From: Bacillota bacterium
GTDB taxonomy: Bacteria; Bacillota; Clostridia; Christensenellales; CAMQZB01
NCBI GenBank assembly: GCA_044426085.1
Contig: JAWXUU010000001.1
Coordinates: 15,084-79,083, forward strand
DNA length: 64,000 nt
Reading direction: 5' to 3'
Part shown: piece by piece, positions 1-64,000 of the stretch
Layout of the letters: each line of letters begins with the position of its first letter
How positions within the stretch are numbered: position 1 is the stretch's first letter
Position numbers and translations under genes: made by a program
Notes under the pieces: model-generated
What the model was told of the DNA's origin: nothing
Database searches by the model: none
The model's input: only the letters and a program-made list of their open reading frames with translations

Positions 1-1095
1 TGTATACTCTACATTGCAATACGAACTATAAAGTTTGCGAAGATACAAACATGCATTGATTATTGCATACATTTGTTGAACTGCAGCACAGCTATAATTT
101 TTACATAACAGCTTATCCAAATTATAATATTTTAAAATATCCGCATCATATAAAGAATCTGCCTTATGAAAAATATCGATCACTTCCTGCTCTGCACTCC
201 CATTGCTATAAATGATTGCAGCATCCCAATCGCAGATTTCTCCCGCTAGCGTAAAATTTTGAAAATGTGTTTGTAAATTAGAATGAATAACGCCAAGTTC
301 GACCAATAAAATTAAATTTTTTATCATAGCGGACTCAAAGTGCGACAATAAATTGCTATACCCCTTTTTTTTAGCAATAACATCTAAATTATAACAAATA
401 TCCCCAAAACTATCTTTATTATCTATGTATTCTTTAACAAGCTCTTGTAGCCTTATTTCGGATTTTAATAATCTAGCTAAAAGTCCCACCTTATTATCAT
501 CATAAAAAATTTTAGACAAATTTATCTCAATCCTACCATCCAATGATTGCAATGTAATAAATTGTGATCTAACAAAATCCCCCATGGCCTGCTTATTGTG
601 ATTTCCCCAAGTGTATTTAAGCTCACCTTTATAAACCGAAATTGGCTTAGGCACAATACCGCCCTTATTGTATACATAATCAGAAAAAATCGCCTCTCTA
701 TATACTGCCCCAAAAATTGAGTATCCTTCAGGCCTAGGATCAAAAAGTTCAATTTTATATTTGTTATCATAAAAATATTCAACTAATATTGAAAAATCTT
801 CGACAAAGATTCTTACACATCCACCTTTCTTAACAATACTTCTCTTATTCCAAAAATCATTCATCACTAATCGAAATTCTTCACTTCCAGCTGATGGTCC
901 AACTCCTTTTAAAAATAAATAATCCTCCCCCACTTTCTTATAACAACCTCGCCCCATCCATGACGATTGTAAAAAAACATCTCTTTTTTGATACATTATA
1001 TTATCATCTACTATACGAGCAATTTCAGAAACACTACCCGATTCCCACACTTTATCAAATCTGTTATTTTCAAAAATAAATTCTACTACATTCAT
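1..1095 (-). CDS. Hypothetical protein, C-terminus cut by window edge (365 codons visible)
   Basis: Absent from the ORF track because no stop lies in the window. Hand translation from ATG 1095 (GGAG upstream) stays open to base 1: MNVVEFIFENNRFDKVWESG... The segment VIHSNLQTHFQNFTLAGEICDWD only loosely recalls the APH/protein-kinase-like catalytic loop and is not canonical. Confidence 0.6.
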   Translation of the reverse strand, partial: MNVVEFIFENNRFDKVWESGSVSEIARIVDDNIMYQKRDVFLQSSWMGRGCYKKVGEDYLFLKGVGPSAGSEEFRLVMNDFWNKRSIVKKGGCVRIFVEDFSILVEYFYDNKYKIELFDPRPEGYSIFGAVYREAIFSDYVYNKGGIVPKPISVYKGELKYTWGNHNKQAMGDFVRSQFITLQSLDGRIEINLSKIFYDDNKVGLLARLLKSEIRLQELVKEYIDNKDSFGDICYNLDVIAKKKGYSNLLSHFESAMIKNLILLVELGVIHSNLQTHFQNFTLAGEICDWDAAIIYSNGSAEQEVIDIFHKADSLYDADILKYYNLDKLLCKNYSCAAVQQMYAIINACLYLRKLYSSYCNVEYT

Positions 1096-1238
1096 TATAA
1101 ATCTCCTAATATGTTTAATTTATAGGTCATATATAAAATATCAATTTATATGCATTGTATTCAAATGCAAAACATGCTCTCTTGGCATACAAACACGCCA
1201 TTTTTTAGCTTATAAAATCTCGGCTATTTATCACTCTT

Positions 1239-2252
1239 CTACAATTTTATTGCTTCTTTTATTCTACATATTTCACCTACTTCTGTTGGAATATTATACC
1301 CTATAACATTAACTTCCGTAACCAAACTTACCCCATATTCTTCATGGATTTTATCATGAAGCCATTTGACAGCAAAAAACCAATCTTGACTATTAGAATG
1401 TTCTGAGATATTACATAGAAAATTCGCATGTTTTGATGACACACAAAATTTATTACAAATCACAGCACCTTTTAAACCCATTTTTTCAATTAGTGCACCT
1501 GCTGGAACCTTAAATCCAAACTCACTATTAATAACCGCAACGCCCTTCCCCTTTAAATAATTTACACAATTATTGTCTTTCGTAAAATAAGGCAAAAATA
1601 GCGAACCAGAATTAGGATATTTAATAGGATCAGGAAATTTACGCACTCGCATATCTTTAATTTTCTTTATTGCAAGATTTAAACTAATATATTTATCATT
1701 AATGCATATCATATTATGTGTAAGTTTATTCGAACTAATAAAGGTTGCAGAAATTATTAAGTATCTATTGGCGTTTTTCATAAACACGCTTGATCTATAA
1801 CTAAATTCACAATCACTCTTGCAAAATTCTATAATTTTTTGTTGCTCACTATCCCAACAAATAACCTTATCTATAAATTGAGATATACAAAAATTAAAAG
1901 CCCCTGAATTTTGAAATATTGCACCCCCAACGGTTCCCGGTATGCCTGATAAATAAATAATTTCATAGCTATCAGTTCTTGATAATACATCTATTAATTG
2001 AGATAACAACACCCCTGCGGTAACATGCACAATTAATTTATCTTTCAAATACTCCACCTTCATATTTGCATTTGATTTAAGTAAACATAACTTATCTCCC
2101 CAAAGAACCACATTGCTTCCTTCACCTAAAACCACATAATCTTGATTCCCATTTGCCAATCTAACAATATCATCGATATCACTATACCAACTTATTAACT
2201 CAATATTTGAATCTAAAGCTATAGAAGTATAATTATAATTTTTCCAATTCAT
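1239..2252 (-). CDS. murB: UDP-N-acetylenolpyruvoylglucosamine reductase (MurB, short type II) paralog
   Basis: FAD-binding motifs GEGSNVVL and IPGTVGGAIFQNSGAFN. Substrate and catalytic motifs YPNSGSLF, VSSKHANFLCN and LVTEVNVIGY match recalled MurB consensus. The upstream gene overlaps it by 20 nt. Confidence 0.8.
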   Translation of the reverse strand: MNWKNYNYTSIALDSNIELISWYSDIDDIVRLANGNQDYVVLGEGSNVVLWGDKLCLLKSNANMKVEYLKDKLIVHVTAGVLLSQLIDVLSRTDSYEIIYLSGIPGTVGGAIFQNSGAFNFCISQFIDKVICWDSEQQKIIEFCKSDCEFSYRSSVFMKNANRYLIISATFISSNKLTHNMICINDKYISLNLAIKKIKDMRVRKFPDPIKYPNSGSLFLPYFTKDNNCVNYLKGKGVAVINSEFGFKVPAGALIEKMGLKGAVICNKFCVSSKHANFLCNISEHSNSQDWFFAVKWLHDKIHEEYGVSLVTEVNVIGYNIPTEVGEICRIKEAIKL

Positions 2253-3963
2253 TGAAATCCCCGCGCCTTTCCATAACCGCCCTACAAAACAAAGAAAGCT
2301 CGAAATTTAATACATCATCTACATTACATTTTATCACACGCCCTTCATTGCAAACCACATCTAGCTCATTCAATACCTTACAAAAAAATAAGTATACGTA
2401 TCCAGTCATACTATACGCATCTTCATTAATATAAATTTGATTCAAATATATAAGATCAAGCTCAAGTCCAATTTCCTCTAAAATTTCTCGTTTAGCTGCA
2501 CTTATTGGAGTTTCTCCCTGGAACATTGCTCCCCCCCAAAAGGATACTTTACCGCTATTCTTTATATCTTTTAAATCTCTTTGTTGCAAAATAAGCCGAT
2601 TAAGACTATCCACTAAAATTACAGCAACACTTTCATGAATATTTTGTTTTTTTTCCTTTATTACGGCACCTAGTTTTGTCAAATTAAATATAATATTTGA
2701 ATAGCCACGATGGAGTTGCTCAGCATGACATATCACGCATGAACTCTTAGTAATAGCAATGGCAATAAGTTCAGCAAATGCACACCGCAAATCAGTAGCA
2801 ACTATTTCGACCATCCCAACAGACGCAATATACTCATCGCAATATTCTACAGAATATATACCATTATTCTCAATAAAATACCATCCTAATTTCGATAATT
2901 GATTTAGATATTCAACTCTACCAATAAATTTCCTATCAATAACTGTAACTTTATTACAATACTTTGAGGCCCAAACTACCAATATAGGTTGCAAATCGGA
3001 ACTAATATTAGGATAAAACGAAGCCTCAATAGCACACTCATCCTTCCTAACAACACTACAGTTGCCATCACTTTTAATCCAAACTGCGTTTTTAAGCCAC
3101 TTGATTCTCCCATTGCTAAGTGTTTCAATAAATTGCATTGACTTAATATATGGAATATCTGCGATAATTTCGCCATTCACACCAAGCGCATCCATCAGAC
3201 ATGCATACCCCAAAACTTCATCTATATCACTAGGAATTCTATATTCAATAATAGATAAATTATCAACCTTTTTACCATCTTTAACCGTAATACTATTATC
3301 GTTAATTTTACAAATATATTTTTCTTTAATCGTATTTATAAATTCAATCAAATATTGAACTTCTGGTCTTACCGAGATATTATTAATCATTCCTATTTTA
3401 CCTTCATACATACAAAAAATACCTGCGACTGTCCCCATCGTAGTATCAAAGTCAAAACTAAATTCCTCAATAAAAGTTGTATCCGCCAAAAATGAAATTT
3501 CTATAAAATCATCTATTTTAACAGATCCCCCCATCTTTTTCCATAGTTCTACATGTTGATCAATTTGCCTATTCCCAATTTTACAACCACCCAATAAATT
3601 TGGCACCTTAACATATCCAAACCTTAATAAATGCAATGTGACGGCAAGTAATGCACTTCTACAATTCACTACAAATGGCGTACTAATCATATTTTTTTTA
3701 ATCCCTTCATTGATAGTGATCATCTTCTCCATCTTGTTATATTCAATTTTAGCCCCTGCCAAAACGGCATAATCAAGTAAAAATATCACGTCACTTATTT
3801 CTGGAACATTGTTTATTATCACCTTTTTATTTAAAAATATTGATAATAAAAACGTGTATATAAAACTGTGCTTACTCCCACTCGCACTTAAACTAACAAA
3901 TGTATTTTTCTTTAGAAAACATATTTCAATATCCTTCTTGTTTGGTGCAAATGCCATTTGCAT
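2233..3963 (-). CDS. MurA-like enolpyruvyl transferase fused to a C-terminal NUDIX hydrolase domain
   Basis: MurA-like GSKHS..., catalytic-Cys loop LLGGCKIGNRQIDQH, and C-terminal DLRCAFAELI...HRGYSNIIFNLTKLGA. The last ~134 aa carry a perfect Nudix box GAMFQGETPISAAKREILEEIGL (nt ~2464-2532). Confidence 0.8.
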   Translation of the reverse strand: MQMAFAPNKKDIEICFLKKNTFVSLSASGSKHSFIYTFLLSIFLNKKVIINNVPEISDVIFLLDYAVLAGAKIEYNKMEKMITINEGIKKNMISTPFVVNCRSALLAVTLHLLRFGYVKVPNLLGGCKIGNRQIDQHVELWKKMGGSVKIDDFIEISFLADTTFIEEFSFDFDTTMGTVAGIFCMYEGKIGMINNISVRPEVQYLIEFINTIKEKYICKINDNSITVKDGKKVDNLSIIEYRIPSDIDEVLGYACLMDALGVNGEIIADIPYIKSMQFIETLSNGRIKWLKNAVWIKSDGNCSVVRKDECAIEASFYPNISSDLQPILVVWASKYCNKVTVIDRKFIGRVEYLNQLSKLGWYFIENNGIYSVEYCDEYIASVGMVEIVATDLRCAFAELIAIAITKSSCVICHAEQLHRGYSNIIFNLTKLGAVIKEKKQNIHESVAVILVDSLNRLILQQRDLKDIKNSGKVSFWGGAMFQGETPISAAKREILEEIGLELDLIYLNQIYINEDAYSMTGYVYLFFCKVLNELDVVCNEGRVIKCNVDDVLNFELSLFCRAVMERRGDFNELEKL

Positions 3964-4040
3964 TTTAATATACCCCCTTTATTAAAATACTATTTGTACA
4001 CTAATAAAATATTACTTTATAAAAGTTTTTAATTATTTTA

Positions 4041-4069
4041 ATTATACCTAATACTGCACATTTTGTCAA
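4041..4069 (-). promoter_or_regulatory. Consensus sigma-A type promoter for the murA-NUDIX/murB operon
   Basis: On the minus strand: TTGACA (4069-4064), a 17-nt spacer, then TATAAT (4046-4041), about 75 nt upstream of ATG 3963. Confidence 0.6.
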
Positions 4070-4193
4070 CTTTCACTGGACACAATTTCTAAAATGCAAA
4101 CAACTAAAACTTGAATCGTTTTAGTTATTTTTAAAATTTCTAAATCCCGTATTGGACTAACTTTAGATTTATCAACAACCATATAAGCTGTGC

Positions 4194-5258
4194 CTAGACT
4201 GCGCCGCTTTTTTCGCAATCCTCTTTATAAAGCAACAATTTACCTGTATTCCAATCTACATACCCTTTTCTATACATTGTATCATATAGGCGCATAGCTC
4301 GCACTGCTCCTATTTGAAATTCTTCTGCTATGCTTGAGATACTGATGGATTGACATTCTAGTGCGTACATCAATACTTTTGCTAGCATCACATCGTCTTC
4401 TTCTGTTGTTTTTTCATTTTTAATAAATGTTTTTAGCGATTGTGCATCACTATATTTCATGCCTAGAATCATAAAAAATAAGATTTCAGCTGACCCTGCT
4501 AAGCTTTCATCAAGAACCGAACTGAAATTTATTGGAATATGCTTTGGAACTTCATCTCTTATTATATCCGCTGCTTCACTGATATCAGACAAAATACATT
4601 CATCAATGCATGTACTAAATCCAATCATGCACTTTTCTGCACAAATAAAATGATTATGCAAAATTTCATCTTTTGCAATTTTGTCTGCGGCCGCACTCAT
4701 TGAGAATTCGCCATCACAAACTTTTACTGACTTAGCAAAAACATGTTTGCCTTTAGTTATTTCAGCAATTTCTTCAAGACCAATATCGATTATTCCAATA
4801 CCTCTGCTCATTTTGTCAATGATATACATGTAGTCTACCATCATATCGAAAACAGCATTATTTCCCTGTTCTTCAGTTTTTAAATTTTCATTTCCTGCCA
4901 TCATCTCGGACACAGAAAATTTAGTGCATATTGATTCTTGCTTTTCTATAACGCTGAGCCATGCATCATTGTTTTCCAATAAATCAGCGGCTAAAATTAA
5001 AGTTTTAAACTCGGAATCCCTAGCTGATTTTTCCAGAAATTCATATACCTTTTGCGAAGCCCAATCGCCGAACTGGCAAACTATGAAATTTATATCTTCA
5101 CAATCAAAGCCTTGCAATTTTTCACAGATTGAAGCTTCCTCTTTAACATCATTGTTATCAACATGCACACAAAGTGAATTTGCAATATATTCCTTATCGC
5201 TAGATTTTATTTTTTCAAATATAGTTTTACCAATATTGCCGGTGCAAATTATATTCAT
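4194..5258 (-). CDS. FtsZ-fold protein with degenerate GTP-binding motifs fused to an FtsK-gamma-like winged helix (paralog 1)
   Basis: GIGIIDIGLEEIAEI aligns to FtsZ PGLINLDFADV. An FtsZ C-domain-like stretch runs KCMIGFSTC...LSDISEAADIIRDEV...INFSSVLDESL...ILFFMILG. The tubulin signature position reads CQFGDWAS. The C-terminal ISISSIAEEFQIGAVRAMRLYDTMYRKGYV resembles FtsK gamma. Confidence 0.6.
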   Translation of the reverse strand: MNIICTGNIGKTIFEKIKSSDKEYIANSLCVHVDNNDVKEEASICEKLQGFDCEDINFIVCQFGDWASQKVYEFLEKSARDSEFKTLILAADLLENNDAWLSVIEKQESICTKFSVSEMMAGNENLKTEEQGNNAVFDMMVDYMYIIDKMSRGIGIIDIGLEEIAEITKGKHVFAKSVKVCDGEFSMSAAADKIAKDEILHNHFICAEKCMIGFSTCIDECILSDISEAADIIRDEVPKHIPINFSSVLDESLAGSAEILFFMILGMKYSDAQSLKTFIKNEKTTEEDDVMLAKVLMYALECQSISISSIAEEFQIGAVRAMRLYDTMYRKGYVDWNTGKLLLYKEDCEKSGAV

Positions 5259-5261
5259 TTT

Positions 5262-5327
5262 TATCCCCCTTATATTTTAAATTAATCTTCGCTTTCAGTC
5301 TTGAAATACTCCATTGCTTTTACCAAA
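5262..5327. repeat. About 65-bp copy of the 3' end, stop and RBS region of gene 7801-8412 (second copy at 7779-7846)
   Basis: Both copies read ...gtaaaagcaatggagtatttcaagactgaaagcgaagattaatttaaaatata.gggg.ataaaaat on the minus strand. The copy at 5262-5327 has no ORF attached. Confidence 0.8.
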
Positions 5328-5382
5328 TTCCTTCCGACCTTTATATTTCTTCTTCTATTTTAAAACATGATCTATATACTTT

Positions 5383-6144
5383 CTAACTTTCATCATCCAT
5401 AATATCCCAAAAAGAACCTATTGGAACGCTTTCTAGCTGTTCGTAGCGTTCTGCAGCGGCTTTACTTCCTTGCTTTGCAGCCATAGCAAAGTAAAGCTTT
5501 GCTTTTTCAATATCCTTTTCCTCACTGTATTCACTGCTATAGTGCAAGCCTAGAAAAAATTGAGCTCGTTCATCTCCATTGTCAGCTGCACGCGTATACC
5601 AATATATTGATTTAGCCACGTCTTTTTCCGTAATCGTACCAAATCTATAGATGCTTCCAAGCCTACTTTGCGATCTTGTATCATTAAGCTCGGCTCCTTT
5701 CTTATAATGCTCTATCGCCTTTTCATTGTTGATATCACGTCCATATCCAGATATATATGCCAAACCTAGCAATCTATAAGCGATCGGAAAATTTTGACTA
5801 GCCAATTCTTCCAACAACTTTATTTGTTTTTCATGATTTACTTCTGTGCCAATGCCTTCTCCGTAACAATGCGCCAACAAACATTTTCCTTCTTGACTGC
5901 CTTGGTCTGCACATATTTGAGCAAAATGAAATGCTAACTTATTGTTACGATTACTATCCCCCACATTCCTATATAAAAAACATAGTGCAAGACCATAACA
6001 CCCTCTCAAATCACCAAGCCGCCAAACGCGAGAATATAGTTTCAATGCAAAATCAATCTCCGAGTTTTTGTATCGAAACTCCGCCTCCTGAAATATTTCT
6101 TCCACATCAGCTATTTTTAAAATATATTGATTTAACTCTTTCAA
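5383..6144 (-). CDS. Sel1-like (SLR/TPR-type) repeat protein, no signal peptide
   Basis: Repeated units such as AQFFLGLHYSSEY..DIEKAKLYFAMAAKQG, AYRLLGLAYISGYG..NNEKAIEHYKKGAELN and SQSRLGSIYRFG. TTG start with AAGGAG RBS, overlapping the upstream stop by 4 nt. Confidence 0.7.
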   Translation of the reverse strand: MKELNQYILKIADVEEIFQEAEFRYKNSEIDFALKLYSRVWRLGDLRGCYGLALCFLYRNVGDSNRNNKLAFHFAQICADQGSQEGKCLLAHCYGEGIGTEVNHEKQIKLLEELASQNFPIAYRLLGLAYISGYGRDINNEKAIEHYKKGAELNDTRSQSRLGSIYRFGTITEKDVAKSIYWYTRAADNGDERAQFFLGLHYSSEYSEEKDIEKAKLYFAMAAKQGSKAAAERYEQLESVPIGSFWDIMDDES

Positions 6145-7751
6145 TGTTTATCTCCTTGTAAATACAGGTCTTCGCCGAATTCTTTCTCGAACTGAGCTAT
6201 ATCAATATATATTTCACGATGACCATTTACAACTTCAGATGCAACATACCCTTTTTCTATCATAGTATCAAGAAGTTTTCTAGCCCTGTAAATTGAAAGA
6301 TTCCAATCACGGATTAAAATACCATGATTAATAGATTTTCTTATAATTGCATACCTGATAGCATCTTTCAATCTAGGGTCATCACCCACAAACGATTCAT
6401 CACTTTCATTTCTGAGTTCACCACATTTACGAACATTTTCGAATGTACTATTTCTCTTTAGTACATCTTGCATGACTTTTTCAATCTCTTCTTGGGTAAC
6501 TTTGCAACCTTGCGCTCTCTCGTAATCATCCGCATCTAGTTGATATATCAACATATCACCATCACCCAATAAATTTTCGCCACCATATACACCAAATGCT
6601 ATCTTTGATTCTTCCTTAGAATTCTGCTTGAATGTTATGCGCGATCCATAGAGTGTTTTAATCGTTCCAGTGAAAATATCTCTAGTGGATTTTGATGATC
6701 CAATAACCACATGTATACCAATAGTTCTAACTTTTTGAGCAATCATAACCAAGTGTTTTTCGAAACTCCTCTTTTCTTGCTCAATAAATGGAGCTATTTC
6801 AGGAATAACGACAACTATTCTTTGCATTATCATGCAATTTTCAGCCTTAGCATAAGCATTATATTGTTCAATATTTCTGCTTCTAGCGATACTAAACAAC
6901 GCATACCTATCTTCCATTTCTTGCACTAACCACAACAATATCTTTTCAGCTTCTTCGATATCTGTACAAACACCATTACCACAAAGATGTGGAATACCTT
7001 CAAACTTTGAAAGATTATTATCATCCAAATCTATCAATATAATTTTCACATGGTTTGGATCTGAACTAAACATCAAGCTCATCATCATCGAATTTATAAA
7101 ATTGTCTTTATCTTGTCTGTTTCCAGATATCAAAAGATTTGGATCATTTTTAAGATTTAAAACAAGATTTTCGCCCTCAACAGTTTTACCAATTGCCAAT
7201 GAGCAGTTACTTTCTGTTAGTTCATGATTGTTTTTAATCTTCTGAAATTTCTCATCCAGCAACACTTCTAGTAGGCACACTTCTTTGTTTTTCGTGTTTG
7301 GCAATTCAATTACAATGCTCCTGTCACTATATTCACCTGCATCGATCATGACTTTATTTACACCTAGCCCTAATGCTATGGCAATTTTATTTTTGTGTTC
7401 TTGCAATATTTTTACAAATTCCAATTGCTTTCTTTTTTGTTCAAATTCAGAAATTAGTTTCACTTGTGCATTATCGCCAATGCCTGATTCTTCTTCAAGT
7501 AGTGAAATTTCAAATCTAACAACTGCATTACCACACACAATGTTAGAAACATACATTGGTATATCCAAATCTTGCAGCCAAGCATTGATTTTTTTCTTAT
7601 TAGTTGCATTAACTGATTTATCAACAAGATTTTTATCACGAACTTTGCGCAATAGCTTATCCCATTTTGGCGGCACATATGTCACAGCTTGTCCAGATAA
7701 ATTTGTTTTTTGATCTTCGCTTTTGCTATAAAGTTCCATTGTTTTATTCAT
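6141..7751 (-). CDS. FtsK/SpoIIIE-family protein with degenerate Walker A/B and an intact gamma domain
   Basis: The P-loop position reads LLISGNRQDKDNFINSMMMSL (nt 7101-7124) where the family has GxxGSGKS. The Walker B position reads IVVVIPEIA (DE to PE). IGIHVVIGSSKST replaces ATQRPS. GENLLGDGDMLIY is conserved. The C-terminal IRDWNLSIYRARKLLDTMIEKGYVASEVVNGHREI resembles FtsK gamma. Confidence 0.7.
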   Translation of the reverse strand: MNKTMELYSKSEDQKTNLSGQAVTYVPPKWDKLLRKVRDKNLVDKSVNATNKKKINAWLQDLDIPMYVSNIVCGNAVVRFEISLLEEESGIGDNAQVKLISEFEQKRKQLEFVKILQEHKNKIAIALGLGVNKVMIDAGEYSDRSIVIELPNTKNKEVCLLEVLLDEKFQKIKNNHELTESNCSLAIGKTVEGENLVLNLKNDPNLLISGNRQDKDNFINSMMMSLMFSSDPNHVKIILIDLDDNNLSKFEGIPHLCGNGVCTDIEEAEKILLWLVQEMEDRYALFSIARSRNIEQYNAYAKAENCMIMQRIVVVIPEIAPFIEQEKRSFEKHLVMIAQKVRTIGIHVVIGSSKSTRDIFTGTIKTLYGSRITFKQNSKEESKIAFGVYGGENLLGDGDMLIYQLDADDYERAQGCKVTQEEIEKVMQDVLKRNSTFENVRKCGELRNESDESFVGDDPRLKDAIRYAIIRKSINHGILIRDWNLSIYRARKLLDTMIEKGYVASEVVNGHREIYIDIAQFEKEFGEDLYLQGDKH

Positions 7752-7800
7752 TTTTTACTTACCCCTTTACTTGTAATTTTTATTCCCCATATATTTTAAA

Positions 7801-8412
7801 TTAATCTTCGCTTTCAGTTTTGAAATACTCCATTGCTTTCACCAAAAGCTCTGTCGATTTTTGCATATCTTCATGTGCGCAAATAAGTTTATCCATTTCT
7901 GCTGCATCATATATTTTATATGGTTTATCACTGTTTTCAACTGTAACAGGACAAATAAATCTGTCCTTTATTTGCGATTCTGCAGTGAAATCGGTTGTGC
8001 TTGCCTCCATATTTATAAAATCTTCAAGACTAAAATCTAGTCTTTTTTCAAAATCCGATTCTTTATAAATTTTAATAAAACTTATAATACCTTTTACCAT
8101 TAAGCTGAAATCTACTTCATTTTCAGCTTGAAAACAGTTTATAAATGCTTCAGGAATGATAAAAAATCTATTTTTCATTGCCACTTTACCAAAGCTGACA
8201 ACATCGTATCCGTCGTTTGAAAATGCTGTAGTAAATTTTGCTTTTTCACTATCAGTCATTGCGTTTCTTATCACAAGTTTAGGCAATTTTGCACCATCTT
8301 TGCCTTTTTCTATCATCAAGCACCATTCCATGTCGCCACTTACAGCAAGATTTCTTGGCATGACAGCTTTTCCTTTTTTAGGATATATTACATACGTTCC
8401 ACAATAAAACAT
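7801..8412 (-). CDS. Hypothetical protein (203 aa)
   Basis: ORF with a GGAGGA RBS, co-directional in the array. No recognisable motifs. Confidence 0.6.
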   Translation of the reverse strand: MFYCGTYVIYPKKGKAVMPRNLAVSGDMEWCLMIEKGKDGAKLPKLVIRNAMTDSEKAKFTTAFSNDGYDVVSFGKVAMKNRFFIIPEAFINCFQAENEVDFSLMVKGIISFIKIYKESDFEKRLDFSLEDFINMEASTTDFTAESQIKDRFICPVTVENSDKPYKIYDAAEMDKLICAHEDMQKSTELLVKAMEYFKTESED

Positions 8413-8472
8413 GATTTTTCCTCCAATGTTTATATATTATTTAATATTGACATTTTTTATCGTGTATCATCA

Positions 8473-9183
8473 TTATATCATAACAATATCATGATACAAA
8501 ATCGATTTTCTGTGATTAATTTGTGCATCAGCGTGGTAGTGACCACACCACCAGTGAGTATACTCCACGTTTTCTTCAAACATATTAAGCCTTATATTCG
8601 TTTCCATCGCATTCCTATGCGCACCCACGACTGTGCCAAACTTTGTGCTACGTTCGTCCACTGTGTGGGTTATTATGTAGTCAACCTTGAAGTCGTGCAA
8701 TGCAAGATTTTTATATGCCTCATCATATTCTGCTTGAATTGGAGTTTCTTGTTTCCACCAACTTTTGCCTTCCGTGCGCCACTCTTTATCCGTGCTTTCT
8801 GCACCACCGAAAGTGAATATCTTTTTACCATATATTTCAAAAATTTGCCCACGCATAAGATGGATAATGCTGTCAGAAATTTTATGTGCATTACCACAAT
8901 TCCACTGCTCGATTGGATATTTATTCAACATATCAAAGTTCTCATGATTACCATCCACAAAAAGTGTTGTGAATGGCAGGTTATTATAAAGTTTTTTCAT
9001 CTTTGCAAGTTCATGCTCGCTCCAAACAATGCCGCAATCGCCAGCTATTATAACAAAATCATCTTTTGTGAGTTCTAGCCCTTTACGCTGCCCAAACGCC
9101 CGCATTTTCATGAAATCATTCGTTCCATGCGTGTCTCCAGTCACAAAAATCCTGCCTTGTTGTTCTGTTTTTATATTATTCAT
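8473..9183 (-). CDS. Calcineurin-like metallophosphoesterase
   Basis: Motifs GDTHG, IIAGDCG, VDGNHENF and ITHT. The ATG at 9183 is preferred over the track GTG at 9192 because AAGGTAG lies 8 nt upstream. Confidence 0.75.
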   Translation of the reverse strand: MNNIKTEQQGRIFVTGDTHGTNDFMKMRAFGQRKGLELTKDDFVIIAGDCGIVWSEHELAKMKKLYNNLPFTTLFVDGNHENFDMLNKYPIEQWNCGNAHKISDSIIHLMRGQIFEIYGKKIFTFGGAESTDKEWRTEGKSWWKQETPIQAEYDEAYKNLALHDFKVDYIITHTVDERSTKFGTVVGAHRNAMETNIRLNMFEENVEYTHWWCGHYHADAQINHRKSILYHDIVMI

Positions 9184-9273
9184 ACTAATCACTACCTTAT
9201 ACGTTACTCCTCGTCAAACAAAATTTTGTGAGCTTCCAACTCTTTCACGGACATGGATTCAAGTTCTTCAAAG

Positions 9274-10332
9274 CTATGACCTGGATTTGAATCGTCCTGT
9301 TTTTTCATCTATGTACCCCATTTCTATCATCTTATCTAGTAGCCTGCCCGCCCTTGGGAAGCCCAATGAGAATTTTCTTTGAAGCATAGTTATAGTCAAT
9401 TTATCGCAAGTTTTTGCATACTCCACTGCTGCTTCAAAAAATTCATCTAGTTCGTGAATTTCTGGTATACCTGAAATCTCCACTTTTTTTGCTTGAATTT
9501 CTGTATGTCCAAATTCTTTTTCACCTAACCCCAAAATGATTGAAACAGTTATTCCACTAGCATATGTATCACAGCAAACTGTTCCAAACATTATATTTGA
9601 GTCTGAATGTACTTCATTTCGTATTACATCTGCGACATTTGAAATCTCGCTTATATTTATATCATGATAGCTTGAACAAACAAGTATCACAGCACTCATA
9701 CAACTTGAAATATTGTTTGCGATACATGGCTTTTTGATTGCTTCTAGTGTAGCGCTTGCAGCTTTATTATCTCCATCAACGCACGAGCCACTTGCCACCA
9801 ATGTATAGCGATTTCCCATTGTCATAATATCAATGTCTGCATAATCAAGGTTGATTATGCCAGGATTATTCGTTGCGCTTTCTATCGCACAAATATAATC
9901 AATAACCATATCATAAATATCTGTGATAGCTTCTTTATCTTCAGTTATTTCATGACTTTCTGTCAGCAACATTTTTGCCGAAAATACCACAGCCTCCGCT
10001 TGATATGGCAATTTCTCCTTTTTTTCAATATTATTATCAACCCATGGTTCAATCACAAGAACCTTATTTTGCATATTTGTACCAACACCAAATTCCCCTA
10101 TTGTATCGTGAACCACAACGCTTGTTTCGCTGCTGTATTCGCAAATTGTATAGATTATGTCGCCACCCTTAATGAAGGATTCAATGCAACCTATATCACC
10201 TTTTTCTTCGATAAAAAGACAATCTTCTTCCGATATTGTTTCTAGTTTTTCGTATTTTATAGCTTTTTCAATAGCTGCTTTGCCAGCATAACCTACGCCA
10301 ATTATTTTAATGTTTATATTTAAATTTTCCAT
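9274..10332 (-). CDS. FtsZ-fold protein with degenerate GTP-binding motifs fused to an FtsK-gamma-like winged helix (paralog 2)
   Basis: IKIIGVGYAGKAAIEKAI vs FtsZ IKVIGVGGGGNNAVNRMI. PGIINLDYADIDIM vs PGLINLDFADVKTIM. C-domain LVASGSC..DNKAASATLEAIKKPC...AVILVCSSYHDINISEISNVADVIRNEV.SDSNIMFGTV...ITVSIILGLG. The tubulin signature position reads CEYSSETS. The C-terminal LTITMLQRKFSLGFPRAGRLLDKMIEMGYI resembles FtsK gamma. Confidence 0.7.
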   Translation of the reverse strand: MENLNINIKIIGVGYAGKAAIEKAIKYEKLETISEEDCLFIEEKGDIGCIESFIKGGDIIYTICEYSSETSVVVHDTIGEFGVGTNMQNKVLVIEPWVDNNIEKKEKLPYQAEAVVFSAKMLLTESHEITEDKEAITDIYDMVIDYICAIESATNNPGIINLDYADIDIMTMGNRYTLVASGSCVDGDNKAASATLEAIKKPCIANNISSCMSAVILVCSSYHDINISEISNVADVIRNEVHSDSNIMFGTVCCDTYASGITVSIILGLGEKEFGHTEIQAKKVEISGIPEIHELDEFFEAAVEYAKTCDKLTITMLQRKFSLGFPRAGRLLDKMIEMGYIDEKTGRFKSRS

Positions 10333-10353
10333 AATATTCCCCTTATACCTATT

Positions 10354-11460
10354 TTATTGTGTTTTTAGTTCCAACTTGTTGCAATTATAAAATGCATCTC
10401 TAGCAATATTCTCAATACCACCACTCATTTTCACTTCTTGTAAATTACCACATCTAGCAAATGCTTGTTTTTGAATTTCAATTACTGAGCTAGGTGTATT
10501 CACCGATTTAATATAGCTGTTATTCATAAATGCTGAATTTGAAATGATTTTAACACTATCTGGGATATCAAAATGTTCATCACTTTTCCCGCATGGATAT
10601 ATGAGCAACGTTTTGCCATCAGCGGAAAACAACACACCATCTACGCTTTTATATAATGAACTGCCGTTTTCGATGGTTACCCCTTTTAGTTCATGACAAG
10701 CGTGAAAAGCATGATTACCAAACTCTCCAAGTTGCGTGAATATTACATCTTTGTTTAGATATACTCTCTCTAGATACTTACACCCCGAGAATGCACCAGC
10801 TCCGATTGTCAAAAGTTTTGAGCAATCGATATTTTTAATTCTTGCACAACCTCTAAATGCATAAAGGTCAACATGCAGAACATTTTTCATATCTACACTT
10901 TCAAGACCAGTGCAGCCATCGAACATTGCGCATGGAATTCTATCGATTTTGTTATTAAATTCGAAGTGTTGCAAAGTGATGCACATCTCAAATGCTGTCT
11001 GGTCAACTGATGCAATGCTGTCTGGCATAATAAATTCTTCTATACTGCTGTTGGAAAAAGCAAAACTGCCAATGCTTTTCGCGCCCAACATCACTTTGTC
11101 TATATCACAATACGGGTTGTTTGGATAGAAAATAAGTTTGTCCGTTCCTTTTTCAAAAACAGCACCATCTCTATCATAAAAATATTCGTTATCCTTATCC
11201 ACCGTTATTCTTTCTAGGTTTGCAAAATACATAAAGCTACGCGCTTCCATATATTGAATTTTTGAATGCAAAACTATTTCAGATATCATACCTGGATATT
11301 TGCCCATATATCGAAATGAACTGCTAACTCCACAAACAGTTTCGCCGTCATACTCAAGCGGAACAGCTATAGTGCGCGACTCACCCTCATATGAACAAAG
11401 CATAGTCAAACCGTATTCTTTTACAAACTCAAATTCCTCTTTTTGTTTATCATCACACAT
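10354..11460 (-). CDS. BspA-type leucine-rich repeat (LRR_5-like) protein, no signal peptide
   Basis: Repeated units such as IGSFAFSNSSIEEFIMPDSIASVDQTAFEMCITLQHFEF, IPCAMFDGCTGLESVDM and ISNSAFMNNSYIKSVNTPSSVIEIQKQAFARCGNLQEVKM. ATG 11460 is preferred, with GGGGGA 8 nt upstream. Confidence 0.7.
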   Translation of the reverse strand: MCDDKQKEEFEFVKEYGLTMLCSYEGESRTIAVPLEYDGETVCGVSSSFRYMGKYPGMISEIVLHSKIQYMEARSFMYFANLERITVDKDNEYFYDRDGAVFEKGTDKLIFYPNNPYCDIDKVMLGAKSIGSFAFSNSSIEEFIMPDSIASVDQTAFEMCITLQHFEFNNKIDRIPCAMFDGCTGLESVDMKNVLHVDLYAFRGCARIKNIDCSKLLTIGAGAFSGCKYLERVYLNKDVIFTQLGEFGNHAFHACHELKGVTIENGSSLYKSVDGVLFSADGKTLLIYPCGKSDEHFDIPDSVKIISNSAFMNNSYIKSVNTPSSVIEIQKQAFARCGNLQEVKMSGGIENIARDAFYNCNKLELKTQ

Positions 11461-11497
11461 AATATATTCCCCCACTTATTTTTTCGAAAGTTGTTCC

Positions 11498-11526
11498 ATT
11501 GTATCACTTTTATAACAAAATTTCAA
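11498..11526 (-). promoter_or_regulatory. Candidate internal sigma-A promoter upstream of the LRR gene
   Basis: On the minus strand: TTGAAA (11526-11521), a 17-nt spacer, then TACAAT (11503-11498), inside the 164-nt gap after the VirD4-like gene. Confidence 0.4.
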
Positions 11527-11624
11527 GAGTTTTTGCGAAAAAATTTTTATACATTTTTCTAGCTAATTCCCCAATTGTCTTGATTACGAAACAACCAATT
11601 AAATTACCAACAAACATATCTATC

Positions 11625-13337
11625 CTATCCAAACAAATCAAATGGGTCGGCGCTTTTTTTGGCTGCAGTTTTTATATATTGGTATGTATATTTTTTATCG
11701 TGAATATTCACTGTTGATTTATAATCTTCAATATCCGCTTCATCACAAATATATTCAGGACAGTTATAATATCTTTCCAAATAAGTTTTTAAAACATATT
11801 TTAAAGCAGATGATTTGATATAAATTTCGCCCTCTTCGAGTCCCGAAAGTTGACTTACTGGCACAACGGGCATCTCAAGAAAATTACATCTTTCAATATT
11901 TTCACCACTACACCCAAACACATCAATAGGTGACAAAACTTGTCTTGTCCCACACATTCTTGAAAATTTTTGTTGCGTTTCATAGTTATTTGAAGACAAA
12001 AAATATGTTGTTGCAATGTTATCCAATATAGTTCCATATTCACTAGGATATTTTTTCTCTAGTTGGCAATAACTTTGCAATACTAGTGTCATATAAATCC
12101 CTCGCCCAGCCGAAACACTCATTTGCGTATCAAAATCTTCTATGACAGGCATATTACCAAATTCATCCAAAATGAAATGCACATCTCTTGTGGGCACTTT
12201 AGCTTGACCTTTTAGTCTTACTAGCTTTGAGTAGAAATCAGCGATAAATAAAGATATCGCTTCATATCCTGATTTCTTTTCATCTGGAAAAATTATATAA
12301 AGAATTGCAGGTTTTTCTTGAGAAATAAAGTCTTCAGCACTGAACGTGCTAGTCAATGATATATTCTTTTCCACAACGTTACCAAAGTGTGATATATGTG
12401 AGGAAAGCACTGATTCAATGCTATTTCTAGTCTGATCGGGAGCATTAAGATATCCGCCAGCCCTGCGCTTTGCTATGCTGTCATCAGGGCGTTCTCGCAA
12501 AAATTCACTTCCATGTCTTTTTCCTAACCCATCTTCAAACAACATTTTCACAGTTGCCATATTGAAGTTATCCCTTGTGACTTTTCCTTTAGGATTTTTG
12601 CCGTCTACATCTTCAAGTAAGCCTATAATATATCCTTCTATCTCATCTCGTGAAGCGCTATCCCAAAATGGGTCTTTTTGATTCATGCTCTTTATTGATT
12701 GCACAACAAAATCATGTATTAATTCGAATGCCAAATGCCTATGAAAATATTCTTCATCAGCTATAAATTTACGACATTCCGTTATCGATTCAAAGATTTT
12801 TCCATCATATAGCAAACATCTTCTGCCATCTTTTGTCGTAACAAAGTTTGTTTCTTTTAATTCCGCACCTTTATTCACATATAAGTCAAACGCACTTTGC
12901 AATATATTGTAAGAATCACTATACCTATAATCCCTAAAGTTTAGCAAGCGTACATCATAGCCTAAATTTCGCATCATTACTGCAGTCTTAGCATACAGCT
13001 CGCCTTTAGGATCTGTTTCTATTATCGATGGTTTTTCAGCCGATTGCGCAAGGTTGAGCGTTTGTGGAATAATTAAACCTGTGGTTTTTCCACTTCTCGT
13101 GCTTCCAACTATACATTGATGACCTGGGTGCTTAGTATAAACTTGGTATAATTTGCCATTAACTCGCCTATTAGACAACAATGAGCCTAGTTGCTTTTGC
13201 TTATTCAAATCTTCATATTTGACCATATTTTGATCCCATAATCCGAATAAATCTGTTTTTAAATCACCTGTGGAGCATATCCTATCATGCTCTTGCACTA
13301 CATCATCCTTTATTTTTGATATTTTTAGCATACTCAC
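11625..13337 (-). CDS. VirD4/TraG-family coupling-protein-like ATPase lacking N-terminal transmembrane segments
   Basis: Walker A GSTRSGKTTGLIIP, DPKGELY, Walker B HFILDEFGNMP, and GRGIYMTLVLQSYCQLEKKY. No hydrophobic N-terminus. Start is ambiguous (GTG 13337 or ATG 13331). Confidence 0.75.
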   Translation of the reverse strand: MSMLKISKIKDDVVQEHDRICSTGDLKTDLFGLWDQNMVKYEDLNKQKQLGSLLSNRRVNGKLYQVYTKHPGHQCIVGSTRSGKTTGLIIPQTLNLAQSAEKPSIIETDPKGELYAKTAVMMRNLGYDVRLLNFRDYRYSDSYNILQSAFDLYVNKGAELKETNFVTTKDGRRCLLYDGKIFESITECRKFIADEEYFHRHLAFELIHDFVVQSIKSMNQKDPFWDSASRDEIEGYIIGLLEDVDGKNPKGKVTRDNFNMATVKMLFEDGLGKRHGSEFLRERPDDSIAKRRAGGYLNAPDQTRNSIESVLSSHISHFGNVVEKNISLTSTFSAEDFISQEKPAILYIIFPDEKKSGYEAISLFIADFYSKLVRLKGQAKVPTRDVHFILDEFGNMPVIEDFDTQMSVSAGRGIYMTLVLQSYCQLEKKYPSEYGTILDNIATTYFLSSNNYETQQKFSRMCGTRQVLSPIDVFGCSGENIERCNFLEMPVVPVSQLSGLEEGEIYIKSSALKYVLKTYLERYYNCPEYICDEADIEDYKSTVNIHDKKYTYQYIKTAAKKSADPFDLFG

Positions 13338-13338
13338 C

Positions 13339-13905
13339 TCAATAGCCTATCTTCGTTCCACTTTTAGCTTTACGCCGTGATATTTCCTTACTTTTATCTA
13401 CTATATAGCTTGCAGAATACATATCAAAAACATGTTTGTCCATATGTTTATAAACAATCCTCGTTAGTTCCTCAAAAAGTTTATCTATTGCAAAATCATC
13501 TTTACAAATACACTGTGCTTTATTGAATTCTGAAATAAAGCTTTCCATTTTTCCACTCAAACTTTCAAGCGACATTTCCATATCAGAAGCACTAGTTAAT
13601 TCTTCAACTATATATACCGCTGTTTTTTTAGCGATAAACACAAGCCCTTCTTCATCGCTCATGACTTTATCGAGTGCTTTGTTCTTATAATCTAAATATC
13701 GTAAATACATTCTGAAATCATTTGGCTTGTCTAGTTCTATCATTCCTTCACTGTTAATAACTTCCCAAAATTCATCAGCATTTTTCATTTCACAATATTC
13801 TGATATTTCATTATAAAATAACTGTTTATTGATAACCTCATACCCCTTCATAATATCCAAAAGAAAGTATATTATCATAAACCTACCAATACATACATCT
13901 TTCAT
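13339..13905 (-). CDS. Hypothetical protein (188 aa from preferred start)
   Basis: ATG 13905 is preceded by GAAGGTGGG. The track start at 13965 would overlap the upstream stop. No recognisable motifs. Confidence 0.55.
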   Translation of the reverse strand: MKDVCIGRFMIIYFLLDIMKGYEVINKQLFYNEISEYCEMKNADEFWEVINSEGMIELDKPNDFRMYLRYLDYKNKALDKVMSDEEGLVFIAKKTAVYIVEELTSASDMEMSLESLSGKMESFISEFNKAQCICKDDFAIDKLFEELTRIVYKHMDKHVFDMYSASYIVDKSKEISRRKAKSGTKIGY

Positions 13906-13961
13906 TTTACCCACCTTCACTTTGTTATAACCATTAATCATACACACATATTTTATATGTA

Positions 13962-15353
13962 TCAATTATGTTTATTTTTATATTGTTCAGAACGCTTCTC
14001 ATTCTGTTCCTTGCTAGTGAATACCATTTTTTCTAGTGTTCCACCAAGAATATATTTCTTATCGCATTGCAAATCTTTTACAATGTTTTTTCCAATCAAC
14101 CTGCCTATATCACTTATAAGCGCCCTCACCCCAAAAGCTGTTGCGCCATATTTTTTAACAACATCTTTACGTATTGAGCTTTTAATATTAGCTATTTCAA
14201 TCCCGTATTCTTTGGCACTGTTTTTTATTGCGATATTCATGATTTCATGCATATCTTCTTTTGACAGCTGCCTATACTCAACAAAATATCCGATACGGCT
14301 GGCAATCTCTGGCTTAAATCCGTTATCTACCATTGTTTGGCGACATTCATCACTTCTGCTTTGTTGGGTTTTTAAAACTTCCGTAGATTCAACGTTGATG
14401 CCACAGGCAAATCCTACGTTAGATTTCTTATCAGTTTTGATATTGGAAGTAAGCATGATTATACATCTTGAACAATCATATTCAGAGACACCGTTCTCAT
14501 CTGCTCTTGCTAGCGTTATGACTCCGTTATCAAATATACTCATCAATGCGACGTGAATGTTTGAATGTGCTTTTTCATATTCGTCAAGTAAGATTATAAG
14601 TGAATTCGTTTTACGTATTGGTTCAAGCACCGTCTTATCATCATACCCAGCATATCCCGCCGGAGAGCCGAAAAGCTGTGAAATACGATATTCTTCCGTA
14701 TATTCATTGCAGTTTATCGTGATTACTTTGTTATCAAATCCACAATCTGCTTTAGCTAATTCCTCTGCAAGATATTTTGCTGTCGCTGTCTTTCCAACTC
14801 CAGTTGGACCTGACAACATAATGGATACTGGCTTTTTTGGATTAGGCTTCTTAAGATGATTGGAAACGCACTCAACAACCTGCTCAAGTTGATTGTCTTG
14901 TCCCACAATTTTTGATTTGAGATTTCTTGTTATATTATCGCTATCAATATAGCATGCACCGTATTTTTTTTGTGTGTTCTTACGTTTATCATTTTCATCA
15001 TCATATTCATAATCATCGTCTTCAAAACCATACCGCATACAATATTTTGCATAGTTATAATTGAATTTTATTTCATCAAACAATTCGACTATATCATATT
15101 CTGAACCGCAAAAGATTTTGCCATATGTAGAAAGAATAAGAATGCTTCGACACTTGCCAAAGTAACACATATCATAATGACTTTTTTGTGCTAGATAAAC
15201 GCATATTCCATTATTTCCTGATGTTTCAAATACCAATTCCGTTTCCTCATCCAAAAAATTAACGCTGTATTTAATTCGCCTAGGATTCCCCGCTGTAAGT
15301 TTTCTCCAAATATCTTGATCGACGATATTCTTTTTAATAAAGAATTTTTCCAT
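13962..15353 (-). CDS. AAA+ ATPase of the Clp/Hsp100 D2 type with an unknown N-terminal domain
   Basis: IVGQDNQLEQV...KPVSIMLSGPTGVGKTATAKYLAEELA; ITINCNEYTEEYRISQLFGSPAGYAGYDD; Walker B LIILLDEYEKAHSNIHVALMSIFDNGVIT; IIMLTSN. ATG 15353 is preferred (AAAGGAGGA 7 nt upstream). The track start at 15443 lies inside a hairpin. Confidence 0.8.
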   Translation of the reverse strand: MEKFFIKKNIVDQDIWRKLTAGNPRRIKYSVNFLDEETELVFETSGNNGICVYLAQKSHYDMCYFGKCRSILILSTYGKIFCGSEYDIVELFDEIKFNYNYAKYCMRYGFEDDDYEYDDENDKRKNTQKKYGACYIDSDNITRNLKSKIVGQDNQLEQVVECVSNHLKKPNPKKPVSIMLSGPTGVGKTATAKYLAEELAKADCGFDNKVITINCNEYTEEYRISQLFGSPAGYAGYDDKTVLEPIRKTNSLIILLDEYEKAHSNIHVALMSIFDNGVITLARADENGVSEYDCSRCIIMLTSNIKTDKKSNVGFACGINVESTEVLKTQQSRSDECRQTMVDNGFKPEIASRIGYFVEYRQLSKEDMHEIMNIAIKNSAKEYGIEIANIKSSIRKDVVKKYGATAFGVRALISDIGRLIGKNIVKDLQCDKKYILGGTLEKMVFTSKEQNEKRSEQYKNKHN

Positions 15354-15416
15354 GTAATCCTCCTTTGAATACACACTTATTCTTATAACGCAATATTTTT
15401 TGCCGTTGGTTGAGTA

Positions 15417-15449
15417 AGCTAGGTGCACATTTTTCATGTGCACCTAGCT
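15417..15449. other. Strong 14-bp-stem intercistronic hairpin between the Hsp70-like and AAA+ genes
   Basis: agctaggtgcacat-ttttc-atgtgcacctagct, 8 nt after the Hsp70-like stop. No U-tract follows on the transcribed strand. Confidence 0.7.
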
Positions 15450-15456
15450 GTTTCAA

Positions 15457-17010
15457 TTACATCGCATGTGTTTGCGATTCTTCTCTGTGTGGTATTCTGT
15501 TGCCTTTTTTATCATGAAGAGTTATATCGATGGTAGAGTTATGCATTTTTAGAGTTATGTCAAACGCAAACTTATGCGATTTTTCTCCGAACCATGCTTT
15601 ATAATATTTCTTTGGCACATCGATAGTGCATTTTGAACCATGCATTTTTGCATATTCGACAGGAACAACCTGCTTGGTTGAATCGTTTTCAAAAACTTCG
15701 ATTGTGACCACTTCTTGTTTTTTCTCGTATGGAATAAATTTTCCATCACTTTTGACTTCAACCCCACCACAGAGATTATCAATAGGTGAACCTTTGATGA
15801 TGATATTGCTTATATATGGGCCCTCATCACTTCTGCAAAGCACGCCATATGAATGTTGAATCACATCGCTGATTTTTGATGATACATAGTTTGTTTTGAA
15901 ATATGAATAGTATGCATTCCCAAGAGCGATTGCCTCGCTTGGCTTAAATGCAACTATATTTGATTCGCTAACTCTGCTTTTGAATTTGCGAATCATCATA
16001 TTTCTCACCATTGGCATTGCAGATGCACCGCCGACAAGCACAATTTTATCTATTCTTCCAGAATATTCTTTCATGCAGCTATCAACCACAGCTTCGATTT
16101 TCTTTAGTTCTGCACTGCTTTCACTTTCAAATTGAGTTCGTGAAATTGTCAAGAAGTCGTCGTCGCCTTTTGGAATGGTTGCAAACTGCTCGTTTGAAAG
16201 AATGTGTTTTGCTCTGTGAATATCATCTTCAAACCTAGAAATCTCCTCAAGAGTTGCATTTTTGCTAATACCGCCCTTGCTCTTTGCCATATTTTGCAAT
16301 ATTGTATCGAAATTTCTTCCACCAATTGCAATGTCGCCATAGCATTTTATTACATTTATTCTATCACCCGACCTTTCAACGATTGCAACGTCTGTTGTGC
16401 CCGCACCTACGTCTAGCACCAACACTATTTGATTTCCCATAACTAGCGAATCTTTCACGTATGCAAATGCGGCTGCTTTTGGCTCTTCGATAATATGAAT
16501 TCTTTCCATTGCAATTCCAGTGGCTTCACTTATACCTTTCAAAATATATTTATTATATTCCGAAGCGGAGTTGCGACTGTTTTCACTGCCAAGACCAGCA
16601 GGCGTTGAAATAGTCAGTTCAATATCAGAATACCCTGTCGCCTCATCAACAAAGTGCATCTCTTTCATTTTCTTGATTGCTATATCAAGAGCGTACTTTG
16701 CAAACCCAATAACAACTTCATTTATCGAAAAAGTTTTGCCATTTGAATTGAAAACTTCCTTGTTGTTTAGTTCAAGATTTGAGATTTTACGTATGTCACT
16801 CTTGAAATACTTAATCACCGATTTTTGATTCCTTTCTGCATTTGCTATTTCTAAGGATTCATTGCCAAAAATAAGCGTTCCTTTATTATGAGAATAGTAG
16901 GCAACACTCTTATCTTCTGCGACTATTCTCGCATGCTCGCCAACTGTGATTGCTACACTTGAATTTTCATTCCCTAGGTCTATGCCTACGTTATAAGTTT
17001 TGTTATTCAT
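15457..17010 (-). CDS. Hsp70/DnaK-family ATPase with a beta-sandwich-like C-terminus and no helical lid
   Basis: VGIDLGNENSSVA (phosphate-1, TT to NE), IIEEPKAAAFAY, VLDVGAGTTDVAIV and IVLVGGASAMPMV. The C-terminal 130 aa resemble SBD-beta. The protein ends at 517 aa. Confidence 0.8.
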   Translation of the reverse strand: MNNKTYNVGIDLGNENSSVAITVGEHARIVAEDKSVAYYSHNKGTLIFGNESLEIANAERNQKSVIKYFKSDIRKISNLELNNKEVFNSNGKTFSINEVVIGFAKYALDIAIKKMKEMHFVDEATGYSDIELTISTPAGLGSENSRNSASEYNKYILKGISEATGIAMERIHIIEEPKAAAFAYVKDSLVMGNQIVLVLDVGAGTTDVAIVERSGDRINVIKCYGDIAIGGRNFDTILQNMAKSKGGISKNATLEEISRFEDDIHRAKHILSNEQFATIPKGDDDFLTISRTQFESESSAELKKIEAVVDSCMKEYSGRIDKIVLVGGASAMPMVRNMMIRKFKSRVSESNIVAFKPSEAIALGNAYYSYFKTNYVSSKISDVIQHSYGVLCRSDEGPYISNIIIKGSPIDNLCGGVEVKSDGKFIPYEKKQEVVTIEVFENDSTKQVVPVEYAKMHGSKCTIDVPKKYYKAWFGEKSHKFAFDITLKMHNSTIDITLHDKKGNRIPHREESQTHAM

Positions 17011-17070
17011 TTTTTATCCTCCATGTTTTTATAAAACGCTTTTCTTAGCGTATGGTTACTTGATTGAATA

Positions 17071-25859: not shown

Positions 25860-26978
25860 ATGGATAAGAGCACAAACGATAATCTTGCAAAGCTAAATAT
25901 TTACGATGAACAAACATTTAGAAATACTGTTAATCAAAATATACGCAGTATTACCACAAGTAACGGCTGGAGCCAACAGGATCTAGCTAATATTCTAGGA
26001 GTATCTAAAGCTACAGTAAACAGCTACTATGACCCAAAAGGCACAGCAATGCCTAACCTCGCTGCAATGTTTCGCTTTTCTGAATACACTGGAATTCCAA
26101 TCAATGACATTCAATTTCAAGATTTCACTCCATCGCATCCAAACATAAACGAAGATGAATGTTATAAAAAATACATAGGCAACTACCATATTGCTTATAT
26201 AGACACTTCAGGAATAGGCAAGATAAATAACACAATAACAGACTTGCAAGAACTTGCAATTTCATATGGTGTTATCAGTATTGTAAAGGCAAATAACACC
26301 ATTGAAACTTTAACAAGATCCGCAATTAAGGTATTTTGCAAGTTCGGAATGACAAAAGAAGATTCATTATCGATTAAAGAATCCGCAGATTCATTAATGG
26401 AAAAGAATGACCATCTTGGAATTAGAAAATTATATATGAGTAGAGATAAATTTAGCATAGGGTCTATTGATATATTCAACAATAATCAATTCTTAAATAT
26501 ATCAGTTGATGGCTTCGATAATGGGTTATCTCAAATAAGTAATAGAACAAACAAACAAAATATTGACTATAAAAAAACTGACAAGATTTCAATAACTCTA
26601 TATATTCCAAACTCAAATAGAACAGAATATATAGGCGGTGCTGGACTAATTTCGTCTATATCAAGAGGACGAAACAAAATCCCGTGCAGTCAGGAAATCG
26701 TTATTTCTAAAAAGAACTTGACCGACGAGCTTATACCCGATATAAAATTATTTTTAATAAGAACTAGGCACAAATTCAAACTCAGGACGGTTGCAGAAAA
26801 AATATACAAGTACGTAAAGGAAGTCTACCCTGAATATAACGAGGAAGTTTCTAAAATATTGATTGAAAATTGTATATGTGCTGAATTTACAAATGAATAT
26901 AATAAACATCTCACTCAATCCCTATACCTATTTGACCACGATGACGATACTTGCTACGATATACTGAAAAAACTTTAA
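25860..26978 (+). CDS. XRE-family HTH regulator with a large uncharacterised C-terminal domain
   Basis: N-terminal NIRSITTSNGWSQQDLANILGVSKATVNSYYDPKG is a Cro/C1-type HTH. The remaining ~300 aa are unknown. Confidence 0.7.
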   Translation: MDKSTNDNLAKLNIYDEQTFRNTVNQNIRSITTSNGWSQQDLANILGVSKATVNSYYDPKGTAMPNLAAMFRFSEYTGIPINDIQFQDFTPSHPNINEDECYKKYIGNYHIAYIDTSGIGKINNTITDLQELAISYGVISIVKANNTIETLTRSAIKVFCKFGMTKEDSLSIKESADSLMEKNDHLGIRKLYMSRDKFSIGSIDIFNNNQFLNISVDGFDNGLSQISNRTNKQNIDYKKTDKISITLYIPNSNRTEYIGGAGLISSISRGRNKIPCSQEIVISKKNLTDELIPDIKLFLIRTRHKFKLRTVAEKIYKYVKEVYPEYNEEVSKILIENCICAEFTNEYNKHLTQSLYLFDHDDDTCYDILKKL

Positions 26979-26995
26979 TTTAAAGGAGAGAATAT

Positions 26996-28462
26996 ATGTA
27001 CACACCTACTGAACCCAAACAACCAGGAAATAATGTAAAATATCTTGACTCAGCTTTTGCTGAATTTTACCAAAAGATACGGAATGCATCAGTAACTACA
27101 GTATATAATCTAACTAGAATTGAAAAAGCATACCAGATCGCCAAGCAATACCACGGCAACTCTTTGCGCAAATCAGGCGAACTATATCTTTATCATCCAC
27201 TTGAAGTTGCAACTATTGTTTTCAAAGGCGGATATGATACAGATACTATCATTGCAAGCTTGCTACACGATGCACTCGAGGATACAAAGTATACTGAGCA
27301 GCAAATGCGAGATGACTTTGGCGATATTGTCCTCAACTATGTTAAAGCTGTCACTGAAGTAAAAGCTACAATTGATAAACCACTGACTAAAACTGATATT
27401 CAACAAGCAACAGATAAACACTTGTATGAAATGGGCGATGAGTATCGATTTGCTTTCTTTATTAAATTTGCCGATCGCGTACATAATCTTTTTACAATTA
27501 AAGGATTTCCAAGTGATAAAATCGCAGAAAAAGTTCGTCACACAAAAGATGTTTTGTTGCCTGCTTGCAAATATTATCATTGTCAAGAAATGTACGACAC
27601 ACTATCTGATGCTTGCCTATACGCTCTTAATCCAGATGTATACGAATCATTGCACCACCAAATTGAGAAGCATTTCAGAATCTCTGAATCTGATAACGCC
27701 AAAACAATCCGAGCCATCAAACAATCCGCTTTGGCCCATGAAATCGATATTACATTTACCGCACCAACAAAACCAAGGAGCTATAAAGTAGCCGCGGAAC
27801 TACGCCAGGTAAACCCCAAAATTAAACTTACGGAGCCATCTCTATTCTCGTATTATAAATATTCACCAAAAAGCAATGCGTTTATAATTTTTGATGAAAA
27901 ATTGGATGCTTCACAATTACTATCTGAGTTCTTCAGAATCATTTCCAAGTTTATGTATCATGAAGCCGAAGATTCAACACACCTTAATCTTTGTGATACA
28001 AAGCCAATACTAGATACTAACAACAATCTATGTATCGTTGATTTAGTAAATCAATACGGGAACGTTATGACATTCACACTGATTTCTAGAGATAACTATG
28101 CTACATATAGGAACGGAATCGGAATCAACTATGATAGACCACTATACGACCCTGAAGATGTATTGAACATTGGTAAATCAACAGAAGTACTAACAAGAAA
28201 TGGCGAAAAAATTTCTCTAGCCGGCGAAAAACCAACCGCCTTAGACTTCGCATTTCTTATATCAACAGATCTCGCAGTCCATGCTGCTGGCGTCAAAATC
28301 AACAATAATATCGCCGATTTAAAAACAATACTCAAAGAAGGTCAACGCATCGAGATTCTAACCTCAACCGAATACACTCATTCAATCGATTGGTTCCTAG
28401 ACATGAACACCCGATGCGCAAAAAAACGATTCATTGAATTTCTAAAAAGAACTTCATCATAA
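26996..28462 (+). CDS. RelA/SpoT-homolog: intact HD (alarmone hydrolase-type) domain, degenerate middle region, C-terminal TGS-like domain
   Basis: RKSGELYLYHPLEVATIV, LLHDALEDT and FADRVHNL form the HD domain. No recognisable synthetase motifs of the GRxK or EIQIRT type. The C-terminal ALDFAFLISTDLAVHAAGVKINNNIADLKTILKEGQRIEILTS is TGS-like. Confidence 0.7.
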   Translation: MYTPTEPKQPGNNVKYLDSAFAEFYQKIRNASVTTVYNLTRIEKAYQIAKQYHGNSLRKSGELYLYHPLEVATIVFKGGYDTDTIIASLLHDALEDTKYTEQQMRDDFGDIVLNYVKAVTEVKATIDKPLTKTDIQQATDKHLYEMGDEYRFAFFIKFADRVHNLFTIKGFPSDKIAEKVRHTKDVLLPACKYYHCQEMYDTLSDACLYALNPDVYESLHHQIEKHFRISESDNAKTIRAIKQSALAHEIDITFTAPTKPRSYKVAAELRQVNPKIKLTEPSLFSYYKYSPKSNAFIIFDEKLDASQLLSEFFRIISKFMYHEAEDSTHLNLCDTKPILDTNNNLCIVDLVNQYGNVMTFTLISRDNYATYRNGIGINYDRPLYDPEDVLNIGKSTEVLTRNGEKISLAGEKPTALDFAFLISTDLAVHAAGVKINNNIADLKTILKEGQRIEILTSTEYTHSIDWFLDMNTRCAKKRFIEFLKRTSS

Positions 28463-28488
28463 AACTCCTTAAATACTCATTTATACTT

Positions 28489-28530
28489 AAATGCACTCCA
28501 AGAGTTTTAACCGACTTTTGGAGTGCATTT
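28489..28530. terminator. Bidirectional-looking hairpin after the Rel-like gene
   Basis: aaatgcactccaa-(16 nt)-ttggagtgcattt, a 13-bp stem flanked by A/T. Confidence 0.6.
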
Positions 28531-28675
28531 AAATATTGCGTGGAATATATAGAAAGCTCTGCATAAATCATATATAATGTGCTAGCTTTTTTATTTGTTT
28601 AAATATAGCACTTTGTGTATAAGCTTAAATAAAGTGAAATTTTCTAACTTTGATATATATAATTTACAAAACACA

Positions 28676-28713
28676 AGAAAAAATAACCCGCTTAAGACGC
28701 AAATTAAGTGGGA
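28676..28713 (-). terminator. Rho-independent terminator for the minus-strand defence operon
   Basis: On the minus strand the stem cccacttaa/ttaagcggg is followed by ttattttttct. Confidence 0.55.
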
Positions 28714-28852
28714 GTTTAACCTCTCACTCAATTTTATACAAGTTATTATTGCTTTTATAGCTATGTCCACATCTCCAACATTGATTATAGAACCTTATTT
28801 TAGAGGAACATTTACACACAACTTAACCAATATATTTAATCAATGTCGAGCT

Positions 28853-29806
28853 TTACTTATAAATCACTTCATGCTTATTGCAACAAATATCCACTTTTGC
28901 ATTTTGAGAAGTGCTGACGATTTTTGCAACACCGATTTTACTGACTAATCCATGGAAATATTCAGTTGATTGTATACTTTTAAACAATTCCATTCTATTA
29001 TTATAAGCATTTGTGCTATTAATATATTTTTCAGGATCTTTATTGATTTCATCAGCATACTGTGGTGATTTTATTATTTCATTGTTCAGCTTATCATTAA
29101 AATCTTTGAATTCTTTTTCTAAGGTTTGAATTGATTTAGTCTGGTATTTTTTAATTAAAATAGCCTCACTCAGCTTATCCAAATCCCGAATTTCGCTATC
29201 TGCTATATTGCTTTGCGTAACTCTTGTTGCATCGAAACAAATAACTTCAAATACATCTGAACCTTGTCTTGTGTTAATATCTTCATGTTTTACCAATTTG
29301 ATAGAATCATCCTTGTAATAAATATTCAGGATATATAAAGCTCCCAATGCTGCAATAAGGTTTTGAACATTCCCTTTCTCCAAGGAATTTTGCCTGTCAT
29401 GTTTCAATGATTGATAGGCTTGTTTCCATTTACTTCCTGAATTGCCTTGCTTATTTGCTTTTTTAAGCGGAGTCAAAATTCGGCTATCTTCTTTTTCAAA
29501 ATAAAAATTCGCTGCAGCAATAATTATCTTTTTCTTGCTTAGATGCCATTTGTTTTCCAAATAATCAATGCAATCAGTATCAAAATATAGATTTATTTCT
29601 TTTCCTTTGTCATTGAATTTTGCAACTCCTCCATTCATGCTATAAAGAGCTTTAGAGATTGCTTCAATTTCGATTGCACACCTGACAATAAGGTCCGCAA
29701 TCTTCATTGAATACACATTGAGTTGTTTATCCGAAAAATGAATGTTATCCGCTAACTTCAAAACTTCTTTTTCTAAATTTTTATATACAGACCAAAATAA
29801 ATTCAT
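28853..29806 (-). CDS. Hypothetical protein at the 3' end of the R-M operon (317 aa)
   Basis: Strong RBS GAGGAGGGG. Helical protein with the motif KWKQAYQSLKHDRQNSLEKGNV. No canonical HEPN Rx4-6H motif can be asserted. Confidence 0.6.
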   Translation of the reverse strand: MNLFWSVYKNLEKEVLKLADNIHFSDKQLNVYSMKIADLIVRCAIEIEAISKALYSMNGGVAKFNDKGKEINLYFDTDCIDYLENKWHLSKKKIIIAAANFYFEKEDSRILTPLKKANKQGNSGSKWKQAYQSLKHDRQNSLEKGNVQNLIAALGALYILNIYYKDDSIKLVKHEDINTRQGSDVFEVICFDATRVTQSNIADSEIRDLDKLSEAILIKKYQTKSIQTLEKEFKDFNDKLNNEIIKSPQYADEINKDPEKYINSTNAYNNRMELFKSIQSTEYFHGLVSKIGVAKIVSTSQNAKVDICCNKHEVIYK

Positions 29807-29839
29807 CTATTTCCCCTCCTCGCAATTTTCCAAACACCA

Positions 29840-32800
29840 CTACATCTTCACCTTAAATTCATTCCAAGATTTTGCGAGGCGGAGTTCTGAATTGTTGTTT
29901 AGCGCTTCAAAGTGAGCTTTTCCGCAATGGATTCTTGCGTTTTCTTTTCCTCTTAAGTCATCCGAATCTGTTGAGCCTTTTGTTTCCAAGACAAAGTAAA
30001 GTTTTTCACCTTCATCTTTATTCATATAAACTGCCCAATCGGGATTGTATGAACCAATTGGAGTTTTAATTTTGAATCTTGCTGGGATTTTGAAAAACAT
30101 TTTGACTTCAGGATCACTATCAAGTGCCACTGCAAAAGGTTTTTCCACTGTTGAGCTATCATATACCACATAATCATACACGCTATTTTTCACTTCAACT
30201 GCATTTCTTTCAAGGTTAGCAAGTATTTCGGTGCTGTCGAAAATCTCTTGCACGTAATATTCTTCCCCATCGAGTTTTATGTAGCTGATACCATCTATTG
30301 CTAGATTGTGCCTAGTCTTTCTGATTATTTTTTGAACGTTCTCAAGATATGATTGTGGATTGATTAAAAACTCTTTCAATCTTCCACTTTCAACAAGAAT
30401 GCGCCTTACTGTTTCTCTTTTTATCAAAGACTCCTCGTTGATAATATTGATGATATGTGGCAACTTATCATATGAACTTTGAATTTCTTCCGTTCTGATT
30501 GCTCTCTCGTTGTGAGAGACACCCATATTTTCAATATTTATATCAGCAGTTTGATTTATCAATTTAGCTTTTGTGATAGCGGGCATTTCTTTAATCTCTT
30601 TAATGCACAGCTCAACGAGCTTCTCACTGTCGATTGCTACCCTATATGTTGTTTTTTGTTTAATTCTGCTCCATAAGTCTTGGAACTCTTCCGAAATAAG
30701 GACTTGCTTTTTGAGCTTTACAACAACTTCGTTTTGAGCATTGCGCACCATTGGTTTTGTGTTCGCACTCACGGCAAGGTTTTCAATCTTTTTTCTTACC
30801 ATTTCAAATTTCTTTGGCAAATCTAGTGTGCCGTTGGCTAAATCATATTTCATTGTGTCTTTGACCTTGCCATTTGCTGAAATATAGTTTTTTTCTTTTA
30901 AATGCTGAAAAATTTCTTTTGATTCTTCTTCGGTGATTGTTGTTTCTTGAGTTGTGATTTCAACATATTGCGTGCCAATCATTTCTTCACTGCTGACTGA
31001 TTGATTTTCACTGATAGCCTTTTGCAAACTTTCTTTTGCAATAAAAACTTCAACTGGCAACGATTTTGTTTCATCTTCCATGATTTCCACCGCTTTTGCA
31101 GTTGGCTTAAGGGCGCTATCAATCACACCAGCGCTCATCAAATATTCAATCGCAGCAGTCGCCTTGGCTTCATCAACTACTTTTTGTGTTTGAACTGGAG
31201 CATGATATACAATTCCTGTGAAAATATGGCTTTCCAATACGCCAAATTTAACACCTGTTTCCTTTTCGATTTCTCTTTGCAATGTGCTAGAAAATTCAGC
31301 AAAACTTTCGTTTGCCATAACGTGCAATACGTTAATATTTTTATCTTCGATTCTTTCGCCATCTTGATTTACACACAACCTCAAGCCACGTCCAATCTTT
31401 TGCCTGCACGTGAACTCTGTTTTTTGTTCAATCAATGTGCAAACTTGGAATACGTTTGGATTATCCCACCCTTCTTTCAAGGCAGAATGCGACCAAATGA
31501 AACGCAACGGACAATCAAAAGACAAAAGCCATTCTTTATCGCGCATGATTGTGTTATACGTGCTTTCATCAGCGACTGTATCACCTTTTGTGTTTTTCAA
31601 CTTACCTGATTTATCTTGTGAAAAATATCCGTTATGCGCTTTTTCAATATCAGGATTAAATTTCTCTCTTATTGTATCATATTTTGGGCGAGCCAACACG
31701 AGCGGGTAAAGCCTTTCAAACATTTCAGCATAAATGCCCTTTTCACCATCAACTGTGCGATATTTCTTAACTTCATCAATAAAGAATAGCGAAAGCACTT
31801 TGATACCTTTATCATGATACATAAGTTCTTTATCAAGATGAGCTTCGATAGTTCGTTTGATTTGAGCTTCTTTCAAAAGATTTTCATCATATTCACCAAT
31901 AGACTTTTCAAGCATTACAACTTCTGTGTTTTGAAATTCAACACTTTCCATTTTAGGCGTGCAATCTATGCCAACCACTTGATAGCCCTCGTATATATCT
32001 CTTTCGCCCGACAAGATGAACAAGTCATCACCCTGCTTCACTGTTTTTATCTTGCGTGAAACTATGCCTTCTGCATTTTTGATATCAAGTTCTATTTTAG
32101 CTTTAAATCCACCACTTGAACTTACAGATAGCAATTTCACATACGGCTTATTAAAGTCATTTTCTATTCTGTTTGAAGAAACGACAATTTGCTTAACAAG
32201 CCCAATTCTATACGCATCCACTGGTGTTAGCCTATAAAGCAAGTTTAGTTTATCTTTATGCGTTGCTGAATATCTCAACGTGAACAAAGCATTCAATCTT
32301 GCCATTGCTTCCTTTGCCTTATCTGTTCCATCCACACTTTGTGGCTCATCGATAATAACAACTGGTCTTGAATCAGCAATATATCTCATTGGCGCTTCGC
32401 CACCAACTTTTTCGCTCTCATCTCTGTTGATAATATTATCATCTTTATTGAAAGAATCTATATTGATTATCATAACTTGAATTGTGTTACCACTTGCAAA
32501 ACTTCTCAAAGAAGAAAGTTTTGACGAATGATATACAAAAAATGATATTGGAACATTGTTATATTCATTTGCAAAATATTCTGCTGTAACATTCAATGAT
32601 TTAACAGCACCTTCCCTTATCGCAACAGATGGCACAACTATAACAAACTTAGTGAATCCATATTTTTTGTTCAGTTCATATATCGTTTTGATATAAACAA
32701 AGGTCTTACCTGTTCCTGTTTCCATTTCCACGCAGAAATTATTCCCTTCAAGGTCATGAGTTAAAGGAAGTCCGTTTGCCCTTTGCACGTCGTTCATGTT

Positions 32801-32995
32801 TTGCAAAATTTGCTCATCACTAATACAAATTTGATTTCCAATGCCTAGTTCCCCATGAAACATTCCCATTTGCACGTCGCTACCAACAGAAAAGACTGTA
32901 TCATTCTTTTCTTGCCCTAGAAACAAATTGCAAACTGAATCCACCGCTTGATTTTGGAAGTCTTGATTTTTAAATTTAAGTTTCACTTTCTCCAC
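29840..32995 (-). CDS. res: Type III restriction enzyme Res subunit (SF2 helicase plus PD-(D/E)xK nuclease)
   Basis: Motif I EMETGTGKTFVY, motif II VVIIDEPQS and SALKEGWDNPNVF. C-terminal nuclease motif YNPDWAVY...YFVLETKGS. Confidence 0.85.
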   Translation of the reverse strand: MEKVKLKFKNQDFQNQAVDSVCNLFLGQEKNDTVFSVGSDVQMGMFHGELGIGNQICISDEQILQNMNDVQRANGLPLTHDLEGNNFCVEMETGTGKTFVYIKTIYELNKKYGFTKFVIVVPSVAIREGAVKSLNVTAEYFANEYNNVPISFFVYHSSKLSSLRSFASGNTIQVMIINIDSFNKDDNIINRDESEKVGGEAPMRYIADSRPVVIIDEPQSVDGTDKAKEAMARLNALFTLRYSATHKDKLNLLYRLTPVDAYRIGLVKQIVVSSNRIENDFNKPYVKLLSVSSSGGFKAKIELDIKNAEGIVSRKIKTVKQGDDLFILSGERDIYEGYQVVGIDCTPKMESVEFQNTEVVMLEKSIGEYDENLLKEAQIKRTIEAHLDKELMYHDKGIKVLSLFFIDEVKKYRTVDGEKGIYAEMFERLYPLVLARPKYDTIREKFNPDIEKAHNGYFSQDKSGKLKNTKGDTVADESTYNTIMRDKEWLLSFDCPLRFIWSHSALKEGWDNPNVFQVCTLIEQKTEFTCRQKIGRGLRLCVNQDGERIEDKNINVLHVMANESFAEFSSTLQREIEKETGVKFGVLESHIFTGIVYHAPVQTQKVVDEAKATAAIEYLMSAGVIDSALKPTAKAVEIMEDETKSLPVEVFIAKESLQKAISENQSVSSEEMIGTQYVEITTQETTITEEESKEIFQHLKEKNYISANGKVKDTMKYDLANGTLDLPKKFEMVRKKIENLAVSANTKPMVRNAQNEVVVKLKKQVLISEEFQDLWSRIKQKTTYRVAIDSEKLVELCIKEIKEMPAITKAKLINQTADINIENMGVSHNERAIRTEEIQSSYDKLPHIINIINEESLIKRETVRRILVESGRLKEFLINPQSYLENVQKIIRKTRHNLAIDGISYIKLDGEEYYVQEIFDSTEILANLERNAVEVKNSVYDYVVYDSSTVEKPFAVALDSDPEVKMFFKIPARFKIKTPIGSYNPDWAVYMNKDEGEKLYFVLETKGSTDSDDLRGKENARIHCGKAHFEALNNNSELRLAKSWNEFKVKM

Positions 32996-33818
32996 TTCCT
33001 TTTAATTCTTTAAGGTTTTTAGCATTCTTGCTTGTGACAACTTTTTTGCCAGTTGATTGTTCAAGTTGCTCTCTTGCCACCTTTGCAACATTTCCGCCCT
33101 GTCTTGCAACATTGCGATTTTCTGCAAATGTTTCGGGATTAACCTCTTTTGAAATATCAGTTGTTGCAACTTCTGCAAGCATATTCAAAACAAGTTCTGT
33201 GTTAGTCATATTGTCACGTAGGCTTTCTTTTTTCAAGCCCTTATATTGCTTATATTCGCTTGTTGTTTTGCCACTCCAAGCCTTTGTTATCTCGTTTGTG
33301 AGTATGGCAAATTCCTCGCCTTTTTTAACTCCACGGCTTTCCCATTCATCAGTGAGTTCTTTTCTGACTTCTATGCTTTTCAATCTTTGGTTTATCCATT
33401 TTTCTGAATAGCCTTTTCTGAGATATGTTTCAAGCGCTCTGTCGATTGCAAGTTCAGGATCAGCGATTTCATCTAGTCTGTCACTTCCCACCTTAGCAAG
33501 CCACATTTTGAAAGGTTCTGCCTTTTTTGATGGAATGGATTGAATAAGGCGAAGTATTCCTTTTGTATTGGCAGATAAAACTTTCCTCTTTTTTCCCGTA
33601 CTTCCAACCATTTCTACCTGGGGACAATTTGTCCCTAGGTAGATTGCAAGTTCTTCATCACGTTTTCGCATTTTCTTCAAATAATCTGTTGGATTAGCAC
33701 TATCAGTTAGTGCCGCAACAACGTCAACAACAGCAAAATACCATTCTTCTTTTTCACTATCCCAATGCGTTCTTATTTGAGTTTCTTCAAATAGCTTTAT
33801 TGATTTATCTTTTTCCAT
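32976..33818 (-). CDS. BRO-N / DinD-like DNA-binding protein inserted between mod and res
   Basis: FEETQIRTHWDSEKEEWYFAVVDVVAALT is Bro-N-like. The C-terminal YKGLKKESLRDNMTNTELVLNMLAE resembles recalled E. coli DinD. ATG 33818 is preferred, immediately after the upstream stop and with an AGAAGGA RBS. Confidence 0.65.
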   Translation of the reverse strand: MEKDKSIKLFEETQIRTHWDSEKEEWYFAVVDVVAALTDSANPTDYLKKMRKRDEELAIYLGTNCPQVEMVGSTGKKRKVLSANTKGILRLIQSIPSKKAEPFKMWLAKVGSDRLDEIADPELAIDRALETYLRKGYSEKWINQRLKSIEVRKELTDEWESRGVKKGEEFAILTNEITKAWSGKTTSEYKQYKGLKKESLRDNMTNTELVLNMLAEVATTDISKEVNPETFAENRNVARQGGNVAKVAREQLEQSTGKKVVTSKNAKNLKELKGSGESET

Positions 33819-33819
33819 T

Positions 33820-34365
33820 TTATTTTCCTTCTTTTGCTTTGTTCCATTCAATCTTAAGGTAAATACGCATTATTTCACTAAATTTTTCAATTTGTTCTTT
33901 ATGTGTTTTTACATTTTCTATTTCAAACCTTCTCATATCAGTTAAATACTTAACTATCTGTTCATTTTTACCACTATTTGTTTTTTTATTAAAAATATCA
34001 ATATTCTCACAATCTTCATCTTCAGGACCAAAATACAACACTAGCATTTCCAATCTTTCCAAGGGCACACCATTAAACTTATTTTCAAAATAAAGTATCC
34101 CTTTCTGTTTATGCACTGGTTGCGATTTATCTAAAGTTACTTCAGATATAAAACTAGTATAGCTAGAAATAAACTCTGCAGACTGTTTCCTAACATTTTG
34201 TATCCATTCTATTCTCGCACTTGAAGTTTGCAGTTTTTTTGTACTCCATGTGGTAAAAAGTACTGAAAACAGTGAAATACTTACTGCTATAAATGCTAGA
34301 ATTTCTGTCCAAGGAATATTTGATTCTTCAGCAGCTGATTCTGCTAGTATTGTAAATAAGCTCAT
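33820..34365 (-). CDS. Single-pass membrane protein of unknown function (181 aa)
   Basis: N-terminal TM helix ILAFIAVSISLFSVLFTTW, then a charged helical domain. Tightly packed between mod and the BRO-like gene. Confidence 0.55.
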   Translation of the reverse strand: MSLFTILAESAAEESNIPWTEILAFIAVSISLFSVLFTTWSTKKLQTSSARIEWIQNVRKQSAEFISSYTSFISEVTLDKSQPVHKQKGILYFENKFNGVPLERLEMLVLYFGPEDEDCENIDIFNKKTNSGKNEQIVKYLTDMRRFEIENVKTHKEQIEKFSEIMRIYLKIEWNKAKEGK

Positions 34366-34375
34366 AATCTAACTC

Positions 34376-36289
34376 CTATATAAGTCTCAAATCTATTTTC
34401 TTTTCTTTCAAGATATAGTGTGCATTTGAAAGTGCTGAATCGTTAGCAAATCCATGTTCGGCGCAAACTATTTTCGCTGGTGCATAGCTTGCCATTTCTT
34501 CAATATCTTCTGCTGTGATATTTTGTTCCAAGCAAATCAACAAAAGCAAGTCACCAACCACGTATACAATTTTTTCATTAACCTCAATATACGAAACATC
34601 CACATCAAGTGGCATTCCCAGTTTTAACATGATTTCTGAAACAACATCCATAGCGTTTCTATCTTCCTTAACACCATATACCATTTCATCAATTCTGCGG
34701 TGCAATTCTTCAACGTTTCCGTTAGCTATTGGTGTGCTATCCCATTGCTTTAGGTTTGATGTGTCAAGTTTGAAAACTTTGAACCCAACATCCAAGCCTT
34801 CTTTATCTGAATTTTCTTCCTTTATTTTAGCACCCGCTCTTCTTATGCGTTCTTTGCCTATTTCGCAAATATTCTCATATCCAGCTTTATATGCAGATTT
34901 TTTTTCATCTGTTTTTTCGGGTAATTGCACCATAATAAATTTACGATTACCACCATCCTCAGCATTAAGTTGCATCACAGAATGGGCAGTCGTTCCAGAT
35001 CCCGAAAAGAAGTCCAAGATAGTACACTCCTCCGCATGTCCTAAATGCAAACCTAATAACTGTTTTATCATATCTAATGGCTTAGGATTTTCAAAAATCA
35101 AACTTCCAAACGTATTTTTAATCCATCTTGTATCCACTGAATTATCGAAATACCAAAAATTATCAGGTACTGATACATCATCATCATTTATATAATCCTT
35201 TAAGCCTGGTGGGGTTGTATCATCTCCGTACCAAATCAAATCTTCCGCCTGCAATCTTAGTAATTCTTCATAAGATTTACCCCATCCTCTATTCGGAATA
35301 ACACATTCTTTGCCTGTATTAGGATTAATAATAGTATAATTTCGTGGACCATTTTCTCTTGACAAATCTGCATCCTTAAATACACCATTATCATCAACTT
35401 TATTCCACCTACTTAAATGAGAATACTTAGGCCTTGCATACATTTCTTTGATTTCTAAACTAATTTCAGCTAAACTCAAACCTTTATTTTTTAACTGAGT
35501 AAATTTTGCACTAACATCCTTTACGCCCTTCTTTCTAATTCTCCAAACAACATCTTTCATTTCAACTTTATTCTTGGCATATATTAAAATATACTCAGTG
35601 CTAATGCTCATTAATTTACTTTGATTCTTGGAAGAATTATTTTTATGCACAATTTTACCAATGAAATTTTCTTCACCAAAAACTTCATCGCATATTTTCT
35701 TTAAGTTAAACAACTCATCATCATCTATACTGATGAAAATAACCCCATCATCAGTCAAAAGATTACTAGCCAATCGTAAACGTGGGTACATCATATTTAG
35801 CCAATTTGTGTGATATCTACCCATTGTTTCAGGGTTAGATTTTGTTGCTTGACCTGTCACTTCTTTATATTTAGCAATAGGGTCTGCAAAATCATCTTGA
35901 TAAACAAAATCATTACCTGTGTTATATGGTGGGTCGATATAAATCATCTTGATTTTGCCATAATACGCAGTTTGAAGCAATTTCAAGACTTCAAGGTTAT
36001 CACCTTCGATATAAAGGTTCTTAGTTTCATCAAAATCTACACTTTCATCCTTGCAAGGGCGCAATGTTCCCGTTGAGCGCTTTTGTGCTAGTTTCAAACT
36101 TTCATACTTGCCTTTCCATTCAAATTTATATTTTTCAAAGCTATCATCAACAGCTTCGCCACACAAAGCAAGCAATTTTTCAGTATCCAATTTCCCATCG
36201 AAGAAACATTCTGGAAATAATTCTTGTAACTTGTTTTTGTTTATTTGCTCTATATCAAGAGTTTGTCCATTCATTTTTAAATCTGCCAT
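34376..36289 (-). CDS. mod: Type III R-M Mod subunit (N6-adenine / beta-class DNA methyltransferase)
   Basis: Motif IV IYIDPPYNTGNDF precedes motif I ILDFFSGSGTTAHS, with a variable middle (TRD). GGAG RBS. Confidence 0.85.
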   Translation of the reverse strand: MADLKMNGQTLDIEQINKNKLQELFPECFFDGKLDTEKLLALCGEAVDDSFEKYKFEWKGKYESLKLAQKRSTGTLRPCKDESVDFDETKNLYIEGDNLEVLKLLQTAYYGKIKMIYIDPPYNTGNDFVYQDDFADPIAKYKEVTGQATKSNPETMGRYHTNWLNMMYPRLRLASNLLTDDGVIFISIDDDELFNLKKICDEVFGEENFIGKIVHKNNSSKNQSKLMSISTEYILIYAKNKVEMKDVVWRIRKKGVKDVSAKFTQLKNKGLSLAEISLEIKEMYARPKYSHLSRWNKVDDNGVFKDADLSRENGPRNYTIINPNTGKECVIPNRGWGKSYEELLRLQAEDLIWYGDDTTPPGLKDYINDDDVSVPDNFWYFDNSVDTRWIKNTFGSLIFENPKPLDMIKQLLGLHLGHAEECTILDFFSGSGTTAHSVMQLNAEDGGNRKFIMVQLPEKTDEKKSAYKAGYENICEIGKERIRRAGAKIKEENSDKEGLDVGFKVFKLDTSNLKQWDSTPIANGNVEELHRRIDEMVYGVKEDRNAMDVVSEIMLKLGMPLDVDVSYIEVNEKIVYVVGDLLLLICLEQNITAEDIEEMASYAPAKIVCAEHGFANDSALSNAHYILKEKKIDLRLI

Positions 36290-36302
36290 TTTTCTCTCCT
36301 TA

Positions 36303-36791
36303 TTAACCTCTTTCCCAAAGAATGTTTTCTATTTCTTTTTTCCCTACAGTATAGGTCATGCTTATTTTATTGTATTTACTAGATTTTTGCGGTAGTATTA
36401 ATCTAACTTTCACTTGCTTGCTAGACTTTGCATTAACATCTATTGTATATATATCATCATACTTAAATTGACCAGCATATTTTGTTCCTGTTTCCGCATC
36501 TTTACAACTTATTGTATCATATTTGCTTTTCGTCAAATACAATTTGCACTCAATTTTTTCAATGATACATGCTACGTTTTTTTTGTTTATGATGCTTACT
36601 GTAAAATATCCATATGAATTTTTATCAAACCCACCTTGTCCATCAAACACAATATCATCAACAACAAAATCCTTATTTGAAATTTTCACTTCAACCTTGC
36701 CACAAATTGCTTTACATAGTAATATAACTAGTGGAATTAAACCTGTTATTGCTGCAACCAAACCTGTTATTGCGATAATTACATCAAACAT
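36303..36791 (-). CDS. Single-pass membrane protein of unknown function (162 aa)
   Basis: N-terminal TM helix VIIAITGLVAAITGLIPLVILL, then a beta-rich domain. The start abuts the SNF2 stop, with a GAGGTGGA RBS. Confidence 0.55.
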   Translation of the reverse strand: MFDVIIAITGLVAAITGLIPLVILLCKAICGKVEVKISNKDFVVDDIVFDGQGGFDKNSYGYFTVSIINKKNVACIIEKIECKLYLTKSKYDTISCKDAETGTKYAGQFKYDDIYTIDVNAKSSKQVKVRLILPQKSSKYNKISMTYTVGKKEIENILWERG

Positions 36792-39434
36792 TTATTCCAC
36801 CTCTAATACAAACTGTCTTTCGATTTTAACAGAAAGGTTTCCACTGCTCAAAAAGCTATCTATTTGCTCTTCAAGTTCAATATCCAACTTCATTTCATTG
36901 AAAAATTGGCTATCTTTTAATTTTGCGATATCTTTTCTCAGCAAGTTCAATTTCCTTTCAAGTTGCATTGTTTTCATTCTATCTTTTGTGACTTTTGCAA
37001 GCTCTTCTTCCATTTTTTTGATTTCTAGCTCTAAGTCGCCCATAACACGTGTTTGCTCTGCCTTTTTAGCAGAAACTGCAAGTTTCATTCTTTCGATTTC
37101 TTCTTGCTTGAACTCGCTTATTTCCGACTTATATTGCGTGATGATTTCATCTTCAGAAACCATGTTATCCAATGGATGTTTTTTGCTTGCGCTTTTCAGC
37201 CACTTTGGCGATTGTTTTTCGCTTTGAGTGAAATCAGCAACAGGCATTTCCATGATAGCTGCGCACTCTTTATTGCTTAAAATTTTATCTTCTTGCATAC
37301 CGACAAATTCTAGTTGTTGCTTCACTAGCGTTGTTTTGTCATACACTTCTACGTTATATAATGCAATCTCACAAGGTGGCACACCCGTTATAGTGCACAA
37401 CGCTCCGCTTTCTGCGCAAGTTATTTCGTTTATTATTCCCCTACCAATTATGCTTGTTAAAGTTATTTTGCCATTATATGGCTTGAAATCTTTTGCCATT
37501 CCATAACTTTTTTGACTGAAATACTTCCTATTTCTTCCGCCACTCCAATAATAAAACAAGACTGGTAGTTTTTCATATTTCGTTGCTGTTATGGTCTTAT
37601 TATCTTCATCTATTTCATAATAGCAATCGTCATTGCTTTGGTTATATTGCCTGAAATAATGCTTTGCGATTTCCCAAAGGTCGTTTTCTATTTGTTTTGA
37701 TTTTTCATCTATGTATTTAGGAGCAATTTTGACTTTGTCATACACATCTTTTGTGAAAGTTGTAAACAATATGTTTTCCGTTTCAGAAACGAGTTCTTGA
37801 TTTTCCTCTTGGTTTTCCTTTAGCATGCTGAGGTATTCATCTTCAATTTGATATGCTGTGCGTTTTTCTATGTTTGAAAGCGCCTCTTCGATATCACCAG
37901 TGAACCCTCCAATGATTTTATCAGAAAGACCAAACACACCATCAGATACCAACATTCTTTTATTTGAAAGTTCAAGTTTGCGAACATCGGAAAAATTATT
38001 AGCATCCACAAAAGCTATGTTTAACACGTCGTTTTGTTGACCTAGTCTGTGGACTCTGTTTATCCGTTGCTCCATTTTGAGTGTGTTATACAACAAGTCA
38101 TAATGAATCACTACACTACATTCTTCAAGATTGAATCCTTTTGCGCCATTGTCGGTTGAAATAAGTATTTCGCCACTGTCTTTAAATCGCTGTATTGACT
38201 GATAATCTGTTGTTCCACCATATAGTTCAGTGTTATATTTTTCTGCTAGAATAGCATAAAGATATTTTTGCGTTTGCACACTTTCTGTGAAAATAACAAT
38301 CTTTCTTTTTGCATTAGTTTCTTTTTGGTGCTTGAAGATTTTTTTAATTACTGCAATCAGACATTTCGTTTTTTGATCGATTGAGATTTCTTCGCACAGA
38401 CTTTTCATTTCAGAGAAATACACAAGTTCATCTCCTGCATTGTCACTGCTTGCTAGACGCTCGATAACGCCATTTATTGTCTGCAATATTGCTTTTGTTG
38501 AAGAACTTTGCAAGCCTAGCAATCTGAGCGATAAATCGTATTCGTTCATTTCGGGAAAAGCCACTTTATTTTCTTTTTTGCAATATTCAAACAGCATATC
38601 ATATATTTTACGCTCTTTTGGCGATTGCGCATATTCTATTGCTATGTTATTTCGTCTTGTGACTTTTGCATATTGTTTCGCTTGACAGCGCAATGTTCTA
38701 AAACAATATTTTTTTACTCTGTTTGATAGCTCAGGATAGTTTTCAGGTTTACGAAAATATCTTTTCAAAAACTCTTGCTCGTTTTCAAGTATTGAATTAT
38801 CTATAAAATATATCAATCCATAAAGGTCCATTATATTCTTTTCGATTGGTGTTCCCGTGAGCAGAATTTTGAATGAACCTTGTGCGATTTCATAGAGCTG
38901 TTTCGCATTTTTACTTTCTTCTTTATAAACTGGACTGAGAGCATTGGCTTCTTCAAAAATAGTCATATCCCACGATATAGATTTCAGTTTATCCGCATTT
39001 TCAACGGCGAAATCATATGTTGTTAAGACTATTGCTCCATTATCAAATGGGTTACTGCAATCATCACTTAAACAAGAGTGATATTGCTCTTTTGTTGCGA
39101 TAATGTTATAAGGAAAAGAATAATGGCGCTCAATTATATCAGCCCATTGCGATAACAAATCTTTGTTTGGTATCGCTATCAAAATTCGGCTTCTACCTTC
39201 ATAAAAGCACTGACTTGCAACAATCAATGCTTCATGTGTTTTGCCCATGCCACTTTCATCACATAAAATCACGCCTTTTTGATATGGCGATTGATATGCG
39301 AACCTCGCTGCCGCTATTTGAAATGGGTATGCTTTTATATCAGATGCAGAGAAAACTGGTGCAAAATCATCCTTATCATATAAATTTTCAAGCTCTCTAG
39401 CTTTACAGTAAACATGAAATGCCGTTTTTTGCAT
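36792..39434 (-). CDS. SNF2-family helicase with a long C-terminal extension and coiled coil
   Basis: DESGMGKTHEA (I), LLTGTPIEKN (III), GAKGFNLEE (V) and QRINRVHRLGQ (VI). Motif II reads IFEEAN instead of DEAH/DExH. ATG 39434 is preferred, with an AAGGGGAG RBS. Confidence 0.8.
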   Translation of the reverse strand: MQKTAFHVYCKARELENLYDKDDFAPVFSASDIKAYPFQIAAARFAYQSPYQKGVILCDESGMGKTHEALIVASQCFYEGRSRILIAIPNKDLLSQWADIIERHYSFPYNIIATKEQYHSCLSDDCSNPFDNGAIVLTTYDFAVENADKLKSISWDMTIFEEANALSPVYKEESKNAKQLYEIAQGSFKILLTGTPIEKNIMDLYGLIYFIDNSILENEQEFLKRYFRKPENYPELSNRVKKYCFRTLRCQAKQYAKVTRRNNIAIEYAQSPKERKIYDMLFEYCKKENKVAFPEMNEYDLSLRLLGLQSSSTKAILQTINGVIERLASSDNAGDELVYFSEMKSLCEEISIDQKTKCLIAVIKKIFKHQKETNAKRKIVIFTESVQTQKYLYAILAEKYNTELYGGTTDYQSIQRFKDSGEILISTDNGAKGFNLEECSVVIHYDLLYNTLKMEQRINRVHRLGQQNDVLNIAFVDANNFSDVRKLELSNKRMLVSDGVFGLSDKIIGGFTGDIEEALSNIEKRTAYQIEDEYLSMLKENQEENQELVSETENILFTTFTKDVYDKVKIAPKYIDEKSKQIENDLWEIAKHYFRQYNQSNDDCYYEIDEDNKTITATKYEKLPVLFYYWSGGRNRKYFSQKSYGMAKDFKPYNGKITLTSIIGRGIINEITCAESGALCTITGVPPCEIALYNVEVYDKTTLVKQQLEFVGMQEDKILSNKECAAIMEMPVADFTQSEKQSPKWLKSASKKHPLDNMVSEDEIITQYKSEISEFKQEEIERMKLAVSAKKAEQTRVMGDLELEIKKMEEELAKVTKDRMKTMQLERKLNLLRKDIAKLKDSQFFNEMKLDIELEEQIDSFLSSGNLSVKIERQFVLEVE

Positions 39435-39916
39435 TATTTCTCCCCTTTCCATTATTTTATAATCCGTTAAATTATATCACAAAATGTGAAATTGTGCAAG
39501 GCTCTTGTGTTTTTATTTTAGCCAACTACGTTGGGATTCATAAGGTGTTTTCATCTTCAATTTTAGATTTGTCATTTTTTATAGCCATTCCGCCTCCAAG
39601 CCACTTAAAATATAACCAAATTTCTCAAATTCTAAAGAACCATAAAAAATTTTATTTCCGTTTTACTTCAATAAATTTTTTTATTATCGTTTGTGCGATT
39701 TCTTGATAATTCAATAAATTCAGTTCTATTAGTGGCATAAGGCGACGGAACGGCTCGAAAAAAGCGATAAATTTATTTCTAAAATTGAATATTTCAACTA
39801 AGTCAATATTTAAAATTCAAGGCTTCAGGAACTCTCTAAAAAAGCAATTTTGAGTTTTGAGAATAAAAGAACTGCAAGGTGGTGCATAGGAACTACCGAG
39901 CGGAAAGGAGGAACAC

Positions 39917-40030
39917 ATGGAAAAAGCAAGAGCAAAGGCAATAGCCACACTTCAAAAGCATGGCTACCAACTTCCAACAGAATGTCAAATTTCACACTAC
40001 ATTCTATTTGGAAAAATCAAACATATATAA
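39917..40030 (+). CDS. Possible small ORF (37 aa)
   Basis: AAAGGAGGA RBS 6 nt before the ATG: MEKARAKAIATLQKHGYQLPTECQISHYILFGKIKHI. Below the track cutoff. Confidence 0.3.
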   Translation: MEKARAKAIATLQKHGYQLPTECQISHYILFGKIKHI

Positions 40031-40107
40031 GACAACCAATTTACTTACAACAGCCAATACAAGAGAAAGCCTATGATTTCTCTTATTATATCACTACGGA
40101 GGACACA

Positions 40108-40326
40108 ATGCAAGCAAAAAGACCTATCGTGAAGTTTACAAGCAGTGGTGCAAGTGGTAACATCTATCACATTCTAGCACTTTGTAGCAGAGAACTTCAA
40201 AGACGATATCGAATAACAGACTACAACATAATGCGTGATAGAATTTTTGAAAGCCAAAGCTATCGAGAAGCTCTAGCTATCGCTAGAGAATACATAGACC
40301 TTATCGACGTCGATGGGAAATATTAA
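40108..40326 (+). CDS. Hypothetical small protein (72 aa)
   Basis: ACGGAGGA RBS before ATG 40108. The track ORF from 39850 is an unsupported 5' extension. Confidence 0.5.
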   Translation: MQAKRPIVKFTSSGASGNIYHILALCSRELQRRYRITDYNIMRDRIFESQSYREALAIAREYIDLIDVDGKY

Positions 40327-40336
40327 GGAGTAGAAC

Positions 40337-40552
40337 ATGAACATATATTCAGTAAATATAAGGTTAATTTTTGGCAAATGGACAAAAGGCAATGAAAGTT
40401 GCACTCACTATTGTGTCACAAGAGATGGAAAGTTGGTCATGGACTGCACGAGTGATGACATATCCATGAGTTACGAATTAGCTGAACGGTGGGAAAGTCA
40501 ATACAAATATATGCTAAAAGATATCATCGAAAGCATTTATATCAGTTATTAA
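40337..40552 (+). CDS. Hypothetical small protein (71 aa)
   Basis: AAGGAG RBS, 10 nt after the upstream stop. Confidence 0.5.
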   Translation: MNIYSVNIRLIFGKWTKGNESCTHYCVTRDGKLVMDCTSDDISMSYELAERWESQYKYMLKDIIESIYISY

Positions 40553-40603
40553 AAGTTAATCAGAAGTGGGGAACTTTCCCCACACAGACAAAAGGAGTAA
40601 ATT

Positions 40604-41245
40604 ATGAAATCACACATTGGAAAAACATTTAACAACAAAAACACACAATATACAATTCTTGAGCAAGTTGTGATAAATGACTGCGATAAATACACAGTGT
40701 CACTGCTAATCAGAAACAACGTTGATTTTCCTTGCTTTGTGATAGCACAAGGCTTGAACCTTACAACGGGCGAATGGGACAGCGGAACTTATCCCGACAA
40801 CATGGAAGATGCGTTCTTTGCAATGGAAGCGTATAGAAACATATCAAGGAAAATATCAAAGATAACTGCCCCATCACTGCAACATTTTGAAATGCTATGC
40901 ACGTCGATGACAAAGCCTAGCAGCGAAGCAATCGTGAGAGAACTTAGCAAGCAATACGAAAAGAAGCAAGCTATCGAAACTCTTATCAATAAGGCAAATT
41001 TGCTTGGCGAACTGTACAAGGATATTAGTTTTAAAGATTTATCTATTTTGTGTTCTTTCGCACATGATGTGTGGCTAAAATCAGAAGAAGTAGCACTTGT
41101 TGATGTGACTGACTTCATCGCTTATCTCATCAACGAAGAAACTGCAACTATTGATACAATTGTTAGTTGCTGTAGGCATGAGTTTGGATGTGCAGTTCTC
41201 AATAAAGATTACAACATCGAAGATATCAGAAAAGTCAATCAATAA
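40604..41245 (+). CDS. Hypothetical protein (213 aa)
   Basis: AAAGGAG RBS. No recognisable motifs. Confidence 0.6.
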   Translation: MKSHIGKTFNNKNTQYTILEQVVINDCDKYTVSLLIRNNVDFPCFVIAQGLNLTTGEWDSGTYPDNMEDAFFAMEAYRNISRKISKITAPSLQHFEMLCTSMTKPSSEAIVRELSKQYEKKQAIETLINKANLLGELYKDISFKDLSILCSFAHDVWLKSEEVALVDVTDFIAYLINEETATIDTIVSCCRHEFGCAVLNKDYNIEDIRKVNQ

Positions 41246-41287
41246 TTTAAAGCTGTGCTATCGGCATGACGGGCGAAGGGGAATCAT

Positions 41288-41551
41288 ATGAAAGTTACAT
41301 TACAACCGAACCAAAGGTTCATGGCATTCGAAGATTACAACACTGGCTTGGTAAAGTTTTTCAATGTGCTTGCTGAAGCAAAGGCTTGGGCGAAAGAGCA
41401 ACGTGCAAAGAACAAGGACTTACTTACACCTAGCAAAAAAAAGGAATTAAAAACCAACTATGAAAACATCATCTACGTTGATATCGTAAACATCAATAGC
41501 AAAGGATTCTATGACCTAGTAGACACGGTTTGGGATTGCCCATTGTTTTAA
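41288..41551 (+). CDS. Hypothetical small protein (87 aa)
   Basis: GAAGGGGA RBS. Confidence 0.55.
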   Translation: MKVTLQPNQRFMAFEDYNTGLVKFFNVLAEAKAWAKEQRAKNKDLLTPSKKKELKTNYENIIYVDIVNINSKGFYDLVDTVWDCPLF

Positions 41552-41563
41552 GGAGGAGCGAAG

Positions 41564-41719
41564 ATGAAATTTTATGTTATTAAATATGAAAATGGCGAAG
41601 TCAGACACGGCGAGTTCCGAGATTATGCGGACGCACTAAACTACGCAGAAAGCAGAACTGGCGGATGGGATTTTGAAATAAAAGAGTATGACGATTACGA
41701 AAATTATGAAGATGAATAA
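41564..41719 (+). CDS. Possible small acidic protein (51 aa)
   Basis: AGGAGGAG RBS: MKFYVIKYENGEVRHGEFRDYADALNYAESRTGGWDFEIKEYDDYENYEDE, followed directly by a terminator. Confidence 0.45.
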   Translation: MKFYVIKYENGEVRHGEFRDYADALNYAESRTGGWDFEIKEYDDYENYEDE

Positions 41720-41726
41720 AAAGAAG

Positions 41727-41767
41727 AAAAAGAGAAGCGCCGATCCGTTGGATAAGCTTCTCTTTTT
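41727..41767 (+). terminator. Rho-independent terminator, copy 1 of a duplicated about 40-nt element
   Basis: aaaagagaagc-gccgatccgttggata-agcttctcttttt. Confidence 0.7.
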
Positions 41768-41777
41768 ATGTTGCAAT

Positions 41778-41829
41778 AAATTTGTTATCAAACTATTGAC
41801 AAACGATAACAAATTTGTTATCATATAAT
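41778..41829 (+). promoter_or_regulatory. TA-module promoter with operator repeats
   Basis: TTGACA (41796-41801), a 17-nt spacer, then TATCAT (41819-41824). aaatttgttatc occurs at 41778 and 41811. gataacaaatttgttatc (41805-41822) is a perfect 18-bp palindrome across the spacer and -10. Confidence 0.6.
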
Positions 41830-41846
41830 AAATTAGGAGGAAGTAT

Positions 41847-42212
41847 ATGTACGAGATTATTTTCTACCACTCAAAAAACGGTACATCTGAAATAAAAGAC
41901 TATCTTGATGAGTTAGGACGAAAAGCCGAAACAAGCAAGACTGATAGAGTCAATAAGACAAAGATACTTTCGTATTTGCAAGCTCTATCGCAATACGGAA
42001 CAAGAATAGGACAGCCAACAGTCAAACACATCGAAGGAAGCATATGGGAAATTCGACCGCTGAAGAACCGCATATTTTTCTTCTATTGGAAAGATAATAA
42101 ATTTGTATTACTACATCACTTTATCAAAAAATCTCAAAAGACACCGCCAAAAGAGATTGATCAAGCAAGATTAAAACTAAAAGATTTTTTAGAAAGGAGC
42201 AAGGAGCAATGA
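41847..42212 (+). CDS. higB: Type II toxin, RelE/ParE superfamily (HigB / Gp49-like)
   Basis: IWEIRPLKNRIFFFYWKDNKFVLLHHFIKKSQKTPPKEIDQA is the typical Gp49/HigB pattern. 4-nt overlap with the downstream HTH gene. Confidence 0.75.
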   Translation: MYEIIFYHSKNGTSEIKDYLDELGRKAETSKTDRVNKTKILSYLQALSQYGTRIGQPTVKHIEGSIWEIRPLKNRIFFFYWKDNKFVLLHHFIKKSQKTPPKEIDQARLKLKDFLERSKEQ

Positions 42213-42514
42213 GTATCAAAATTAATGGTGAACAATTCACAACGTTATCTGATTACATGAACGATGAAACAAAAGTTAGCAAATCAGAAAAAGCACAAAT
42301 CGAGTTCGAAGCCCAGCTTATTGGAAAATTAATCGCAATAAGAGAACTCAAGGGATTATCTCAAAGGGATTTAGCTGAGATGTGCGGTGTGACACAACCT
42401 GCCATCGCAAGACTAGAAGGCATGAAAAGCACCCCACAAATAGACACACTTTTTAAAGTCCTAAATCCTCTTGGATACACACTATCTATCACACCAACTC
42501 AAGAAAATATTTAA
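42209..42514 (+). CDS. higA: XRE-family HTH antitoxin (HigA-like)
   Basis: LKGLSQRDLAEMCGVTQPAIARLEGMKSTPQIDTLFKVLNPLGYTLSI. Confidence 0.75.
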   Translation: MSIKINGEQFTTLSDYMNDETKVSKSEKAQIEFEAQLIGKLIAIRELKGLSQRDLAEMCGVTQPAIARLEGMKSTPQIDTLFKVLNPLGYTLSITPTQENI

Positions 42515-42520
42515 AAGCAT

Positions 42521-42562
42521 AAAAGAGAAGCGCCGATCCGTTGGATTGAGCTTCTCTTTTTT
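42521..42562. terminator. Terminator between convergent genes, copy 2 of the duplicated element
   Basis: aaaagagaagc-gccgatccgttggattg-agcttctctttttt. Confidence 0.7.
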
Positions 42563-42573
42563 AAATGTTATAA

Positions 42574-42834
42574 TCATTTTTTTGTATTGTTTTGGATTTC
42601 CCTAATCAATTCATCATAATCTTCCTCTCTTATTCCAAGATACTTTGCTCTGAGATATTTCGCTTGAGCATCTGAAATTTCCCTTCCCCAAAAGGCACTG
42701 TTTATTGACCCATAAACTTCATCATAAAGGCAGTCGAGATACAACGGCTTATCTATCAAGCCTTGCTTGAGAGCATCAATATCCTTTTGAAGAAATTTTG
42801 GCAAATTCACTTCCAAGTATCCTATATCTTCCAT
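42574..42834 (-). CDS. Hypothetical small protein (86 aa)
   Basis: GGAGG lies 6 nt before ATG 42834. Confidence 0.5.
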   Translation of the reverse strand: MEDIGYLEVNLPKFLQKDIDALKQGLIDKPLYLDCLYDEVYGSINSAFWGREISDAQAKYLRAKYLGIREEDYDELIREIQNNTKK

Positions 42835-43154
42835 TGTAACCTCCATTGTTATGAGCTTTATTATCGCCCTATTTATTATAATGATTATATGATATTTTTA
42901 TAAGTTTGTCAATGCCATTAAGCAAACACTTGAATGCTATAAATAAATTTTTTGCAATCTTTTTTCTTGTGTCTTTAGTTTTTTGGGAACTTTTTACTAA
43001 AAAAGTTCTAACTTTTTCCACTTAATTTTACCCCGAAAAATTCAGTATTTTTATTATAGTGACTATTGCAGACACCGCTTGCAATATTTCAATTTACCAC
43101 TATTTTACCTTGTTTAAAAGGCTTATTTTTATAATTTAGTCTGAGCAGGATAAG

Positions 43155-43266
43155 AACTGCTGTCACTTGTCATTTAAAAATGCCACTTTCCCCTTATAAA
43201 TAAAGGGAAAGAAGGTGACAGCAGTTGCTTTTTTGCATATGCAGGGAAACCTGCTATGCTTTTTGC
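43155..43266 (+). other. Two consecutive hairpin-plus-U-tract structures in a 450-bp non-coding gap
   Basis: aactgctgtcac...(inner stem ctttccc/gggaaag)...gtgacagcagtt then gcttttttg. This is followed by gcatatgcagg-gaaa-cctgctatgc and ttttt. Confidence 0.4.
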
Positions 43267-43297
43267 TAAAATTCAGTCCCATTTATTGGAATTTTCT

Positions 43298-44017
43298 TTA
43301 TGCTCCTACCTCAGTTAAGTCAACCTCGCAATACATATCTTGTATTTTAATCTTAGTGATTTCATCATCACCCCAATAGCTATCGTTGTTCAAATCCATA
43401 TATTCAATTTGTTTCGCTGCAAGTCCATCTTCAAAATAAAACTCATTTTTCCACATGTAATATCCTTGATAGTCACCGTAGATTATGTAGTTGTGTGTTT
43501 CTACAAAGTCAAGCGTTGACTCCACCACTGTGTTATATGAACTTGCGTATGTATAGAAATCATCGTTTGCACCACTATCTAAAATGAATGCGATTTCTGT
43601 TGAATGACTTCCCCAACAATAGACAGAATACGTTCTCCATTCATCGTTTGGAATTTGCTCTATTTCAGTGTAAGTATACATTTTATCTTCTTTATAAGCA
43701 CTCCAATAAATTATTTTTCCATCATCTCGATACGCTACATACGTGAGATATAAATCATCACCATATGAAAGCACTTTGGTAGTTTCCGTAACTTTTGTTT
43801 CAACATATCTATCGTAAACGATGTATCTATAATTATTTGCCTCCTCTGTTTTAGACCAATAGAAATCCATAAAATACTGCTCATGCTCTTCTAAAAAATC
43901 CAGTTCTTTCTCTTTAAAAATGTTTGGGAAAAACACTATCAAAATCAGAAGTACCGCTAGCCCCATCCAAATAAATGCACCAATTTTATCAAGTCCACTA
44001 CGCTCTTTTTTACTCAT
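43298..44017 (-). CDS. N-terminally membrane-anchored protein of unknown function (239 aa)
   Basis: TM helix IGAFIWMGLAVLLILIVFF and an aromatic-rich ectodomain. AAGGAGGGG RBS. The size and topology would fit a VirB8/TcpC-like component, but no motif supports that. Confidence 0.55.
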   Translation of the reverse strand: MSKKERSGLDKIGAFIWMGLAVLLILIVFFPNIFKEKELDFLEEHEQYFMDFYWSKTEEANNYRYIVYDRYVETKVTETTKVLSYGDDLYLTYVAYRDDGKIIYWSAYKEDKMYTYTEIEQIPNDEWRTYSVYCWGSHSTEIAFILDSGANDDFYTYASSYNTVVESTLDFVETHNYIIYGDYQGYYMWKNEFYFEDGLAAKQIEYMDLNNDSYWGDDEITKIKIQDMYCEVDLTEVGA

Positions 44018-44254
44018 TTTTTGCCCCTCCTTGTTGTCACTTTATCTGCTTAAATTATACCATAATATAGGCATTTTTGACAAGTATAAACACAAAAATG
44101 AGCCACAAAAAATGAGCGCTTTTACGAAAAATTCTGAAGAAATACTGGATGTATTTCAAAGAATTTTGCAGAAAAATAAGCCACTTTTTGTGGTTTAGGT
44201 TTGGGTTTAGACTTGCCCAAAATGCCTGAAATTAAAAATACAATGTAAACGTAC

Positions 44255-44284
44255 AAAAAACTGCCCTTTGCAAGGCAGTTTTTT
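44255..44284. terminator. Hairpin terminator downstream of ssb
   Basis: aaaaaactgcc-ctttgcaa-ggcagtttttt, with A/T runs on both sides. Confidence 0.55.
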
Positions 44285-44310
44285 CGCACTTTTTACAGTG
44301 TCTTTTCTAG

Positions 44311-44646
44311 CTATTTTGCTAGGTCTTGTGGACGTTTTTTCATATCCAAATATTGAATTTCTTTGATTGTCATTTTGTCTGAATAGACATTCTCGCCCTC
44401 TTTGTTCTTGTAATTATTATTTGTGATTGCACCTCGCACAGATACCCTAGAACCTTTTTCAAGATACTCCGCAGCGTTCTCCGCTTGCTTACCCCACAAA
44501 TCCATGTTTGCAAATGTTGGGTCTTTATCCTTTCCATTGTCAAATGCAAGTCTCATCTGACAGAATGCAAGGTCACCCGTTTTTGTCTTTTTCTTTTCGA
44601 CACTCAAGTCTTGAGTAAGTCTACCGATTCCAGTTACTTCTAACAT
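44311..44646 (-). CDS. ssb: Single-stranded DNA-binding protein (OB fold only, no acidic tail)
   Basis: MLEVTGIGRLTQDL...LWGKQAENAAEYLEKGSRVSVRGAITNNNYKNKEGE. Ends ...KKRPQDLAK. Confidence 0.75.
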   Translation of the reverse strand: MLEVTGIGRLTQDLSVEKKKTKTGDLAFCQMRLAFDNGKDKDPTFANMDLWGKQAENAAEYLEKGSRVSVRGAITNNNYKNKEGENVYSDKMTIKEIQYLDMKKRPQDLAK

Positions 44647-44672
44647 AATATTGCCTCCTTTTGGCTTTTTAT

Positions 44673-45632
44673 TTATATCTCACATCCGTTTTTTTGCGAA
44701 CGTTTAATATTCTGATAATAAGATTTTGGATTGTATGATTGCTTCTGAAAAGCCAATGCTTTACCAATCGTTGTTTTGCCATACCCTGTCTTGTCCCACT
44801 TTTCTCGATAAAGTCTGCTCTTTTGAAAAATGCTTGTTATTTCATCGGGATTCTTTGTGTAGAATGAAATTCCCAAACAAAGTGATAGGTCTGCTTTTGA
44901 ATGGTCATTGCCACAAGCTGAAATATCACCACACATGAGAGCTCTATACTTTGGATGACTCATGAGCTTTTCAATTATGAAACTTTCATCAACGCTAGCG
45001 TTCTCGTAGTCTGGCATAGCTTTCACAATCTTAGATTTCTTTCCAAAGAACTTTTCATTCATTGCTGCTAGATTGTCATAATGAAGTAGCTTGCTTTCTG
45101 ATTCTTTCATTTTTGCACCCGTCATACTGATAAAACGCACGTCATCATACATCTCCAATGTATTAGTTCTATTGATATAATCTTTAGGCAAATCGCCTTT
45201 GCAGAAAATATGAAAGCCTTTGCCTGATATTGACTTTTCTGTGTATGTACCTTGAAAAATCTCTAGCACTTTCAATGCTTCACTATCAATACTTGTTTCA
45301 CCGATGCAGTGATCAATATCAATACAGCAAATACCTAAGTCCTTTTGAAGTGCAAAAGCGATTCCAGTGCAGTAGTGATTCATAGCAAATTCAAATGCCG
45401 TCTTATAATCTGACCATGTTGATGGGTCGTTAGATTTTGCCCAACAAGCCTGTTCGTTTATGTTTGGATTCAAAAGTTGTTTGGTTAGTTTACCTGCTTC
45501 TTTCTTATTTGGGAAAGAACGAAAGGCAACCCAATTAGGCAACTTCTTCATCTCTTCAGGTATATACCACTCGTAAGAATTTTGTCGAAACTTGCTGTTT
45601 GCAAGTGTATTTGATAAATATTTTGTATTCAT
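44673..45632 (-). CDS. AEP-family primase-polymerase with a PriCT-like C-terminal domain
   Basis: NWVAFR, GIAFAL, CIDIDHC (DxD) and SISGKGFHIF. The C-terminal NDHSKADLSLCLGISFYTKNPDEITSIFQKSRLYREKWDK is PriCT-like. Confidence 0.75.
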   Translation of the reverse strand: MNTKYLSNTLANSKFRQNSYEWYIPEEMKKLPNWVAFRSFPNKKEAGKLTKQLLNPNINEQACWAKSNDPSTWSDYKTAFEFAMNHYCTGIAFALQKDLGICCIDIDHCIGETSIDSEALKVLEIFQGTYTEKSISGKGFHIFCKGDLPKDYINRTNTLEMYDDVRFISMTGAKMKESESKLLHYDNLAAMNEKFFGKKSKIVKAMPDYENASVDESFIIEKLMSHPKYRALMCGDISACGNDHSKADLSLCLGISFYTKNPDEITSIFQKSRLYREKWDKTGYGKTTIGKALAFQKQSYNPKSYYQNIKRSQKNGCEI

Positions 45633-45680
45633 GTGCTTATCCTTTTGTAATTTTTAATTTTTCGCTCGCTCAGACGCATT

Positions 45681-48404
45681 CTAAGCGGAAAGTTGTTTTG
45701 GAATTTCATTTTCGGCGAGAATTTTTTGCTCACTTTTAACCTCCGTTGTCGGTTTTTCACCAAAGATTTCTCTGAGATAGTTTGGAGCTTCAATTTCTAC
45801 TGCCACCCTTTGTTGTGGTGATATGATTGAGAACATATGACCTCTTTCAGCTTTACTTATAAAATTAACTTCATTTTCGTTGAGTGGCTTCGTTGATTTG
45901 TATAGTTCTATAACATCATTGAGTGCATTCGCTGGCAGTTTGAATATAAATGAATACTGACACGCATTGATGATAGCTTTTGTTTTATCTGCCACATCTG
46001 AAGAAGATATAAAGTCACCAATGTTTTGCGTTGTGAACATGATATTGCCATAGTATTTACGAATACGTCTTGCCATTTGAGCAAAGAAGTTCAGAGCTGC
46101 TATCATTTCTTTATCAAAATAAACGTGTGCTTCATCTATAAACAAAATAATTTTTCGCTCAATACCAAATTTTTCGTTTAGCTCTTTGTTCTTGATAACT
46201 TCCAAATTGCAGAACCTCAGAATTAGTAACATCTGAGCATTTGCCAAAGTTTTGTTCTCCGTTATGAGCATAGACCTAAAATCAAAGTTAATGAAATTTG
46301 AATCTATCTGCATGGTTGTGTAACCATTCCACAAATTAGCATATCTGCCTTGATGTGAAAATTTAGATATATAGTTGAGTAGCAACCTTAATGGTGGCAA
46401 TTCAAATTCGTATTTAGACTGCAAAATCTTGCTTTCTATAAGTTCATACAAATCATCAAAGATTGGATAATCTTCTGATTTCAATGACATGAAGTCAGTG
46501 TTTTCATCAATATTCTTTTGAGCATACGTTTCAATTATCAATGAGTTGAGCTGTTCAAAAACATCATCAGGAAGTTTTGGAAGTACCACCCTGAAGAATG
46601 ATTCTAAAAACTGCAAGTGTGGATAGAACATTGAAATTCTATATTCTTCCTCTTCTTCTTCGAGCTCCTGCGTGACTTCAAAAGGATTGATTCTACCACC
46701 ATTGGCATTACTCACGTCAATAGAAACACCACCCATGTTTCTAGCAAACTTTGCATACTCACGTTCAGGGTCGAAGATTATAGTCTTTATGTTGCTCGTT
46801 GCATACTTGGCAAGCATGAGCTTACTTGCAAATGACTTACCCGAACCTGACTGACCAATAATAAATGCGTTGCCATTCAGCCTTGTTTGATTATCACGAT
46901 AAAACATATCTAGCACGCAAGGCTCACCGTTCGATTGTCCTATCACTATTCCTTTCGGATCGTTTATGCTATACGATATGAAAGGGAAAACTGCCGCTAG
47001 TGTTGTTGCAGGGATTCCTATTGAATGCCCTATTGTTTGACGTGTTAGATTGTTTGCAATCATCCACTTTGATGTTTCGCCATAGTTATATGACGTCCTG
47101 AAATTATCGTTGTTTATCGCTTTTTTGGCAGCTCTTCTACCCGCCATTTTCATATCTGTTTCATATATTGTCGCACCGAGTGACACATCATAAAGGTGGT
47201 CATTCCCAAGTTGCAACTGCTTTAGCGATTCCTTTAATGAATTGATGTGAATTTCTATACCCATCTTCACCGACTCATCTTGCTCTTGCATAAACCTTAA
47301 CTTTAGTCCCCGTATAGATTTGTCAATATCTTTCATCGCCCTATCACGAGGTCGCAACTTGATTTTCATCGTAACCCTAGAATTTGGAAGATGAAATAGA
47401 TTATACCCCCATGCATTGCCAACTTCGATTGGATAATCTGCAACTGCGATATGACTGGTGATAACATCATCAACTATCGCTCTGTTGAACTTGATATTAA
47501 TATTTGAGGGCATGAGATACTCATACACTTGCTCTTTCGTGTAGCCATCATGTAAAAAGTCATGCTTTTCATTACTGTATAAATCCTCTTCATTTAAGAA
47601 TGGTGTCCACGCATTTTTAACAAATATTCCTAGCTCTTCATTATTGAGAATTTTGGAGCGGATATCTAGCTTGCCAATTTCAAGCGATATTTGCCTTGCT
47701 ATTTCTTCAGCTTGAGTTTTATAATCTGCTATGATTTGCAAATAAAAATGTTCTGCTTGAAGTCCACCTGATTCAAGTTCTTCATACATCTCACCATTTT
47801 TCATCAGTATAAACATTCGCTTGTCATACTCATCTTTTGTCATCTGACCGCTCTTATAATACTGCGTTAAAACTTCAACTTTACTCACGTTGTTCTCGTA
47901 TATAATTTCGCCATATGATATCGCCCTGTTTAGCTTGATGATATGTATTTCTGAATGCTCAATATCTGCTAGAGCTGCAAAACACATCGACATTTTATAA
48001 ATGATACTGTCCTGTTCTTCTTCATTTTTGAGGGCAAATGGAATTGGTTTTATTTCTATAATTTTTGAACACATCTTTTCATAGTACAGCGTGTCATCTT
48101 GAATTTTTTGAACTGATTGCATTATCTTCATATCTTCTTTTTCTTTGGTAAAAGTTTTCTTTGATACTAAGTGCAACAAATATCCAAATGTTATTTGATA
48201 AATTCTATCACCATCCACTTGCGTGAGCGACAGTATAATAAGCACTATAAGCCCCGCCACAAGATACCATTTGATTTCAATGTTTGAAAGTGATAGACCT
48301 GCAACAACTATCAACCCTACCGCAATGATTAATATATCAAGTAGCGAAAGAAACTTGAAAAAATTATTTCTATATTTGGAATTTTTTGGTATAACTCTTA
48401 ACAT
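45681..48404 (-). CDS. VirB4-family conjugative ATPase with N-terminal TM (VirB3-like) region
   Basis: Two N-terminal TM helices. Walker A IIGQSGSGKSFASK and Walker B ILFIDEAHVYF. ATG 48404 is preferred, with an AAGGAGG RBS. Confidence 0.85.
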   Translation of the reverse strand: MLRVIPKNSKYRNNFFKFLSLLDILIIAVGLIVVAGLSLSNIEIKWYLVAGLIVLIILSLTQVDGDRIYQITFGYLLHLVSKKTFTKEKEDMKIMQSVQKIQDDTLYYEKMCSKIIEIKPIPFALKNEEEQDSIIYKMSMCFAALADIEHSEIHIIKLNRAISYGEIIYENNVSKVEVLTQYYKSGQMTKDEYDKRMFILMKNGEMYEELESGGLQAEHFYLQIIADYKTQAEEIARQISLEIGKLDIRSKILNNEELGIFVKNAWTPFLNEEDLYSNEKHDFLHDGYTKEQVYEYLMPSNINIKFNRAIVDDVITSHIAVADYPIEVGNAWGYNLFHLPNSRVTMKIKLRPRDRAMKDIDKSIRGLKLRFMQEQDESVKMGIEIHINSLKESLKQLQLGNDHLYDVSLGATIYETDMKMAGRRAAKKAINNDNFRTSYNYGETSKWMIANNLTRQTIGHSIGIPATTLAAVFPFISYSINDPKGIVIGQSNGEPCVLDMFYRDNQTRLNGNAFIIGQSGSGKSFASKLMLAKYATSNIKTIIFDPEREYAKFARNMGGVSIDVSNANGGRINPFEVTQELEEEEEEYRISMFYPHLQFLESFFRVVLPKLPDDVFEQLNSLIIETYAQKNIDENTDFMSLKSEDYPIFDDLYELIESKILQSKYEFELPPLRLLLNYISKFSHQGRYANLWNGYTTMQIDSNFINFDFRSMLITENKTLANAQMLLILRFCNLEVIKNKELNEKFGIERKIILFIDEAHVYFDKEMIAALNFFAQMARRIRKYYGNIMFTTQNIGDFISSSDVADKTKAIINACQYSFIFKLPANALNDVIELYKSTKPLNENEVNFISKAERGHMFSIISPQQRVAVEIEAPNYLREIFGEKPTTEVKSEQKILAENEIPKQLSA

Positions 48405-48414
48405 ACTAACCTCC

Positions 48415-51400
48415 TTATGGTTTACCCGCAGAGCCACTGCCACCTTGTGTCTTATTTATCCAGTCCTTCATCGTTTCGCCAAATCTTGAACTGCCTACAC
48501 TAGATGAAACATAGCCTCCTGCTCCTTTACCAAAGTTTGATACAATTCCTTTAAATCCACCCGACGTGCCACCTTGAACTGCACCCGAAATGCCTCCAAC
48601 AGTAAGTCCTGCTCCATGCTTTGCAGTTGTCGCAACTGTTCTCGCCGCATAAACTCCCGTGCCAATCGCAACACCAGCACCAACTTTAGCCATATTCATA
48701 AGTGCCATTTGACTGCCCACATTTTGTTGATGTTCCATGTTTCCTGTTCCTAAAAGTTGAGAGAACACAAGGTTCGCGCCATTCAGAGCGAACGCACCAC
48801 CAATCACAAAAAGCAGTTGAATAATTCCGTTTGCAACAGAGTTATTAGTATCAAATATCACCCCTGGATTGATTATGATTTTTGGCACAATCATGAAGTA
48901 TAAATTTACAGTGAGAACAATCGCATAGGCTGATATAACTTTAGATATCATCAAGTCACGCCACTGTTTAAACCTCGTGCCGTCATCTAACGGTTGTGTT
49001 GAAATCATGAGGGGTGAAAGGATATAAAGCAGCATCACATCAAATATTCTTTTCACAAACGTGAAAGAACAAAGTATCAAAGACACAAGCATAGCAATGC
49101 ACCCTGCAAAGGCGATGAATACATTTAATCTTGAAGTTGGGATATAATAAATTCCATCTGTATCCGTCCAATTTTCAATGTCCATATAAGCATAGTTTGG
49201 GAAAGTTTGTCCTTGAGAGTAAAGTATACTGTCACTACCAAAAATGGCACTTCTACTTATTTGACCATCGGGAAAAAACATATCCACCGTACTTTCATCT
49301 TTAAAATACAGATTTTGAGCTACTTCCGACCACCTAACACCATCAACTGTCATATCGAAGATTTTAGCCTTATCGTATTCATTTTCAGCAAGCAACATAA
49401 GCATTTGCCCGCCATACGATATCTCCATATTATCGTTAGCATCTTCAGTGCTATATACAAGTCCTTGTTCTAGTGCCATATTTATTTGCCCCATTATAAC
49501 GTTAGTGCAAAAAATCAACACAACGAGAAGAGTTGGAACTAATATAATATTTACAGCACTTGTTATGAATTTTTCAAATACACTGCTCGCATTCACTTTT
49601 TCATCAGACACCTGCATTGCTCTTATAAATCCTATGATTGTAAAGAGAAATAACAACGCAAAGCCTATGCACATCGTTCCAACTAAAACAGCTCTCGTTG
49701 CATCATCATCAAGGAAATAAATCAATAGATTTGATGACTCACCACCGATATTAACATTTTCAAGTCCTACTAATTTTTCAAATAGTCCAATGAGCAAATC
49801 AATTACCCCTGCGACATAAATTGTCACAGACAAGAATAATTCTTTGATTGCTTCGACATACCAAGCATCGGGGTCTTCCTCTTTCACGTTGTTATTAACA
49901 GCTGGAGCTTCAGGACCACAATCAGGGCAATCCATCATGCCATCACCTTCGCATAAATAACATTGAATAAATCCATCATTGCCACAAAGCGTGCATGGTG
50001 CTTGATAGTATAATGAATTATCATAACCAGAGCCATCACAAAATACACAAGCTATGCCATGACTATCTCCACAATCATTTTGACAAGGTATTTCCCCCGC
50101 ACCAAGACAAGTGTTACACACAATCAATACTGCTTCAGTTGCTTCAACTGTTATAGTTCCGCTCACATAAACATCTGCACAGTCAAAGCACGATAGTTTG
50201 ACTTCCACAAAATATTCTGAAGGACTGACCTTCTCTTCTTCGCCATTTTCATCAGTGATTGTTTTCATATCACCCTTGAATGAATATGTGTTTGACGTTG
50301 CGTTTTCTATTTCTTCACCATCAATATACCATTGATAAGTTATTGGATAGTTATATGCATTACCATCAGAATCAACTCCCGCTGCTATAACTTGCAATGT
50401 TTTTGAGGCATACTCTGTTATGGTTGCATCTGAGAAAGCTGAAGTGACTTCTATATACGTTTTTGCCGCAACTAAGAGCGTTACTTTTGAAGATGTTACA
50501 GTAAACCCTTCGTAGCTCGCTTGCACATATATCAAATATTCGCCTGAATCCAAATTTTCGCCTATTGAAAGCGTGCTTCCTGTTTCACCTGAAATAGCAA
50601 CTCCATTTCTATACCACTGATAAGTGATACCGCTTGAACTCGTTGTTCCATTGGAATACCCTACCTCTGCTGACACAGAGAACTTCGCATTTTCACCTTC
50701 TACTATTGACTGCGATTCTATATCTTTTGTGATAGAAATATCTGTCGCTGCCGCATTGACCGTGAGCGTTGCAACAGTGGAATTTATATCTGAAAATCCA
50801 TCTGTAGACACCTTTACATAATAGGTATATGTGCCTGAAGATAAATCACTACCTACAGTTATAGAACTGTCTGTTGCACCCGTTATTTGCACGTTATTTT
50901 TGTACCATTGGTAGCTTATATCACTTGTAGATATTGTTCCATCTGAATATTTCCTTTCAGCAGACACAGCAAACACAGTACTTTCACCTTGAATTATCGC
51001 CACGCTTTGAATATCTTGCGATATATAAAAATCTGTCACCGCAGGTAGCACAGTTAAAACCACGTTTGATGACTTCAAATCATCAAAACCATCCGCTGAA
51101 ATAATAACGTAGATAAGCACTGTACCCACTGCTTCATCTTCTCCAATTACTAGCACATTTTCAGTTTCGCCTTCAATCACTGAACCATTTTTATACCATT
51201 GATAACTAAGTTCTCCTACACTTGTTGTTCCATCGGAATAAATCGCCTCTGCTTCCACCTTAAACACTGTGTTTGAGCCTTCAATAATTGTGACATCTTG
51301 CAAATCTTCATTTATTCCTAAATTGATCGGTGCAGCTTCAACGGTTACTCCAATAGCTGATGATGTAACATCAGATAGACCCGTTGAAGACACCACTGCT

Positions 51401-52188
51401 TTAAAATAATACGTTCCAACACTCAACTGTGAAAGGTTGTATCCATTACTTGTTGCTCCTGAAATCGCTGTTGCCGTGGATGGGACAAAATCTTCATAAG
51501 TTGCCATATGCCATTGATAGCTAACTTCTGCTGTTTCTGCTGAATATTGAACTTCTGCAACTACTGAAACAGCTGTGTTATCGCCCTCTTTAATGACTTG
51601 ACTGCTAATGCTTTCTGATATTATGCAAATTTCAGGACTGCTTATCATTCCATCAACGCATGATTCACAATCTAAAGTTCCACTACCTGCATTATCTTCC
51701 ATGAATGCTATATAGTTTGAATTTGAATAATAAGCGTATGAGTTTGTAATTTTAAAGTATGTACTGCCACTTCCTCCACACGTTGAACAAGCCCAAAACC
51801 AATATTCATTGTAATAATAAGAAACCACACCACCTGTCACCCTCGTATAATCGGAATCCATAGTGTATCCATATCCTGAGCAATCAGGGCAATCCGTTGA
51901 ACCTGCACCCAAGCAATCAGAACACATTGTATCGAGATAACCAAGTAACATGATTTCATCATTATTTGAATTTGTATCTACAAGCCTATTAATAGTATCC
52001 AGTTCACCTGGGTGGCAATCATCTGTGCAAACTTCAATTATATTTCCCGACTCGCAGTATTGCATTGCAAATACTTTTTGCTGTTGCCACACAGTGGATA
52101 AACCACTAAAATAAGACAATACCAAAGCAACAACTAATAATATAGCTATTTTCGGCTTAAACTTTTTGACTCGCATATTATTTTTCAT
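48415..52188 (-). CDS. VirB6/TcpH-like polytopic T4SS membrane protein with a large ectodomain (Cys-rich clusters plus five Ig-like repeats) and a Gly-rich tail
   Basis: Signal or TM N-terminus. CxxCxGxG clusters at aa ~45-180 and ~667-757. Five ~95-aa repeats contain (S/T)YQWY(K/R)NG. At least 6 hydrophobic helices lie in the C-terminal half. The gene sits between the VirB2-like and VirB4 genes. Confidence 0.65.
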   Translation of the reverse strand: MKNNMRVKKFKPKIAILLVVALVLSYFSGLSTVWQQQKVFAMQYCESGNIIEVCTDDCHPGELDTINRLVDTNSNNDEIMLLGYLDTMCSDCLGAGSTDCPDCSGYGYTMDSDYTRVTGGVVSYYYNEYWFWACSTCGGSGSTYFKITNSYAYYSNSNYIAFMEDNAGSGTLDCESCVDGMISSPEICIISESISSQVIKEGDNTAVSVVAEVQYSAETAEVSYQWHMATYEDFVPSTATAISGATSNGYNLSQLSVGTYYFKAVVSSTGLSDVTSSAIGVTVEAAPINLGINEDLQDVTIIEGSNTVFKVEAEAIYSDGTTSVGELSYQWYKNGSVIEGETENVLVIGEDEAVGTVLIYVIISADGFDDLKSSNVVLTVLPAVTDFYISQDIQSVAIIQGESTVFAVSAERKYSDGTISTSDISYQWYKNNVQITGATDSSITVGSDLSSGTYTYYVKVSTDGFSDINSTVATLTVNAAATDISITKDIESQSIVEGENAKFSVSAEVGYSNGTTSSSGITYQWYRNGVAISGETGSTLSIGENLDSGEYLIYVQASYEGFTVTSSKVTLLVAAKTYIEVTSAFSDATITEYASKTLQVIAAGVDSDGNAYNYPITYQWYIDGEEIENATSNTYSFKGDMKTITDENGEEEKVSPSEYFVEVKLSCFDCADVYVSGTITVEATEAVLIVCNTCLGAGEIPCQNDCGDSHGIACVFCDGSGYDNSLYYQAPCTLCGNDGFIQCYLCEGDGMMDCPDCGPEAPAVNNNVKEEDPDAWYVEAIKELFLSVTIYVAGVIDLLIGLFEKLVGLENVNIGGESSNLLIYFLDDDATRAVLVGTMCIGFALLFLFTIIGFIRAMQVSDEKVNASSVFEKFITSAVNIILVPTLLVVLIFCTNVIMGQINMALEQGLVYSTEDANDNMEISYGGQMLMLLAENEYDKAKIFDMTVDGVRWSEVAQNLYFKDESTVDMFFPDGQISRSAIFGSDSILYSQGQTFPNYAYMDIENWTDTDGIYYIPTSRLNVFIAFAGCIAMLVSLILCSFTFVKRIFDVMLLYILSPLMISTQPLDDGTRFKQWRDLMISKVISAYAIVLTVNLYFMIVPKIIINPGVIFDTNNSVANGIIQLLFVIGGAFALNGANLVFSQLLGTGNMEHQQNVGSQMALMNMAKVGAGVAIGTGVYAARTVATTAKHGAGLTVGGISGAVQGGTSGGFKGIVSNFGKGAGGYVSSSVGSSRFGETMKDWINKTQGGSGSAGKP
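50134..51621 (-). repeat. Five tandem Ig-like coding repeats inside the VirB6-like gene
   Basis: Recurrent pattern ..I.EG.N..F.V.AE..YSDGT.S....SYQWYKNG..I.G.T...L.IG......G.Y..YV... Confidence 0.7.
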
Positions 52189-52267
52189 CTACAACGCTCC
52201 TTATTTTTTTGAATGGGATGGGGTTTATACGAACTCCCCTCAAAACGTTTGTTACTGCCTGTATGTA

Positions 52268-52618
52268 TTACGCACCAGTGCCAGTTCCAGTAATAGATGT
52301 AGTCAAATCAATATCAGTAAGCCATGCTGCAAGTTCAGGGATTGCAACGTTCAAGATTACGATTGTTAGGAAAATAGCGACAAAACACACAATAGAGTTT
52401 ACAAGTGCTTTGTTTGCTGCCATGATTTGGTTTTCATCTTCTGCCTTAGATTTCTTAACAAGTTTTGTGATAATTGTGATAACACCAAAAGTTGCAACTA
52501 TTGCTAGAACAACTGGCACAAGCACAGTGTTAAATAGTGAAAGAATTGGTTCTAGAATTGCATCAATATCCAAAGTTGTGCTGTCTGCCATAAGTGTTGA
52601 AATAATGTTTGTTGTCAT
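52268..52618 (-). CDS. Small two-helix membrane protein, VirB2/TrbC-like topology
   Basis: AAGGAG RBS. Two hydrophobic helices are separated by KKSKAEDENQ. The position is adjacent to the VirB6-like gene. The antisense 142-aa ORF is rejected. Confidence 0.45.
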   Translation of the reverse strand: MTTNIISTLMADSTTLDIDAILEPILSLFNTVLVPVVLAIVATFGVITIITKLVKKSKAEDENQIMAANKALVNSIVCFVAIFLTIVILNVAIPELAAWLTDIDLTTSITGTGTGA

Positions 52619-52661
52619 AATGTTTCTCCTTTTTTAAAAAACTTTTTAGGGATTCACCCTC

Positions 52662-55600
52662 TTATTTGAATCGAATTCGCCTTCTTCTTGCGAGTTCGCA
52701 AGCAACTCCCGCAAGGGATATTCCCCCTGCTCCAGTTGCGATTTTGCCCGCTGTGTTCAATTTCCACGCTTTTGAAAAAGTGACCACTGTCGTGTTACCT
52801 GCCTTGTCTGAAACTGTTATTACATACGAACCATCATCAGATATTTCTTCGCCGACTGCATAGCCTACGAAGTCTTTATCATTTTTTGCTACGCTTGCAA
52901 CAACATTTTCTTCATTCCAAATAACACTTGCCTTACCTTCCGCAACACCACCATTTATAAAACCAATGGTTTCTACTGTGGGTGGTATTGTATCTATATA
53001 AACATCGAGTGTGGTTTCCTCCCCACTGATGGTATTTTTATACGTTAGTGCATAATGACCATCGCTTGTCAGGCTGATATCATTTCCTTCAAGCTGCGTA
53101 TACACTAAATCAAAAAACATCATCTGCCATTCATAGTCACTAGGAAGCGTGTAGGTGAACTCTTGCATTTCATTTGTCACCACAACAAACTCTGTATAAA
53201 ACTCATTGCCATAGTCATCTGCGGCAAGGAGCGTATAAAAACCAGAGTCTGATATTTCGCTTGAATAATCTATTTGTTCACCATCTTTCGTGATTGTGAT
53301 TGTTAGATTCTCCCATGTGTCTACCCAAACAGCAGTGCTTGAAATTAAACCATTTTCCACTGAAACTGATATCCCCACAAGGTTATCTATTTCAAATGTA
53401 TAGACTGTTTGATTTCCCGCTTTGTCTGTCATCGTTATCGTATAAAAACCCGAATCAGTGATTTCTTCACCATATTCGTATGTTTCCGAGTTGCCGCCAT
53501 TATGCTGCAAACGCACAGTGACGTTGTCTTCCGTCCAACCGAAAGTTACTATTTCTTGTGTTTTCCCACCATCTGTAACACCCACCAAATAACCTATTGG
53601 AGCGGTTGTATCAATAGTGAAATAATGATGATAAACATCATCGCCACAGTATATCGAAACGATATATTCACCATCCGAAGATAATGTATCGCCCCATGAA
53701 TAGCTACCAAGTTTTGTGCCATCTTTGATAACACCAATCATCGCATCGCTATCTACCATTGTGAATTTAACAGTGCTGTTATGCACAGTAGGGACTGAGC
53801 TTGTAATTCGAGAACCAACCGTTATCGTGTATGGCTTGTCCTTTTCGAGAATAGAAAATTCAAAGGAATATATTCTTCCACTTTCAGTCACAACTTTGAT
53901 GGTATAGTCCCCCACATCTTCAATAAGCTCGCCCTTAGAATATGTTTCCCAGTCGCTATCATTTATTGATATGGTTGCTTCAACATTCATCTCTTCATAC
54001 CAATCAACTTGCACGCTTTCTGTTGTTGTGCCGTAGTTATCCACTCCCACAAGGAATGGCTCTAAAATGACGTTCATAAGGAAAGTACTTTGATAATTTG
54101 TATCGGTTAATGTTGAATACTTGTGTCTTAAAATCAAGGTGTATTCGCCATTATTGATGTATTTATATTCAATATTGACTGTTGCAATATTGTCAGTTTG
54201 AGATTGGGTATATGTATAGCTCTCGCCATTTTTCAAAATCTCAAGTATGTATTTATCTTTATCGTATTCGAGTATCACATTAGAAACCGCCATATTACCC
54301 GATATACCGCTCGTATAAGAAAACGTTGGTGAACCCGCATAAAACTCATAATAATACGAATACGTGTTGCCGTTATGAAGAAGATACACTCTGTAACCAC
54401 CCTCGCCACCAAAGCTATATTCAAGCGTTTGGGCATTTACCGCTGTCCCATTTTTGTCATACATAATTTCATAGCCGTTATACTCAATCCAAACATCTTC
54501 ATAGCTTGTTAGCAGTGTTTTGTTAAGAGTTATTGTCACGCTAGAAGTGGTTTTCGCAAAAGTTACACCGACGTTTTCACTGCCTATATTTACAGTAAAG
54601 CTAATAGCGTTCCCGCTTCTGTCATAAATAGTGATTGTGTATGTATCTTCCAAAGTTAGAACTGGCATTTCTTCATCCAAAAGTCTGTACCACGATGTGC
54701 CATACTGAGATTTAACTTTTATCATAGCTTCAGGATCTATATCGTTTAAACTTGTTATCTGAAAAGATTCATAGTAAAAAACTCCATTATCCAATTCTTC
54801 AGAACTAAATACCACATCAAGTGTTGACCCACTATAATTGGATACGCTCGCTTCTATCGTGCTTATTTCTTTGTCACAATAGACATAGAATTTTGAAGAG
54901 TTACCCGCATCATCAGTTTCTATAATTTCATATAGACCATTGCCACCCACCGCAAACACGCTGCTTATGTTAGTGCCATAAGAGAAATCATAGAATTCAC
55001 CAGTTGCGATATTTTTTACTGTTATCACGCTACTATCGCTGCTTGCAAATGTATAACTTGAAAGCAAATATGCTGTCACTCCATTTATTTCAATAGTTTT
55101 TGAATGCATATCTGCAAACATCTTTGAAGAGCTGAGTAAACTCCCGTTGAAATATTCCGCACTCACAGTATCAGCAAACATTTCTTTAAATTTGCCGTGC
55201 AAGTTTTCTAGTGAAAAATAGCAAGTGTAGGTTTTACCCTCGTAGAATTTGTAGTATGTTCCGCTCGAAACCACTTCACCTTCAGCAAGAATTTCAGCAA
55301 ACACATCAACGCTGTTCCACGTTGCAGAAACAACCATTGAATTCATTGCATATTCGATATAAGCTGCTTCTGCGTTTTCATAACTCGCATAATACATTCC
55401 ATTTATTCCAAAATATTTTGAAACATGGTATACCGACTTTAGGTTAATTTGTTCTTGATTGTAGCTAGGTGCTTTTTTATCAATCTTGATTGTGTAATAT
55501 TTCTTTGTGTTTTTATTTGTGTTATCCACAACGATTTGATATGTCACTTCACTGTTTTCATCTGCCGACAAGTCAAATGTTCCTGCTTGCAATGTGCTTT

Positions 55601-64000: not shown

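Follow-up and report, generated by a model that had tools for sequence, protein, structure and literature searches.

An FtsK-like protein with a degenerate nucleotide site, encoded beside two FtsZ-gamma genes on a conjugative element

FtsK has been studied almost only as a motor. Roles have been defined in the P. aeruginosa protein (PaFtsK) for residues E596, D599, T630/Q631, R632, K657, H675, F695, R548/N549 and R620; R620 is the canonical trans-acting arginine finger, and the ATQRP motif contains the sensor residues T630/Q631 and the DNA-gripping R632 (bioRxiv 10.1101/2022.01.03.474797). The sensor-1 Gln and an arginine finger located upstream are hallmarks of the HerA/FtsK clade (PMC10853773). 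In the gamma domain, residues N1296, R1300 and E1303 (E. coli numbering) read the KOPS sequence (PMC2533119), and R1289 forms a salt bridge with E184 of XerD (PMC5052618).

The window analyzed here, a stretch of DNA 64 kb long, contains on its minus strand an FtsK-like ORF of 536 codons (positions 6141-7751). A preliminary description, made from the DNA sequence, had pointed out this ORF, and all the peptide blocks quoted there were found in the translated protein. Residues were assigned from reference alignments that included the solved FtsK structures and 38 canonical FtsKs. The features of the gene and of its product are the following:

7762-7768: AAAGGGG, candidate ribosome binding site of the FtsK-like gene
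6141..7751, minus strand: FtsK-like CDS, nucleotide-site-dead paralogue, 536 aa; an alternative ATG start at 7739 would give 532 aa
7296..7658, minus strand: FtsK alpha domain, residues 32-152 (PF17854, 20.6 bits, below the cut-off of 22.9)
7101..7124, minus strand: degenerate Walker A, G210-N-R-Q-D-K215-D-N217, aligned to G[AT]TGSGKS
6789..6815, minus strand: Walker B region, V313-VVIPEIAP321, in which hhhDE aligns to VVIP317E318
6726..6728, minus strand: R342, equivalent of the canonical trans-acting arginine finger (PaFtsK R620), in an invariant column of the alignment
6687..6701, minus strand: G351-S-S-K-S355 in place of A-T-Q-R-P (ATQRPS aligns to G351-SSKST356)
6204..6383, minus strand: FtsK-gamma winged helix, residues 457-516 (from Pfam, PDB and the AF2 model)

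The protein, built of alpha, beta and gamma domains, is a genuine homologue of FtsK/SpoIIIE, and the homology is far beyond chance: it was matched by the Pfam profile FtsK_SpoIIIE (PF01580) with E 2.8e-29 and 102.6 bits (cut-off 24), by the NCBIfam FtsK profile with E 6.8e-43, and by E. coli FtsK (2ius) with E 1e-41 in a phmmer comparison with PDB sequences. The AF2 model (pLDDT 73.7, pTM 0.69) could be superposed on FtsK motors with TM values of 0.69-0.80; for the C-terminal FtsK motor structures in the PDB, Foldseek gave an E of about 1e-26 and a TM of 0.78. The RecA-like beta domain is preceded by an FtsK alpha domain, which contains a helical insertion of ~22 residues at about positions 95-116. 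The N-terminus begins ~25 residues before the alpha domain, and no match to the 4TM domain (PF13491) or linker was found with Pfam. The protein is thus predicted to be soluble and membrane-free, the septum-targeting 4TM domain and linker being absent. The reading frame is open across all 536 codons in DNA of 33% GC, at ~70% divergence from any FtsK, and 51 invariant columns of the alignment are still present, including the structural motifs TGTIK and GxGDM.

The nucleotide site was found to be altered at each of the motifs named in the preliminary description. The Walker A motif does read GNRQDKDN instead of GxxGSGKS, as claimed. With one residue fewer than GxxGxGK[ST], it has lost both Gly residues after the first and has Asp for the Ser/Thr; the Lys, however, is retained (K215). 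In the model the strand stops at residue 210 and a helix begins at 212, and therefore no phosphate-binding loop is formed. In the Walker B region DE is indeed PE, the Asp (PaFtsK D595) being P317, but the catalytic Glu (PaFtsK E596) is still there as E318; the residue equivalent to PaFtsK D599 is P321. ATQRP is replaced by GSSKS, with the sensor residue T630 changed to S352 and the sensor-1 Q631 to S353. The adenine-stacking Phe and His are replaced by Lys and Asp. In the alignment the protein lacks the Walker A, Walker B (hhhhDE) and sensor-1 Gln of a functional translocase.

Walker A is kept in all 38 canonical FtsKs aligned and in nearly all of the 269 homologues retrieved, and the degeneracy is therefore specific to the FtsK-like protein in this comparison. 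No shifted but intact P-loop was found by alignment: the only other G-K-[ST] sequence, IGKT at residues 187-190, is the family-wide LGKD strand located upstream of the P-loop. The P-loop, Walker-B Asp, sensor-1 Gln and the two adenine stackers, which are all the cis positions examined in the pocket, are thus dismantled, and the protein is predicted to be incapable of canonical ATP binding or hydrolysis. The term pseudo-translocase is in this respect appropriate for a member of the FtsK family which is probably unable to use ATP canonically and whose gene is intact and apparently expressed.

The preliminary description had also considered the arginine-finger region destroyed, taking ATQRP for the finger. 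ATQRP is a sensor and pore-loop motif; the true finger lies upstream of strand 4, as in the HerA-FtsK clade, and is retained as R342. Two further trans-acting residues, R292/N293 (equivalent to PaFtsK R548/N549), are also retained, and basic residues occupy both DNA-gripping pore loops: K354, which replaces R632 in pore loop II, and K379. The pore-loop segment 356-390 was modelled at low confidence, which was counted against the preferred reading given below. That K215, E318 and R342 persist might reflect structural inertia, a point likewise counted against that reading.

The gamma domain had been described as well preserved. It is recognizable, and its modelled fold superposes on 2j5p, 2ve8 and 2ve9 with TM values of 0.75-0.86 and an rmsd of 1.6-2.1 A, but it is not especially well preserved in sequence: PF09397 scored 22.3 bits, below the cut-off of 30.6, and the domain alone matched PDB gamma chains with E values of 0.18-0.36. 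The Arg which contacts XerD is retained in the alignment (R1289 as R481). Among the KOPS-reading residues, R1300 and E1303 are replaced conservatively (K492 and D495) and N1296 non-conservatively (Y488), so that the full KOPS-reading set is not present; the change of N1296 was counted against the preferred reading.

The FtsK-like gene is probably part of a seven-gene operon, together with two genes coding for FtsZ-gamma proteins. The remaining features of this region, from the putative promoter downstream, are:

11498-11526, minus strand: promoter-like site TTGAAA-17-TGnTACAAT
10354..11475, minus strand: BspA-type LRR protein gene, first of the putative operon
9274..10332, minus strand: FtsZ-fold protein 1 with a C-terminal FtsK-gamma domain, 352 aa
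8473..9192, minus strand: calcineurin-like phosphoesterase (Metallophos) gene, same gene run
7801..8412, minus strand: 203-aa orphan ORF immediately upstream of the FtsK-like gene
7776..7846: 71-nt direct repeat, copy 1, covering the 3' end of the 203-aa ORF, the intergenic region and the ribosome binding site
5383..6144, minus strand: Sel1-repeat protein gene, 253 aa
5257..5327: 71-nt direct repeat, copy 2, 94% identical, directly upstream of the ATG of FtsZ-like-gamma 2
4194..5258, minus strand: FtsZ-like protein 2 with FtsK-gamma, 354 aa

No terminator-like site was found on the minus strand within the seven-gene run or down to position 3500. The TTG start of the Sel1 gene (6142-6144) and the TGA (6141-6143) that ends the FtsK-like gene overlap, and an AAGGAG sequence lies 7 nt upstream of this start, inside the FtsK-like CDS, indicating that the two genes are translationally coupled. 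The two copies of the 71-nt repeat bracket exactly the FtsK-like and Sel1 cassette.

FtsZ-fold protein 1 lacks the tubulin signature (GGGTGTG) as well as the T2/T3 segment, and retains the T7 loop (NLDYAD). FtsZ-like protein 2, which is 24% identical to protein 1 (E 6e-24), has lost both the GTP-site motifs and the T7 motif, and its gamma domain has E at the position equivalent to R1289. A type III (TubZ-like) partition system, which has a GTP-binding tubulin/FtsZ-like motor and an iterated centromere, was considered for the module but does not fit: neither FtsZ-like protein has the tubulin signature or T2/T3, and searches of the window turned up no iteron arrays. Decay of the neighbourhood in general was rejected, since the nearby T4CP-like, ClpB-like AAA and Hsp70-like proteins have intact motifs. 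That the FtsK-like protein occurs together with two FtsZ-gamma fusions whose GTP sites are dead points to a coherent module, not to a single oddity.

Genes for a MobL relaxase, a T4CP, a VirB4-like protein and ArdC identify the surrounding element as conjugative. The VirD4-type T4CP adjoins the relaxase; this, and the presence of FtsK alpha and gamma domains, led us to reject a T4SS coupling-protein role for the FtsK-like protein. Searches of the 64-kb window revealed no dif-like site (Bacillota-type dif consensus, up to 3 mismatches). The ORFs scanned there included no tyrosine recombinase, and iteron, tandem or centromere-like arrays were not found either; these absences were counted against the preferred reading. 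Megablast of 25 kb against phages and plasmids gave no match to a phage or a known plasmid, and no record was found which extends the replicon through the ArdC-like gene.

Every recovered copy of the FtsK-like protein, from independent assemblies of six sequencing runs, had the same sequence, and the five contigs whose DNA was compared (up to 17.7 kb) were 100% identical to the window; an assembly or sequencing artefact was accordingly rejected. A word-index search for orthologues returned the protein's own cluster only, and an exhaustive phmmer search of 1.84 billion representatives gave 21,284 matches, none above about 36% identity. Scans of genome, metagenome and viral contigs yielded only two canonical Clostridia FtsKs (30-32% identity), and tblastn against plasmids found FtsK homologues in 579 records, the best-ranked being 27-29% identical. 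FtsZ-gamma 1 and the 203-aa ORF were orphans too in a neighbour-based search for related modules. All the proteins of the module are so far orphans from a single lineage. Two consequences were counted against the preferred reading: purifying selection is not measurable, since there are no orthologues, and co-assembly with host FtsK is uncertain, since identity to any FtsK is about 27-36% (around 30%).

The reading that we prefer, tentatively and at somewhat less than even chance, is that the FtsK-like protein is a non-motor scaffold derived from FtsK, which would bind DNA or partner proteins and be carried by the element as cargo, with host FtsK, Xer or the divisome as its target, by an inferred mechanism. 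It is based on the family and fold, the loss of the cis site and its specificity to this protein, the retained trans residues, the intact ORF, the identity of the sequence across assemblies, the coupling to Sel1, the gene run free of terminator-like sites, the gamma fold with R481, the reported sufficiency of isolated gamma for XerD activation, the FtsZ-gamma neighbours and the conjugative element. Alone, the protein would not be expected to be a DNA pump. Most likely it would form a non-catalytic ring, or a subunit of one, packing on FtsK-type neighbours and touching DNA. It might pack against further copies of itself, in which case the acidic D214/D216 may take the place of phosphate, or, with less certainty, against the host FtsK motor. 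Such a ring would present gamma domains and the co-translated Sel1-repeat adaptor, and might act jointly with the pair of FtsZ-gamma proteins encoded in its operon, whose GTP sites are dead. As a whole, the module would couple element DNA to late division and chromosome resolution in the host (FtsK, XerD, Z-ring), or modulate these processes; resolution or segregation of element multimers and delayed septum closure are examples of the outcome.

The combination of one pseudo-FtsK and two pseudo-FtsZ proteins suggests non-enzymatic mimics aimed at the late cell-division machinery of the host. A bolder, rather doubtful version is that the seven-gene operon is a previously undescribed cargo of nucleotide-blind divisome mimics with gamma winged helices, working as a DNA-bound septum-tethering or 'nucleoid-occlusion-like' device on the Z-ring, FtsK or XerD. 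Such a device might keep the septum from closing over element DNA or recruit Xer resolution to it. The pseudo-FtsK would form a locked, nucleotide-independent ring, in which the arginine finger of the neighbour would pair with the acidic degenerate P-loop (D214/D216) instead of with phosphate.

The preliminary description had proposed contact with DNA motifs or XerD, or a poisoning or regulatory role in host FtsK hexamers. These ideas fit the retained trans residues, R481 and the two gamma-bearing pseudo-FtsZ proteins alongside; they are opposed by the change of N1296 to Y488, the lack of a dif-like site and recombinase in the window and the ~30% identity to FtsK. As a dominant-negative or regulatory subunit, the protein would join host FtsK hexamers, giving its finger to one neighbour and a dead site to the other; translocation and roadblock removal would be weakened, and chromosome clearance and division delayed, during transfer or establishment of the element. 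Retention of R342 and R292/N293 next to a lost cis site is consistent with this, as is the finding that mixed FtsK hexamers with inactive subunits are unable to displace roadblocks (PMC2868570). The missing membrane anchor, because of which the protein would need another protein to reach the septum, was also taken in its favour. However, hexamers with two inactive subunits translocate at normal speed (PMC2868570), so that simple poisoning would be inefficient, a point counted against the preferred reading as well; and with only about 30% identity to any FtsK and diverse host FtsKs for a conjugative element to meet, such a subunit is unlikely. It is quite unlikely that only gamma matters, the dead alpha-beta body serving to oligomerise or position it for the activation of host XerD at a site on the element, without septal FtsK. 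A mobile element carrying its own XerD activator is known, since XafT (DUF3653) of the TLC-phi satellite phage replaces FtsK-gamma in XerD activation (PMC6744903), a role to which this one would be analogous; isolated gamma is reported to be sufficient for XerD activation (PMC3130261), and R1289 is conserved as R481. Against it stand the absence of a dif-like site and of a recombinase gene from the 64-kb window, the E in FtsZ-gamma 2 in place of R1289, and the fact that three different gamma-bearing proteins are not evidently needed.

A captured fragment of an FtsK motor, drifting after loss of function, could account for the lack of orthologues, the joint loss of several catalytic positions and the orphan genes nearby. 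Such a relic is improbable: a 1.6-kb ORF has stayed open in AT-rich DNA despite the ~70% divergence, the 51 invariant columns include TGTIK and GxGDM, the model is a confident FtsK fold, and the 3' end of the ORF contains the strong ribosome binding site and the start of the gene that follows. Defence systems have acquired, by capture from cellular FtsK, HerA/FtsK domains that bear FtsK-alpha (PMC10853773), and PADLOC reported matches of the protein to SspH and mad8 and of the neighbouring AAA and Hsp70-like genes to candidate defence families. In defence or counter-defence, a body of this kind could bring an effector such as the neighbouring metallophosphoesterase to DNA that is invading or being transferred. 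This is very improbable, since the SspH and mad8 matches are limited to the generic FtsK ATPase core, PADLOC found neither Ssp or Mad partner genes nor a full-length defence-system match, and the described capture systems are active ATPases with restriction-type nucleases, none of which occurs in the operon. The retained K215, E318 and R342 might speak for cryptic ATPase activity at a nucleotide site of non-canonical type. This is extremely improbable given a loop one residue short, with its glycines lost and Asp flanking the Lys, a Pro for the Walker-B Asp, a Ser for the sensor Gln, the loss of both adenine stackers and the lack of a P-loop in the model.

The protein would be a natural separation-of-function variant, with its own site lost and the donated residues, pore charges and XerD contact kept, and would be useful for examining the roles of the ring and of gamma without translocation. 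If it does act on the host, it would represent a new route by which a conjugative element interferes with, or piggy-backs on, dimer resolution and septation.

Among the closest known systems is the C-terminal motor of FtsK from E. coli and P. aeruginosa (2ius, 2iut, 6t8b/g/o; gamma 2j5p, 2ve9), which shares with the FtsK-like protein the alpha-beta-gamma order and fold, the Arg finger, the catalytic Glu, the TGxIK and GxGDM motifs and the XerD-contact Arg. The FtsK-like protein differs in lacking the 4TM domain and linker, Walker A, the Walker-B Asp, the sensor-1 Gln and the adenine stackers, in its 22-residue insertion in alpha, in the Tyr in place of N1296 and in the location of its gene on a conjugative element. 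SftA of Bacillus subtilis resembles it as a soluble FtsK paralogue of the Bacillota with motor and gamma domains; unlike it, SftA is an active ATPase and translocase, with intact Walker motifs, and is chromosomal.

FtsK-family proteins are also encoded by conjugative plasmids, among them TcpA of pCW3, which matched the model structurally with an E of about 1e-14, and TraB of Streptomyces. TcpA and TraB are active, membrane-associated DNA-transfer ATPases, in contrast to the FtsK-like protein, which through its alpha domain is closer to chromosomal FtsK than to TcpA. In P0153, one of two further homologues retrieved by the search, GGTASDTR replaces Walker A and ATQWPS is present. The other, P0121, has a tandem alpha-beta...gamma architecture without a membrane domain, TSKP for TQRP and intact Walker A and B. 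The FtsK-like protein is therefore not alone in having lost these motifs, although both homologues are only 28-32% identical to it and have different, tandem-motor architectures.

Degenerate FtsK/SpoIIIE-type nucleotide sites also occur in EccC/EssC of type VII secretion (DUF, D2, D3), for which scaffold or regulatory roles of the degenerate ATPase domains have been described (PMC11154593). EccC/EssC structures matched the model with E values of 1e-4 to 1e-10; they differ in being membrane-bound protein secretion ATPases with tandem domains and no alpha or gamma, and their sequence similarity is far below that of FtsK proper. As an XerD activator of a mobile element, XafT has the role proposed for the FtsK-like protein in one of the alternatives above, but XafT is proteobacterial and has no sequence homology to FtsK, whereas the FtsK-like protein carries gamma itself, on a dead motor.

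The ORF for pseudo-FtsK, the FtsK/SpoIIIE homologue under study (minus strand, 6141-7751), encodes 536 amino acids; an in-frame second ATG at 7739 yields the 532-aa form of the public gene calls. Homology of the product to FtsK/SpoIIIE was far above chance: it matched Pfam PF01580 with E 2.8e-29 (102.6 bits, cut-off 24), NCBIfam FtsK with E 6.8e-43, and the solved FtsK motors of E. coli and P. aeruginosa with E 1e-41 to 3e-35. All the peptide blocks named in the preliminary description were found. An AlphaFold2 model (pLDDT 73.7, pTM 0.69) matched FtsK motor chains (Foldseek E ~1e-26, TM 0.69-0.80), and its last 60 residues matched FtsK gamma structures (TM 0.75-0.86, rmsd 1.6-2.1 Å). The N-terminus lies about 25 residues ahead of the alpha domain, at a conserved Y-x-P-P...LL motif, and no 4TM domain or linker was found by profile search or alignment, so that the protein corresponds to a soluble alpha-beta-gamma FtsK. 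By homology pseudo-FtsK belongs to the FtsK/SpoIIIE family and is nearest to chromosomal FtsK, because both alpha and gamma domains are present.

Pseudo-FtsK was aligned to solved FtsK, to 8 canonical FtsKs and to 38 canonical FtsKs, with residue roles assigned from published work on P. aeruginosa FtsK (bioRxiv 10.1101/2022.01.03.474797) and from PMC10853773. The Walker A motif G[AT]TGSGKS reads G210-NRQDKDN217 (nt 7101-7124): one residue is deleted, the later glycines are gone and Asp replaces Ser/Thr. In the model the strand stops at 210 and a helix takes over from 212, which leaves no phosphate-binding loop. A shifted intact P-loop was ruled out, since IGKT at 187-190 corresponds to the LGKD strand common to the family. 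In P. aeruginosa numbering, the alignment pairs the Walker-B Asp D595 with P317, D599 with P321, the sensor T630/Q631 with S352/S353, and the adenine-stacking H675 and F695 with D397 and K417. Retained are the Walker-A Lys (K215), the catalytic Glu E596 (E318), the canonical trans-acting arginine finger R620 (R342) and the predicted trans-acting pair R548/N549 (R292/N293). Pore loop II (R632 to K354) and pore loop I (K657, here K379) are still basic. The preliminary description was right about the P-loop and Walker B, but it mistook the ATQRP motif for the arginine finger: the motif comprises sensor-1 and a DNA-gripping Arg, the true finger being R342. Every residue lost is one that acts in cis, on the nucleotide of its own subunit. 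Measured against the functional definition of a translocase, pseudo-FtsK falls short in four features: Walker A, the Walker-B Asp, the sensor-1 Gln and the membrane anchor.

The gamma domain scored 22.3 bits in Pfam, under the 30.6 cut-off, and alone matched PDB gamma chains with E 0.18-0.36; described earlier as well preserved, it can be recognised, yet its preservation does not exceed that of the motor. R1289, the gamma residue that forms a salt bridge with XerD (PMC5052618), is retained as R481. Among the KOPS readers N1296, R1300 and E1303 (PMC2533119), the first is replaced by Y488, and the other two by K492 and D495, both conservative. Taken over the whole protein, the alignments show that pseudo-FtsK should be unable to use ATP in the canonical way and that the parts predicted to face neighbours, DNA and XerD are retained.

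The gene lies in a run of seven:

Genes of the pseudo-FtsK run, from the first gene
10354-11475, minus strand, BspA-type LRR protein
9274-10332, minus strand, FtsZ-like-gamma 1
8473-9192, minus strand, metallophosphoesterase
7801-8412, minus strand, 203-aa orphan
6141-7751, minus strand, pseudo-FtsK
5383-6144, minus strand, Sel1-repeat protein
4194-5258, minus strand, FtsZ-like-gamma 2

By consensus scan only, a promoter-like site precedes the BspA-type LRR gene, no minus-strand terminator-like site occurs inside the run, and downstream of it, at 4041-4069 and ahead of murA-NUDIX and murB, lies a promoter-like site that fits the consensus perfectly. The TTG start of the Sel1 gene overlaps the TGA stop of the pseudo-FtsK gene, with AAGGAG 7 nt upstream, which indicates that the two are translationally coupled and suggests that their products are physical partners. 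A 71-nt direct repeat (7776-7846 and 5257-5327, 94% identical) flanks exactly this pair; its sequence combines the 203-aa ORF's 3' end with the RBS region that today precedes FtsZ-like-gamma 2, which suggests that the two genes were inserted or duplicated as a unit by recombination.

The most telling finding about pseudo-FtsK concerns its FtsZ-like-gamma neighbours. At the C-terminus of each is an FtsK-gamma domain (48.2 and 31.4 bits with Pfam), and the two are paralogues, 24% identical. FtsZ-like-gamma 1 matched the FtsZ_C profile (E 2.9e-11) and solved FtsZ structures (E ~2e-11), and its model the entire FtsZ fold (Foldseek E ~1e-18). The tubulin signature GGGTGTG and the T2/T3 segment are missing from both; the T7 loop NLDYAD is kept in the first and lost in the second. 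Against 5.8 billion protein clusters, FtsZ-like-gamma 1 retrieved only itself and canonical FtsZs at ~26%. Within ~6 kb, three proteins are thus derived from divisome NTPases, have lost their nucleotide sites and share one type of winged helix at the C-terminus. Nucleotide motifs are intact in nearby T4CP-like, ClpB-like AAA and Hsp70-like proteins, so the degeneracy is not regional decay. There was no support for the module acting in TubZ-like partition: the GTP sites are dead and iterons were not found.

The pseudo-FtsK protein was identical at every recovery, in assemblies from six sequencing runs, and the DNA of five contigs compared (up to 17.7 kb) was 100% identical to the window. A word-index search returned its own cluster and then canonical FtsKs at ~32%. 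Exhaustive phmmer against 1.84 billion representatives gave 21,284 matches, none above ~36% identity, and scans of genomes, metagenomes and viral contigs yielded no orthologue. Among the homologues retrieved, nearly all have Walker A, Walker B and TQRP intact. Two exceptions show that motif loss in the family is not confined to pseudo-FtsK: P0153 has GGTASDTR at Walker A and an ATQWPS motif, and P0121, a tandem, membrane-free double motor, has TSKP for TQRP with Walker A and B intact. Degenerate or rearranged soluble FtsKs are perhaps an under-described group.

The window belongs to a conjugative element from a low-GC bacterium, probably one of the Bacillota, judging from its MobL relaxase, VirD4-type T4CP, VirB4-like ATPase, ArdC, Bro-N, type III-like restriction-modification and SNF2 helicase; the closest T4CPs are members of the 'CD1115 family' of Firmicute plasmids. 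Directly downstream of the run lie a MurA (EPSP_synthase-fold)-NUDIX fusion (2233-3963, minus) and a MurB homologue (1239-2252, minus), cell-wall precursor genes that are unusual cargo, and next, past the window start, a PheRS-alpha-like fragment gene. The upstream run 11625-17919 (minus) encodes a 282-aa orphan, Hsp70/actin-like and ClpB-like AAA ATPase proteins, a 208-aa orphan and a soluble VirD4-like T4CP paralogue with no TM; its AAA and Hsp70-like proteins match the PADLOC candidate defence families PDC-M37B/DolB and PDC-M61B. A higher-GC island (18030-24182, minus; ~40% against 33-36% elsewhere in the window) codes for a GLUG-motif protein of 1042 aa, a peptidase of the M6 (immune inhibitor A-like) type and a protein that matches a thiol-activated cytolysin domain (E 1.7e-17). 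The window is coded almost wholly on the minus strand; one of the few exceptions, the plus-strand unit 25860-28462, encodes an HTH_3 protein and then an HD_4 and TGS protein of RelA/SpoT-like hydrolase architecture, in which no synthetase domain was detected. A defence/anti-defence block (29840-39452, minus) comprises a type III-like restriction helicase that ends in an endonuclease domain, a Bro-N protein, an N6/N4 DNA methylase and a helicase of the SNF2 family; an ArdC-like antirestriction protein lies at 62577-63965. A perfect 26-nt direct repeat (41728-41753 and 42521-42546) flanks a small cassette that includes a Gp49-like (HigB-type toxin family) gene (41847-42212). The 1905-aa ORF at 52662-58379 has an internal repeat of ~1185-nt period (54583-56072; 232-nt and 60-nt segments, 71-77% identity), as would fit a repetitive surface protein belonging to the transfer apparatus.

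Tentatively, we favour a ring or ring subunit without catalytic activity, which would hold DNA, display its gamma domains and the Sel1 adaptor, and join the two pseudo-FtsZ-gamma proteins in acting on the host late-division and chromosome-resolution machinery. It could plausibly be a homo-oligomer, with acidic D214/D216 in the phosphate's place opposite the neighbour's arginine finger; co-assembly with host FtsK is also plausible. A poison subunit of host FtsK is unlikely, a reading weakened by an identity of only about 30% to any FtsK and by the tolerance that FtsK hexamers show towards two dead subunits (PMC2868570). XafT (PMC6744903) provides a precedent for a pure Xer activation factor, and gamma alone activates XerD (PMC3130261); the window has no dif-like site and no recombinase among the ORFs scanned, however, and this role is rather doubtful.

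It is improbable that pseudo-FtsK is a relic. A case for selection can be made from an unbroken 1.6-kb ORF in 33% GC DNA, ~70% diverged from any FtsK, 51 alignment columns invariant between it and canonical FtsKs, a model whose fold is confidently that of FtsK, and the RBS and start of the downstream gene embedded in its last codons. A defence or counter-defence component is quite improbable, its PADLOC matches being confined to the generic ATPase core, and a cryptic ATPase is hardly to be expected.

Pseudo-FtsK is an orphan of a single lineage. The literature searches turned up no account of a dead FtsK standing alone on a conjugative element, nor of FtsZ-gamma fusions. Soluble FtsK paralogues are known, SftA being one. 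Degenerate FtsK-type domains are known from EccC/EssC of the T7SS (PMC11154593).
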